A stretch of DNA of 64,000 nucleotides, from contig NIVC01001319.1 of NCBI GenBank assembly GCA_002269645.1, forward strand, positions 62,001 to 126,000. Direction: 5' to 3'. Position 1 is the first letter of the stretch. Each line of letters starts with the position of its first letter. This document shows positions 1-64,000 of the stretch, one piece after another. The notes under the pieces were generated by a model. It searched no databases. It was not told where the DNA came from and worked only from the letters and a program-made list of their open reading frames with translations. The translations under genes and the position numbers were made by a program. Origin of the DNA: Macrostomum lignano. Its lineage: Eukaryota.

Positions 1-329
1 AATGTAGACTTTTAGCACCTGTCCATAAACTATCTCAAGCTCAGTCATTTCTTGCTCAGCTGTGAGATCCTCGCTGAATTGACCGTCTTATTTGCTTCAA
101 CTTTAAAGCAATAATATTTGTTTTAACTGATGAAACGATATTTATTGAATCATTTTCAACCTCACGGCTTGCAATAAGTTTCATTGCTGACACTCTGCCC
201 TGATTTTCTCGTGTTTTCGAAACTCCGGAACCTCTGTAAAAAATATAAAAATCATTAATTATATTGCTTCCTGTACACAAATCTTCGAGAATGACAACAC
301 AATAAAATTGTTTTGTTTAATTGCTTTGT

Positions 330-625
330 GGAGAGTAGAGGAGACGAGAGGAGAGGAGAGGAGATGAGAGAGAGGAGAGGAGAGGAGAGGAGAGGAGAGG
401 AGAGGAGAGGAGAGGAGAGGAGAGAGAAGAGAGGAGAGATAAGAGAGGAGAGAGAAAAGAGAGGAGAGAGATAAGACAGGAGAGAGATAAAATAGGAATG
501 ATAAGAGAGGAGAGATGAGATATGAGTGATAAGAGAGGAGAGATGAGATAGGAATGATAAGAGAGGAGAGATGAGATATGAGTGATAAGAGAGGAGAGAT
601 GAGATAGGAATGATAAGAGAGGAGA
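330..625. repeat. GA-rich (GAGAG/GAGAT) low-complexity repeat
   Basis: Purine-only tract; the overlapping L/S-rich ORFs are artefacts of it. Confidence 0.9.
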
Positions 626-1269
626 AAAGACGAGAAGCCGGAGGCAGACGTTCGGAGATCTCTGAGCTCCGGTGGATCCGCAGCAGACAGCCACGGCAGC
701 AGCAGGGCGCCAGCACACAGTCAGGAATGCATCAGGAAGTCCCTCGTGCCCGGGCCTCTCAGACAGCTGCATGGAGGGTTATAAAAGCTGTGGGTGCGCA
801 GCTAAGAGGGTGCCGATAGATCACAGCTGAGGAATGCGCTCCGACCGGGGGATCGGGGCCTCAAGAAAAAAGTCTGGCTCTGATTCGGGCAGCGCAGCAA
901 AGCGGAGCCGACTTGCATGTTCATTGTGAAAGTCGCACTTCCGCAAAATACAAGCGGGCAGTGGCTGCACCCGGCCGGCTGTGACTAATCACTGGCAGAC
1001 TCGGGCCTGACCTTCGTGTCCTGAAGCCGCTGCATGGTGGGCGTTTCAGCGCTGGCCGTGATGCTGTTTTGCTCCACTTAGCTGCAAGACTGCTTTTACA
1101 AGCCACTCTGAAGGGCAATCAGAATTGGAATGCGCTGAAAAATAAAAAATGAACAACAAAAACTTGTTGGCTAACTTTTTGTGTGCATCGCTTGCATCGG
1201 CTGTACAGCGTCGTCCTGAGTTCGATTTTAGCTTGACTGTTTAAAGTTTGAGTAGTTCAGCTAAAAGTG

Positions 1270-2010
1270 ACCCACAGAACTTCTTGACCCACTGAACTCC
1301 TTGACCCACTGAACTCCTTGACCCACTGAACTCATTGACCCACTGAACTCCTTGACCCACTGAACTCCTTGACCCACGGAACTCCTTGACCCACTGAACT
1401 CCTTGACCCACTGAACTGCTTGACCCACTAAACTCCTTGACCCACTGAACTGCTTTACCCACGGAACTCCTTGACCCACTGAACTCCTTGACCCACGGAA
1501 CTCCTTGACCCACTAAACTCCTTGACCCACGGAACTCCTTGACCAATGGAACTCCTTGACCCACTAAACTCCTTGACCCACTGAACTCCTTGACCCACGG
1601 AACTCCTTGACCCACTGAACTCCTTGACCCACGGAACTCCTTGACCCACTGAACTCCTTGACCCACTGAACTCCTTGACCCACTGAACTCCTTGACCCAC
1701 TGAACTGCTTGACCCACAGAACTGCTTGACCCACTGAACTCCTCGACCCACGGAACTCCTCGACCCACGGAACTCCTCGACCCATGGAACTGCTTGACCC
1801 ACGGAACTCCTAGACCCACGGAACTCCTTGACCCACTGAACTGCTTGACCCACAGAACTGCTTGACCCACTGAACTCCTCGACCCACGGAACTCCTCGAC
1901 CCACGGAACTCCTCGACCCATGGAACTGCTTGACCCACGGAACTCCTAGACCCACGGAACTCCTTGACCCACTGAACTGCTTTACCCACGGAACTGCTCG
2001 ACCCGCAGAA
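1270..2010. repeat. 17-bp minisatellite (TGAACTCCTTGACCCAC)
   Basis: About 40 tandem units with T/G and T/C variants. Confidence 0.95.
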
Positions 2011-2819
2011 CTCCTTACGGAAGTCTTTTATCCACCAGACAGGGAAACACTAAAGAGATTCCGTATTTCCAAACGCTAAGCCCCCAACAGTCCGGAGTCA
2101 AAGCAGACAGCAGAAGCGCATTGCAACCCAAGTAGCAATTTCAACGTAAAAAACTTTAAAGTGGCTCCGAGGCTGCTTCAAGTGGTCGCCGAATATGGCA
2201 GAATTTACAACTGCTTTTAGAAGCGGGCAATTTTTGCACTTAAAAGCCGGCGGAACTGCTGGGATGGTTTCCTAGAAGCAATTTATCAGAGCACCGGGCA
2301 GCCGGGGTCTCCGCGAATCGCAGACAGACGGATAACCAGACGGGACCTAAGGTTGCTTGGGCTGTCGGCTTCTTTTGCTGCCAGACAAGACGGAAGCCTC
2401 CGTTCGCTTGTAGAGAGGTATTTTCTGTTTTGTTCTGATTCTTCATCTTTCTTAGCTTCGGGTTTCATTATCGAGGCGCTGGGGGTGGGCGGGTGATGAT
2501 GAATGGTCCAGAGAGGCTGCATGCCCGGCTGCCATGCGAAGGCACAAACTGAGAAATTCAAGCCAGCGCCTCCGGCCCAAATCCTGTGGAGAGATTTTGT
2601 TCAATTAGTTTTTTTTTAAAGTAAGCCAGGGGTTTCCCTTGGCTGCAGGGTGACTGGGTGGGGGGGCTGTCTGGATTCTGGGGCTGTGAAATTTTAAAAC
2701 TAACACTGCGTTGCGATTTTGATGAAAAGATACAAAAAGCCACAGATGCCTCTTGCCTTGATAACTGTTTAGTACTGGTAAGTCATGCTCGGGGCAGGAC
2801 AGGAGAGATGTTCAAGTGG

Positions 2820-3690
2820 AGGTTATAGAAGGTGAGAATGAGCGGAAGGATGGCAGAGGGTGAGTGACAGGGGTTGAGAGTGACAGGGGTGAGAGTGACA
2901 TGGTGAGAGTGACAGGAGATGAGAGTGACAGGAGATGAGAGTGACAGGAGATGAGAGTGACAGGAGATGAGAGTGGCAGAGGGCTAGAGTGACACAGGGT
3001 GGAGTGACAGAGGGTGAGAGTGACAGAGGATGTGAGTGACTCAGGGAGAGTGATACAGGGTGAGAGTGACAGAGGGCGAGAGTGACAGGGTGAGAGTGAC
3101 ACAGGGTGAAAGCTACGGAGGGCAAGAGTGACAGTGTGAGAGTGACACAGGGTGAGAGTGACAGCGTGAAAGTGACAGAGGGTGAGAGTGACAGAGGGCG
3201 AGAGTGACAGGGTGAGAGTAACACAGGGTGAAAGCTACAGAGGGTAAGAGTGACACATGGTGAGAGTGACACAGGACAAGAGTGACACAGGGTGAGAGTG
3301 ACACAGGGTGAGAGTGACACAGGGTGAGAGTGACACAGGGTGAGAGTGACACAGGGTGAGAGTGACACATGGTGAGAGTGACACAGGGTGAGAGTGACAC
3401 AGGGTGAGAGTGACACAGGGTGAGAGTGACACAGGGTGAGAGTTACAGAGGACAAGAGTGTGACACATGGTGAGAGTGAACAGGGTGAGAGTGACACAGG
3501 GTGAGAGTGACAGGGTGAGAGTGACTCAGGGTGAGAGTGACACATGGTGAGAGTGACACAGGGTGAGAGTGACACAGGGTGAGAGTGACACAGGGTGAGA
3601 GTTACAGAGGACAAGAGTGTGACACATGGTGAGAGTGAACAGGGTGAGAGTGACTCAGGGTGAGAGTGACAGGGTGAGAGTTACAGATGA
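2820..3690. repeat. 14-16-bp minisatellite (GAGAGTGACACAGGGT)
   Basis: Tandem units visible directly. Confidence 0.95.
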
Positions 3691-4259
3691 GTGAGAGGAA
3701 CGAACCCTGATAATCAGACCAGGCAACTCTTAAAAAGAAGAAGTACGCGCCTGCTATCCTTGGCGAGTGGCAGAGAGTGAAGAGTGAAGCTGAGCATTGT
3801 GAAAAGTGCAAACTTCGTCACCTATGCTCAAGGACAGGACTGAGTGCTTGAACACCTTTGGTCCCCTCTGTCTTCTCCACTGTAAAATTTTGTACTTCTG
3901 TCTGCTTTTTCATTCGATTTTTTAACTCTTGTACGGCTTGCTGCTGCTGCTGCTGCTGCGCACAAGCATATCCTGCAGCAATGAAGCCACCTCAAAGAGT
4001 CTGCAGGCAGAAGGCAATAAAACCTGCAGCAGCAGCCGTTGAAACAACTGTAATTGGCGTTGAACTGTCCAATTTCTGTTGCGTCAAATTTGAAAACGAA
4101 ATGCATGGTGATGACGGTGACTCATAAATTGGCAGACTTGCCTGTGGCAGACAGTCAGCAATTGAATTACTGGTAAACTTTCTTGCCCAGACTAGTTATA
4201 TTGAGTCTGAAGAAGGCTGGCAAAGTACGAGTACTTCGAGAAGCTATTCTAGAATTGGG

Positions 4260-5345
4260 GAAGGGGAGAGGATGGAAAAGAGAAGGGAGAAAGGAGGGAG
4301 AGGGGGAGAGGAGAGAAGAAAGAGGGAGGAGATGAGAGAGGAGAGAGGAGAGAAGAGAGAAAAGATGCGAGAAAGAAGAGAAGAGAGAGAAGAGGAGAGA
4401 CAGGAGAGGGGAGAGGAGAGTAGAGATTAGAGATTAGAGATGAGAGAGGAGAGAGAGGAGAGAGGAGAGTAGAGAGTAGAGATAAGAGATGAGAGAGGAG
4501 AGAGGAGAGGAGAGAGGAGAGTAGAGAGTGGAGATTAGAGATGAGAGAGGAGAGAGGAGAGGAGAGAGGAGAGTAGAGAGTAGTGATTAGAGATGAGAGA
4601 GGAGAGAGGAGAGGAGAGAGGAGAGTAGAGAGTAGAGATTAGAGATGAGAGAGGAGAGAGGAGAGGAGAGAGGAGAGTAGAGAGTAGAGATTAGAAATGA
4701 GAGAGTAAAGAGGAGAGGAGAGATGAGAGTTGAAAGATGAAAGAAAAGAGGAGAGAGAGGAGAGAAGAGAGAGAAGAAAGTAGAGATGAGAGATGAGAGA
4801 GTAGAGAGGAGAGGAGAGAGGAGAGTAGAGAGTAGAGATTAGAGATGAGAGAGGAGAGAGGAGAGGAGAGAGGAGAGTAGAGAGTAGAGATTAGAGATGA
4901 GAGAGGAGAGAGGAGAGGAGAGAGGAGAGTAGAGAGTAGAGATTAGAAATGAGAGAGTAAAGAGGAGAGGAGAGATGAGAGTTGAAAGATGAAAGAAAAG
5001 AGGAGAGAGAGGAGAGAAGAGAGAGAAGAGAGTAGAGATGAGAGATGAGAGAGTAGAGAGGAGAGGAGAGAGGAGAGTAGAGAGTAGAGATTAGAGATGA
5101 GAGAGGAGAGAAGAGAGAGAAGAGGAGAGAGAGGAGAGGAGAGAGTAGAGTAGAGAGGAGAGATGAGAGATGAGAGATGAGAGGAAAGAGGAGAGAGGGG
5201 AGAGAAGAGAGAGAAAAGGAGAGGGAGGAGAGGAGAGAGGAGAGTAGAGAGGAGAGATGAGAGATGAGAGAGTAGAGAGGAGAAAGGAGAGATGAGAGAT
5301 GAGAGAGACGAGAGGTGAGGAGAAGAGAAGAGAGGAGAGAGAGAC
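4260..5345. repeat. GA-rich low-complexity repeat with internal higher-order duplication
   Basis: GAGAGGAGAGTAGAGAGTAGAGATTAGAGATGA-type units; a longer block recurs near 4680 and 4920. Confidence 0.9.
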
Positions 5346-5358
5346 AGAGAGCAGTCAC

Positions 5359-5514
5359 CGTCTAAACAATAAAGTTGGAAGCAGGCGGATGTCAACATGG
5401 AATATGTTTGGGTGCAAGCCAATTACAGGAGGCGCCAGCATCAACTGTTTCAAAGTGCAGCTCAGCTGCACCGCAAATTTTCTGTCAATCTTGGGCCGCC
5501 CGATTTCAGGCAGA
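5359..5514 (-). CDS. Candidate internal exon of an unidentified gene
   Basis: Acceptor TTTTTTTAG at 5515-5516, donor CG|GTGACT; 156 bp, symmetric phase, one open frame (LPEIGRPKIDRKFAVQLSC...LLFR). No family recognised. Confidence 0.35.
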
Positions 5515-5879
5515 CTAAAAAAAGCCAAGCCAAGCATTCAAACAACGTGGGCGCGAGGTCGCACTCTCGTTGAACCCCTTTTCCCGCTATCTTTGGTGGC
5601 CTACTTTTTCTAAGAAATAGCGGCATTTCTAGGAAACGGAGCTCTGGCTGACGAGCCCGGGACAGTTGCGTCCGAGCCTCTGATGAGCGGCCGGCAAAAT
5701 GCGACCCGACCAGACACCCGCATCCTGCCGACTGATGGCTTCTTTATCGCCTCTGTGCCGAGCTGTTTAGTGTAAAAGTTCAGATTTTGGGATTTGGACT
5801 CTTGCTAGCATAGTTTCACTCTCATTGTCACACTTTTGTCACTCTCAGAAGTAATTATTCTCATTTTTGAGCTGCTTGT

Positions 5880-6210
5880 CACTCTGTTTGTCTTTCTGTC
5901 ACACTGTTTATCACTCTGTTTGTCACTCCGTTTGTCACTCTGTTTGTCACTCTGTTTGTCACTCTGTTTGTCACTCCGTCTGTCACTCTGTTTGTCACTC
6001 TGTTTGTCACTCTGTTTGTCACTCTGTTTGTCACTCTGTTTGTCACTCCGTTTGTCACTCTGTTTGTCACTCTGTTTGTCACTCTGTTTGTCACTCTGTT
6101 TGTCACTCTGTTTGTCACTCTGTTTGTCACTCTGTTTGTCACTCTGTTTGTCACTCTGTTTGTCACTCTGTTTGTCACTCTGTTTGTCACTCTGTTTGTC
6201 ACTCTGTTTG
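5880..6210. repeat. 12-bp minisatellite (TGTTTGTCACTC)
   Basis: About 27 near-perfect units. Confidence 0.95.
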
Positions 6211-6744
6211 TTTGTCACACAATCGTCCCTACTCTATTTCATTAGAATTCGCTAACCTACCAAAGCTTTTTAAACAAAGAAGCAAACAGAAAAGCATAAA
6301 TAACGCAGGCAGGAAAGACATATAAGCCCTACCTAGCAACAGCTGAAGGCAGATAGAAACATCCCGGTTATTCCGCTTAAACAAACAGAAAAACCCGGGA
6401 TTAAGTTCTTGGATTGCCGGATAAAGTCAGACTTAGGGCGGCAAGGGGGGGGGGGCAGCCTTCCCTCCTCGCATTCTCGCCCTTCCATCTTTCGTCTGTC
6501 TTATCTGCCTGCAGGAGAAGAGCGCTAACCCCCCCCCACAGCTTCGACTGCCCGTTTCCGTCAGCGAGCCAGCCATCAATAAGCCTCGTTTTCAAATGTT
6601 GCCGGGCCTGCCGCCCCAGCCCTCGATCTTGGCTCTGCCTGTTATCTTAAGATTCTTTCGCGATCAAAGCGATTCTCTGGTTTAATGCCTCTTAAGCCTG
6701 GTAGGCTGCGGGCTGTTGCGGAGCCAGTGCTGACGTCCTTAAAT

Positions 6745-7330
6745 ACGGAGCTGAAGTCTCTCCTGAAGTCATAAAGTGGGGAGCTGAAGTCTCTCCTGAA
6801 TTCTTGAGGTACGGAGCTGAAGTCTCTCCTGAAGTCCTGAGGTGGTGAGCTGAAGTTTCTCCTGAAGTCCTGAGGTGTGGGAGCTGAAATCTCTCCTGAA
6901 GTCCTGAGGTGGTGAGCTGAAGTCTCTCCTGAAGTCCTGATGTGTGGAAGCTGAAGTCTCTCCTGAAGTCATGAGGTGTGGGAGCTGAAGTCTCTCCTGA
7001 AGTCCTGATGTGTGGAAGCTGAAGTCTCGCCTGAAGTCCTGAGGTGGTGAGCTGAAGTCTCTCCTGAAGTCCTGAGGTGGTGAGCTGAAGTCTCTCCTGA
7101 AGTCCGCAAGTGGGGAGCTGAAATCTCTCCTGAAGTCCTGAGGTGTGGGAGCTGAAGTCTCTCCTGAAGTCCTGAGGTGGTGAGCTGAAGTCTCTCCTGA
7201 AGTCCTGAGGTGTGGGAGCTGAAATCTCTCAAGAATTCTGAAGTGGCTTACTGAAGTCTCTCCTGAAATCATGAAGTGGGTTACTGAAATCTCTCCTGAA
7301 GTACTGAAGTGGGTCACTAAAGTTTCTCTA
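6745..7330. repeat. ~33-35-bp minisatellite (GAGCTGAAGTCTCTCCTGAAGTCCTGAGGTGGT)
   Basis: Tandem units that degenerate toward 7330. Confidence 0.9.
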
Positions 7331-7482
7331 ATAAAGTCCCTGAAGCACTACTGCAGTTTTAAAGTACTCATACAATATCCAAGCACCACTGGAATGTCTA
7401 GTAGTCCTTGACAGCATCCTAAATAAATCCGGTTAATTCAGCTGCAATCGATGTTAACATGATTTGAATAAGTTTTCGATAC

Positions 7483-7958
7483 ATATCGGCAGCAGGGCGC
7501 CAGTTCTTTAGTTGCAGAAGTCGGGCATTCGGTGGTACGCATACATAAAGCTGAAAAACCGCTAATCAGGACATCCAGCCAAGGTTTTGAACATTGCAGG
7601 GAGATGTGGAGCATCGATAAGGACCGGTACGCACTCAATACACTGCCACGATGGCGGAACTGTTAAAGCAGCAGGCGATGAAGCAAGGAGGGCAAAGAGA
7701 ACAGAAGTCGCGGTTTCATTCGATTTCATACTAATGAAAGTTGACTGGCCGAATTTCTGCTTCGGCTGCCCGGCTCTGCTTTTAACAATCGAATTATTTG
7801 CCAAATACCAAACGCTGTGCCGCTCCTGCAATGTCCCGCAGCTGTGGAAGAGCCGCCTTAGCGACAAGGGGATTGTTGCGATTGGAGCAATAAAACGCCA
7901 CTGATTTTCTGCACCCAGCAACTGATTCAATAAGGTGTTCCATCGATTGAGGACCGTG
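7483..7958 (-). CDS. Two candidate exons (7809-7958 and ~7483-7659) of an unidentified gene
   Basis: CATTTCCCAG|CAC...CGTTTG|GTATTT gives a 150-bp phase-0 exon ([15 protein letters not shown]...AGAAQRL). The following 149-bp intron ends in a polypyrimidine tract and TTAACAG, and the next exon is open in the same phase ([18 protein letters not shown]...). Its 3' donor is uncertain. Confidence 0.45.
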
Positions 7959-8013
7959 CTGGGAAATGTGCTTGGTCTGCTGATTGGCGATGATTGGCGA
8001 TTCCTCTGCGGAG

Positions 8014-9435
<1,422 letters not shown>

Positions 9436-10742
9436 CGAGGGATACTCCAAAAGTTTTGCAATTCAACCACTTGCGCAAGTCGCACAATCTTCAAAACCAA
9501 CTCTCTGTACAATAAACATGTACATAGTCCCCACCTCAATTTTCAAGTGAATTCATACATATACGCCTGCTCAGCCCCCAGTCAAAGTCAGAGACTCCTT
9601 AACTGTACAGCTGCAGCCATGGAATTGAATCGTGAGCAGAATCGGCTACTAATTTGGTACTGCCACAAGCGAAAGCTCACGGCGCTTGAGACTCATGCCG
9701 AGCTACTAGCAACATTGGAGGCTCAAGCGCCGTCATATGCTACGGTTACACGCTGGTACCGCGAGTTCCAGGCCGGCAGGACCAGCTTTTCTGACGACCC
9801 CCGGCCCGGGAGACCTCCGACAGCAGCGACGGAGGAAAACATCGCTGCAGTGCAGGAGCCGATTCATCAGGATCCGCGAATCACCACGGACATGCTAGCT
9901 ATGAATGTCGGCATTGGATCGGCAGCGGTCGATACGATTCTACACGATCACCTGAGAGTCAGGAAGCTTTGTGCCCGATGGATACCCCACATCCTGACAG
10001 ATGCTCAGAAACAGGCCCGCAGGGAGTTCTGTCAGTTTCTCATCGATCGATATGAGCACGGGAGCCATCAGCGCCGCTCTGAGGTCATCACTGGTGATGA
10101 GACGTTTCTCTATCATTTTGACGTCGAGACAAAGCGCAGCAGTGCAGAGTGGGTGCCGAAAGGTGGTCAACGACCCCTGAAAGCAAGGCGGTCCCGGTCC
10201 CAGGGCAAGCGGATGTTTGCCATCTTCTTCGACTCACAAGGCGTGGTGGCGATGGTGAAGCTGGAGGGTCAAGCTACAGTCACTGCTCGATGGTACACTG
10301 AAGAGTGCTTGCCAGTCGTGATCGACAGCGTGACCCAGAGGGCGCCAAGGACGGGAATGCGAGGGCAGAAACTTCACCATGACAACGCCCCCGCCCACAC
10401 GGCTGCTGCAACTCGAGCGTTCCTGGACCAAGAGGGCATTTCAACACTACCACACCCGCCCTACTCACCAGACCTCGCCCCCTGCGACTTCTGGCTCTTT
10501 CCAGAAATCAAAAAGTCGCTTAGGGGGCACAGGTTTCAGTCCGACGAGGAGCTGGAGCAGGCGGCGAAGGAGGCGATTGACGGCATCCCAATTGAAGACT
10601 TCCAGGGCTTGATGAACAAGTGGCTCGGACGACGCACAAGTGTTTGCAGTTCCGGGGAGCCTACTTTGAAGGATTGTAATAGAAAAGTTTGGCAAAATTA
10701 ACTTTAAATAGTTGAATTGCAAAACTTTTAGAGTATCCCTCG
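9436..10742 (+). mobile_element. Tc1/mariner DNA transposon (DD34D mariner), 1307 bp
   Basis: 32-bp TIRs CGAGGGATACTC(C/T)AAAAGTTTTGCAATTCAAC at 9436-9467 and 10711-10742 (1 mismatch); TA target duplication at 9434-9435 and 10743-10744; internal transposase. Confidence 0.97.
9619..10701 (+). CDS. Mariner transposase with an apparent 1-nt frameshift near the C-terminus
   Basis: ATG at 9619; N-terminal HTH region; WIPHILT (WVPHEL motif), TGDET, HHDNAPAH and HPPYSPDLAPCD (DD34D). The usual end HKCLQFRGAYFEGL* lies in another frame, with TAA at 10677-10679. Confidence 0.95.
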   Translation: MELNREQNRLLIWYCHKRKLTALETHAELLATLEAQAPSYATVTRWYREFQAGRTSFSDDPRPGRPPTAATEENIAAVQEPIHQDPRITTDMLAMNVGIGSAAVDTILHDHLRVRKLCARWIPHILTDAQKQARREFCQFLIDRYEHGSHQRRSEVITGDETFLYHFDVETKRSSAEWVPKGGQRPLKARRSRSQGKRMFAIFFDSQGVVAMVKLEGQATVTARWYTEECLPVVIDSVTQRAPRTGMRGQKLHHDNAPAHTAAATRAFLDQEGISTLPHPPYSPDLAPCDFWLFPEIKKSLRGHRFQSDEELEQAAKEAIDGIPIEDFQGLMNKWLGRRTSVCSSGEPTLKDCNRKVWQN

Positions 10743-11329
10743 TAGATAGATAGATAGATAGTTAGATAGATAGATAGATAGATAGATAGACACATAGCCA
10801 GACACATAGATAGACAGACGGACATAGATAGGCAGATAGACAAGATCTTTAGGCGCAGACACAGCACAAACATGGATATGCAGGCTGAGATTTTCGCCCA
10901 TAAAACAGGTGAAGCGCAACTTTTATCCAAATATTAAATTGGCATTTATTGCTCAAGGCACCCCAGAATCGGCCTGCATATCAGGGCGGCAGCGCCCTAA
11001 CAAGCTGATTTCAGGCTGAATTTAAGGATATTTTTTATCGATCAGCACCGCCTGATTACGAGCGCCTAATTTATCAGCTCAGCTGTGCTAAAATCCAGCG
11101 GAAACGCTTCAATTTACGACTTCTGATAGCTGAATAACAGCAGTCTTTCGAAACGGCTGGCTATTCCCGAACCTCTGCGGTCGGGAACCTGGTTGGAACT
11201 CGATACTGAAGTCTTGGACAATGCATGGCGGCTGTAACATGGCGATCTGCTGTCTGTCCGTCTTACCTTACATCTAGCTACATGTATTCGAATATCTAAC
11301 TACCTATACACCTACCTACCTGCCTATCT

Positions 11330-12040
11330 TCCTACCTATCTGCATTTCTATCCACCTATCTACCTGCGTACCTATCTGCCTATCTGCCAATTCCTACCTA
11401 TCTGCCTATCTGCCAATTCCTACCTATCTGCCTATCTGCCAATTCCTACCTATCTGCCTATCTACCAATTCCTACCTATCTGCCTATCTACCAATTACTA
11501 CCTATCTGCCTATCTACCAATTCCTACCTATCTGCCTATCTACCAATTCCTACCTATCTGCCTATCTACCAATTCCTACCTATCTGCCTATCTACCAATT
11601 CCTACCTATCTGCCTATCTACCAATTCCTACCTATCTGCCTATCTACCAATTCCTACCTATCTGCCTATCTGCCAATTCCTACTGTACCTATCTGCCTAT
11701 CTACCAATTCCTACCTATCTGCCTATCTACCAATTCCTACCTATCTGCCTATCTACCAATTCCTACCTATCTGCCTATCTGCCAATTCCTACTGTACCTA
11801 TCTGCCTATCTACCAATTCCTACCTATCTGCCTATCTGCCAATTCCTACCTATCTGCCTATCTGCCAATTCCTACTGTACCTATCTGCCTATCTGCCAAT
11901 TCCTACCTATCTGCCTATCTACCAATTCCTACTGTACCTATCTGCCTATCTGCCAATTCCTATTTATCTGCTTATATATCTACCTGCCTATCCACCTACC
12001 TATCTTACCTGCCTACCTATCTGCTTATCTATCTACCTGT
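11330..12040. repeat. 26-bp minisatellite (TTCCTACCTATCTGCCTATCTACCAA)
   Basis: 26-bp periodicity is visible from 11390 to 11960. Confidence 0.95.
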
Positions 12041-12047
12041 CTACCTA

Positions 12048-12407
12048 GTTTTTATTAGAGACAGGGATGCTCTGTGCACCCTAGCTGGCGCACTTCAAGC
12101 GACATTGTCGCACAACCGGCGAGAGGCATTACTGCCCATTCCGCCGACTCCCCTGAGCAGGCACACAAGCGCGCGGATACGTACGCAGGCACACACTCAC
12201 ACAGGAGTGTACAGCGGCCCTAACTTTATTTATCGCTAGGCATGTACACTTCACTGCGCCATGGGGGTGGGCCTTCAGGGGCGTTAATTGCACGAGCAGA
12301 GCCAAGCCGAGATCCAATTTAGCCCCAGATTAATGTGACTGCACTCGGAATCGAGCCTGGGACCGCTGGCATATCAGAGCGCCGCGCTAGACCGCTGGAC
12401 TACGGCC
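12048..12407 (-). mobile_element. tRNA-derived SINE (~360 bp)
   Basis: Minus strand begins GGCCGTAGTCCAGCGG (A box at 12392-12402); B-box-like GGCTCGATTCC at 12347-12357; unrelated body; A-rich end TAATAAAAA. Confidence 0.7.
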
Positions 12408-13359
12408 TACGACTCTCCCCTATTTGCCTGCCTATCTACTTATAACCTACAGAGCATAAACTATCTATCAAATGTCTATTCCCACCTGCTAAAGCTACTT
12501 AAGAAGCTGGCCTGCACTGGCAATGCAGTTTATGATACACCTCTATCAGCGGATTGAAACTCCATCAAGGATAATGGAGATTGTCTGCTGTGCACAAAAA
12601 AGCAGAAACTCCCCGAGGCCACACGCAGCGCAGGATCCTGACGAATCCGCATCCCCACCTTCAGGTTTCAGTTGCCAAGGGGAGCGGGCGGATCGATCAA
12701 GACTTCAAGTGCGCTCTTCTAAAAGCAGAAAAGACCAAACGGCAGCTTCTGCGTTTAATTACAAGAGAGTTCACCCAGGTGGCTTGCATTACCCCGGCGA
12801 AGAGGCACTGACTTACCTGCCCCACTTCACTGGCGAACAGTAGAATTTTCGCCGCACTGCCCAACTACTTAAAGTAGCAACAGAATAAAATAAGGAGATT
12901 TCTAAAGCTCAGCAAAGAAATTTTAATTCTACGTTTTTACAAACGAATATTAACGAAAAACACTGGTCGATATACTGTGGATCTGTCGAAACAAATTGAA
13001 ATTTATTAAAGTTATTCAACAGCAAAGCGCAATTTAATGTATAGAAATTGAATAAAACTATCAAGTAACATTATAAGCAGCATTTTTAACGCAAGCTTAC
13101 AGCACAGCATAAGCAAATAATTTTAAGTGCAAAAGGACAGAGATTGAACAAAGACCTGCGCAACTTTCAAAGTCGAGCATAATTAGATAACTAAGAGCAT
13201 ATAAAAAATCAAAATAGCATCTAAATTACAGTAAGACAGACAAACAATTTCTAGAGGAACTTTTGGCTGAAAAAGAAGTCAATAGTCGACATTGAAAATA
13301 CAGAATCTGTCCGGATTAAAGTGTCCTACGGAGAGACTGGACTCTTGACCGATAAATAA

Positions 13360-13870
13360 TGACCTTGACCCACTTGCGATCAGCTGTACTCACTAATTGT
13401 AAGCTTGACCAAGTAAGATCTTGACCTAGTTCTGACCGTGACCTACTAGTTCTGACCTTGACCTTACTATGACCTTTACCTACTAATTATGACCTTGACG
13501 TACAAATTATGACCTTGACCTACTAATTATGATCTTGACGCACTAGTTATGACCTTGACCTACTTACTAAGACCCTGATTTAGTTATAATGACCTTGACC
13601 TACTAATAATGACTTTGACCTACTAATTTAGAATTTGACCTACTAATTATGACTTTGATCTAATTTTTATGACTTTGAGTTACTAATTTTGACCCTGATC
13701 TACTTATTGTGACCTTGGCTCACTTGAAACAAACAATACCTAATTAACCATGTCCATGGAAAAAATTACTACAAAAATTTGACTCACTAGTTATGACCCT
13801 GACCCATTAACACAGTAATAATGCGACCCCACTGAAAATGACCTTGACCCACTAGTTAGGACCCTGACCA
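13360..13870. repeat. Degenerate ~20-bp minisatellite (TATGACCTTGACCTACTAAT)
   Basis: Recurrent GACCTTGACC units. Confidence 0.85.
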
Positions 13871-13888
13871 GCTTGCGCCAGCGCAGGC

Positions 13889-16800
13889 TCAGCCGGAGTT
13901 GGCCAGCATCTGTCTCAAGTCGCGAACAGCGGCATGCAGTCGCGGGTCCTCGGACTCCTCGATGGCGGACCCGCCGACAGGCATCGCCGAGTGCGGGCGC
14001 GCTGCCCGCTGCTGCTGCTTCTCTGAGGCGGCCGCCGCCGCCGCGGCCTGCAGGAGGTTCCGCTCGCCCTCCACCAGGCGCAGCCGATCCCGCAGTCGCT
14101 CCGTGGCCAGCTGAAAGTCTTCAACAGCCTGACGGCCTTGAGCCTCGGCGGCCTCGCGTTCCCGCTGCAGCCGGCGCTCCGACTGGGCCAGCGCGGCCGC
14201 CAGCTTCGCCTGCTCGCGCGCCGACGCGTCCAGCGCGTCCGCGTGGCACCCGGCTTCGAGGCGGCGCGCCTGGCGCTCCGAGTCCAGCGCTGATCGAGTT
14301 TCGGACAGGGCGGCGCGAAGCTCGGACACCGAGGAGAGCTCGGACAGCTGCGAGCGGGTGAGATTGATGGACTGGGGTGAGATTGGTGGACTGGGGTGAA
14401 ATTGACGATCTGGGGGGAGATTGATGGACTGGGGGAGATCGATGGACTGGAGTGAGATGGATGGACTGGGGGAGATTGATAAACTAGGGTGAGATTGATG
14501 GAGTGGGGTGAGATTAATGGAGTGGGGGAAATTGATGAAGTGGGATGAGATTGATGGACTGGGATAAGATTGATGGAGTGGGATGAGATTGATGGAGTGG
14601 GGTGAGATTGACAATTCAGGAGTGAGATTAACTAAGTGGGTAAGATTGAGACTATTAAATCAGACAGTAAAACATGCCGCCTCTGCACCTTCTCGGACGC
14701 GGCCAGCTGGTCGGTGGTGTCGGCCAGGCGGCCGAGGCGCCCCTCCATGTCGGTCAGGCGCTCCATCCACAGCCCGGCCGCAGATTCGAAGGCTGCCCTG
14801 GCCGATTCAACAGCCTCGGCCGCTTCGCTCGCCTCTCGCGCCCGACGCTCTGCCAGACGCCGGGCGTCCGACTGAAGCCGCTCCGCCAGCCGGTCCGCAG
14901 CGGCCAGCTTGCGCTCGGCGGCCGCAGCGCGCGCCTCCGCCTCGTCTAGGCGGCGGCGAAGATCGGAAACTGCGGCCTCGGCTTCGGCCTCCTACAGGGG
15001 TGGGGATTGGGACTCTCAGTGACCTTTGAGTGTGCCTGAGTGTCCATGTCTGCCTGCCTGTCTGTCTGCCTGTCTACCCCACCTACCGTCTGTTTCAGCT
15101 GCCTGTCTGCCCCACCTAACATCTGTCTCAGCTGCCTGTCTGCCCACCTACCATCTGTCTCAGCTGCCTGTCTGCTCCACCTACCGTCTGTCTCAGCTGT
15201 CTGTCTGCTCCACCTACCGTCTGTCTCAGCTGTCTGTCTGCCCTACCTACCGTCTGTCTCAGCTGCCTGTCTGCCCTACCTACCGTCTGTCTAAGCTGCC
15301 TGTCTGCCCCACTTACCGTCTGTCTCAGCTGTCTGTCTGCTCCACCTACCGTCTGTCTCAGCTGTTTGTCTGCCCACCTACCATCTGTCTCAGCTGCCTG
15401 TCTGCTCCACCTACCGTCTGTCTCAGCTGTCTGTCTGCCCTACCTACCGTCTGTCTCAGCTGCCTGTCAGCCCTACCTACCGTCTGTCTCAGCTGCCTGT
15501 CTGCCCTACCTACCGTCTGTCTAAGCTGCCTGTCTGCCCCACTTACCGTCTGTCTCAGCTGTCTGTCATGCGCCCAGCGCTCAGCCTCGGCCTGCACCAG
15601 CGCCTTGTACAGCCGGGGCCTCCAGGCCGCAGCCTCGCCGCCAGCGCTGGGCTCGGCAAGCAGCTCGGACTGCAGGGCCAGCCGGCGTTCCCGAAGCTCA
15701 GCGTCGGCTCGAAGGCGTTCGTTTTCAGCCTCAAGCTGGGCGGCTCTGGTGGCCAGGGCGTCGCGACTGTCATCCCAGTCCTGCATTGTAAAGCAGTCTA
15801 GGTTGTGAGAAACAACTCGAGAATCGAATAGATCTACATGTGTCTATAGATGCCTGTCATTGATCTACATCTCTGTGTCTGTAGATATACATGTGTCTAT
15901 AGATGCCTGTCATTGATCTACATCTCTGTGTCTGTAGATATACATGTGTCTATAGATGCCTGTCATTGATCTACATCTCTGTGTCTGTAGATATACATGT
16001 GTCTATAGATGCCTGTCATTGATATACATCTCTGTGTCTGTAGATCTACATGTGTCTATAGATGCCTGTCATAGATCTACATCTGTGTCTGTAGATGTAC
16101 ATGTATCTATAGATACCTGTAATTGATCTACAAGCGTCAATAAAGACGTGGTATAGATCTACATGTGTCCATAGATGCCTGCTGTACATCCACATGTGTC
16201 TATAGATTCCTACTGTAGATCAAAATGGTCTCTGTAGACGTCGGCTATAGACGTACAAGTGTTCATAAATGCTTGCCATTGATCTACAAGCGTCTATAGA
16301 AAAGTGTTATGGATCTCTACAAGTGTCTATAGATGCCTGCTGTAGATCTACACGTGTCTATAGATACCTAGAGATATCTGGAGATCCACGAGTCTATAGA
16401 GACCTGTGTAACCACGATGCCCTATAGATTTAAGCTTCTGTTTACACATGTCTATAGAAAAACCCGCTGCAGATCTACAGGCGCCTATAGATTCCTGATT
16501 TTCTACCGCTCAAAACATGTGCCTACAGATGTCTGCTCAATATCTACAGACACTAATACTCAAAAGATTTGTCTGTACAGCAACAGGCGCTCGGCTCACC
16601 CGCAGCGTTGGCTCAGCCAGCTCCATCCGCTGCTGCCTCTCCTGATCCAGCAGGCTCTGCGTCTCCAGCTGCTGCCGCCGCAGCCGCTCCAACTCTCGAC
16701 GTTGCCGGGCGAGGTCGCGCTCAAGCTGCCGGCAGGAGCGGCACGGAGCCGCCGCAGGAGGGGCGTCGGCAGGGACAAACCGAACCGAGTGCGGCGCCGC

Positions 16801-16986
16801 AGCGGCAGCCGACGGCAGGAAGGCATCCGGAGGCAGCAGGAGGCTGTCATCCAGCGAGGAGGAAACATCGACGGCGGCAAAGCTGGTTGCCATGGGCAAC
16901 TGCGGTGCGGAATGAGACTCGGGATCGCAATAGTAGTAATTATTATTATTTTGGTTGGTTCGCTGTTTGTCTAAGAAAGCGGCCAT
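13889..16986 (-). CDS. Coiled-coil protein resembling CCHCR1/HCR; join(16600..16986,15547..15780,14689..14991,13889..14347), ~460 aa
   Basis: All junctions are phase 0 with GT-AG sites (CGG|GTGAGC, ACG|GTAAGT, CTGTAG|GAG, CGCAG|CTG); the exon 3 donor AAG|GTGCAG is weak. Heptad-rich protein. WRPRLYKALVQAEAE and REQAKLAAALAQSERR recall CCHCR1 segments (WREKVFALMVQLK, REHAKAVVSLRQIQR) from memory only. Confidence 0.75.
14360..14640. repeat. ~19-20-bp intronic minisatellite (GAGATTGATGGACTGGGGT)
   Basis: Fills the last intron up to the acceptor. Confidence 0.9.
15060..15570. repeat. 33-bp minisatellite spanning the exon 2/intron 2 junction
   Basis: Minus-strand unit AGACAGGCAGCTGAGACAGACG-GTAGGTAGGGC; period 33 (TACCG at 15478, 15511, 15544). 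Confidence 0.95.
15830..16540. repeat. ~52-bp intronic minisatellite (TAGATCTACATGTGTCTATAGATGCCTGTCAT...)
   Basis: Regular units at 15830-16100, degenerating afterwards. Confidence 0.85.
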
Positions 16987-17339
16987 TGTGGGGATGCTCT
17001 GGTCTCTCTGAAAGCGAGTTCAATATTTCATCTATTAATTCTGTTATTTAATGTTAATTCTATTAATTCAGAAAGAATGTAAAAAAAGAGTATAACAATA
17101 AAAACTATCCTGGCGCAAAAATCGACTTTTATATGATTATTCTTTCGTTATTAATTACGTTTTAAAACGCTTGGATTGGAAAAATGCATCATTATAGATC
17201 TAGTATAAAACCATGAAAATACCGTAGAAGTGAGAGGGGAGGCTTCAATAGAAGAGAGGGCAGGGAGTGAAGTATAGAGCAGAGGTGAGAAAGCCCAGTC
17301 AGAATTTAGACAGGTTAAAAACCACAAGTCCTCAGACAG

Positions 17340-17425
17340 GACACAGTCAGACGACAGACAAAGACAGACAGACACAGATAGATGGACAGACAGACTCAGA
17401 TAGATGGACAGACAGACAGACAGAC

Positions 17426-17472
<47 letters not shown>

Positions 17473-17630
17473 GGCAGACAGACAGACAGACAGACAGACA
17501 GGCAGACAGACAGACAGACAGACACAGACAGACAGGCAGGCAGACAGACAGACAGACAGACAGGCAGGCAGACAGGCAGGCAGACAGACAGACAGACAGA
17601 CAGGCAGGCAGACAGGCAGACAGACAGGCA
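17340..17630. repeat. (GACA)n microsatellite
   Basis: Direct reading; lies between MRM1 and the CCHCR1-like gene. Confidence 0.97.
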
Positions 17631-17658
17631 AAGCGCAAAACTCCGCAGTCCGGAGGCC

Positions 17659-18912
17659 TCAGGCCGCAGCAGACCGCAGCCAGCCCGAGACGCAGTGCAG
17701 CAGGATGCCGGCCGCCACTCCCACATTCAGATGCGGCATGGCGCAGGCGGCGCCAGCTTGTGGAATCCGCAGCACCAGGTTGCAGAGGCTCAGAAGCTCA
17801 GCTGACAGGCCGGAGCCCTCGCTGCCAAGCAGCAGAAGCACCGGACCGCTGGGCGGATGCGGCAGCAGGTCCGACAGCCGATCGACGCCGGCGCAAGGCA
17901 CTCCAGGGGCGCCGCCATCGCCTCCCGAGCTGCCTAGCGCCAGCCAGCCAGCCTGGCGCCATTGGCGCACAAACTCAGCGCTGCTGGCGGGCAGGGCGCG
18001 CAAGTCCGTGGCCTCCAGAGCGCCGCAGCTCACTTTGGAGACCACTGGCAGAGGGGGGCAGCTGTGGGTGCCCGGTATGAGCACCGGGCTGACACCGTAG
18101 AACAGGCAGGTGCGGAGCAGACTGCCGAAGTTAAGGATGTCCACCACCTGCGGGTGCGTGCTGATTCATGTGATCTTGCCCATTCTTCAATGCATCTCTT
18201 GCCGATTCTCTCCAATGCATCTCTTGCCGATTCTCTCCCCTTCATCTCTTCCCCATTCTCCCCTTCATCTCTTCCCCATTCTCCCCTTCATCTCTTCCCC
18301 ATTCTCCCCTTCATCTCTTCCCCATTCTCCCCTTCATCTCTTCCCCATTCTCCCCTTCATCTCTTCCCCATTCTCCCCTTCATCTCTTCCCCATTCTCCC
18401 CTTCATCTCTTCCCCATTCTCCCCTGTATCTCTTCCCCATTCTCCCCTTCATCTCTTCCCCATTCTACCCTGCATCTCTTCCCCACCTGGTCCAGCAGCA
18501 CACACAGCCGACTCGCCGCCAGCTCAGAGCGGCAGTCGGAGGCACAGCCGGGCAGCACAGGCACAGGGAAGTGTCCGCACCGCAGCGCGAATCCCTGATG
18601 CGCCCGACCCCGGCACAGAGCGGCCAGTTCGCGCCTGTCAGCGTACCTGACCAGGTGAGCATAGCTGGCAGCGATGAGCTGGCGCAGCTCGGCCGAGCTG
18701 GAGCTGTCGCAGCCGAAGTCTTCAATGACGTCGCTTTGCCCTTGGTGCCGAATGTCAACGTAGATTTCGTCAATTTGACGACGGCGAGACAACAGCGCCT
18801 GCCAGACCGGGTGAATGCCGTACACCAGCTCGGAGCCGCCGCCGCCGCTGTTGCTGAACAACCTGCGGCACAGCAGCAGCGACAGTCGGGCAGCTGACGT
18901 TCGCAGTAGCAG
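17659..18912 (-). CDS. MRM1: Mitochondrial rRNA 2'-O-methyltransferase, SpoU/TrmH SPOUT family; join(18487..18912 or 19050, 17659..18147)
   Basis: ELVYGIHPV N-terminal substrate-binding motif, HQG motif, LDQVVDILNFGSLLRT (SPOUT motif 1), LLGSEGSGL (motif 2), IPQ...LNVGVAAGILLH (motif 3). Phase-0 intron CAG|GTGGGG...CGCAG|GTG. Arg-rich N-terminal leader. Confidence 0.88.
18180..18485. repeat. 23-bp intronic minisatellite (TTCATCTCTTCCCCATTCTCCCC)
   Basis: Fills the MRM1 intron starting at the donor. Confidence 0.95.
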
Positions 18913-19263
18913 CTGGAGAAAAAGGGCTGTCTGAAGAAGCCGGTCGGTGAAACATTGGAGATTCGAAAGTTGGAATGTGACGGTGGCCCAGCAACTGAGG
19001 ATCTGGGATGCTGGCCAAGCAACTGAGGATCTGGGAGGCTGGCACAGCATCTACCTTTCTAGAACTAATCACAAGCCACAAGCACAGGTAGAGAGGCTCT
19101 CTAAATAATATGAAAGTAACGAACAAGCGCAGAGACAGTGCAATCCAGCTAAAAACACGCTCAACAGCGTCAGCCGTCAGCCCGTGTATTTCATGCTCAA
19201 TCAAGAACCTGCCCTCGCAATCTATCATCAAGTCAGTCCCGTCTAGTCAAGCTTAACCTCGCA

Positions 19264-19626
19264 CTACTCGGCCTCAACATTGATGGTCTGCTTGCCCTTG
19301 AACTCGGCGCAGGGCACGTAGGAGACCAGGGTGTACAGCTTGTGCGCGCTGTCCTCGTCTTCGTTGCGCTTCCTGGCCAGGCGGACGCGGACGCGGAACG
19401 GCACATTGCGGACGCCCTGGCTCCACACGAACTTGTTCAGCCGGGTGTCCAGCCGCACGTCCGGGGTGCCCATCATTCGCTCGGCAAATTTGCGAATCTC
19501 CGTCATTGCACGCGGTGCCCGGCGCTTGAAACCGACGCCGTGAATGCGCTTGTGCAGGTTGATGGTGTACTCCCGGGTCACCACGTCTTTTAGGGCGCTC
19601 TTTTTCTTCTCACGTCGGGGAGCCAT
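19264..19626 (-). CDS. RPL31: 60S ribosomal protein L31 (eL31), 120 aa, uninterrupted CDS
   Basis: [26 protein letters not shown]...[49 protein letters not shown] is characteristic eL31; intact start and stop. Confidence 0.98.
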
Positions 19627-19799
19627 GGACTGGCGGGCTGGGAATTGGGGGATTTTTGTTCTGTTTCACATTGCTGCCACTTCAGTTAGAATCTCTAGGC
19701 TGAATTCAGACCTTGCAGTATTTAATTATAACTTTCCAAGTGTTACTGTTAGTAGAATATATGACAAAGAAGAGCGCTGCAAATGTTTTTGGGCTGTGT

Positions 19800-19801
19800 T
19801 C

Positions 19802-19854
<53 letters not shown>

Positions 19855-19879
19855 CACAGACAGACAGACAGACAGACAT

Positions 19880-19954
<75 letters not shown>

Positions 19955-19955
19955 C

Positions 19956-19990
<35 letters not shown>

Positions 19991-19991
19991 C

Positions 19992-20062
<71 letters not shown>

Positions 20063-20072
20063 CAGACAGACA
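19800..20072. repeat. (GACA)n microsatellite
   Basis: Direct reading. Confidence 0.97.
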
Positions 20073-23000
20073 TTGTGAATGATAAGAATGTCCCTATAAA
20101 CTTTAATTTTAGCCATAACTCTTTGCACATCTATTCTATTGAATGGTAAAACATAAAAATTACTAGAATGAGCTAAATTTATGCCATATCCAAACAAAGC
20201 CATCTTTGACCCACTGCTATTACTTAACCAAACTTGCTTAGCTCAGCCTAGGTTAATATGAGGAATTGCAATTTGCAAGGCATTGTGTTGGCATCTCTTT
20301 TTATGCCTCTAAGGGTATACTAGGGATGTCAAAAGCCAGTCATTAGAATGCCTAGTTAAAATAAGGGCATCAGGCATCACATAGGAATGCTTTATGAAAT
20401 GATTTCTGCTGATAAAAGAGAAGGGAACTATATAAAATGATAGGTATACATATCAAAGCTAAAGTGCTATGACAGGAAAGTACAATCTATAAAGATATAT
20501 TGCTAAATGTAATGAGAGTCACTATATAAAGAGCACTATTATAAAATGAATTAAAGATTGTTATATGAAACTAAAAAGAAGAGTACTATGAAATACAAGG
20601 GAACAAAGCAAAAAAAGATATTTTTGACATTGTTATTGTTAATTTACTGCTTAAATTATTTTATAATAACTCATTTGCTAAAATTCCATTTAAAAAACCT
20701 AAAAAAAGCCTTAAAGCATTACTTTTAAAATCTCCTTGTTATATTATAACCATGGTATAATATTAGACAGTTCTAAAAATGTGACAAACGGTTATTTGCA
20801 AATTGCCATATCATTCCAAAAATATGTTTTTTTATTTTTGCCAGTGTTGAATAAATTGATTCTAAAATATATTATGAAGCATTATCCAAACCTTACTACT
20901 CATATGTAAGCTTATTAAAGTAGTTTATTAAACTATGCCTTTTGCATTGCCAATATTATTAAACTCAAAAAAATTGAACTAATGTTTAGTTCAACTTTTA
21001 ATATAAATTATACTAGGAATTCAAAATACAAGATAATATAGGCCAACTCATGAGTAATAGTTAATACTACTGCATTTTGCCCTTATAGGTGTAATGAAAT
21101 TCATAATTCTAACATTAAAAGCATGAAAATTGTTTTTTTTCATATTTGACACACTTCCAAATTGATTTTTTATTGTTTAATATTTTATATGTACTTAGCA
21201 ATATTGAAAATATGCCACTCTATGCACCATGTGAGCAATTTCTCTTGGACTGTCTGAAAAAAAAGATACAAGAAAACTGATTGATAGCTTTAATCCATCC
21301 AACAAAACCCTTTCACACTACTCCCCTTATTTTATTCTTCAATTCAAATCTGCCATAGCATATCAAGTTGCATCACTTGCAAAGATGAAAGAAATTTTTG
21401 TCTACATTTTCAAAAGTGACAATCACAGACAGAATCTTTTGTGATGGCAACTTTTTGATGTTGCTGAGTATATAAGCACACTGCAACACTCAGCTGCCAA
21501 TGGTAGGTATTCAAGTAAAAAATTCAAGCATCAAAAGCATTAAAAACTTTGTTTTTTCAAATGTTTGACCTCCTAACATTTGGTAGAAATTTTATATATA
21601 CCAATTTGCCAAATGAATTTGAATCAATTGGGCCTATTAGCTATTGCCCACCATCTGCAACTGTGCTTCCCAGTGTTGTTACTGTTGTATTTATAAAATA
21701 AGACAAACAAGATCAGAGCAGCTTAGGTGGGTTGATAAATTTTAGGCCAGCTTTTTAACCCCCCCCCCATGTATGTGTCTACTCTTTTATCAAAGAAAAT
21801 AAACTTCAACCAACCTCACAAATTGTGAGCACACTATATGAAGGGTTATAAAACTCCTTAGCTTATTGTAATGAATATACATCCTACACTACATTGGCAA
21901 AGGAAAGGCCTAAATGGTATAAACTGAGAAATTAAATTTAGAAACAGAGCACCTATTGAAAGCACTAAAAATGTTTTTTGAATATTTGACCCACTTCCTA
22001 TTCAAATTTTTTCATCAAAAAGTTATGTATGATTCCTGAAAAATTAGGCATTTGTAAAGCAAATTAGAAAATATACTGAAAAAACTGAGTTCTACTCTAG
22101 AGCTGTGGTCAACATGGCTATAGCTAGAAGCAGTAATGTGGCTACATGGCTGCAAGGCAAGGTGGTGATATGGGTGCCATGGTAGGTAAAGGTGGTGATG
22201 TAGGTACCATGGCAAAGGTGGCAATGTGGGTGCCAATGTGGGTAGCGCAGTCAGTATGGTACAAGCTGAACACCTCCACTGGAATATATCAAGTGAAGCA
22301 AGTCTGTGGTATTCCACTTGGGGAATGCCATTACTGCAACATCTGTGTTGCCAATGAAGGCAATGATCACATTCTAATGCTTGCTATTGTCCTATCACAA
22401 TTTTTGTACAAACAAGATAGTTATCTACCATGTAGTTGTTGATTAGTATAGTAGGAAACAAATTACTATTTTAAAGAATTCTATATGCAATATGTATATA
22501 TATATATACCAAATCTTCCTCTACTATGGTATCCTTTCCATGGTACATATATGAGAAAATTCTAGTGCAAAGAAGCATAATGTATATTTCATTGCATAGA
22601 TTTCTCATTAGGCCAAATTCCTTCAATAAGCCTATGAGTGAGTCTAAGCCAAAACAGCATGGTTAATTTTGTACATTTTTATGCGCTATGGCATGGCATC
22701 CCACCCCACAGAGTCAACACATGTTGCCAAGCAGGCTACAAAAAAGCTTCATTTCCATCCAATCAATTAGAGAAAAAATGGCTGGACCGATTTTCATGAG
22801 ACTTGCACTGTTTGATCAGAAATTTTCCCGTGACGGTACATGCATCGTGGCTAAGAAATTGCTCGATGCTAAAGGCATAAAATATTTGAAAAACATGCTT
22901 TTTTGCAAAGTTCAAGCAAACTTTTCGACTTGAAATGCATTGTAAGAATGCTAGAGAAAAAACTGACTGGTTGAATTATGATTCTGAAATAGATTGCATC

Positions 23001-23221
23001 ATAACTGAATTGTAACTCCGACTTGAATTGCGTCACAGTATTGAAAATGCTGTGTGGAAGCGTAGCACCAGACTTGATTTAGATTGCGTAACCATATTGT
23101 TAACTGATACTGACTGACTGAGAAATTGTTTATGTCATAACTGCCTCGTGTGATTTACTCTATGCTTGGAGTTTTGAAACTCCAAATAGAAGTGCTAAAA
23201 TTCATGTTATCAAAACGATGA

Positions 23222-23280
23222 GAGCTAGCCTAGAGGTAAACAGACTGACTGCTAAATGCAGGGACGATGGTTCGAATTTT
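23222..23280 (+). other. tRNA-like head (SINE or pseudo-tRNA remnant)
   Basis: A-box-like TAGCCTAGAGG at 23226 and B-box GGTTCGAAT at 23269; no complete cloverleaf. Confidence 0.35.
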
Positions 23281-23329
23281 TAGAGAGTTTTTTTAATTAA
23301 AGGTTTTTAACGCCAAGAAAACTAAAAAA

Positions 23330-24030
23330 TCATGGAAGCGTCATGTAAAAAATCATAAAAGCGTTATGTAAAATTCATAGAAGCGTCATGTAAAAAATCT
23401 TAGAAGCGTCATGTAAAAAATCATAGAAGCGTCATGTAAACGATCATAGAAGCGTCATGTAAACAATCATAGAAGCGTCATGTAAACAATCATAGAAGTG
23501 TCATGTAAAAATATAAGCGTCATGTAAAAACCATAGAAGCGTCATGTAAACAATCATAGAAGCGTCATGTAAAAACCATAGAAGCGTCATGTAAACAATC
23601 ATAGAAGCGCCATGTAAAAAATCATAGAAGCGTCATGAAAAAATCATAGATGCGTCATGTAAAAATCCTAGAAGCGTCATGAAAAAATCATAGAAGCGTC
23701 ATGTAAAAATCATAGAAGCGTCATGTAAAAATCATAGAAGCGTCATGTAAAAATCATAGAAGCATCATGTAAAAAATCATAGAAGCGTCATATAAACATC
23801 ATAGAAGCGTCATGTAAACAATCACAGAAGCGTCATGTAAAAATCATAGAAGCGTCGTGTAAAAAATCAGAGAAGCGTCATGTAAACAATCATAGAAGCG
23901 TCATGTAAAAAATTATAGAAGCGTGATGTAAAAAGCATAGAAGCGTCATATAAACAATCATAGAAGCGTCATATAAAAAATCATAGAAGCATCATGTAAA
24001 AATCATAGAAGCGTCATGAAAAATCATAGA
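23330..24030. repeat. ~21-22-bp satellite (AAAATCATAGAAGCGTCATGT)
   Basis: About 32 tandem units with a variable A-run. Confidence 0.95.
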
Positions 24031-24942
24031 AGCCTCATTTAAAGACTAATGAAAGTGTCATTTAAAAAATTAAGAAGCATCATGGTAGAATAAAAGAAGC
24101 GTCATGTCAGACATGAAAGGTGTCATGTAAAAATTAAATGCAGCTATAATGCTGTGCTGGGGAGAAAAACTGAGACGTCAAGGCTCTCAGAGAATAACTA
24201 AGATTACGGGGGGGGGGGTTTCTGAGATGTTAAAGCAAAAGTCAGAAGCTACTTCAGAGTTCATGTACTTTACTCAATTTTTCTATTACATTCTTTGTTG
24301 GCTCGCCACGGGGGGGGGTGCTGATAGAAGAAGAGTCATGTAAAAAATAAAAGTAGCACTATGTATACATAAAAGAAAAGTCATGTCGAAGTTAAAAGAT
24401 TCATTTGGGAATTGCTACGATGTCAAAGCTTGGTGGAAATTGTTATAGTGCTGTGATTCTTAAAGAAGGAATCACTAAAATGTCAAGGCTTATGGGAGAA
24501 GAATTGCTGAGATTTCAAGGCTTTAGGTTGGGTTAAAGTTAGGTTTAGGTCAGGTGTGGGTTGAGGGTTATATTTTATCGGGTTTCAAGGTTAACAGGGG
24601 ATTTTTTAGATTTCAAGGTTTATGGGGGCCATCGCTGACATGTCAAGGCTTACGGGGGGAATAGCTGAGATGTCAAGGCTCACTGGGGTATAAATGAGAT
24701 TTCAAGGCTAAAGCCAGAAGCTACATGTAGTTTATTAAAAACTTTTTGTTACATTATTTGATGCCTCCTCAGGGGAGGTATCGCTGATAAAAAAGCGTAA
24801 TGTAAAAAATAAAAGAAGCTTCATGTTGAAGTTAAGAGATTCATTTGGGAATCCCTACGATGTCGAGGCTTGCAGGGAATTGCTATAATGCTGTAGTAGT
24901 GCTATAATGACTCTTAGAGAGAATTACTGAAATTTCAATGCT

Positions 24943-25015
24943 TTAGGGTTAGGTTAGGGTTAGGGTTAGGGTTAGGGTTAGGCTAGGGTTAGGGTTAGGT
25001 TAGGATTAGGGTTAG
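24943..25015 (+). repeat. Interstitial telomere-like (TTAGGG)n tract
   Basis: About 12 units, mostly perfect; a degenerate counterpart lies at ~24520-24570. Confidence 0.85.
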
Positions 25016-25638
25016 AAGGTTGACAGATATTTTTAGATTTTCAAGGCTTATTGGGGGCATTGCTGAGATGTCAGGGGGGGGGGAAGTTGATATGTTAAAG
25101 CTTGTGGGGGGAATTACTGACATGTCAAGGCTTACAAGGTTTGACAGGAGATTTTTTAAGATTTTAAGGATACATTTAGCTTATTAAAAAAATGTGTATT
25201 GCATTTCTTTGGCTCCCCAATGGGGGGCATAGATTGCTAGTGATAGTCTTACAATATACTCTATCAATTAGCATTTTCTACCAAAATATGGCAATTATGT
25301 CATACAAAATCCCTTTACAATTTACTTAAAGGCACATTAGGTTTTATTAAGATTATTGCAGCAATAATCATAGAATGTAGAGATAATCTTAGAATCTCAT
25401 TTCATTAGTAGATGAACTCAGTATTCCAAGAAGCAAAGATTAATTTCTCTGCCAGAGAAAATCTTGTGCTAGTAAGCATTCCATGGTCTTGTTTTGTTAA
25501 AAATGCTTTGTTAAGTTCCACAGGCTTTGCCAAAGTAGTCATTTCATTTGTCAAAATGGATTCTCCAAAATTGTCTTTTGCCAAAGTGGCCTTTGTCCAA
25601 GTGGTCTTTTATCAAAATGGTCAATACCTAGCTAAATC

Positions 25639-26034
25639 TAGAGGTCAGACGGGATCCCAATCCTGATCCCAAAATCTCGGGATCCCAAAGAAAATTGAAT
25701 TCCCATAGGACTAGAATCCCGACTCTAAAAAACTTGAGATTCGGGAACAGGTCTTTTGATTAAAAATTTATAGAATTAGTGATTACTTGAAGGTATTTTG
25801 CTTTAACTTGTACTCGTTACATTATTTACTTTGTTGGTTACAAAACTTCATATCAATTTTTTGTGTTTTACTTCTTGATCTTGACAATCTTTTCTCAATT
25901 TTGTTTAACTGTCTTTACATGGACAATACACTAAAAGACCTGATCCCAATTCTTGAATCCCGATCCTGATCCTAAGAAAAGAATCATTCCTGATCCCGAT
26001 CCCGCCCGAAGATTTTAATCCTGTCTGACCTCTA
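25639..26034. mobile_element. Non-autonomous hAT-type MITE, 396 bp
   Basis: 17-bp TIR TAGAGGTCAGAC(G/A)GGAT; 8-bp TSD GCTAAATC at 25631-25638 and 26035-26042; subterminal GATCCC repeats. Confidence 0.9.
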
Positions 26035-26371
26035 GCTAAATCAATGACAAACAGACTGATAGACAAATAGACAAATAGCACAAAATATATAGACTTAAAC
26101 TCTATAAGTAGGCCTATTACTTTTATAAATTTTGATAAAAAATTATAGGCCTATTAGTATTACATAGGGGGCTATATTGGCCTATAGCTATATGTAGTAC
26201 AATTAAATTTTGTGCTAGGCCTAATTTTTTCATTTTAGGCCTAATTTTTCATTTTAGGCCTAATTAGGTTGACAGAATAGAAGCAATCATTCATTTACTG
26301 AGGAACCCACAAAATTATCAGTATGATTTTTGTTTTTTGAAGAATATCAAAATCAAATCTAGCTAGACGGC

Positions 26372-26945
26372 CAGGTTGCGGATGGTATGCATGTACGCCG
26401 GAACTTTTCCGGCGTACAAAACGGCCACCCTAAGTCCTTGGCGTACACAATCGGCGTACACAACCCCTGGCGCACTTTGTTGGCGTACACTATTGGCGTA
26501 CACAAGTAACACAGCCACGCATACTTTTTTGGCGTACAAATTTTGGTGAATAAATTCATGCCGTGCATGAAAATTGTAAAGTAAATTAACGTTTTTACGT
26601 AAAGTAAAGGAAAATTAATATCGTCAATGATAAACTTTTTGCTTATTTTAAGTTAAAAAAAATAAAATTAGTGTAAAATTTTGCTGAAAGTATTAATTTT
26701 TCATAATATTTTTTGTAGGTAGTATTTAAGTTTGTTTAAACTGAAAAAATTCGTAATATTTTAAAGACACTTTTCATACCAAAGCATTTCCTGGAAAACT
26801 CTACTCGTGAAAACCGAATGACCTTTTTTTAGGAATTTTTGGTGTACATTTTAGTGCAACTTTTTGTTTTTGGCGTACACTGGCGTACAAAGTCCTTGAC
26901 GCCCGAATTTTTTCCGGCGTACACGGGTACATGATCCGCACACTA
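26372..26945. mobile_element. MITE-like element with imperfect TIRs
   Basis: TGCGGAT...TGTACGCCGGAA at the left end mirrors TTCCGGCGTACA...ATCCGCA at the right end; multiple GGCGTACA subterminal repeats; AT-rich core; no clear TSD. Confidence 0.6.
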
Positions 26946-28354
26946 GACCCAAGTGGGGAAATTGCTGCTAATTTTTAGAAAAATTAATTAGAAAACACAT
27001 CACTACTTTTGGCATTGCTGGGTATTGATTAATAATTACTTGCAATCTGTGAAGGTTTAGCCATAGGTATAGATAAGGTATAGATAAAAAAGAGCCAAAA
27101 AATGAAGCAGTAAAACAAGCAGTATAAACGAATGAAAATGGACTTATGCCATAAGACAATGTGTAAAACCAACAGCAGTTACAGATGCTGATGCAGAACC
27201 AACTTCATGTGGTTCAAGAATGGCTGGCACATTCTTGAGCAGAAGTAGGCCTAGGCCTATCGCCAATACTAAGTCTGCTTACAACAAATGAGGCAATTTC
27301 ATCTCAATCTCTGGTCTAGGAGACAAGTTCAAGAGCAGATCCATCGTGCAAGATGAGTCCAATAGGCAAGCAGTTCGCCAGCTTCCCCGATCTGCTGCGG
27401 CTGCTGAGGGGCTGATCAAAGCGATACCTAAGGACATGTGGTCAGCGTGGATTAAAGAGTTGCAACATTGCAAGCCGATACCATAGGGCCTAACCATTGA
27501 CAAGTTCATTCGACAGAATGGCGATAACTTTGAAGATTTTCACGATTGGTGATCTGTTTCTCAAAGTTAAAGTTTTGTTGAGTTAAAGATTGTATTTCTA
27601 ATTTATACGATTATAGGTTTCTCAGTAAACGATTGATTGCTTTTGCTATGTCAACCCGATTTAGCTCAAACTTAAGCATTGAATTCATTACATATAGATC
27701 ATTTTTCTGTAGGCTAATGGTTTATCAAAACCAATCGAACAGATGCAGAGATATGAGGGGTGTCTATGAATTGTTTGGACGCACTAAGGTATATTATTAG
27801 TGGAAGGCCAGAAGGGCCTTCTTTTTTTACAGGTTTTTTTATCATTTTTACCAGAAAATCCAACTTTCTATGCAAGTTCAAATCTGCGCGTTTCTAAGAA
27901 AAACACTTCGTTTTGATACACGTATCTTGTAAGATATTTTCGTAACTTATTTCTTTCTTTTAAACGAACGGAAATTTTAGTATAATATAGACGCGATCTG
28001 GGCGATGAGAAAACCACTCGTTCTGATCAGCTTCGAATCAGCCTTTCAGCAATTACTGGCTTTAGTTTTTAGGATTTAAAAGATTTAAAAGATTTAAAAG
28101 CTCTCGAGCTGCCCCCTCCCACAGAAGATATTCGCCCTAGCGCAGCTTGGTGGCATTAGTGGAATTTTAGAGGACAGAGGCAACCTCTACGACAACTTTT
28201 GTGGCAGCGTGAAGGCTCAGAGAAACGGCAGAACTTTGACAGATCAGGAAGCGGCACAAATCCGATAGATCTCATCAGAGAAACGGTGAGAATTCGATGG
28301 ATTAGCGAGAGGATGACTGTGTAATTAGAGAAACTGGGACATAGGAAATAAGAT

Positions 28355-29780
28355 ATGGCCAACGCTAATGATGCGATTGCTGTGCTAGCTGAAGAACAAC
28401 GAAACAGACTTCAAATTATGACCTCAAAGGATGTATATGTATGTGAAAATTCAGAGAAGTTCACGCCTGGCCAAGACACCAGGGTCTGGCTGACCGCGTT
28501 TGACCAGCGCTGTGAAGCTGAAGGTATTGAAAAAGATCACCAGAAGCAAGAGCTTCTCGCAACCTGCATGGCTACTGCGTTTGCAGCAGTTCAGCGTCTA
28601 AACCTCGATCCCAGATGACCTCCCAGTGGAACGTTGGCAGCATGGACCACGTAGTTCAGCAGAATTCAGAGGTCGAATGCAAGGCGGAATTAAACGAGTC
28701 ACTGGAGTCATACCCTGACTGTCTAATTGAGCTAGCTTCGTGAGCTTTCCCGAACATGACTATATGGAGCAGCGCGAAGAAGAGATCGTGAAACAGTTCA
28801 TCCAGGGTGTGAGAATTCTATCTGAGACCCATAAGAAGCTCATCTTTGCTCAACCAGCTAATCTGCAAGAGGCCAGAAGGATGCTCATGGAGGATGAAAG
28901 CAGCCTGGAACATTTCCCGTAAGAATTTAGGTATAAGAGTAGCCAAGAGTGAGGAAGAACAAGAACAGAAGGCTGAACAGGAAAAGCTGGAAGAAATCAC
29001 CAAGTGCCTAGAGTTGCTACTAACGAGTAGCATCCGGAGAATATGCAATTCGGACAAATACTTAAAATTGGCTCTCCAGAACTCTAAAATTTAATTGGAT
29101 CAAACTATCACACTATGATTCACCAGCTCTTTGTTTGAATTTGGGCTAATCGTCTCTGGACTCTTAACCGGTGTTGACTCAGCGTCTGGCAGTAATCTAA
29201 CGGTCGGCTAAATGTCACCGAACTCTTAAGGTACTAAATAACAACTAGCGCTATTTCCGGTGACAAATATCCTAAATAACTTAGATTATGGTATAGCTGC
29301 GAGTAGTTGGGTCTAAGGCTATACTGTTATGCATGTTAACCCAATCGAAGGACGTCGCCCTGAGATGGTCTGATAGAGAAAGGCTAAGCTTTCTTGATAA
29401 GTTGCGGAACCTCACAATGTTAATTAACAATAATAATTCTTTACAACATAAACATATGAAACTAGATTGTTCTTCGAGCGACCTAGGACAGCGGCAGATC
29501 CTTATTTTTACCCTAAGGTCGACGGAGTTAATACATGCTCTTTACTTGATACTGCTTCAACCAAGAAGGTTTTGACTAGAAATGCTTGGGGGGGGGAATT
29601 TTTGTTGGCGAGAACCGTAGAGGAATTCGCCCGAGTTTCGAACAGGTCCTGTCCTTTAATGACGTAGATATTCCGTTGTTCGGCGAGGCCGAAGCATCTG
29701 TGCAAATCGGGGATCTCCGTGTTAAGTTGAATTAAGTTCCTGTTGTGCAAACAAGACACCGAGAATGTTCTAGGCATGCA
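28355..29780 (+). pseudogene. Degenerate Ty3/Gypsy gag-protease remnant
   Basis: EKFTPGQDTRVWLTAFDQRCEAEG (gag N-terminus), FIQGV...PANLQEA, and ADPYFYPKVDGVNTCSLLDTAS (aspartic protease DTA); several frameshifts and stops. Confidence 0.65.
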
Positions 29781-30185
29781 GTTAACACTCCGTTATTGTC
29801 AGACACTAAATTAAAGTTCCCGGAAGGTATTCTTGTCCTGAAAAACGACCTGTGTCCCTATCTCTGTTATTCTAAAGTTCCGCCACGGACTTGTAAAGTG
29901 CTTTCGACTGAGAGAATAGAAGTGGCAGCTGCTAGCAGCGCCTTGTGCGTGCATACATCAGACTGGTAATGAGAGTAAACCGAGGCATGAACCGAAGGCT
30001 TCGATTCATTCTTTTCCGATCTGTGTTGCTTTCCAGGACTTGTTGAGCGTCTCAATTAGAAACTTGAAAACAATTATCACAATTGTCTCCTAGAGACAAG
30101 ACGAGAGTGGTACGTTGGTAAAACAATCTTCGCTCATCTGAATAATCTTACACTCATTCCTCCTAAGAGACAGGGACAATGGATA

Positions 30186-30732
30186 ATAATAATAATAATA
30201 ATAGTTACGCCCCACGCCAGCCACGGGAGTGGCCAAGAGGGGGGAGCGTCAAATCGCGCGTTTCAGAGCCAGGTCTCTAATGTGCTTCACACCGGCCGTC
30301 TGGCTGGGTGCTCGCGCATCTTTAAAAAGGCGGTCGACGTAGCGGGCTGATCGTCCCTGACCACGCCTGCGCGGTCCCTGCGGGGTCCACAGCAGGACGT
30401 CCTGCAGCGGCTCTGGGCAGTAGGCTTCGGCCCGGATGACATGTCCGGCAAGCCGCAGGCGCCGCTGACTCAGCAGGGCAGAAGGCCGCGTCAGGCCTGT
30501 GCGTTTGTACAGGGACTCGGTTGTCTCGCTGCCAGGGCCGCGGCGGGCGCCGAAAGCGGCGCGGACTAGGGCCGCATGCGCCGCGTCGAGCTGCGCCTCA
30601 AGCGCCCCGGTCAGCGTCCAGGTCTCAGCATTGTACAGCAGGGCGGTCTCAACAACCGCCTGGAACAGCTGGGACCTGGCGCCGTCGGACAGGGCCTCGG
30701 AGAGCAGCACCGCCCGCACAGATCGGAAGGCA
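30186..30732 (-). mobile_element. 5'-truncated non-LTR retrotransposon (RTE-like), 547 bp
   Basis: Open ORF2 C-terminus (LLYNAETWTLT...RRLRLAGHV...GRSARYVD) ending at 30249; (TAT)n tail; 11-bp TSD GACAATGGATA at 30175-30185 and 30733-30743. Confidence 0.85.
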
Positions 30733-31967
30733 GACAATGGATACTCAGGCTCTAGATGCTAGCATAGGTGAAACTGACAGAAATCTAGACTTGGATGCAG
30801 AAGAGCAAGATCAGAATAGTTAATCCGCCAGAAGTCCATAGACCAGATAGTCAGACTAATATTAATCAGGATAGGACTGAACATTTGCAATCAAGTTGCG
30901 AACCAAATCTATTCTCTGAGGCAGTGAAAAGTAAGCACTGACAGTGTAACAAATAGCTGAAAAATTCCTCCTCCAGACGATCCGAAACCAAGCCAAATCC
31001 AAGGCAAAGGTAGAGGTGACAATAGGCCCAATTTTATGGCCTAGAGAATTAGTCATCCCCACTGTACATACAGCCTAGGAATAGCAATGTAGCAATGTAC
31101 GCCAAACCCCACGCAGCCACCGCGTGATGGGAAATGAAGGGGGCCAGAGCGACAAATAGCTCATTCTTAGCCAGCCAATCAGTGCAGGTCACATGAGTTC
31201 CATCAATCTAGTAAGCAAATGATCGACTCCTTATAATTGAGAGCAATTGAAATACGATCCTCCTCAAACCAATCCTCTCGCTCGCGAATAGCAGCAAATT
31301 AATCAAGCGCTCCGTAATCTACCTATTCATCCAGCCGACGATCCGTCGAGTTCTGAAAGTGAGTACGAACAATCTGCTCCTAACTGTTTAATTACCTGGA
31401 GGGTTGATAGTGTGGTTCGGGAGAAGAGTTATTAGAAGATCCAGGCGAAAGTTCTGACGAAGCAGTTCCGCCTACGGCACCTGCTAATGAATCTGAGAAA
31501 AATAGTGAAATTGCAATTTGTGAAGCTATTCAAATTAATCCTGCAGGCGATAGTGAATTTGCTGCTGAAGAATTAGACATTTAGATTTCCACTATTGAGA
31601 GCATAGAACGAGATTTAAATTATAATTTGCGCCATCCGGGCAAATCATCTACTCACCACCTTCTTATGGGCAAACGTAGGCTCAAGAAATTCCTAGCCGA
31701 GAATGATAAGAAATGCCTAAGGCGTGAGAAGAGAAACCCCAAGGACCCGTCTGTCTCCTGCATAGGGAACAGATTTGTGATGTGTTTGGAAATGAAATCG
31801 TAGTGTTAATTCGTAAAGTAATTTGTATACTTATTTTCACTCCGAAGAGTGGAATCGTAAGCAAGCGCAGTTCTGAGAAAACAAAGTTCGTCTGGGCCGT
31901 CTCTCTTTCTAGAGAGCAAACGTTAGGAGGTTAGGCCATAGATGTGCTTCGACTAAACCACACATCA

Positions 31968-31980
31968 TCTTCCCCCTCCT
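31968..31980 (-). promoter_or_regulatory. Polypurine tract
   Basis: AGGAGGGGGAAGA immediately precedes the 3' LTR on the minus strand. Confidence 0.85.
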
Positions 31981-31996
31981 CAAGAGAGTCTCATTC

Positions 31997-34693
31997 TTAT
32001 AGTTCTTCGATTAGCCGTCTTGGGGGTATGCCTTTATTCATTCGACCAGATCGCCGGGCTTGCGGGTGCTGGACCCTTGTGGTGGGCTCCAGGTCAATGT
32101 CGACCGTCGACGCCTGGGCCGGCCTGAAGGGAACCAGGTTCCGTGCAGTCCAAACTTTTCCATTGTCGAGGCGATAGGTGAATCTGCCCAAAACTTCTTG
32201 AATGAGGAAGGGTGACGTAAATGGTGATTTGCCTTTCGGCACATGTGGGAGTCGGATGCGCACCATGTCGTTCAGTTTGAAATGTTGCCGAGTACTCGTT
32301 CCGGCTCCAGTTGCTTGCGGGTCGCTAGAATCGCAGCTCTTTAGCTCCTCCGCAATTGGCTTCTCAATTTCTAGTTTACGGGGCTGAAACTTTGTTCGGA
32401 TATCCCGCCCTAGCAGCAGTCGTGCTGGTGAGTCGCCGTCTTCGTTAGGCGTCGTCCGATAGCTGCAGATGACTTGCTGCATTCCCTCTTCGAAGCTTCT
32501 CTTATCCGCTTCAAAGGTTTGCGCAGCATGCTTAAGTGTCCGGTTAAAAACTTCTACTTTACCATTTCTCCTTGGCTCATATAGCGGAACGCAGTCATGC
32601 CTGATGTCGCGCGAGGCGAGGAAGTTTTTCATTTCAGTGGAGACGAAGCTGCTTCCATTGTCGGACACCAGGACATCCGGGTTTCCAAAACGGTCGAATG
32701 TTTCCGTCAGCCACTTGATAATCTTCGCCGATCTGATGTCTCCAGTCAGGAGAATTTCAGGGTAGGACGAGTAGTAGTCTATCAAGGCAACAATAAATCG
32801 CTGAGTTTGAGGAGCTATCGCGAATGGGCCAGAGATGTCGATTGCCAGCTTTGACCACGGGCGCTCAGGCTTTTGTATAGAATTCCCGTCTGGTACAATG
32901 ACTCTATGGGACTTTGCGCTGTCCTGACAAGCTAGGCAATGCTTGACGTAGTTATTGATTGCTCTGTCCATATCTGGCCACCAGTAAGCAGATCGCAGGA
33001 GACGCTTCATCCTCACAATGCCGGGGTGTCCTTCATGCGCGCGTTTTAGTATTTGCGGTTGTAGTTTAGAAGGCGGCACAATTTGTTCGCCACGAAATAA
33101 AATGTTCTTGTCAATCGTCAGTTCATCCTGGACTTGTCGAAAGGCACTAGCTTCCGATCGTTTGTCGATAGGTCTGGAGAGTCGCGTAGATTCCATTACA
33201 ATCTGCAATAGCTCATCGGTCTTCGTCAGTTCTTGCAAGTTCTGCATATTTATGTTAATTGCACTGCTGACTGCAAGGATGCTCTTGACCGTATTTTCGT
33301 TGTCCATATCGACATCTCTTATTCCGTCGTTAATGGGGAGCCGCGAAAGGGCATCAGCCACCTTGTTGGTGCTTCCTGGCTTGTAGATAATATCGTAACT
33401 GAATTCGGACAGTCTTACAAGCCAGCGAGTGAATTTAGCTGATTTTGTCTTATTAGTGTGGTGTCGAAGAAGACTTGTGAGCGCTGAATGATCGGTCTGC
33501 AGGGTGAACTGCCGTCCAAGCAGATATTTGGCAAAATGCTCACATGCCCAGACGCAAGCGAGGGCTTCGCGCTCGTTCACTGCGTAGTTTCGTTCCCTAT
33601 CAGACAGTGTGTGGGACGCGAAAGAGATAGGTACTTCGTTACCATTCGGCTGTCGTTGCGAAAGGACCGATACTTCGGCAGCCGTGTCGAGGAGAGCGCT
33701 GTAGCTGCCTCTCTTGCCTACAAGGGTGACTTCGACGGACGGCGTCTCGTGTCTGCTGACCAGTCTCACCTTCTCGCGGACATGGTTGACGCTCTTCTTC
33801 TGGGTTCTCCTCTGGGATATTATACACTGCGCTGCAAAATGGTTAGGTTTGCCACATCCTTTGCACAATTTTCCAAGGGCTGGACACTTTGGGTCACGAT
33901 AGAGATGAGTGTTGGATCCGCAACCCATGCACTGCTTATTATGTTGTTTTCCCTTGTCAAAGCGTGCGGGTGGGGCACCGGCATCTGCTTTCCGTCGACG
34001 TGGCGGCCCACTTTTAGAGCTCGGCTGGCTTTGCACTTGCTGAACTGGGGCTGGAGCGCCGCTTCGGATTATCTGGCCGGTCTCGGTGGCTGCTTCATCG
34101 GCCCGCATAGCGGTCAGAAACGTCTGCAGATCGATGGCTTGCTCAGTTAATAGCTTCTCCTGGGTGCTCTTTGACGCGCAGCCGATGACAAGCTGCATTG
34201 CCAGTTGGCGGTCTTCGCCGGCTCCGTACTCGCAGTCCGTGATTAGCGTGCGAAGGGCAGTAAAGTAGTCATTTACCGACTCGCCCGTTTCTTGCTTGCG
34301 GCGTCGAAACTCATATTCGGCTCGGACGGGGTTTTTCGCCGTTGAAAATATTGGCTTCAGCTCATCGACATACTCTGTGAAGCTGGAGTTCTCTTTGTCC
34401 TTCACGCAGTGTGCGTAGAGAATTCGTCTTCCTTCAGACCCCAAAGACGTACGCAGAAATGCTTTCTTAAAAGCCTCCGAGAGCTGTGTGCCTGTTGTCG
34501 TCTCTGTAAGGTAGTAGAAATCCGATACCTCTCTTTGCCAGATGTCCCACTTGGTTGTCGGATCGCCAGGTAGCTCCAGAAACTTGGACGGTTGTGGTAT
34601 TGAGACGCGGATTGCTTGGTGATTCGTCGTCGAGGCCAATGGTTCTCGGCTCGTATTCGGCTTTCCTACCGGCGGTGGCGTCTTTGGCGGCAT
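31997..34693 (-). CDS. Gag / partial protease / partial RNase H / integrase polyprotein, ~898 aa
   Basis: Gag with CKGCGKPNHFAAQC knuckle; LLDTAAEVSVLS joined directly to EVPISFASHTLSDRERNY...TDHSAL (RNase H); HEGHPG...CLAC zinc finger; integrase D,D35E (IDISGP, SDNG, NGKVE). No RT motifs. Confidence 0.93.
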   Translation of the reverse strand: MPPKTPPPVGKPNTSREPLASTTNHQAIRVSIPQPSKFLELPGDPTTKWDIWQREVSDFYYLTETTTGTQLSEAFKKAFLRTSLGSEGRRILYAHCVKDKENSSFTEYVDELKPIFSTAKNPVRAEYEFRRRKQETGESVNDYFTALRTLITDCEYGAGEDRQLAMQLVIGCASKSTQEKLLTEQAIDLQTFLTAMRADEAATETGQIIRSGAPAPVQQVQSQPSSKSGPPRRRKADAGAPPARFDKGKQHNKQCMGCGSNTHLYRDPKCPALGKLCKGCGKPNHFAAQCIISQRRTQKKSVNHVREKVRLVSRHETPSVEVTLVGKRGSYSALLDTAAEVSVLSQRQPNGNEVPISFASHTLSDRERNYAVNEREALACVWACEHFAKYLLGRQFTLQTDHSALTSLLRHHTNKTKSAKFTRWLVRLSEFSYDIIYKPGSTNKVADALSRLPINDGIRDVDMDNENTVKSILAVSSAININMQNLQELTKTDELLQIVMESTRLSRPIDKRSEASAFRQVQDELTIDKNILFRGEQIVPPSKLQPQILKRAHEGHPGIVRMKRLLRSAYWWPDMDRAINNYVKHCLACQDSAKSHRVIVPDGNSIQKPERPWSKLAIDISGPFAIAPQTQRFIVALIDYYSSYPEILLTGDIRSAKIIKWLTETFDRFGNPDVLVSDNGSSFVSTEMKNFLASRDIRHDCVPLYEPRRNGKVEVFNRTLKHAAQTFEADKRSFEEGMQQVICSYRTTPNEDGDSPARLLLGRDIRTKFQPRKLEIEKPIAEELKSCDSSDPQATGAGTSTRQHFKLNDMVRIRLPHVPKGKSPFTSPFLIQEVLGRFTYRLDNGKVWTARNLVPFRPAQASTVDIDLEPTTRVQHPQARRSGRMNKGIPPRRLIEEL

Positions 34694-34703
34694 CGGTTCG
34701 CAA

Positions 34704-34716
34704 ATCCTCGTCGCCA
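34704..34716 (-). promoter_or_regulatory. Primer-binding site complementary to tRNA-Ser(GCU) 3' end
   Basis: TGGCGACGAGGAT 2 nt inside the 5' LTR; matches the animal tRNA-Ser(GCU) end AUCCUCGUCGCCA (from memory). Confidence 0.8.
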
Positions 34717-36559
34717 ATTGATGTGTTTTGAAATGAAATCGTAGTGTTAATTCGTAAAGTAATTTGTATATTTATTTTCACTCCGAAGAGTGGAATCGTA
34801 AGCAAGCGCAGTTCTGAGAAAACAAAGTTCGTCTGGGCCGTCTCTCTTTCTAGAGAGCAAACGTTAGGAGGTTAGGCCATAGATGTGCTTCGACTAAACC
34901 ACACATCAATTTGGTTGCCTAGACAACTGGGTTCGAATTTAATCCTTAACCCGAACAGTGGTCTCTTGCATTGTGCACCGCACCGAAATATTTATTCCAA
35001 ATGCTTATTTAAAACATTTACTCAGTCTTGCTCATAATTGCTTAATTTGGTTTATCACCTTGCCCACCTTTTTTAATGAACTGAAAATGAAGTAGCAATC
35101 TTGCAATTGCATTTTTGGGCCAAGTGTCCACTCATCCAGGTAACTGAGGGGTTAATGAATGGTCGCGAATTTTGGGCGCTTTGTGCCCCGATGAGTAAGC
35201 GCCGCCGCCTCCTCGTGTCAGTCTGACCCCCTTGTGGATAGAGAATTTAATTGGGTTATTTGTCCCATCCTTGTTACTCTCCGGTCGGCACTGCGTATTC
35301 CGATAATTGAGCCACTTAGAAAAGCAAATAAAAATCTCATTCCAAAATACCACTAAAATCAAACCACAATATAGCTAGTAAATGTTGTTCCAGAGAGGGA
35401 AATGAGTCTAGTTCCTTCTCTAAGAACCTTGATATCTTTCCTTTTAACAGGATGACCGAGCAGCCAGCACTGCCTGAGGATCGGGATCTGGAGCTCTGAC
35501 GAGCCACCCAGAAGGTGGAGCTGCTGCGCTGGATACGGAGGTTTGGCATCTCTGCGCCCGAAATAGAATCAGCACGGCAGAGGTCCCCTGCCTAAACGTT
35601 GGGAAGACGGCGGATGAAATCGCCAAGCAGGCCCGCAACACCCGAAGATCCGCCCAACGACGCCTCAATCGACACTTAAAGGCAGAGGCGGCGAAAGAGG
35701 CCAAGCGGACGTCGTCAGGAAACCCGTCGGCAAACCAGGCAACGGAGTCCGTGGGTCGACCCGGGTCTTTCCGGATCTCGCCTATAGCAGAAGCATCAGT
35801 CGAGCGAATCCAGCGGCTGTGGGCCGTGATGCCAACGTCGGCTGCGCAGATTCAGGAGGAGATACCTCTGCCAAAGGTTGCACCACCAGCGATTGCGCTA
35901 CCTAGGGTCCTGGCCGAGCGACAGACTCTGCAGTGCAGTGACAACCTGACCTTGCTGCCGTAGTGATTGAAATTATTTGGTTTGTCACACTTTGTAATTG
36001 AGCCTGTCAAATGTTTTTTTTATTCTGTGAGCGAGCTAATCAATTGCTAATCCCTGTAACTGCATCCACTTAATCCGCTAATCTCGTCATTGACTATAAC
36101 TACTTTATTAACTTTCATGACTGCTTTGGTGCAGTAACCCTTATTGTCGAACTAATTAAGTATATTTACTTTCGTATGGGAGTGGTGTAACGTGCTAAGT
36201 TTTATGTGAAGTTTCCCTTGCTCGAGGGATATTAATTAACAGTGTCATCCGTGCTCTTATAGTAGGTCGTCGATGTATATTGACAATTATTTTGGTAATA
36301 ATAATACTAACAGTACTAGAATATATTAATAATGCTATTGACTACTATTGAAATAAAAAAAACGTTACTAATCACTTTATTGGTCAAATTAGTTTTTTTA
36401 GTTTTTTCATTAGTCCAGATCAGAAAAGAGTTGTGGTCACAGTCTCTGTGTATTCTGTAGTTGTGGTAGTGCTCCTGGGATATAACGTAGTATCGTAAAT
36501 AGTAATTAAATATGTATACATAAAAAATGAAAAATCTGTCCTTTTTCGAAAAGAGAGGA

Positions 36560-37067
36560 GAGGCGATAAAGGATAATAAGGGATAAGAGAAAAGGTAGAA
36601 GATAGTAGGAGAGACGAGGGGGTGAGGTCGATGAGAGAGAAAGGGGAAGAAGAGGGGAGAGAGGAGAAGCGAGATGAGAGAGATAAGATTAGAGAGGAGA
36701 GAGTAGAGAGGAGCGAGTAGAGAAGAGAGAGAAGAGATTAGAGAGCAGAGAGCTGCAGATGAGAGGAGAAAGGAGAGAGGAGCAGAGAGGAGAGAGGAAA
36801 GAGGTGAAAGGAGAGATGAGAGATTAAAGGGAAGAGAGAAGAGATCAAAATACATCTCTACATCTCAAAGGTTGTAGAGATGAGAGAGGTGCAAGGAGAG
36901 ATGAGAAATGAGAGATCAGAGAATATGACAGATGAAAGAGGGGGATGAGGCAGCAAAGACGAGAGTGAACAGACGGGAGATGGGAGTTTAGATAGAACGA
37001 GGAGAGATAAGAGAAAAGATATTACAGAGATGAGAAGAGAGAGGAGAATAGAAATGGGAGAGAGAGA

Positions 37068-37123
<56 letters not shown>

Positions 37124-37330
37124 GAGGTAAGAGTAGAGAGGAGAGATGAGATAGAGTAGAGGAGAGAGGAGAGAAGATGGAAGTGTTGAGAGAGGGGAGA
37201 GTGAGGAATGAGAAGAGGGGAGAGAAGAGAGAGTAGAGAGCAGAGAGAAAAGAGAAGAGATAAAAGAGGAGAAAGGAGAGATGAGATAGCAGACGAGAGA
37301 GAAGAGAGGAAACAGAAGAGAAGATATAAG
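36560..37330. repeat. GA-rich low-complexity repeat
   Basis: Direct reading. Confidence 0.9.
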
Positions 37331-38087
37331 TTTCAAAGGATCCAAGGTACGTAGGGAGAGTCAGAGGCAGAGGCCAGAGTTTGTCAATTACATGTTCAGA
37401 GTCAGACCGACATTGCTTCACATTCTGCGCAGCACCCCAGCCAACAATATCACTGTTTGCCTCAAATCCAAATTTTACACGAATGTACTCCACTTTATAT
37501 TTACCTCTACTCTACTAACTATTAACAAGTTTTTGTTGTGTATGGCCTTGGATTTCAAAATACATGCAAAAAAAGTTCCGGGGATTGGAATTCCCCGGGT
37601 TCAAAATCTGCAGGTTTCAACAGCTAGTTAATTAATAATTCGCCTAATAATTCACTGGAAACTTGTGCACAAGCGACGATTACTAATGAAGTACTACTCC
37701 TTCTCGGGTTCTTGAAGATGTTCCTAGAAATAGAACCCGCTGCTCCTGAAGTAGCTAGATAGCACCGTTGTACTACCTATCGATTTGCCTGAAAATGAAC
37801 CTAAAACGTTAGCCTTGACTTGGTAGGGTTGCTGCCACCTTGGTGTGCGGACTCGACGCGTCGGCAGAGTTGTCTATCCGTCACCTGAAATAAAATAACG
37901 AAGTCGCTCGGAGCAAAGGCAAATCTGAAAAATGTCCCGACAGTCGATCGTCTTAGTAAAATGCTGCTCGAACCTGAAAACCTGAAAACCTGAAATGAGA
38001 GAGGAGAGCTCGGAGGCAGAGAGGCAGCTCCGGTCGAGCCCAGGCAGGACGACGCGATCTGGAGAAAAATGGCTCGCAGATGCTCCG

Positions 38088-38451
38088 TATTTATAGCCGA
38101 GCGGACCCCCAGAAGTCACGTGAGTTTCATGCGGTGAGCGCGTGAAACTTCCTTATTTGGTCACTAAAATCATGCGAGCGACGCGGGATTCAAGGCCAAC
38201 TTCCAAATAAGGCAACTCTGTCACGCAGCATTGGCGTGACTCAAGGTCAGTGGCCACGCAAAGTGTGCGTGCACAGTCACGTGCTTTTCTGTGCTAAAAA
38301 TAGAACTTGGGCGGATGAGTCATCCTGTTTACTCCCTCTGGGCAGCCATTACACTCCGCGCAGGTGATGAGTCATCCTGCTACGCCTCCTCAGCGCGAGT
38401 GGGAAAACATTGAGTGTGGCTGCCCACGCCTGCTCAGGCGATGAGTCATCG
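38088..38451 (-). promoter_or_regulatory. Putative Pol II promoter/enhancer module (TATA, 2 CArG, 2 E-box, 3 AP-1)
   Basis: TATAAATA on minus at 38088-38095; CCTTATTTGG at 38151-38160 and CCAAATAAGG at 38203-38212; GTCACGTG near 38115 and 38276; GATGAGTCATC at 38314, 38366 and 38440. Confidence 0.55.
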
Positions 38452-40943
38452 GGCAGTAAACACTTAGGCCCAGCACAGGGTATCTCTCTCACTAGATCAG
38501 GTGGACTGAGCTACTGTGCAGCGGACCACAGCACTCTTAGGGAAAGCTAGTGAATGCTGCTGAATAACCAGTTAGCAGCCAGTCACTACACTAATATGGG
38601 ATAAGTTAATTACGAATACATGCATTAAGTTTGTTTTACTTCACCGAGAATTTTGGTATAAATATCGCGAGCACCGAATGCAAACGTCGCGAACATGCTT
38701 TTGCTCTTGTCGGCCCAGTTCGATCGTACATGTACTGGCTCATGCGCCGGTCTCGTGCGTTAGTATACCAGTCTAAAACACATAGGATAGTGTAGGTTAT
38801 ATAGATAGTCTATAAAACTCTGAATATAGAAACTTGAGCAGTCTACAATGTCGAAGTATTAATCTGATAGTTTAGTGTCGAGTCTAATAATTCGCCGTAC
38901 TCTAACAGACTGTGATGGTAAGGGCGCAGGAGGCCGAGTACCTAATGTATGTTTTTGTTAATTAGTTTTGTGATTGACAACTTTTTTCAATGTATAGCTC
39001 TGTCTGTGTAGGAATTAATATATTCTAGCCTATTATAAGTTTAATTATTGATCTTAGGCCAATTAATCAGTCCTTAATATTCAACGCACATCTGTGAGGA
39101 AAGCGATTTCTCAGTCATTTTATCATAGCTTCGATTGGAGGCAGCGAACTACATGGTGTGTTAAAATATCTATTGGAAATTATTATTGTTAACATTGGGA
39201 GGTTCCGCGACTTAAATGTTTCAAGAAAGCTTAGCCTTGCTTTATCAGACCATCTCAGAGCGACGTCCTTCGGTTGGTGCAATATAACAGTAGCCTTAGA
39301 CCCAACTACTCGCAGCTACCATAATCTAAGCTTTTTATGATATTACTTGTACATAGCGGATTACATATAGTCACATAGTGGAGACTTTCAGCAGATCATA
39401 ACACTGCCAAAAAGTGCAGCAAACTCCCGAAATCCCCTCTGGGTCCTTTTATCACGCGACCATACTGCAAACCTGCAAGGAACCACTTTTTCAAATGGCA
39501 GCAGCTAGATTGGCTGGTGCGATGGTCTCAAACTTTTGGAAAGTTGAGACCCTTAACACTGCTAAAGACTGTCTTTTCGTACCACTCTCGCTTGATATCC
39601 CCGCGACGTTACTGACAAGCGTGACCGGCCACAATCTACTTTGGCAAGGACATTGCAACCTGCGAAGAGACCCGCGCCTCCTGGGTGGTCTACCTATACT
39701 CATGAATCACTATCCACCACCACGCAGCGCTGACTAGGAATTACATGTAAAAGCTACGTTTGTACGCAGTCCCACCTCAACGCCCTTCGCTGTCTCACTG
39801 GACGCGACTGGGGACAAGATGCGGACATGCTTGAAACGACTTTACCATAACTACATGGAATCCGTGGCTCTCTATGACGCCGAGGCGTAGAAGACAACAG
39901 CCTCAGACGCCTGCCACATGAAGGTAGAGATCATTCACATCTAGGCAGCTCGCGCGATCATGGTCAGCGGATGTTGAGAACGGATCACAACAGCCGCAGA
40001 CAGTGAGACGCCGACCACAGCAACGTCACCCCCATAATCGTACAGCCTCTATAAAGCTACTCCTCATTGGTATTTGCTTTTTATTTTAAATAAATTTATT
40101 AAATTGCGGCCTTAGAATCAAGCCAAGATTCATCCTGATTTTTAGCAATACTCATTACAAAAATAATATAATCGCATCGTATTCATTTTTTCAGTTTTAT
40201 ATCTTCTTAAGGCTGCCTTTGTAAAAATTATTGTCAGAATTTTACATGTATGTATACCTTGTCACATTAGGACAATCAACCATTAGCTATTAATGAACTT
40301 TTTTGTTCTCGAACCAGAGACTCTTTCAGAAAATTCTAATGCAGAAAATGTTTTGGAGCTAATCAACTCTGGATCCATCCAATAACTTTTAATAAATAGC
40401 TCACTCATTTTTAGTGAGCTAAAAAAGTGGGAGGGGGACAAAGCAAGAATTCAATATTGTACATGTACATGACAAAATTCCTACATTTCCATTATTTTGA
40501 GAATCGTTTTGTCCGCACTAATTTTGGCCGCAGGCATCCTTTTTGGTGCCGCAGGCACTCTTTTTGGCATCGCAGGCACTCTTTTTGGCGCCGAAGGTGC
40601 TATATTTTGGCGCCCTGAAGAAAAATTATTGATTACCACAACGAGTCACAAGGTGGGATGGGTGGAAGCATTGGCATGTCATCCCATAGCTTCTACTGGG
40701 GAGACATGTCCTCCCTGTCCCCCCCCCCCGGTGACGACGCGCCTGAAACATTGTATTTTCACTTCTGATGACTTAGCCGAGTATCAGAGTGCAGCTGCTC
40801 TTGATGATGATAAAGGTGGCCTCCAACTCGCGGCGGTTCGCGCTGACTGGTAACTGGATCTGGCCCGCCACCTCCAGCGGTTCGCTGGCGCCGAGTACGA
40901 AGACTTTGGTGTTGGACGGTGTCAGCGGCGTGCCACTAGGGCA

Positions 40944-41225
40944 TCATACTCTGCGGAACGTCGCGTTGTCCAGAACGTTGCAGCTTGCCCCACTGTCAAT
41001 TAGGGTGCGGATTTCCTGTCCGTTGATGCCGATGCTGAATTTGGCTCCGTCGTCCTTGGCGCTGAGGTTGCAGAACACTTCGCTCACCGACTGGTCGGCT
41101 GGCTGATCTTGCTCTGGCTGCAGTGCGTTGATCTTTGAGCGGCCGCTGAAGCAAGCCTTGGCCAGATGATTCATCTTGCCGCTGTTGTATTTTGTCTTTA
41201 AGCCTTCAATGTGGCTCGTATCCAT
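40944..41225 (-). pseudogene. Gypsy gag-knuckle/protease fragment
   Basis: GKMNHLAKAC (knuckle remnant) and INGQEIRTLIDSGASCNVL (retroviral-type DSG protease motif). Confidence 0.75.
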
Positions 41226-41699
41226 GGCTCATTGACGCTGAGCTCAGCTCTCAATTCATTTTATTCTTTTTTCTTTTCTAGTTTGGTCCGTTCGACCTCT
41301 TCATTTAACATTTGCGCAGGCACGTAAATAAATGTATATGGGGAACTTTTTTTCACCCACAACATCCTCCCTCTTCTGCAGGGCGGTGCACAGTCTGAAC
41401 TCAGGTACGATAAAACATGCGAGGCTTCAGTGCCCAGCGCTCGCTCCGCCTGGGCGATGACCTTGGCGGACCTCCAGCCTCAGTGCTTGGCTGCTGTGGG
41501 TTCTCCATCTTCTTTGGTCCAACTGGTAGCATTTGTCTCGCATTTGTCTCGCTAACATTGTCTCGCAAAGATGGAACCACTCGATCGTCATCGCATCCAG
41601 TAGCAGCTTCACTGGGTTTAGGAGCAGTATTTTCAACTTTCAGAGCTCTTTTGTGTCTCAGGAACCTTCACAGACTCGAAGTTGAAAGCATCTGTTGCC

Positions 41700-42830
41700 T
41701 GGGCTTTGAGCTGGGCTCTGAGCATCGCAACATTCGAATTACAATATTTATATATTTGCATCTTTGGCGTCGAGATTTTTGTCCTAACAGTTGGAATACT
41801 CAACTAATTTTTTTCCGATATTGTCCCAGGCGCTCTATTTAGCTGTACCCAAATGAAGCGGCTAAAGGCACAGAATGGAATTAATTTTGGTTCTATGTCA
41901 AATTCTGCTAAAAATTTTCACCAAGTTTTCACCACCATGTTGATTTTGTTTGGAATGTTTTTGTAATAATGCTAGTAGAGCATTTCGGTATATTTCTGTA
42001 TATGAGGAGCACTATAAGGAGTAACGGCCAAAACTAACAAATCACTATTGCGTCTGGTTAACATTTATATATGCAATGTCTGTTGTTTGCTAAAATACCG
42101 AGCTGCAATTTTGCGTTCGCATCGAATTCAGTAGCTATTAAGAGCACTCAAATTGATTGATGAAATTGAATGGCAACCAAATTTGTGTTATTCTTTCCCG
42201 TTTAAAGTTAAAATTTAAGTAAATTGAATCTTTAAAATTAAAATTTGATACGTTGACTTTGTTTCTAACCAATATTCGCTATGTTTTTCATTCAGTTAGG
42301 ATACAACTAAAACAAATTATGCCAAACAATAATGCGTCACATTTAAGCGTTTTCTTAGGTCTGAGCCAAAAATGACTAAAAAGTAAATTTTATGCATATT
42401 TTATGTTATTCCAATAGCCAATTTATTTCATGTGTTTATCCAGACTATTTTCGTGGCCTGTCGATCCAACCTTTTCCAGGTTTGTTTGCAATTTTTGGCC
42501 CCGTGATCTGAGTTCTGTTTGTTATGTATATTTTTTATACGTTTAAATCTGATTTAACTGGTTGGAAAGAAGTTTTGGTTTTAAGATTGTTAGATGTGCA
42601 AATGCACTTTCGTACTGCTGGGCTGGGGCCATAAAGTTCAAACGGCCAATTTTTGCGATTTCCTTAATTACAATACTTATACACTTATCCAGACTGATTG
42701 AGCTATATTTAACTCGGTCAACCCCAAGCATAAATAATAAACGCGTTCGCACGCCTTTCCAAAGCCAGCGTAGTAAAGGTTAATTATCCAATTCGCCACT
42801 ATTCGCTTTTTAAATTGTGCTTCTTAGTCC
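41700..42830 (+). repeat. Dispersed repeat, copy 1 (homologous to 56720-58080)
   Basis: Shared blocks in the same order: GCAACAT(T/C)CGAATTAC, CACCAAGTTTTCACCA, CAATAATGCGTCACATTT, ATTTATTTCATGTGTTTATCCAGACTATTTTC, AATAATAAACGCGTTC. Confidence 0.8.
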
Positions 42831-42959
42831 AAGGTTTTGTTTATTTAAACAGTAAGTTGCTTGATGAAGCTATTTCTGATCCAAAATATTAGGGTAGCCT
42901 AAGGATAGTCTGTGCAGAGATAGATAATTGATACAGGTTAAAAGTGAAGATAGGGGGAC

Positions 42960-44690
42960 AGTCTGGTAGATAGGGAGACAAGTTGGTCGATAGGGAGACA
43001 GGTTGGTAGATAGGAAGACAAACTGGTACATGGGGAGACAAGTTGGTAGATAGGGAGACAAGTTGGTAGATAGGGAGACAAGTTGGTAGATACGGAGACA
43101 AGTTGGTAGATAGGGAGACAAGTTGGTAGATAGGGAGACAAGTTGGTAGATAGGGAGACAAGTTGGTAGATAGGGAGACAAGTTGGTAGATAGGGAGACA
43201 AGTTGGTAGATAGGGAGACAAGTTGGTAGATAGGGAGACAAGTTGGTAGATAGGGAGACAAGTTGGTAGATAGGGAGACAAGTTGGTAGATAGGGAGACA
43301 AGTTGGTAGATAGGGAGACAAGTTGGTAGATAGGGAGACAAGTTGGTAGATAGGGAGACAAGTTGGTAGATACGGAGACAAGTTGGTAGATAGGGAGACA
43401 AGTTGGTAGATAGGGAGACAAGTTGGTAGATAGGGAGATAAGTTGGTAGATAGGGAGACAAGTTGGTAGATAGGGAGACAAGTTGGTAGATAGGGAGACA
43501 AGTTGGTAGATAGGGAGACAAGTTGGTAGATAGGGAGACAAGTTGGTAGATAGGGAGACAAGTTAGTAGATAGGGAGACAAGTTGGTAGATAGGGAGACA
43601 AGTTGGTAGATAGGGAGACAAGTTGGTAGATAGGGAGACAAGTTGGTAGATAGGGAGACAAGTTGGTAGATACGGAGACAAGTTGGTAGATAGGGAGACA
43701 AGTTGGTAGATAGGGAGACAAGTTGGTAGATAGGGAGACAAGTTGGTAGATAGGGAGACAAGTTGGTAGATAGGGAGACAAGTTAGTAGATAGGGAGACA
43801 AGTTGGTAGATAGGGAGACAAGTTGGTAGATAGGGAGACAAGTTGGTAGATAGGGAGACAAGTTGGTAGATAGGGAGACAAGTTGGTAGATAGGGAGACA
43901 AGTTGGTAGATAGGGAGACAAGTTGGTAGATAGGGAGACAAGTTTGTAGATAGGGAGACAAGTTGGTAGATACGGAGACAAGTTGGTAGATAGGGAGACA
44001 AGTTGGTAGATAGGGAGACAAGTTGGTAGATAGGGAGACAAGTTGGTAGATAGGGAGACAAGTTGGTAGATAGGGAGACAAGTTGGTAGATAGGGAGACA
44101 AGTTGGTAGATAGGGAGACAAGTTGGTAGATACGGAGACAAGTTGGTAGATAGGGAGACAAGTTGGTAGATAGGGAGACAAGTTGGTAGATACGGAGACA
44201 AGTTGGTAGATAGGGAGACAAGTTGGTAGATAGGGAGACAAGTTGGTAGATAGGGAGACAAGTTGGTAGATACGGAGACAAGTTGGTAGATAGGGAGACA
44301 AGTTGGTAGATAGGGAGACAAGTTGGTAGATAGGGAGACAAGTTGGTAGATAGGGAGACAAGTTGGTAGATAGGGAGACAAGTTGGTAGATAGGGAGACA
44401 AGTTGGTAGATAGGGAGACAAGTTGGTAGATAGGGAGACAAGTTGGTAGATAGGGAGACAAGTTGGTAAATAGGGAGACAAGTTGGTAGATAGGGAGACA
44501 AGTTGGTAGATACGGAGACAAGTTGGTAGATAGGGAGACAAGTTGGTAGATACGGAGACAAGTTGGTAGATAGGGAGACAAGTTGGTAGATACGGAGACA
44601 AGTTGGTAGATAGGGAGACAAGTTGGTAGATAGGGAGACAAGTTGGTAGATAGGGAGACAAGTTGGTAGATAGGAAGACAAACCGGTAGA
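42960..44690. repeat. 20-bp minisatellite (AGTTGGTAGATAGGGAGACA), ~85 units
   Basis: Nearly invariant; the main variant is TACGG for TAGGG. Confidence 0.98.
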
Positions 44691-45361
44691 TAGGCTTACA
44701 AGTTAAAAAGTAGATCGGACTTGAAAATTCATCTGAAAACTTATTTGCAAGGATTTGAAAACAATGCTTTCTCAGAGAGAGCTGCTGCAGTTCCGCACCA
44801 GTTCATTGAGTCAGTGGCGCACGCAGGATTTTTGTGCGTCCACTACTTTTGTGAAGTGGCTTCTGTAGACAGCAGGTCATTTTTGCTCAGTGTTGTATCA
44901 AAGCGCGTCAACTGTTTGAAAAGCATCTTAAATGACACAGTGGCCTTGATTTCAGACTTAGTCGGTTAAATCAAATGAACTGATGGTGGTGCTAAATGAT
45001 GCCAACTGCTCATGATGACTGCGAGAGCACATCCGAGAGAAGGAACCGTGCAAAGTGTTGGAGTTGCTCAATTTTTTCCTAAACTTTTGGAGGTCATTAT
45101 GTGCAGAAGTTTTCAGAAAGGTAATAAGTCGGAGTCCAATCAACTTTGAATGCAGAGGGGATTTTGTCACGTGTATTTTTATTAGCAGTGTATTTTCACT
45201 TTATTATTCAGTAGGATTTCTTCGCGGGGTAACAAAATATTTGGACGAAAATCTGTTTGGACAAATTTTTTGAGATTGTCAAAGTTGCTTCAAAATATCC
45301 TGAGCGCTCGATTTGGCCAGTTGCAGCAGCACAAATATTCTGTGCCGTCATGCGAGTTTTG

Positions 45362-46408
45362 CTACAGAAGCAGCATCTCGATCTCCTTCAGCGAGTAGTA
45401 GAGAAAAAAGGGTAGCTTCCAAATGACTCCCTGTGCATAAGGTCCTCCGATGGCAACAGATGCGTCTCTGTACTTTCCGTTCGGGTGGGTGGCGAAACAG
45501 TTGCTAAACCACCAGGCTCCTTTAAACATTGTTGCGCAGTTACTAGGATGGGTGTCGTGCTCGGCGTCCTTCGTACTGAACTGCGCGCCGTTGCTCCTGG
45601 GAGCGAGGCTGTCGCCGATGCCGCCGCTGCCGGAGAAGCCGGACACGCTCAGCCGGTAGTTGTCTGACTCGGGACCCACGGAGAAGCTGGAGTACTCGGC
45701 CCAGTGCTCAGAGTCGTTCCACGCCTTCATCAGGATCCTCAGCTTCCGAGGACCAGAAGCAGTGAGAGCGTGGAGAGAGTTCAGGCCTGGGAAGATGCGG
45801 ACGTCATGGCGGTGTTTGTCATTGAAGTCCGAGTTGGAAAAGGAAGCGAATGGAGCAGATCTGGGATGCACTCACCGATCCAGTAGTTTCCGTCGGGTCC
45901 CTCGCCGAACTCGCTCTGGTACTGAGTCCAGTTGCGGTAAAAGTCCACTGAGCCGGACACCCTGTGCTGCACGGTGGTCCAGCAGTCACTGCCGGCTGTC
46001 TGCAAGGTGACACAGCAGGTGTGTCAGCTTTTCTACTCCGCGTTAAAGCGTGGCTGTAATGCTGACACATCTGACTGAGTGACTCACCCACACTCGCTGA
46101 GCTCCCTTGTTCGCATTTCGGCACTTCCTGCAGTGGCTCAGGCCCAGGCGGCATTTGAACTGAGCACACAGGCCGGAGCTGGCGTTGAACGCCACCAGCT
46201 GCAAAGCGGAGTCGCTGTTGGCAGCGACAATGCAGTCGACCTCATTCTGAGCTGAGTGTGACCTCACGGCCTCGTAGTCGGAAAGGCTTTTAAGACTCGG
46301 CCACCACCGTCGTCCGGAAGAAGAGGAGGCAGCTTCGGTCACGTGACGCGGGACTGCAGCGAGCAGCAGCAGCAGCAGAGCGACTTGACGAGCGGGTTGG
46401 AGCTGCAT
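45362..46408 (-). CDS. Secreted fibrinogen-related (FReD, ficolin/angiopoietin-like) protein; join(46088..46408,45876..45999,45362..45786), 289 aa
   Basis: Signal peptide [10 protein letters not shown]; [18 protein letters not shown]...FG...YWIGL, NYRLSV, FSTKD, CA...GAWWFSNC...NGKY are FReD motifs; two GTGAGT-AG introns of 88 and 89 bp preserve the frame. Confidence 0.93.
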
Positions 46409-47229
46409 TTTATCTGAAATGTGGAGTAGTGAGTAAAAGCTGTCACCCCACTGCGGATATCCAGGTGAATGATATTGTGGTGGGAGACGGAGGGATGTAG
46501 AGGGTGGATGTAGAAGGCGGAGGCCCAGCTCATGCCTCGTGCTCAAAAGACTCACCAGCTAAGCAAATTATGCCGTGATCTCTCAGAATTAGAAAATTGA
46601 GTCCGCAGTTACAGTAGGCAGACGGGCGCTGCAGGCCAATATAAAAGCCCCAAGTCAGAAACAAACTACAGCTGCGGTCGCCATGGCAACCAGGCAGCTA
46701 AAGCTTTTAACAAGGGTTGCCTCTCTCAGAAGCAGTGGGGATGACCTTGCAGTCGACTGCAGCTCATTCAAGTCAGACAGGCTGCATTCGAAGGCGCTGA
46801 GTCCGTCTTGGATGGCGGAGACGCAGTTGGTTTCTGCAGAGTTTTCTTTAGTCATTCATCTGCGGCCTCCACACAGCCGCCCATGTGGGGCAGCGTCTCG
46901 GTCGGATGCGTAGAGAAGTTGAAGCTGTCTGAGTAGCAGTAGTGTGACACAAGAGGATGGGCCACTTCTTATTGTCACTCGCGAGCAAAAAGATGTGGCT
47001 CATCCACAATTGCATCACACTAGTACGACCGGGAGTTAGGAATTTACTATGGAAGGGCTGGTTGGGTGTGGAAGAAAAAATATTTGGAGAGAAAGGAGAC
47101 CTGTGGATTTTGCGGGGGGGGCAGGTGGGCACTGAGGGTGAGGGCATAATGGGAGCATTGACTTTCGGTATATTTCGCAGACCCCGGTTTCTCATCTTTT
47201 CTTCTTCAATCTACTAAAACTGACGCGAT

Positions 47230-47600
47230 GTTTGTGTGTGTGTGTGCGACGAGAGAGCAGGAGAAAGGATATGAGAGGGGAGATAAGAGACAGGAGAGAT
47301 GAGAGGAGAAAAGAGAGGAGGGATAAAAGAGTACAGATGAAATGAAAGAGAGAGAGAGGAGAGAGGAGAGAGTAGAAACGAAAGACGAGAGAGAAGAAAA
47401 TAAATAATATAGTAGAGATGAAAGGAGAGAGAAGCGAGAGGAGAGAGGAGATAGGAGAGATGAAAGATCAAAGAGATGAGAGAGATAAGAGAGTAGAGAG
47501 GAGAAAGTATGAGGAGAAAGAATAGAATAAAGATAAGAGCGCAGAGAGGAGAGATGAGAGACTAGATATGAGAGAGCAAAGAGGAGACAGCAGACAGGAG
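47230..47600. repeat. GA-rich low-complexity repeat
   Basis: Direct reading. Confidence 0.9.
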
Positions 47601-50600
47601 AGGCTGGGACTGAAGTCTGGACAATGGCAGTCAGTTTCTGCAAAAAGGGAAAACAAGATATGGTACTTGTAAATTTTTGTAAAGGATTCGGAGACGATTT
47701 GGAAAATGAGATTCAAGACATGGGATTTCAGCTGATAAATACATGGAATGGAATTCTGGCGATGGGAGTTCCATCCCCTTTCTCCTCCAACGGAGGAGTT
47801 CCACTCGTTATTTCTAAAACTGAAGGTGCTCTCGCCCTCAGTTTTCATGAGGGAAGTTCTGGTGCAGTCCCACCGCAAATTTTCGGGACAAAAACCCTAG
47901 TGCAGCAATGCATCAACATTTGCGCTAAAATCTATTTATACATAATGCCTTAACATCCAACACCAAACACCCAATGCAATACTTACAACCGCTCATCTAA
48001 GGGCGATAAAATAGCCGCCAACCCAAAAAATTCCCCCTTAAATAAACATCTATAAAAACTATTGACACAAAACGCTCTTCTATCTAAAATCAACTATCCC
48101 AACACAATACTTACAACTATAACTGATCTAAACGTCCCTAAAACCGAAATTAACATCTAAAAAAGACTTCAAATCTGGTATTTATTCATTAATGGTTAAT
48201 GATTAATGGTTATATCATTCAGCAGTTTTAAGTATCAACGTTCCACAACCGAACAAATTTGGCTAAAATAAAATCTCTCGACACACTGCCTGAAGACTTC
48301 GAGCGCTGCTGTGCTATCACCGGACTACGTGTCGGATTTCTTTGAGACATCCTCTGAGGTTCTTCAGGAAGATACGCTTGAATTGCGCTGTCCCTGTTTG
48401 TCCTGGAGCTTGACTGGGCCGCCGCGCTATAATAAAAACATTCTTGTCGACCGCGATTTTATAAAACGAATACCAAACTTTTCCTTTTAACGGGGTGACT
48501 TATTTTTTTATACTTGACGTCACATTGGATGAGCTGGATATAATTAGCTCGGTCTGAAGAATATATCGACTCGGATTTCCTAATCTCGAAACCGAAAAAC
48601 CCACCCGATCACGTGTTTCCTTTTTTAAGTTTTGCCTTCTCTCTTAGACTTTTTCATGGGTTTCGGCCTTTTTGGCCCCCTTGAGAAGGCCTTCGGGCCT
48701 CAGGTCTCAGAAATGAATCAATTAGAGTCCTAGCCCCCACTCCTGTCAGATGGTCAGCTCCATGGTAGCTTGATCTGTGACGAGCAGTCTAGGTCCTATA
48801 GCTAAGAGAGGGACAGCGAGAGACAAGCAGGAGAATTTTGAAGGTAGAGATCAGCTAATCCGCAGATTAACTAACCCGCTGCCACCAGCCCGTGCGTCCT
48901 GGCACACCAAACCGGGACTTTCGAAATCGGGTTTCCGACTAGAAGGGGCTTAGAACTTACCTGCCAACTAGTGTCTTTTTGCTGTCAATCTCGATGTCAT
49001 AGCCGATGATAAGGGACACTGCTGGGACTTGATCGCATTGGCCATGCAGGTACAGAGGGGACTTGTGCAGGGGATTCTTACAGTGGCGAGACTATGGGGT
49101 AGCTACATGTACTATTACATTGCTAAATACGAGGAATTGTACTTTTGGCCTTTAACGCGCTAACTAGCCTCTCCTAGCGCTGATGATAGGCTAACTCGAA
49201 CCTCAGAGACCGCATGATTCATTACCCGAGCCGCTTGGCGAATCTAGAGTGAACAGAGTACATCTCTAGCGCCGATTTTGCACTATTGGCAATTTTGCTC
49301 ACTGATTTGATAGATTGATCGACTGAGAACTGCCTTGCCATTGGTCCACTGTGACCGGCGCCTACTAGCTTAGCTACTCATCTGAGCCATCGGCGAACAA
49401 AGAAATATTGATAAAACCGATAAAAATAACTGTCAGATTTAACCTTCTCCTCAGATCACTTCACACTTCAGATTGAATTGGAGTTTTAGACTACTAGTGA
49501 TATTATTGAATGACTTCTACCTCAGCAACAGCACTACTGAACAAAAAGAGCAAAAGTGTGCGCCTAATCCAGCTACTGAAACAGGGGACAGATAAGGAAT
49601 CACCCAATCAAGCAAGTCTAGGCAGCCTCTCACCCAACCAATCAGAAACTCAACAGCCGGAGACCAGGTAATCCACAGTGACCGAATCGGCTTAGTGCTT
49701 CGCAGCTGTAGACCCGGGGTGATGTTGATGTCTTCGCAGATAGCTAGCAGGTGATGATCGATCTTAACCTAGATTTTCGCTGCTGAAGACCGGGGGAATT
49801 TGCCCTTGATGATGACGGGGGAGTCGCGATCAAGAGACGACGGTCGAGCTCCGGGAGCTCTAAATTAGGCCAAAGTCCCAGGAGGTTACCGGAGGTTGAG
49901 GTCCGAGCGGGCCAAAAACACCGGTTTAAATAGCCGCCAACTGGACCGCAATTTGTTATAATGGAACACCTCGACGCTGTTTGGCTAAGCCGATTTGTTA
50001 TAACTGATTTCGAATTTTCTGATTGGCTGAGCTTGTTGCCACTCAAACTCCCGTGACCAGAGGATCCTATCAGTTCCCTCGTGGCCATAAAAATACGCCA
50101 GGTGTTGTCATAAATCATTCAAAATCGCTACTTAATGATATATGGCCTTTCGCGTAGGAATGACAAAAATTAATGAAAAAATATGTATTAGAAAGATTTT
50201 ATTAAGTAGAAAGTGAAGATGGTGAAGAGAAGTCGCTAATCGCTAATCCCAAAGTACTTATACGGGAAAAAACGCATAACTGTCAAAGCTGTCAAACGCT
50301 TGAGTCAACACGAACAATTTAGGCCAGCTGCACCTCATAAATCTGATGGCCTGTCAAAAATGATGAGAAAAAATTGCTACCGCCCGCATCCTTCAGACCA
50401 TCTGGTGCCATGTGCCTCAGCATTGAGTGAGAATTTAGATTTATTGTGAATTAAATACAGAATTTTACATGTAAATATATACTTCGTGCTCCTTATATAA
50501 AATTGCAACTGGCTTTAAAACGGATCGAAAAATCCTGGCGCAAGTGAATCTCATCGATATAGCTACGATTCCATGTGTTTTCTGGCCCAATTGATTAGAA

Positions 50601-51834
50601 AACTGTTAGGGCTGACATTGAGCAGGTGAGCTGCTGCTAGCAAACCTTTGATGAAAAACATCAGGATGCCGACTCTGAGGCCAACATATTATTTACATAA
50701 ATCAACATAATAAAAAAATACAAAACATGAAAATGTTACCGCTTTTAAAAAAACTACTTTACGATTCGCATTTAATGTAATAAAAATACATTTAAGTTTG
50801 TTAAGCTGTGTTAAGACTTGCAAATTTAAATGACTTTTGGATTTTCGTTTTCGGTTTGATTTTGAGTGCACACGCTTGCATGAGTGAGCGAATTAAACAG
50901 TTTCTACTGACAACTCTGCTAGCACATGCATATTTTTAACCCTTTTTTCCATTCGTTTTTTATGTATCGTATTTATTTTAGAAATATCTATTAAATAAAT
51001 AATTTTCACAATATATTTGCACTTTACTGTTTATTACATTATTGTGCATCAGTTGTATGGTTTGATGTAATGATGGCTCAATTGTTTGTATTGCAGTTTT
51101 AGTTAATAATAAAAATACAAATAGGAAAGTTGTTTCAGTAGCATTAGCAGACGTAGTAGTAAGTTACAAAAGATTGGGAAAGAAATGAATAAAAGCAATC
51201 AATGCTTATTTGCAAGCAATAAAATTCATAATTGTAATTCATTATTAAAGGTCATTAGTAAGAAGTTGTTACATTTGCATGATTATTGTCATAGACAAAA
51301 AGATTAATTAGGCATTTATGTAAATTAGAATATATTCATAATGTTTTAAGTTCTTTTCAGACTTATATTTTTGTTTTTTCTTTGTGTCTTTAGTCATTGA
51401 CATTGCCATCAATGTTAACAATGAATTTGTTTTTAACTCACAAAATTATTAATATAAGTTTGTTAATCTGTTAGTTAAAAAATCTTTATGGCAGTCCATT
51501 AACATTAATGAAAAATGTTAGTATTTTTTAATACTTATTAACCAACACTATGTAAAATTGTCTATTTTTGAGAAGCCATAAAAATTGTGCTTTTTGAAAC
51601 TTATATCATATTTCAACAAGGGTTTAGATTGGTAAAACCTAATGGTAATGGTTAGATGACTAAAATTGCTTTTATTTTCCTAAATAGTTAAATTTGAATT
51701 AAAACATGCAGACAGATATCCAAAAAATTTAGTGAATAAATATAAGGAAAACAAATTCCCTGTATATTGTTTTCAAACAATAATCTTGATTGCAATTTTA
51801 ATTTCAAGTGCAATTCATATTTCAGGAATAAAAA

Positions 51835-54800
51835 ATGACATTCCATCAATCTGCTTGGCTACATTCATTTGACAGACAAGTTAACCTGGGTCAGCAATAC
51901 TCAGTAGAGTCGGACAGCTTTATTGAGAGTTTGCATGGCGATTCCTCCCCTGGAGGAGACTTCAGCTTCAAGGATGCAGTCAGCAACAAAAAAATAGAAA
52001 TATTCGTTGACAGTTCGGATACATTTTTGAGCGATGTCGCTGCTCTCGGCCTGACTGCTCTGCAAGCTCTGAAGCTGATTTGTCATGGATCGTCAAGTAA
52101 TGTCAATTGTTCGCTTCAAGACCTGCTGCATTACCTGTGGGACAACTGCGACTTCTCCAAGCAGCTAGTGATAGGCGTTCTCCAAGAAAAATGCGTCTCT
52201 GCCAGTGCAGTTGATCAGGGAGGTGTAAAGCCTGGTGAAGTATCCTGCGTGTCGCAAGGGTGGCTGCTGTGTGGAATCGTCAAAGGTAGGACCCTTCGAT
52301 GTCGCATTAAGATATTAAGGCATAAAATATGTGTTGTTTAAACTTTTTACTTAGTTATTTTATGTTTCCTTTTTAGGCGATGGCGACATTAAAACGGCCA
52401 AGATCAAAACATTTTTAAATGGCACCGTGGTACTAATGGATCTGTCTGAGTTTAAAGACTCCCTCGAAAAAATGGATGCTGTTCCTGAGGGAGCACTTCA
52501 TGCTGCCAATCTGTTTAAAGTTTTCGATGCCAGCAATCAGCTGCGTTCCGCTCAGGAGTGTAGTACCAGTACAGATGTGCTGCAGCGGCTATACGAAGGT
52601 CAGAAGGTGGCTCGAAGTATTGAGGAGCTTCTGGGCTACAAAGTGCTACACGATGTTCCGTATCTGCGAGAAACACTGACTACAGCTTTGCAGTTTGTGC
52701 AGAATAAGGTTACGATGAACAAAGTTCGAGTTAGAAACAGCACCCAGACACCCGCATCTCTGAAGGACTGCATTCCTTTCGTTCCCAGCTTTAGCTGGTT
52801 GCCAATGCTGGGTGAGTTTCTCGATGTCCTAACAGCTATATCACAGCTGTCAAACTCGAAAGCTTTTGAACCGGCTGATGGTAAGACCTGCTGTACCGTG
52901 TCGTTGGTATTTCCAACCGATGCGCCAAAGTTGCTGCAATGGGAGAAGCACTGGGAGAATTTCGATCTTGCGACTGCTCTCAAAGATTGTACTCGAAGTT
53001 TTCAAGCTATGCTGAGGGTAATTCAGGCTAATGATCATGGCGATTGGCAGCTTTGCATAAAGATGCAACAGCAAGCCGAAAAGATAATTCATGCTCACAT
53101 TACACTTGAACGTCTTGACTCAAAATTATGCTCTATTGAGAGTTTTTTGGTATTTCATGCTGTTGAGTCCGTGCGTTCTGCGTCAAATGCAATTGAGTTG
53201 CTATTTTCACCTCTGAGTGCTGCTGATTTTAAAGAGAATGAAATTCAAGGTGTGTCGATTCGCTACAAGGAAGAACAGAGCAATGAGTGGACGGAAGTAA
53301 TCAAAATCTTTGGCCCAAACGTTGGAACTGCTCTTCTTGAGCAGTTGAAAATGGGTACCGCCTATCAGATGTCCTATCAGACCATTCGGATGTTCGGTCG
53401 CTGCGAAGTGAAAAATATGCCAATGGTGACAACATTGGCATGCGCCGCTCCGGACATTGCTTCAATTACGCAGGTGTCCCCATTTCGTGTGGAACTAGAA
53501 CTGACTCCGCCTGTATTGCAGCAGCAAAAAGCCCGTCTGGTTGGTTATCAAATCACTGTGCTCAAACAGGGACACAGCTCAGGCCATGAGACTTATGTTA
53601 AGACTGATTCTTCGCAAAAGACTGTTCCCATCGAAGTCAATGGAGATGGCTGCTATACATTTTCTGTTTCAGCAGTGCTCTCAGATGACTCTGTTGGAGA
53701 GCAGAGCAAGAATGTCACCCTAGAAGTGAAATCGACAGCAGCGGACCGAATGAAGTATAATTTGCTCAACTCTTCTCTACTACTGGATTCTGAGGCTAAG
53801 CTGCCTCTTGAGTACGAGTTGCAAATGGACCAGACGTTCTGGGATCCAGTGCACCAAGTTCGAAAAATGGAGCTTGGACGCGATAGCTTGTCCGGAATTG
53901 ACGAAAAAGTGATTATGATCGTCGGTGAAACTGGCTCTGGAAAAACTACCCTGATCAACTCGATGGTCAACTACATCTTCGGAGTAAAGTACGAAGACCC
54001 GTTTCGCTTCAGAATCATTACAGATCCGAAGGAGAAGAAACTTAGGACATCTCAGTCAATGAGTCAGACTCAATGGGTCACATCCTACACATTCCACCAT
54101 CGCGATGGCTGTCAGCAACCTTGCTCGTTGACTCTGGTGGACACGCCAGGATTTGGTGACACTGGCGGCATCATGAACGACAAGAAGATTGTCGACCGAA
54201 TCAGAGAGTTCTTCTCTTCCCCAGGCGGCATTGACCACTTGGATGCTGTGGGCTTTGTGGTGCCATCGAGTGTCGCCAGACTGACGCCAACGCAGCGATA
54301 CGTTTTCGACTCGATCCTCTCTCTGTTCGGTAAGGATATTGGCGACAATATCTACATGCTAATCACATTTGCTGATGCAAATGTACCTCCTGTGCTCGAG
54401 TCCCTCAAGGAAGCGAGGATCTCCTACAATTTACACATCAAATTCAACAACTCTGCTGTATTTGCGAAGAGTCAGGAAATGGACCAGATGAGCCAAATGT
54501 TCAACAAGATGTTCTGGGATATGGGAATGAACAGCTTCCAAGGATTTTTCTCCCATTTGATGAAGATTACGGCAAAGAGCCTGACCCTGACCAAAGATGT
54601 TCTAAGTGAGCGGCAGAGACTGCAGACTCACTTAATTGCTATCAAGGCGGAGATCGACCAAGGTCTGAGCAAGTTGAATCAGCTGGAGCGCGAAATATCC
54701 GTTATCAAGGCTCACCAGTCAGATTTGGACCGCAACCGCAACTTCACATACACAGTTGTGGAAGACACAGCAGTTTGCCAGCCGATTCCTTCCGGAACTT

Positions 54801-55465
54801 ACATCACGAACTGTCTAACGTGCAACAGGACGTGTCACTATCCATGTGGAATTCCAGATGATAAAGACAAAGCCGGCTGCGCGGCGATGACAAATGGCAA
54901 TTGCCACGTGTGCAAAAGTGGTTGTGTGTGGTCGGTCCACAAGAACATGTCATACCAAATCGTTATCACTCAGCAAACTGTCACGAAAACGTCGGATGAC
55001 CTAAAAGGTCGCTACACCGATGCGGAGGGGAAACTGCTGTCTGCCAAGCAGCTGGCGCAGCGGGTGTACGAAGAGTATCTCGGGACGAAGGCCAACGTGA
55101 TGCAGCTGGTCAAGGAGAGCAAAAAGTGCATCGAGCGCCTGCAGCAGATCGCTCTGAAGCCTGACCCTCTGAACGAGGTTGACTACATTGACAAGTTGAT
55201 TGATGCCGAGCAGATGAGCAAGAATGATGGGTATTCCGACCGAATCCAACAGCTGCAGGATATTCGAGAGCTCGCTGTTCGAGCTGAGAACCTGAAGAAG
55301 GACGAGCTGCTGAATGTACTGCTGCAGAGCGAGACGCGAGTTTACCGCAGGTACGAAGAGTTTTTTGTAAAGCCAAGCGCCTCTGGCATCACTGCGCACC
55401 TCCGAGGCGGCTTCAAGAGGCTGAAGCGACTGTTCTATGAAGGTGGCGGCCACTCACAGGCTTAG
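51835..55465 (+). CDS. Multidomain P-loop GTPase (AIG1/septin-like) with FN3 repeats; join(51835..52285,52377..55465), ~1179 aa
   Basis: Phase-1 intron AAAG|GTAGGA...TTTTAG|GC of 91 bp joins the two ORFs in frame. G1 GETGSGKT at 53924, G3 DTPGFGD at ~54140, two FN3-like beta segments, coiled coil, and a CLTCNRTCHYPC...C...CHVC...C...H cluster. Confidence 0.9.
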
Positions 55466-56719
55466 ATGGGTTTGGCGCGCTAACATTTTTTGTTAAATGC
55501 GCTGTCATGTTTTTATGTTTCTTTATATTTCTTGTGTGGAATTATTCGTATTTAAAAATAACAAGCTATATTGATGTATGCCGTGTATGTGGATGGCGCA
55601 AGCAAGAAAAGAACTTAAAATTCTAATTCTTAGTTTCGATGTTGAAATACGAGTATTGAACTTCCTGAATCTTATGCATTGAAAGGTACCTCTGCAAATA
55701 TACCCTTTTCAATCTTGGCAAAAGTGGACTTCAATTTTGGCAGGCCATGGAGACAGTTGACGCTAATAACTACTTAACAACTCAGGACGTTACACTTACG
55801 AATGGTGGAAATTCTACAAAGGCCGCTTGTTGTAGCTGTGTTTTTTCAGTGTCTTTTTTCATACTCTCAATGCTAGATTAAGTTAACTGAAATAAGAAAA
55901 CTTTTTTTATTTGTTTAAATATTAACGTACTTTTTGTGCGCGAAGTTCCTATAAAGTTCCAATGCTGCGTCCCGGGTTGCAGAAACAACTATAAAAGCGA
56001 CAGCATTTGCTTCTTTATTAAAAATGCTTCATTGCCAGAGTGGCTGAAGCGAACGGGCGGCCTTTCCATAATTTCCACTATTCTTGAATTTAACGTCCTT
56101 CCACCATTCCTGTAAAGTAGTCCTTGGCTGGTGCATACAGGCAGCGTGTCTACTGTATGGTCAGCCGTGGTAGAATCGGTTAAAGCGTGTATTCAACTAT
56201 GGCAGAAGTGGCTTTAATTTTGGCAGCACTATCTGTGGATCTTTCAGTGGATTCTCACTGGTGCAGGCAGAGCTACACTTTTTAAACATAGGCGTCTTTA
56301 CTCTCTTCTTCTCTCTGATAACAAACGAACGAGAAGGCAAGCACAAAACATGGTCACTGTCACTGTCACTATTGAAGTCACTGAAAACTATCAGTGATCA
56401 ATGTGATTGGCGAAGCAGCGCCGTAATACGTAGCTCAGCACGTGTGATTTTATGGCGGTGATGAAGCTGGATGTAGCCGTGACTGTGACGAGCTCCGTGC
56501 CTAAATCTTGCTTTGTCGTTCGTTTGTTACAGTTTGCCATTCAGTTTACTATAAAAATTACTTGCTCGCTGAAGAATAAACCAGCTTTTTCTCTGAATTT
56601 TCTAGCTCTTGGTTATGATTTCTGCGCCTACAGTCTGGAACATACTGAACCTTAAATTGTTTTTTTCGCTTAAAAGTGATCAATATTATTCTTCAAATTT
56701 ACAGGTATGCCAGCATCTG

Positions 56720-58080
<1,361 letters not shown>

Positions 58081-58280
58081 TCGCCCCTATTTGCTTTTTT
58101 TCAATTGGATTTTGGTGCTTAGAGAGACATAAAGACTCTTAGAGAGACATAAAGACTGAGGTGGTTTACTGGAGTTTGGGCCATAGACAACGAAGTTGCA
58201 AACAGGCTGGGGGTTAAGAGGGTGGAAAGGAAGGAGATGTGGAGAGAAAGAGAGAATAAAACGTAAATAGCTACATTCGC

Positions 58281-58756
58281 TTGGCCATGGAGAACCAGAC
58301 GTCATATCCGATCAACTGGGGCAATCTGCCTGTCAAAAGTTTAGCCAACGTATCTAGCAGCGAACTCAATTGGATCTCAAGACTTTCCACATCTCAGAAG
58401 GACATGAAGGATAACAAAGACTTTTTGAACTTCTTGCACTTTCTTGAGACCTGGAATCGGCTGGGCATTCGATGAGCGAGATCATGGCTATCACGGGTCA
58501 AAAGTCCGAGAGCACGGTCCGGCGCTACCTGGCAGTTAAACGGAACAAGTCCCTGCAACAATGCAGCGATGCAGTGTCGCGTGCGTTGAACATGGGACAA
58601 AGCGCCGCGACCCACGGTCAAGTAACAATGCCTGCTGACATCAGCATCCAAAGTTCCATCGTGCAAGAAGCAGTGAGCGTGTCTGATGGTCGTCAGATGA
58701 ACGGTCGGAATATCTTTATTATGAACAACTGCACTTTCAACAATTGCAATCTGTAA
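58281..58756 (+). pseudogene. Crypton / DUF3504 tyrosine-recombinase C-terminal remnant
   Basis: EIMAITGQKSESTVRRY...Q..S (GH-K/R-S...Y catalytic segment with H>Q) and a terminal NNCTFNNC, typical of DUF3504-type proteins; the upstream part is missing or disrupted. Confidence 0.65.
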
Positions 58757-61700
58757 TGGTCTTCGGCACTATGACAATTGCGCCATATTGATACTGCACA
58801 ATTAACTTTCCATAGCGCTAATCTTTTGTTGTTGGTGTTTGCTGTTTTGTTCTAAAAATAGGCGTCCATTATCCCGAGTTTGAAATCATTATCCTGAAGT
58901 TTAAGTGAAAAAATAAATAAATGTGCTCATGGTTTAACCATAGACGATTGCATTATCCTAAAGGCTGATTTTTGACAATGCATTGTTTGTAGTAATGGAT
59001 TGTTCTGCTTTAAAAATGTGAATAATGATCGTCAAAATGCTAAACAATGGTCAGTAGCGCTGATCATACGATAAACGGTGAAAAATGTCCTACTTATCTG
59101 CAATGGAATGCAGCGACTCGGTTTCAGCATTCTCTGTGATGACATCGTCAGTCTCATAATCCGATGTATGCAAAATGTCCATGGTTGTAGCTGATTTACT
59201 TTTCAATAAAATGATGCACTACTCGTATTAAGGAGGATTTTGCTTTCTCTTTCAAAAAGGCCTGTTTGCAGATTTTAAAGTGAACTGTAGTGTCTATTGC
59301 TAGACATCGAGTGTACACACTGCATAATCTATTTAGAGAGCATTAAGTGAAATGCACTTTGAAACTGCTTTTTTCGACCCAAGATTTGTCCACGCCAAGT
59401 AAAAAATGCTCCCTTCTCGGCTAGAAAGGCTTTGCGCAGCGGCACATTAAGATTCTAGCTATAGTCTATGGCCAGCCCTGCTGACCATGTCGGCAGGAAC
59501 GGAGCTTTTGTATTTCTAGCTCCGGCGCGAAAAGGTTAATGGTAAATAGATAGACAACAGATGTAAAACAAATTTAAATTTACATTTTTGCGTTCAGCTA
59601 GCTGGGACCTCGAAGTCAAAGTAAATTTGGCTGGAACCACGCAAATTCAGCGCATCGAATCGGGTGCCTGCTTCATTTTCAATATAAAATTTGATAAAGG
59701 ACTAATAATTTAGAAAACAGATTTTAGAATTTGATTAACACGGATTTACGCTCGTACAGCTCAGGTACAATGTCTGCGCATACCCTTCACTCAGTGCCAT
59801 GTATTCTACTGCTAGATGGCTATATGGTTTCTCCTTAACATTTTCTACTCCCATGCTTATCCCATGTCTATTTAATGTTCTATCTTGAAGGTTTTAAGAT
59901 TTTATGCTGTTGCATCTTTTTGAGGCTTTAAATTATCAAGATGCTGATGTATACGAAGTATTAAGCGGCTACCTGGGATGCGGGCCCGCGAGTCTGTAGG
60001 CGAACCAAGTGAATCGCGCGCTTTTCTCATTTTTAACAATCCATCATGAAATTTGACATTCTCACAACTGTGCCCTTACATTTAAAAGGATATTCGTTTT
60101 AATTCTGATCTTCTCGAGGATATTCCCACTGCAATCTCTTCACTGCTTTCGATTCTATGCATATATTTTTAACGTCAATTGTATACTTGAAATTGCTAAA
60201 ACTTACATGTATAAATCAGTTTTTATAGAAACTGCGTGACTTAGGGCCAACGTGTTTTCACATTCTTAGGGTTTCTAGGAAGGACCCGATAAGATCTTTG
60301 GGCATTTAGGGTTCGGGTGGCAACAAGCCCGGCCAATCAGAATCGGCGTGTTCCGGTAAAACAAATCGCTATCCCAGTTGGCAGCTATTTAAACCACAGA
60401 TTTTCCTGCTCGGAACTCAATTTTTCGGAACCCTCCGGAAACGTGTGTGTTTTCCTTCAGCGACCTTTTTCCCCACATCTTCTGACTCCATCCTGATCCC
60501 CTGAATTGCGACATCTTCCCCATCGAGCAACATCAAGTTAGAGGAAATCATTCATCTCTGGCATCAACTGCTGGATCATCATCGGGAGTTGGACGACGCA
60601 TCTGGCCCCGCTCAGTAGCTTGATTGGGTACGGTACGGTTGCATTGAACTTTGCTTGGTTGCTTTCATATGCAGAACTTTTCGAGGCGGAACTGTGCAGT
60701 GTCAGCACTCAACTCACTCGCTTGAACCAATTTGAGTGCTTGCGAGTTTAGTAAAAAAAGGCAAATCTGATCTGATAATTTTGTTTTCTACATTTAATTC
60801 GCAATGCGAGCTCAGATGAGCAGCTAAGCTGAATGTGAATCTGAATTCGTGCCAGTCATGTAAATGTAAGTGCCAAGCAGCTTATTTAATGTAAGAATTT
60901 ACTTACCAGTTAGAGTCTCGAATGGTCGTGTGACTGCTCTGCTTAAGCATTACGGAGAGTACACGTAATAAAAATAAAAATTTGCAAAAGCTATCGCTGT
61001 GGGCCTCCGAGTTTCGGTAGAAGGGCCAGGCGAGGTTTGCATCTGATCAAACAAGTTTAAAGTACTATTAGCCTCTAACCCAACCAAATCAGATTCTCAA
61101 CCGCTGGTGACCGCAGTAACGGCCGCGGAGGCTTCTAGACAGAACGCAGCTGAGATCGGTGTGGATGTTCATGTCGCTTCTCACTGTTCGCTGATGATGT
61201 TGAACCGGAAAGACTTGGTCGTTGACGTGGTAACGATTTGGAGCTGCAAGACTGAAGTCTTGGGAGGAAGCGGCGTCAGATGGGAGGACCGCAGGATCAG
61301 AGCTTTGGCGAAACCGTCTGACGAGAGGGGCGGGCCTCGAGCCGCCGCGATTTCTGTCGACCGATTTGTGTCGACCAGAGCGCCAAATTTTTCTAGTAGA
61401 CAAAGCGGCTTTGCTATAATTAGATGAGCTCGGTATGGTCGGCTAGATTTGACTCGATCTATTGACTGAGATCGAAACCCATAAAATCCACCCGATCACG
61501 TGTTGTCTTCTACCCTACCTTGGGAAAGGTGAGAAGCCTTAAACTCAATTTAAAATTAAAAATGAAATAACTTAATAAATTTAAGTTTATGAGAATGGTT
61601 TAAGAATGTAAAGACGTGAATATTTAGTAGGCTAATCACGTCCAGTAAGGGGCACTTCTGGTATTAAACACACGTCAAATCTTTCCAGAGATTTGAAGAA

Positions 61701-61917
61701 TAATAAAAAAATCAGCTGGCAATTAAAGCATGTGGCGCCCATTTCCAGCAGGCTTGGCGCCCCCAACTTTCCAGCAGGCTTGGCGCCCCCAACTTTCCAG
61801 CAGGCTTGGCGCCACCTGAGACGTGCCCTCCCCCCCCCCTTTAGCGACTGTCGGGCTATATTTATGGTCATGCAATGGCAAACCTCGCAATTACCTCGCA
61901 CAGTGTAGAGCTCCTGA

Positions 61918-62556
61918 ATGAGTCATCCCGGCGCTGCCCACCGTTGTTTTGCGCTTCCTCCTCGGGATGAGTTAGAAGATTATATTCCACGCTCCAACGT
62001 AGTCAGTGTGACCGTTCCTCTGTATGTGTCCGCCGGAAACTCGGGGTGCTTGGTGACCAGACGACCGCGGATTTCCTCGATCGTTCTCTTACAGGGAGGC
62101 GATGGGCGAGCTTTCTCAATGACCAGCTCCGGGAGCTGTGTCTTGGTAGTACCCCAGTCGATGCTAGGGAGGTTCGCTAAGGCGATGTTAAGCTGGTCCT
62201 CGCTCTTGAGGGCGAGGATAATATTACCATTAAAGAACTTAATAGACTCGACTTCAACTTCGAGTTGCTCCCATTGTGCCAGAGGAAGTCGACATGAGCG
62301 ACGGTGTCATTTATCTGAGCATCGTTCAGTGTCCAACTACTAGGATTTTGTTGAGGGGCTCAGTTGCCACCTTGGCGTAGGAATTCGCCGTCTCCCTACC
62401 CTTGGAGTTCTTCGTGCTCTGAGGGGTAACCGTGCTGTCCTCTGGCTGCTGCCACCTGCGAACACTGCTAGGGGCCTCGCTATCGTTGGTATCACCACCA
62501 ATTTCTCCGCCAGTGGGAGTAAAGCTTCCCCCACTTGGGGTAAGCATAGTAGCCAA
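61918..62556 (-). pseudogene. Degenerate non-LTR ORF1 (gag-like) remnant
   Basis: MATMLTP...SYAKVA followed by disrupted LEVEVESIKFFNGNIILALKSEDQL...; resembles a LINE ORF1 N-terminus; contains stops. Confidence 0.45.
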
Positions 62557-62773
62557 AAGTTAGTCAATGTTTCCGCAGAGACATGTTAAAACTACTAACT
62601 GAAGCCAATCTACCGTACTCTGGCTAGGACCTCGCCAGCATCGAACAGCGATGCAATTTCCCCGTTGAGACCCTAAACACCGCCATTCGCGCTAAAGCCC
62701 CTAAACTGAATTACAGGAAGAAATACTCTCCTTGGTGGAGTCCTGAGCTCACTCTCATGAAGAAAAATGAACG

Positions 62774-63990
62774 GTGATGAAAGGCCGCTTCTTGCTTACT
62801 CCGCTTCAGTGGAATGTCGTCATGAACGAGCTCCTAATTGCTGACATTCCCAGCAGTATCAACAGGGTGGGCTACGCAGACGCCGTTGCTGCGGTCGTCA
62901 GCGGACCCGACCCCGCTACCCTGCGCAACCTGATGCAGCAATTCGCCAACAAGACGGCTGACTGGGCCACGCAGCATGGCCTCAAAATCTTGTCTTGTCT
63001 TGTCTTGTCGGGCCATTCGACCTCCTAAGAGGCATGCCCCTCATTGGCTTTGAGTCGGTTCCGCGGTGCAGACTTTTCGGTGTCTTGCTCTTTACATCGG
63101 TTTTGGCCTCCTTTGCATTTGCTGCTCCCTTTTTGTTTCCGCACAGCCGAGGCGTGCGGTCTACGCTTGCTACTACTAGAAGGTAGGAGCAACATGAGCA
63201 AGCTGGCCTCAAAATCAACGTCGCAAAGACAGTCGTCATCTTCACCAAGCGCCGAGCGTGGGAGATGCAAACCCTCACTGTTTATGGTAGGAACATCCCC
63301 TTCAAGAAGGAGATCAAGAATCTCGGTGTGACGCTAGCGCATGACCTGCGCTGGACGAAGCACCTTGACAACGTCATTGGTCGGGCGAAGCGCTGCTTCG
63401 CTCAGCTGCCCAGAGCCATCGGGCCGACCTGGGGCCTCTCCCCAAAAAAGGTCCGTTTTCCCCAAAATCTGCCTCTCGACTTATCAGAGATAAAACGTTA
63501 AATCACGCGCCCCCTGGTTTCATGTCAATGAAAACTCTAATCCCGGATATAGACTTCGTCCGTCGCGACCTTACCAGCATCCACATGGACCCGGACAATG
63601 TGGATAGTCGTCTCCCTGCTCTCAACATCAGGAGGGGCTTCCAGACCCCCATTCCTGGTCGAGACAGCATTCCGCTGGACGTCGGCGTGAACCGGCGCAG
63701 TTAGGGCATCCACTGCTTCACCGACGGCTCGTTGTTTAACTGCCTCGCTGGAGCGGGTATCGTCATCTTCCATGAGGGTAGGATATATGCTCTTCCAGGA
63801 AATTCTGGACCACGGTAAGAACACCATGGTTTTTCCAAGCCAAACTTTGCGCCATTGAGCATGCGCCCAGTACCCGCTCCAGGCAAACATCAATAATTTC
63901 AATATTAATTTTTACACTGATAGCCAAGCCGCTTTCAAGGCCTTAACCAGCGAAAAAATCTCCGCTGCAACGCGGTATCTCAATGTCACT
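62774..63990 (+). pseudogene. Degenerate non-LTR RT + RNase H (R1/LOA/I-like)
   Basis: LTPLQWNVVMNELL...[42 protein letters not shown]...[11 protein letters not shown]; frameshifted. Confidence 0.85.
62990..63203 (-). mobile_element. 214-bp retroposed insertion nested in the LINE RT
   Basis: 13-bp TSD TGGCCTCAAAATC at 62977-62989 and 63204-63216; (GACAA)4 tail on the minus strand; removing it restores the GLKINVAKT motif. Confidence 0.85.
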
Positions 63991-64000
63991 GCAGTGTGCA

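What the first reader, a model, noticed from the sequence alone, without database searches (positions are those of the whole stretch)
18850..19102. MRM1 may receive its start codon from the spliced leader
A strong acceptor, CCCTTTTTCTCCAG (AG at 18914-18913), lies directly and in frame before CTG CTA CTG CGA. Adding a single AUG there gives M-LLLRTSAARLSLLLCRRLFSNS, which looks like a typical mitochondrial presequence (Arg-rich, no acidic residues, RRLF|S-like cleavage site), as expected for MRM1. No upstream coding exon with a good donor is evident. The only in-frame genomic ATG (19050) would add 46 residues that include a 28-bp duplication and would bury the presequence. Flatworm SLs end in AUG, which is known to act as initiator in Schistosoma. 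Import of this enzyme would then depend on trans-splicing, and an unspliced or differently spliced form (acceptor at 19101-19102) could be targeted elsewhere.
Basis: partly seen in the sequence, partly recalled or inferred. Interest (0 to 1): 0.75.

Follow-up and report, generated by a model that had tools for sequence, protein, structure and literature searches.

The report
MRM1 start codon from spliced leader
A flatworm (Macrostomum lignano) gene for a mitochondrial rRNA methyltransferase has no usable start codon of its own and most likely borrows the AUG at the end of the trans-spliced leader, a mechanism already known in flatworms, so this is a well-supported but ordinary new example.

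Summary
The sequence features are all present at the stated coordinates. The window is Macrostomum lignano Mlig_3_7, contig NIVC01001319.1 (window x = record x + 62000). Its spliced leader (SL) ends in ATG.

On the minus strand, RPL31, an MRM1/RlmB-type methyltransferase and a third gene lie 350 and about 650 nt apart. Both neighbours are annotated with 5' ends at AG acceptors.

A paralogous copy (NIVC01000822.1) provides the key test:
- The MRM1 reading frame (305 codons) and the acceptor are conserved.
- ATG 19050 is TTG there.
- The "28-bp duplication" is a minisatellite, 2.4 versus 17.5 copies, which shifts the frame.
- An in-frame TAG lies six codons upstream of the acceptor.

No other ATG could serve. 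Homology to RlmB begins at residue 28, leaving an Arg-rich, acid-free leader that ends in RLF|S.

Two qualifications apply. A second in-frame acceptor (AG 18932-18931) is equally possible. No RNA reads could be examined. The suggested alternative isoform from acceptor 19102-19101 has no support.

SL-AUG initiation has been known since 2006, so this is a new member of a known kind. Confidence is about 0.7 and interest is low to moderate.

The parts
19264..19626 (-). RPL31 (eL31) coding sequence, single exon. It is the upstream gene of the putative operon.
   Evidence: Pfam Ribosomal_L31e, E = 4e-45. The annotated product P0036 is 100% identical and starts RQS-M at 19635, 2 nt after an AG acceptor.
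19638..19639 (-). AG of the RPL31 trans-splice acceptor (aattcccAG|cc).
   Evidence: The annotated 5'-partial CDS begins 2 nt downstream. Mlig_3_7 gene boundaries were set from SL-containing reads (PMC5730564).
18914..19263 (-). Interval between the RPL31 stop and the MRM1 acceptor: RPL31 3'UTR plus MRM1 outron, non-coding.
   Evidence: Against the paralog it shows a 7-nt indel, a repeat expansion and 9 substitutions in about 290 nt. GC3 is 0.59 against 0.76-0.78 in the MRM1 exons.
19048..19050 (-). The only in-frame genomic ATG upstream of MRM1. It is probably not used.
   Evidence: It is TTG in paralog L004 and out of frame there. It sits at the edge of the minisatellite.
18984..19049 (-).
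   Evidence: TRF: period 28, 2.4 copies in the window against 17.5 copies in L004. The period is not a multiple of 3.
18931..18932 (-). AG of alternative candidate trans-splice acceptor A (cttcttcAG|ACAGCC), in frame.
   Evidence: It matches [T/C]TNCAG. SL-AUG here gives MTALFLQLLLRTS... and a 311-codon ORF. In L004 it is TAG, still an AG acceptor and also the in-frame stop.
18913..18926 (-). Candidate trans-splice acceptor B with its pyrimidine tract, CCCTTTTTCTCCAG (AG at 18914-18913).
   Evidence: It matches [T/C]TNCAG, is in frame, and SL-AUG gives a 305-codon ORF. It is identical in L004.
18856..18912 (-). Codons 2-20 of the predicted presequence, LLLRTSAARLSLLLCRRLF. The proposed MPP cleavage is after RLF, before SNS.
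   Evidence: Four Arg, no acidic residue before position 29, and an R-x-F|S (R-3) motif. Homology to RlmB begins only at residue 28.
18487..18912 (-). MRM1 exon 1: presequence plus SpoU_sub_bind domain.
   Evidence: Pfam PF08032. GT donor at 18486-18485. The paralog differs by 2 non-synonymous and 4 synonymous changes in this exon.
18148..18486 (-). MRM1 intron with a 23-nt minisatellite.
   Evidence: TRF: 18174-18485, period 23, 13.4 copies. In the paralog a related array is about 2.5 kb (period 25, 101 copies).
17659..18147 (-). MRM1 exon 2: SpoU methylase domain, with stop TGA at 17661-17659.
   Evidence: Pfam PF00588, E = 7e-20. Alignment to E. coli RlmB 1gz0 includes the LGSEGSGL and IP..G...LNV motifs.
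17004..17010 (-). Acceptor cluster (tttCAGAGAG) of the downstream gene 3, whose ATG is at 16986.
   Evidence: The annotated 5'-partial CDS starts at 17001 in this copy, and directly after ctttcag in the paralog.

Best explanation
RPL31, MRM1 and a third gene on the minus strand form an operon-like unit in Macrostomum lignano.

1. The MRM1 message is released from the precursor by spliced-leader trans-splicing at the acceptor ending at 18913, or at the in-frame one ending at 18931.
2. The 35-nt leader ends in AUG. This AUG abuts the first genomic codon in frame and serves as the only initiation codon.
3. The product begins M-LLLRTSAARLSLLLCRRLF|SNS... (or MTALFLQ-LLLR...).
4. This short Arg-rich, acid-free leader acts as a matrix-targeting presequence, probably cut after RLF.
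5. It is followed by an RlmB/MRM1-type 2'-O-methyltransferase for the mitochondrial large-subunit rRNA.

Shown here: the sequence layout, the identity of the organism and its SL, conservation of the ORF and acceptor, and loss of every upstream start option in the paralog.

Inferred: that trans-splicing occurs at this site, that the SL AUG is used, and that the protein goes to mitochondria.
For: Organism and SL
- The window is 100% identical to M. lignano NIVC01001319.1.
- The SL is CGGTCTCTTACTGCGAAGACTCAATTTATTGCATG, and the trans-splice acceptor motif is [T/C]TNCAG (PMC8629364).
- The last 7 nt, TTGCATG, equal those of the S. mansoni SL. The papers read here cite Cheng et al. 2006 for that SL's terminal AUG initiating translation.

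Layout
- The only two motif matches between the RPL31 stop and the conserved domain are at 18931 and 18913, and both are in frame.
- No ATG in any frame lies between 18954 and 18662. The only other in-frame upstream ATG, at 19194, stops after 5 codons. No conserved upstream ATG is followed by a GT donor.

Paralog L004
- The acceptor is identical and the 305-codon ORF is intact, with no indels and 7 synonymous against 5 non-synonymous changes.
- ATG 19050 is TTG. The 28-nt minisatellite has 17.5 copies against 2.4, which changes the frame. An in-frame TAG lies six codons before the acceptor.

Composition and homology
- GC3 falls from 0.76-0.78 in the exons to 0.59 in the 46-codon 'extension'.
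- Homology to E. coli RlmB residue 2 and to animal MRM1 proteins starts at residue 24-28, so the first roughly 27 residues are a non-conserved leader.
- The leader has 4 Arg, no Asp or Glu, and RLF|S.

Context
- The annotated CDSs of both neighbours begin at AG acceptors. In 3 of 4 neighbouring trans-spliced genes examined, the SL AUG would be in frame with the main ORF.
- The distances of 350 and about 650 nt meet the published operon criterion of under 1 kb.
Against: - No RNA-seq, SL-read or 5'-end data for M. lignano could be reached with these tools, so trans-splicing at this site is inferred, not seen.
- MRM1 is not among the GenBank-annotated genes at either locus. [quoted passage not shown]
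- Two in-frame acceptors 18 nt apart cannot be told apart.
- The two copies differ by only 1.3% in the CDS. Intactness and a dN/dS of roughly 0.2 are therefore weak proof that both are functional, and the paralog could be a young pseudogene.
- The SL AUG has a weak context (U at -3, C at +4). For RPL31 it is out of frame, so ribosomes must often bypass it.
- CUG codons at positions 1 and 3 could in principle initiate.
- The presequence call rests on simple heuristics, not a trained predictor.
Confidence: 0.7

Rival explanations
1. MRM1 is translated from the genomic ATG at 19050 on a transcript that is not trans-spliced at 18913/18931, giving a protein with 46 extra N-terminal residues.
For: The frame is open from ATG 19050 to the exon in this copy, with a stop directly upstream.
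Against: In the paralog the ATG is TTG, its position is out of frame, and an in-frame TAG follows. Of the 138 nt, 66 are a minisatellite of variable copy number with period 28. GC3 is 0.59, like non-coding sequence. The first 30 residues have only one basic residue. A 46-codon open stretch has a chance probability of about 0.1-0.2.
Confidence: 0.06
2. The acceptor at 18913 (or 18931) is cis-spliced to an upstream exon that carries the ATG.
For: Acceptor sites are shared between cis- and trans-splicing in flatworms (PMC12582326).
Against: RPL31, complete with its own stop, ends only 350 nt upstream on the same strand. Within those 350 nt the only ATG conserved in both copies (19194) hits a stop after 5 codons, with no GT donor before it. 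An exon further upstream would have to skip the whole RPL31 gene.
Confidence: 0.06
3. Translation starts at a non-AUG codon (CUG at codon 1 or 3 of the exon) independently of the SL AUG.
For: The exon begins CTG CTA CTG. From general knowledge, CUG is the most efficient non-AUG initiator.
Against: In the paralog the first codon is CTC. If the mRNA is trans-spliced, an in-frame AUG lies directly 5' of these codons and would be met first. No evidence for a separate promoter was found.
Confidence: 0.08
4. The locus is a non-functional or non-translated MRM1 remnant, which is why it lacks a start codon and is missing from the GenBank annotation.
For: It is not annotated at either locus. It scores below the curated cutoff for RlmB (90.5 against 160 bits) and is divergent, at most 37% identical to any protein among 1.84 billion representatives.
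Against: Both copies keep a 305-codon ORF across two exons with canonical GT-AG, no indels, and more synonymous than non-synonymous changes. SpoU motifs are preserved. GC3 is high, as in other genes here. The annotation filter explains the absence.
Confidence: 0.08

Closest known systems
Flatworm SL 3'-terminal AUG used as initiator methionine. Sources: Cheng, Cohen, Ndegwa & Davis 2006 J Biol Chem, as summarised in PMC9851317; example SmSirt7 in PMC3772001; E. granulosus, 143 of 187 SL clusters full length from the SL ATG, in PMC3510090.
   Same: The SL ends in ...UUGCAUG. The acceptor is in frame with the main ORF. No downstream genomic AUG could give the conserved N-terminus, so the SL AUG is required.
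   Different: Here it is a free-living macrostomid and a different gene, and it is inferred from DNA and a paralog comparison only. The published cases rest on cDNA and translation assays. [quoted passage not shown]
Echinococcus granulosus thioredoxin glutathione reductase: alternative trans-spliced mRNAs encode mitochondrial and cytosolic variants (Agorio et al. 2003 J Biol Chem, cited in PMC12582326; paper not held, details not checked).
   Same: Trans-splicing determines whether a protein carries a mitochondrial leader.
   Different: No evidence here for two isoforms. The proposed alternative form is contradicted by the paralog.
MRM1 / Pet56 / bacterial RlmB (SpoU-TrmH 2'-O-methyltransferase of the large-subunit rRNA P-loop guanosine).
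   Same: SpoU_sub_bind plus SpoU_methylase architecture. The best NCBIfam family is RlmB, the best PDB hit is E. coli RlmB (1gz0), and the nearest named proteins are animal 'rRNA methyltransferase 1, mitochondrial-like'.
   Different: Very divergent, at most 37% identity. It scores below the RlmB equivalog cutoff and has an unusual motif 1 (DILNFGSLLR instead of DPxNxGAxxR). Activity and target were not tested.
M. lignano operons resolved by SL trans-splicing (Ustyantsev & Berezikov 2021, PMC8629364).
   Same: Same-strand genes under 1 kb apart, repeats inflating the intergenic distance, and a YTNCAG acceptor at the downstream genes.
   Different: The polycistronic precursor was not observed here.

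Membership tests
SL-AUG-initiated ORF (flatworm SL terminal AUG as initiator) | The organism has an SL RNA whose exon ends in AUG. | tested here: met
   The window is M. lignano NIVC01001319.1. The published SL ends in TTGCATG. No SL gene lies in the window itself.
SL-AUG-initiated ORF (flatworm SL terminal AUG as initiator) | The mRNA is trans-spliced to the SL at the proposed acceptor. | not testable with these tools
   No M. lignano RNA reads or transcripts were reachable. The only indirect support is the motif match, the operon context and neighbours annotated from AG acceptors.
SL-AUG-initiated ORF (flatworm SL terminal AUG as initiator) | The SL AUG is in frame with the main ORF with no intervening stop. 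| tested here: met
   Both candidate acceptors give uninterrupted ORFs of 305 and 311 codons through both exons. The same holds in the paralog.
SL-AUG-initiated ORF (flatworm SL terminal AUG as initiator) | No genomic AUG can supply the conserved N-terminus. | tested here: met
   The paralog has an in-frame TAG six codons upstream and no ATG. The window has a single upstream ATG (19050), which is not conserved and lies in a minisatellite. The first in-frame Met downstream is at about codon 281.
SL-AUG-initiated ORF (flatworm SL terminal AUG as initiator) | Ribosomes initiate at the SL AUG. | not testable with these tools
   This needs ribosome profiling, N-terminal proteomics or reporter assays.
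MRM1 / RlmB rRNA 2'-O-methyltransferase | SpoU_sub_bind N-terminal domain plus SpoU_methylase (SPOUT) C-terminal domain. | tested here: met
   PF08032 (30.7 bits, cutoff 22.8) and PF00588 (72 bits, cutoff 29.7).
MRM1 / RlmB rRNA 2'-O-methyltransferase | Scores as an RlmB equivalog. | tested here: inconclusive
   TIGR00186 is the best family (E = 1e-25) but scores 90.5 bits against a cutoff of 160. The best PDB hit is RlmB 1gz0. The nearest named proteins are animal MRM1-like.
MRM1 / RlmB rRNA 2'-O-methyltransferase | Mitochondrial localisation through an N-terminal presequence. | tested here: inconclusive
   Heuristics fit: 4 Arg, 0 acidic residues in the first 28, an R-3 motif RLF|S, and a leader that precedes the start of RlmB homology. 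No trained predictor or experiment was available.
M. lignano SL-resolved operon | Adjacent same-strand trans-spliced genes with a repeat-adjusted distance under 1 kb. | tested here: met
   RPL31 stop to acceptor is 350 nt. MRM1 stop to the gene 3 acceptor is about 650 nt, including a long (TGTC)n array. Neighbour CDS starts abut AG acceptors.
M. lignano SL-resolved operon | A polycistronic precursor transcript. | not testable with these tools
   No RNA data were available.

The most novel reading that the evidence does not exclude
Translation, and with it mitochondrial import, of MRM1 in M. lignano is obligatorily coupled to SL trans-splicing. The unprocessed or polycistronic RNA cannot make the enzyme. 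Two tandem in-frame acceptors 18 nt apart could yield two presequence variants. If this is common among nuclear-encoded mitochondrial proteins of macrostomids, SL trimming during annotation would systematically hide a class of start-codon-less genes, as it did for this one in GenBank.
Probability: 0.6. Interest if true: 0.4.

Novelty: new member of a known kind. Interest (0 to 1): 0.3.

Why it matters
This is a clean, testable case in a transgenesis-capable flatworm of a gene that cannot be translated without the leader's AUG. It could be used to measure how efficiently the SL AUG initiates. It also flags an annotation blind spot: pipelines that trim the whole SL, including ATG, leave such genes 5'-partial or drop them. 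It does not change what is known about trans-splicing.

Tried and rejected
Searches that gave nothing:
- Rfam scan of the window: no hits.
- SL exon searched in the window with up to 3 mismatches: none.
- Homology search with the MRM1 product in the 5.8-billion-protein set: only matches of 33-34% identity at best, from metagenome and Logan sources, and no Macrostomum copy.
- Exhaustive representative search: best hit 37%. No orthologue from another Macrostomum species could therefore be compared.
- Exact look-up of the 120-aa RPL31: not on record, because the annotated product is the 123-aa 5'-partial form.
- tblastn of MRM1 against the other RPL31 loci L001 and L002: no copy. There RPL31 is followed by RPS21.

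Literature limits:
- Supplements of PMC5816591 searched for MRM1 and RPL31: nothing.
- The supplements of PMC5730564 hold no gene table.
- Cheng 2006, Agorio 2003 and Wasik 2015 are not held, so they are cited only through papers that cite them.

Rejected readings:
- The acceptor at 19102-19101 as the source of an alternative isoform: it gives a 12-codon ORF in another frame.
- An upstream exon inside the intergenic region.

Set aside:
- The closest library homologue (L005) turned out to come from a coral metagenome of unknown organism, so it was not used as evidence.

Full report
**Observation.**
On the minus strand the text is exactly as described.
- CCCTTTTTCTCCAG has its AG at 18914-18913 and is followed in frame by CTG CTA CTG CGA.
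- The single in-frame upstream ATG is at 19050, directly preceded by TAG. It would add 46 codons.
- Those codons contain a 28-nt tandem repeat (TRF: 18984-19049, 2.4 copies).
- A further AG lies at 19102-19101.

The gene has two exons, 18912-18487 and 18147-17659. They are joined by a GT-AG intron filled with a 23-nt minisatellite. The product carries SpoU_sub_bind and SpoU_methylase domains.

**Organism and context.**
The upstream ORF (19626-19264) is ribosomal protein eL31. A search with it returned the window's own annotated product and a 97% identical Macrostomum lignano protein. Fetching the encoding contigs showed that the window is M. lignano Mlig_3_7, NIVC01001319.1, with window x = record x + 62000. 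A paralogous copy of the whole locus lies on NIVC01000822.1 (L004).

The M. lignano SL is CGGTCTCTTACTGCGAAGACTCAATTTATTGCATG, and the enriched trans-splice acceptor motif is [T/C]TNCAG (PMC8629364). Its last seven bases match the S. mansoni SL.

MRM1 is not among the GenBank genes at either locus. [quoted passage not shown]

The annotated CDSs of the neighbours are 5'-partial and start at AG acceptors: RPL31 2 nt after cccAG, and gene 3 directly after ctttcAG in the paralog. The same pattern holds for RPS21 and NAC at other loci. This is as expected for gene boundaries set from SL reads.

RPL31, MRM1 and gene 3 are 350 and about 650 nt apart on one strand. Both distances are inside the published operon criterion.

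**Where can translation start?**
Homology to E. coli RlmB residue 2, to the RlmB model and to animal MRM1 proteins begins at residue 24-28, at SELVYGIHPV. The start must therefore lie upstream of that point.
- Between the RPL31 stop and that point, the only matches to the trans-splice motif are AG 18932-18931 and AG 18914-18913. They are 18 nt apart and both in frame.
- There is no ATG in any frame from 18954 to 18662, and no in-frame Met codon until about codon 281.
- The other in-frame upstream ATG (19194) stops after five codons, and no GT donor follows it.

**The paralog test.**
In L004 the acceptor and the 305-codon ORF are conserved, with no indels and 7 synonymous against 5 non-synonymous changes. 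Upstream of the acceptor everything that could provide a start is gone.
- ATG 19050 is TTG.
- The 28-nt repeat is expanded to 17.5 copies, which puts that position in another frame.
- CAG 18933-18931 is TAG, an in-frame stop six codons before the acceptor.

GC3 also drops from 0.76-0.78 in the exons to 0.59 in the 46-codon 'extension'. The boundary of constraint therefore sits at the acceptor pair. The TAG in the paralog still ends in AG, so acceptor A remains usable there.

**The leader.**
M-LLLRTSAARLSLLLCRRLF|SNSGGGG has four Arg and no acidic residue before position 29. It has an R-x-F|S arrangement that fits the R-3 cleavage rule (the rule is from general knowledge). The 19050 version has one basic residue in its first 30. 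These are heuristics only.

**Mechanism and rivals.**
The best reading, at about 0.7, runs as follows.
1. SL trans-splicing resolves MRM1 from an RPL31-led precursor.
2. The SL AUG initiates translation.
3. The short leader directs import into mitochondria.

The rivals are each below 0.1:
- use of ATG 19050;
- cis-splicing from an upstream exon;
- CUG initiation;
- a dead gene.

The weak points are these.
- No RNA evidence was available.
- There are two possible junctions.
- Paralog divergence is only 1.3%.
- The AUG has a weak context, and for RPL31 the SL AUG is out of frame, so ribosomes must often bypass it.

An SL there opens a 12-codon ORF in another frame.

**Comparison and novelty.**
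SL-AUG initiation is established in flatworms.
- In S. mansoni, more than 40 cDNAs require it (Cheng 2006, through PMC9851317).
- SmSirt7 takes its ATG from the SL.
- In E. granulosus, 143 of 187 SL clusters are full length from the SL ATG.
- A trans-splicing-dependent mitochondrial/cytosolic pair is cited for E. granulosus TGR.
- Macrostomum workers already note that the SL ATG is a likely start codon.

This is therefore a new member of a known kind. It is useful as a test case and as an annotation warning, but not surprising.

Noticed in passing
window 19626-19639 (minus strand): For RPL31 the SL AUG would be out of frame, with 11 nt between the acceptor and the ATG. It would open a 16-codon upstream ORF overlapping the real start. 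Ribosomes must therefore often skip the SL AUG on this highly expressed mRNA.
   Followed up: partly
L004 15235; L001 11623; L002 12678: In three of four neighbouring trans-spliced genes (gene 3, RPS21, NAC) the SL AUG would be in frame with the genomic ATG, 21-30 nt upstream and with no stop between. This hints at selection for frame, as reported for E. granulosus. The sample is too small to test.
   Followed up: partly
L005 1-330 (Logan contig from ERR14224705, a Tara Pacific coral long-read metagenome): This contig encodes the closest homologue of the MRM1 in the whole representative library (37% identity, E = 3e-43). It also lacks any in-frame ATG between an upstream stop and the conserved domain; the gene caller used TTG. 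It has CTGCAG in frame directly before LRRALSAVLL. The source organism is unknown.
   Followed up: partly
window 18174-18485 and L004 11579-14058: The MRM1 intron minisatellite is 13 copies of 23 nt in one copy of the locus. In the other copy a related array has about 101 copies of 25 nt (2.5 kb).
   Followed up: yes
window 17380-17640, 19820-20070, 56800-57150 and others: Long (TGTC)n/(GACA)n microsatellites flank the genes, including one in the MRM1 3'UTR or intergenic region. Many other minisatellites fill the window, for example 8100-9450 and 42870-44680.
   Followed up: no
window 9547-10701 (+): Intact-looking mariner/Mos1-type transposase ORF (HTH_48, DDE_3, Transposase_1).
   Followed up: partly
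window 31997-34717 (-): LTR-retrotransposon gag-pol ORF of 906 aa with RNase H and integrase domains. No protease or RT core hit was listed.
   Followed up: partly
window 52427-55465 (+): Uninterrupted 1012-aa ORF with a septin/AIG1-like P-loop GTPase domain at about residues 492-650 and a long coiled C-terminal part.
   Followed up: no
window 45362-45871 (-): Exon encoding a fibrinogen C-terminal globular domain (E = 2e-29).
   Followed up: no
L001/L002 10001-11910: A second eL31 paralog (97% identical protein) sits in a different neighbourhood, followed by RPS21 and NAC rather than MRM1. The RPL31-MRM1 linkage is therefore specific to one paralog pair.
   Followed up: partly

Follow-up and report, generated by a model that had tools for sequence, protein, structure and literature searches.

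A diverged or replaced head on a conserved septin/AIG1-class GTPase module in Macrostomum lignano

Introduction

Septins, Toc34 and GIMAPs act by nucleotide-dependent dimerisation or polymerisation across their nucleotide-binding faces. The MACPF/CDC superfamily is a very different group, whose folds are known to persist at undetectable sequence identity; stonustoxin has no signal peptide. Fusions that join the two, with a stonustoxin-type perforin-like domain and a septin/AIG1-class GTPase in one polypeptide, occur widely among animals, sponges and reptiles included. In our literature search, stonustoxin-like (SNTX-like) genes were treated as venom or immune genes and the GTPase fusion was not described. 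Databases show MACPF-GTPase fusions only as automatic domain matches and under misleading toxin-like names, for example “stonustoxin subunit alpha” (Podarcis lilfordi) and “neoverrucotoxin subunit beta(-like)” (Portunus, Homarus). The FN3/septin-AIG1-like GTPase/coiled coil/Cys-His family as a whole has no curated name.

Here, we analyse a gene of this kind in a 64,000-nucleotide stretch of the Macrostomum lignano contig NIVC01001319.1 (“the window”). A preliminary description of the locus had proposed a fusion of an SNTX-like head, FN3 repeats, a GTPase and a Cys cluster, acting as a GTP-gated, perforin-like effector. We find that the FN3 pair and the whole C-terminal half are those of an animal-wide family, and that the head, residues 1–412, differs from that of canonical members.

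Results

Gene structure and integrity

The gene is intact, with 1179 codons and a stop in two exons joined by one intron (Table 1). There is no single long open reading frame, the coding sequence being carried by two frames at 51835–52341 and 52427–55465. The start at ATG 51835 and the length of ~1179 residues given in the preliminary description are thus borne out once the two exons are joined, and the in-frame TAA upstream of the start is present. The AG at 51824–51825 would serve as either a cis or a spliced-leader acceptor. The junction 52285/52377 is identical in database models P0001 and P0002, and the paralogues on L003 and L002 have their intron at this position too (77 and 1234 nt long, respectively). 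The protein lacks a hydrophobic N-terminal stretch, in keeping with the earlier statement that it has no signal peptide. A tandem paralogue was looked for within the window and none was found.

Table 1. Features of the gene and its predicted product, in window coordinates.
Feature	Residues	Position	Strand	Basis
Splice acceptor AG (51824–51825), in-frame TAA (51829–51831) and short leader before ATG		51824..51834	+	sequence reading
Exon 1	codons 1–150 and first base of codon 151	51835..52285	+	
Intron, 91 nt, GT..AG, phase 1		52286..52376	+	sequence
Exon 2, uninterrupted; later head, both FN3 domains, GTPase, tail	remainder of codon 151 to stop	52377..55465	+	
Lineage-specific head in MACPF-domain position, spans intron	1–213	51835..52564	+	no fold assignment
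Predicted helical bundle	215–309	52568..52852	+	pLDDT ~65–80; Foldseek 4wvm_B
Predicted thioredoxin-like alpha/beta domain, CCTVSLVFP at start	322–408	52889..53149	+	model, fold matches
Two tandem FN3 domains	413–601	53162..53728	+	AlphaFold2 model, Foldseek matches E ~1e-10
Conserved linker helix and small beta unit opening C-terminal module	605–650	53738..53875	+	
Septin/Toc/AIG1-class GTPase domain	660–879	53903..54562	+	Pfam, PDB, motifs
Single long helix, probably coiled coil	887–936	54584..54733	+	AlphaFold2 model
Beta-rich Cys/His domain	940–1022	54743..54991	+	model, family alignments
Helical tail, conserved to ~1140, variable at end	1023–1179	54992..55462	+	

P0002, one database model of the window gene, omits 123 codons, and P0001 deviates from its own locus on L003. 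These discrepancies speak for the view that the long frame is no functional gene and stems from a faulty gene model, a misassembly or pseudogene decay. We consider this very improbable, however, given 1179 open codons, a canonical intron common to three loci, an intact 1179-codon copy kept at a second locus and the presence of every family-invariant residue in the window protein. The ratio of non-synonymous to synonymous change (dN/dS) against the paralogue points the same way, at 0.30 overall, 0.12 in the GTPase and 0.44–0.45 in the head (0.44 for residues 1–213), so the head is itself under purifying selection and therefore not decaying sequence. P0001/L003 was also considered as an allele of the window gene and rejected because the flanks are unrelated, which makes it a paralogue.

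FN3 pair and C-terminal module

The AlphaFold2 model contains two FN3 domains, the GTPase, a long helix, the beta-rich Cys/His domain and a helical tail. The two FN3-like repeats proposed earlier were recovered in this model, by Foldseek and by hhalign, where the pair proved homologous to that of canonical family members (E = 7.6e-11, score 80.6 against a shuffle null of 15.6 ± 2.3). When the model of the whole protein was used as the fold query, FN3 structures filled the top 50 places, leaving that search uninformative on the head.

The GTPase carries a GETGSGKT P-loop (667–674), DTPGFGD (739–745, with DTPG at 739–742), TFAD (814–817) and KFNNSA (839–844). All family-invariant residues, namely the P-loop G/K/T, DTPG, the T and D of TFAD and the N of KFNNS, are kept in the window protein. 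In the family alignment, two residues of TFAD are invariant where G4 is usually found, and we infer from position that KFNNSA more likely corresponds to G5 than to G4. With the family profile, the nearest solved structures to the GTPase are PDB septins (E = 3e-5 at best) and Toc33/34 (E = 5e-4), with matches over only ~85–110 residues, from G1 to just past G3. Searching the PDB by sequence with exon 1 and exon 2 separately returned weak septin matches only. Precomputed Pfam matches are on record to Septin (PF00735) and, marked weak, to AIG1 (PF04548).

The Cys/His cluster comprises C963, C966, C970, H971, C974, C985, C993, C996, C1000 and H1005, all of them invariant or nearly invariant columns of the family. 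No solved relative of this domain was found in a PDB search with the family profile; it presumably binds metal. The earlier reading of the C-terminal half as GTPase, probable coiled coil, Cys/His cluster and helical tail therefore stands, with its motifs present, its parts modelled and its sequence conserved across the family.

An animal-wide family with stonustoxin-type members

A search with the C-terminal ~560 residues detected 1220 proteins at E ≤ 1e-3, with more than 1200 animal relatives ranging from a sponge to reptiles, so the phylogenetic distribution asked about at the outset is broad for the module; the window-type head was seen only in M. lignano. Relatives outside M. lignano reach E-values of ~1e-160 to 1e-240 at 35–51% identity, with 80–98% of the query covered. 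By sequence comparison, the FN3 pair and the entire C-terminal half make the window protein a member of this GTPase family.

Around 50 of the best 120 relatives carry the Pfam domains MACPF_SNTX, Stonustoxin_helical or Thioredoxin_11. One M. lignano paralogue, P0004 (BOX15_Mlig029040g1), matches the stonustoxin chains 4wvm_A and 4wvm_B at E = 2e-42. A stonustoxin-type MACPF, FN3, a septin/AIG1-like GTPase and a Cys cluster co-occur in many animal phyla, as well as in P0004 and P0005; in such canonical members the MACPF/CDC domain at the N-terminus is accompanied by a helical and a thioredoxin-like domain. Other heads are also found in the family, including CARD (an Owenia protein), FN3 arrays (a Lineus protein) or none at all (many sponge proteins). 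The proposal of an SNTX-head/FN3/GTPase/Cys-cluster fusion was consequently right at the level of the family, because relatives carry MACPF_SNTX-type domains and P0004 matches 4WVM, but no sequence test supports it for the head of the window copy. In the same way, a GTP-gated, perforin-like effector is a reasonable hypothesis for canonical members and is unsupported for the window gene.

Separate histories of head and C-terminal module

The subgroup with the window-type head was seen only in M. lignano and has three members, namely the window gene, the L003 paralogue (92% identical to it) and P0008. In the C-terminal module, the window protein is 75–79% identical to P0004 and P0005, and the tree of this module was ((window,P0001),(P0004,P0005)),P0008 in 100 of 100 replicates. 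The head, instead, is common to the window protein, P0001 and P0008. These conflicting domain trees imply module exchange, at about residue 600. The sole intron of P0004 lies at the module boundary; this 2.4-kb intron was checked for a hidden window-type head and none was there. The sequence comparisons thus point to separate histories of head and GTPase engine, which were apparently exchanged between paralogues.

Head of the window protein

The preliminary description had likened the N-terminus, SFDRQVNLGQQYSVESDSFI (residues 11–30), to the start of stonustoxin and had taken what follows as a diverged MACPF region. Neither likeness rose above chance in any test. The window protein did not match 4WVM in PDB phmmer or profile searches at E ≤ 10, and P0001, P0002 and P0008 lack a precomputed Pfam MACPF_SNTX (PF24674) match. 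Aligned by hhalign to the canonical head, residues 1–300 scored 22.4 against a null of 15.8 ± 2.9. Residues 215–412, aligned to the canonical helical (PF21109) and thioredoxin-like (PF18078) profile, scored 15.7 against 14.0 ± 2.6. When the head was compared with the canonical profile using hmmsearch, reversed sequences scored equally. Furthermore, the MACPF columns conserved at ≥80% number 78, and the window protein agrees at 18 of them and P0008 at 15, against 20 and 20 for shuffled and 8 and 10 for reversed sequences.

These results bear on the possibility that residues 1–430 are a working, very diverged MACPF/CDC pore-forming module whose oligomerisation and membrane insertion in the cell are gated by the GTPase. 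Canonical members have exactly such an architecture, the head is under purifying selection, folds of this superfamily outlast recognisable sequence identity, and residues 16–131 give a weak collinear match to the start of the canonical profile. Yet the part in the MACPF position has ~214 residues where canonical members use ~265, some 50 more; AlphaFold2 gave it a pLDDT below 50 despite 40-odd MACPF-bearing rows in the alignment; its agreement at the conserved MACPF columns does not exceed that of shuffled sequence; and all profile scores lie inside the null range. We therefore regard a working pore former as unlikely, and a pore-forming function is not supported for the window copy.

The remainder of the head gave a somewhat different picture. 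Searched with Foldseek against 350,542 PDB chains, residues 152–412 had stonustoxin (4wvm_B) as their best match (E = 1.9e-3, probability 0.97, 294 columns), from a model with a pLDDT of 62 whose alignment held SNTX-like rows. The match covers the helical and thioredoxin-like domains. Next came the thioredoxin-like structure 4euy (target-normalised TM 0.54), and 1eru was matched as well. The stonustoxin match is marginal and the SNTX-like rows may have imprinted the predicted fold; residues 215–309 of the model may correspond to the helical domain of stonustoxin. Examination of residues 1–430 against SNTX profiles and folds, as had been suggested, thus revealed no MACPF/CDC sequence likeness in 1–214 and a marginal, possibly alignment-imprinted fold match in 215–412. 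The motif CCTVSLVFP, previously compared with the vCFVFTS strand of the SNTX family, lies at residues 322–330, within the opening strand of the thioredoxin-like domain in the model, and not in the MACPF position. An initial hhalign result for residues 301–629 (probability 97.8) was discarded as support for the thioredoxin-like domain, its signal coming entirely from the FN3 pair and linker.

Head relatives outside M. lignano were sought with phmmer (residues 152–430) among 1.84 billion representative proteins and none were found; the search returned P0003, P0008 and a marginal P0121, the last dismissed as low-complexity repeat matches in a repetitive protein. Word-index searches with the heads of the window protein and P0008 recovered only the known M. 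lignano copies. This isolation, together with the lack of significant likeness to the canonical head in any sequence test, would fit a new lineage-specific module, unrelated to stonustoxin, that was joined to the rest by recombination or exon shuffling to give an orphan-headed FN3-GTPase. Outright replacement is plausible because module exchange is demonstrated in the family, which swaps modules and carries several other heads. The canonical MACPF is, moreover, highly conserved elsewhere, and it would be odd for simple divergence to erase the signal wholly from the head while the fast-evolving FN3 pair is still detectable. On the other hand, the head resembles the canonical one in position and roughly in length and lies in one exon with the family-homologous FN3 pair, no PDB chain matches the fold of residues 152–412 better than stonustoxin, and the faint profile placements (residues 10–32, 16–131 and 218–262) are all collinear with the matching parts of the canonical profile. 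We consider replacement a serious possibility, albeit one with the odds against it.

Discussion

The reading we favour, with a probability of roughly 0.5, is that residues 1–412 descend from a stonustoxin-type module that has diverged beyond sequence recognition, and that the protein is a GTP-dependent scaffold with a changed output head. The helical and thioredoxin-like parts seem to retain their folds, while the part in the MACPF position would have been shortened and have lost the residues conserved in the family. By analogy with septins, Toc34 and GIMAPs, the protein would dimerise or oligomerise in a GTP-dependent manner, and the lineage-specific head would be an altered module for output or partner contact, not a pore former in its own right. 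The protein may co-assemble with the paralogues that carry MACPF and act as their modulator in defence or cell death, since its C-terminal engine is so close to that of P0004 and P0005 and has been exchanged as a module. GTP binding, oligomerisation, co-assembly with paralogues and a role in defence are all predictions.

A broader and more speculative idea, which we think rather doubtful, is that these proteins form a modular GTPase system of cell-autonomous defence in animals, in which one engine bears interchangeable heads (a stonustoxin-type pore former, a CARD, FN3 arrays or none), with the M. lignano head a new output or sensor module of undescribed fold, exchanged at the intron-marked boundary near residue 600.

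As a whole, the family could plausibly be a cell-autonomous system for membrane attack or signalling that is gated by nucleotide. In the window copy, the head has been reshaped or exchanged until no longer recognisable, and the GTPase engine is strongly constrained; for annotation, this copy should be called neither toxin nor pore former. The separate histories of head and engine can guide the choice of family members for study.

Comparison with known systems

The canonical stonustoxin-head FN3-GTPases are the nearest to the window protein. GTPase, long helix, Cys/His domain and tail are common to both, at 75–79% identity to P0004 and P0005 over the C-terminal module and 45–51% to other phyla, with P-loop spacing as in P0004 (666–674 in proteins with the window-type head, 665–676 in P0004 and P0005). 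FN3 is present in both, the tandem pair of the window protein matching that of the longer members, and P0004 apparently having one FN3. P0004 matches stonustoxin, whereas the window head has no Pfam, PDB or profile match to MACPF_SNTX, Stonustoxin_helical or Thioredoxin_11 in sequence searches.

Stonustoxin (4WVM) resembles the window protein in the marginal fold match to residues 152–412. In contrast to the window protein, stonustoxin and neoverrucotoxin of scorpaeniform fish have ~700-residue alpha and beta subunits with a demonstrable MACPF and a C-terminal PRY/SPRY (B30.2) domain, and PRY/SPRY was not found in the window protein in any search. The window protein, for its part, carries FN3, GTPase and Cys/His modules after the head, and is not the venom of a venomous animal.

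With septin, Toc34 and AIG1 (GIMAP) proteins, the window GTPase shares the P-loop, DTPG and neighbouring regions; it differs in having TFAD at the G4 position and in being embedded in 1179 residues with FN3, a long helix and a Cys/His domain, all of them absent from septins, Toc and GIMAP proteins. Finally, the family is reminiscent of NLR/STAND and GBP/IRG proteins in combining a conserved nucleotide-driven engine with varied N-terminal modules, lineage-specific expansion and module exchange. This likeness is a functional analogy only, as the family is unrelated in sequence to NACHT/NB-ARC proteins and to dynamin-like GTPases.

Gene structure and integrity

The gene is assembled from two open reading frames lying in different frames (51835–52341 and 52427–55465 in the ORF listing). 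The intact protein of ~1179 aa proposed in the preliminary description was recovered, since the exon junction as it stands gives 1179 codons and a single terminal stop, but the region is not a single open frame and an intron is needed. The identical junction is used by two database models, the UniProt model of the window locus (P0002) and the NCBI model of a paralogue on locus L003 (P0001), and in paralogous genes on L003 and L002 the same codon is interrupted by an intron, of 77 nt and 1234 nt respectively. The acceptor, in-frame stop and start codon were all as stated earlier, and every motif quoted from the window was found in the protein.

P0002 (1056 aa) drops 123 codons in frame (window about 52820–53190, residues about 330–452). 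The genomic frame is open across these codons and the paralogue model retains them; the omission is probably a gene-prediction artefact, though it may reflect alternative splicing. P0001 (1175 aa) is an inexact translation of its own locus (L003 8001–11620), which holds an intact two-exon gene of 1179 codons (exon 1 to 8454, exon 2 from 8532).

Features of the gene, its protein and the surrounding repeats, with dN/dS computed between the window gene and the L003 copy
Feature	Position	Strand	Basis or description	dN/dS
Leader	AG 51824–51825; in-frame TAA 51829–51831; ATG 51835	+	seen in sequence	
Intron	52286–52376 (GT 52286–52287, AG 52375–52376)	+	canonical, 91 nt, phase 1, read from sequence	
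Head segment	residues 1–214			0.44
Head segment	residues 215–412			0.45
Two FN3 domains	residues about 413–601		AlphaFold2 model of P0001	0.52
Linker helix and small beta unit	residues 605–650		AlphaFold2 model of P0001	
P-loop GTPase	residues 660–879		AlphaFold2 model of P0001	
Linker plus GTPase				0.12
Single long helix	residues 887–936		AlphaFold2 model of P0001	
Beta-rich Cys/His domain	residues 940–1022		AlphaFold2 model of P0001	
Helical tail	residues 1023–1145		AlphaFold2 model of P0001	
Helix, Cys/His domain and tail				0.20
(AGAT)n array	8014–9435			
Satellite array	42948–44694		20-bp unit, 87 copies	
(TCTG)n array	56829–57135			

A conserved FN3-GTPase engine

Domain limits in the C-terminal two thirds (see table) are in window numbering and were taken from an AlphaFold2 model built on the 92%-identical P0001 (60-row alignment, mean pLDDT 70). 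The GTPase, helix, Cys/His cluster and tail previously read from the sequence are all present in this model. The two FN3 repeats were also borne out, as Foldseek matched the full-length model to FN3 pairs at about 1e-10 and the window pair aligned with that of canonical members, in which a stonustoxin-type head precedes FN3, GTPase and Cys/His domains (hhalign E = 7.6e-11, score 80.6 vs. 15.6 ± 2.3 for shuffles).

For residues 470–1028 of exon 2 the databases contain 1220 relatives, 35–51% identical across most of the length. Among vertebrates they occur in fishes, a frog, lizards and a turtle, and among invertebrates in a sponge, echinoderms, crustaceans, an annelid, a nemertean and a rotifer. 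Family alignments show an invariant P-loop, DTPG, T..D (TFAD in the window) and the N of KFNNS, with eight Cys and two His invariant or nearly so. Septins (3e-5) and Toc33/34 (5e-4) were the nearest solved structures to a profile of short family members, which together with the invariant motifs places the GTPase, by sequence, in the septin/Toc/AIG1 class. TFAD occupies the position expected of G4, and KFNNSA would more probably be the G5 region. For the Cys/His domain the same profile matched no solved structure.

The same GTPase and Cys/His engine occurs behind other N-termini, for example in P0111 (Owenia fusiformis), P0080 (Lineus longissimus) and P0041 and P0049 (both Oopsacas minuta). These alternatives include CARD (PF00619), long FN3 arrays (‘titin-like’) and, in many proteins of 570–780 residues, no head. 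Some relatives of 1400 residues score as though more than one engine were present.

Stonustoxin-type heads and module exchange

In about 50 of the 120 best relatives, FN3 and GTPase are preceded by precomputed Pfam matches to PF24674 and PF21109 (MACPF_SNTX and Stonustoxin_helical by database look-up), and often PF18078 (named Thioredoxin_11 in a preprint). Source names of some relatives include ‘stonustoxin subunit alpha’ and ‘neoverrucotoxin subunit beta(-like)’. Residues 3–393 of P0004, a canonical M. lignano paralogue encoded on L001, match 4WVM, the structure of stonustoxin, in both of its chains at 2e-42. The architecture put forward in the preliminary description, a stonustoxin-like head followed by FN3 and GTPase, therefore exists at family level; it is old and already visible in public databases.

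The window-type head has a narrower distribution. When residues 152–430 were compared by full phmmer with 1.84 billion representatives, the only matches were P0003, P0008 (an M. lignano protein with a window-type head, 8e-13) and one marginal repeat protein, and a word-index search with the P0008 head matched P0008 alone, hence M. lignano is the sole known source of this head type. The L003 copy shares 1087 identical residues with the window protein and was rejected as an allele because its flanks are unrelated; it is a paralogue. The dN/dS ratios between the two (see table) indicate constraint on the head, weaker than that on the engine.

Different parts of the protein have conflicting histories. 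Its C-terminal module is 75–79% identical to P0004 and a second canonical paralogue, P0005, but only 63–68% identical to P0008, and the C-terminal neighbour-joining tree was ((window,P0001),(P0004,P0005)),P0008 in 100/100 replicates. The head, however, is common to the window protein and P0008 (31% identity) and absent from P0004, whose gene has its sole intron (2.4 kb) at residue 588, where head meets engine and at the exact start of similarity to the window protein. These conflicts and the position of the intron suggest that head-plus-FN3 and engine have been swapped between paralogues as modules. The P0004 gene (L001 6001–11885) apparently encodes one FN3 domain only, and its 2.4-kb intron contained no window-type head.

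Origin of the window head

All sequence tests for a stonustoxin-type head in the window protein were negative. N-terminal to the GTPase, Pfam matches are lacking in the window protein, P0001 and P0008, and BLASTP aligns P0001 with P0004 only from residue 580. Stonustoxin was found neither by phmmer of either exon against the PDB nor by a profile of four window-type proteins searched against it up to E = 10. Residues 1–300 scored 22.4 by hhalign against a 38-sequence canonical profile (column shuffles 15.8 ± 2.9, maximum 28.5; reversed 20.8), and residues 215–412 scored 15.7 against the canonical helical and thioredoxin-like part (shuffles 14.0 ± 2.6). With the canonical head, hmmsearch gave noise-level scores that reversed controls equalled, and at 78 MACPF columns conserved in ≥80% of sequences the window protein matched 18 and P0008 15 (shuffled controls 20 each; reversed controls 8 and 10, respectively). 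An hhalign probability of 97.8 over residues 301–629 was rejected as head homology, the signal coming wholly from the FN3 pair and linker. Faint placements of residues 10–32 and 16–131 on the canonical profile start, and of 218–262 on the helical part, follow the canonical order, each at noise level.

The resemblance of the N-terminus to the stonustoxin start, noted earlier, did not rise above chance, and the diverged MACPF/CDC-like region was not recovered by phmmer, profile, hhalign, hmmsearch or conserved-column tests. A working perforin-like module in this head, as first proposed, has its architectural counterpart in the canonical members; in the window protein itself it is unsupported by these tests and seems improbable.

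In the full-length AlphaFold2 model residues 1–214 have pLDDT below 50, despite more than 40 MACPF-bearing rows in the alignment, residues 215–309 are helices and residues 322–408 form an alpha/beta unit (pLDDT about 65–78). A second model of window residues 152–412 (alignment A3, mean pLDDT 62) matched stonustoxin 4wvm_B best of 350,542 PDB chains (E = 1.9e-3, probability 0.97, 294 columns), followed by thioredoxin-like 4euy (TM 0.54, normalised to target). The CCTVSLVFP motif, formerly compared with a strand of the stonustoxin family, lies in the first strand of the modelled thioredoxin-like unit, outside any MACPF strand.

This marginal fold match is the sole positive evidence for a stonustoxin-module origin, and the fold may have been imprinted by SNTX-like rows in the alignment given to the predictor. 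Outright replacement of the head would agree with the negative sequence tests; we regard it as less likely than the main reading, though likelier than a working perforin-like module. Our main reading, at a probability of roughly one half, is that the head descends from the stonustoxin module in remodelled form and that its MACPF part has ceased to act as an autonomous pore former; co-assembly of the protein with the canonical paralogues may then take place.

Surrounding sequence

Mini- and microsatellite arrays densely populate the window (1–24100, 42948–44694 and 56829–57135) and account for its extreme GC-skew blocks and most of its long spurious ORFs. The 20-bp satellite recurs near the L003 paralogue (13785–14947), on the opposite side of the gene relative to the window. 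On the reverse strand, a 906-codon open frame (31997–34717) matches Ty3 Gag-Pol (reverse transcriptase/RNase H/integrase, E = 7e-25) and also retroviral-type integrases, identifying it by similarity as a Ty3/gypsy-like retrotransposon pol region. An exon-sized frame at 45365–45871, also on the reverse strand, codes for a ficolin-like domain of the fibrinogen C-terminal type (ficolin-2, E = 7e-27); this lectin-type gene lies about 6 kb upstream of the GTPase gene, on the opposite strand.

Proposed mechanism and relation to known systems

The window gene is intact and constrained, and encodes an FN3-GTPase family member whose G domain has all family-invariant residues and whose head is lineage-specific. 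By analogy with septin/Toc/AIG1-class GTPases, the G domain would support nucleotide-dependent dimerisation or oligomerisation, and the long helix and the Cys/His domain, which is presumed to bind metal, would serve as assembly elements. MACPF/CDC proteins act only upon oligomerisation. In canonical members G-domain assembly would gather the MACPF heads, and the window protein may join such assemblies through its nearly identical engine.

A GTPase fused to an SNTX-like head is neither described nor tested in the searchable literature covered. There, SNTX-like genes of polychaetes, nemerteans, corals and fishes are discussed in connection with venom or immunity; one report describes stonefish ‘sntx-like’ genes as longer than normal, and another, on herring, gives a ‘stonustoxin subunit alpha’ alignment of 3804 nt. 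The preliminary observation was largely right and its interpretation right at the level of the family, of which, known but uncharacterised, the window gene is a variant.
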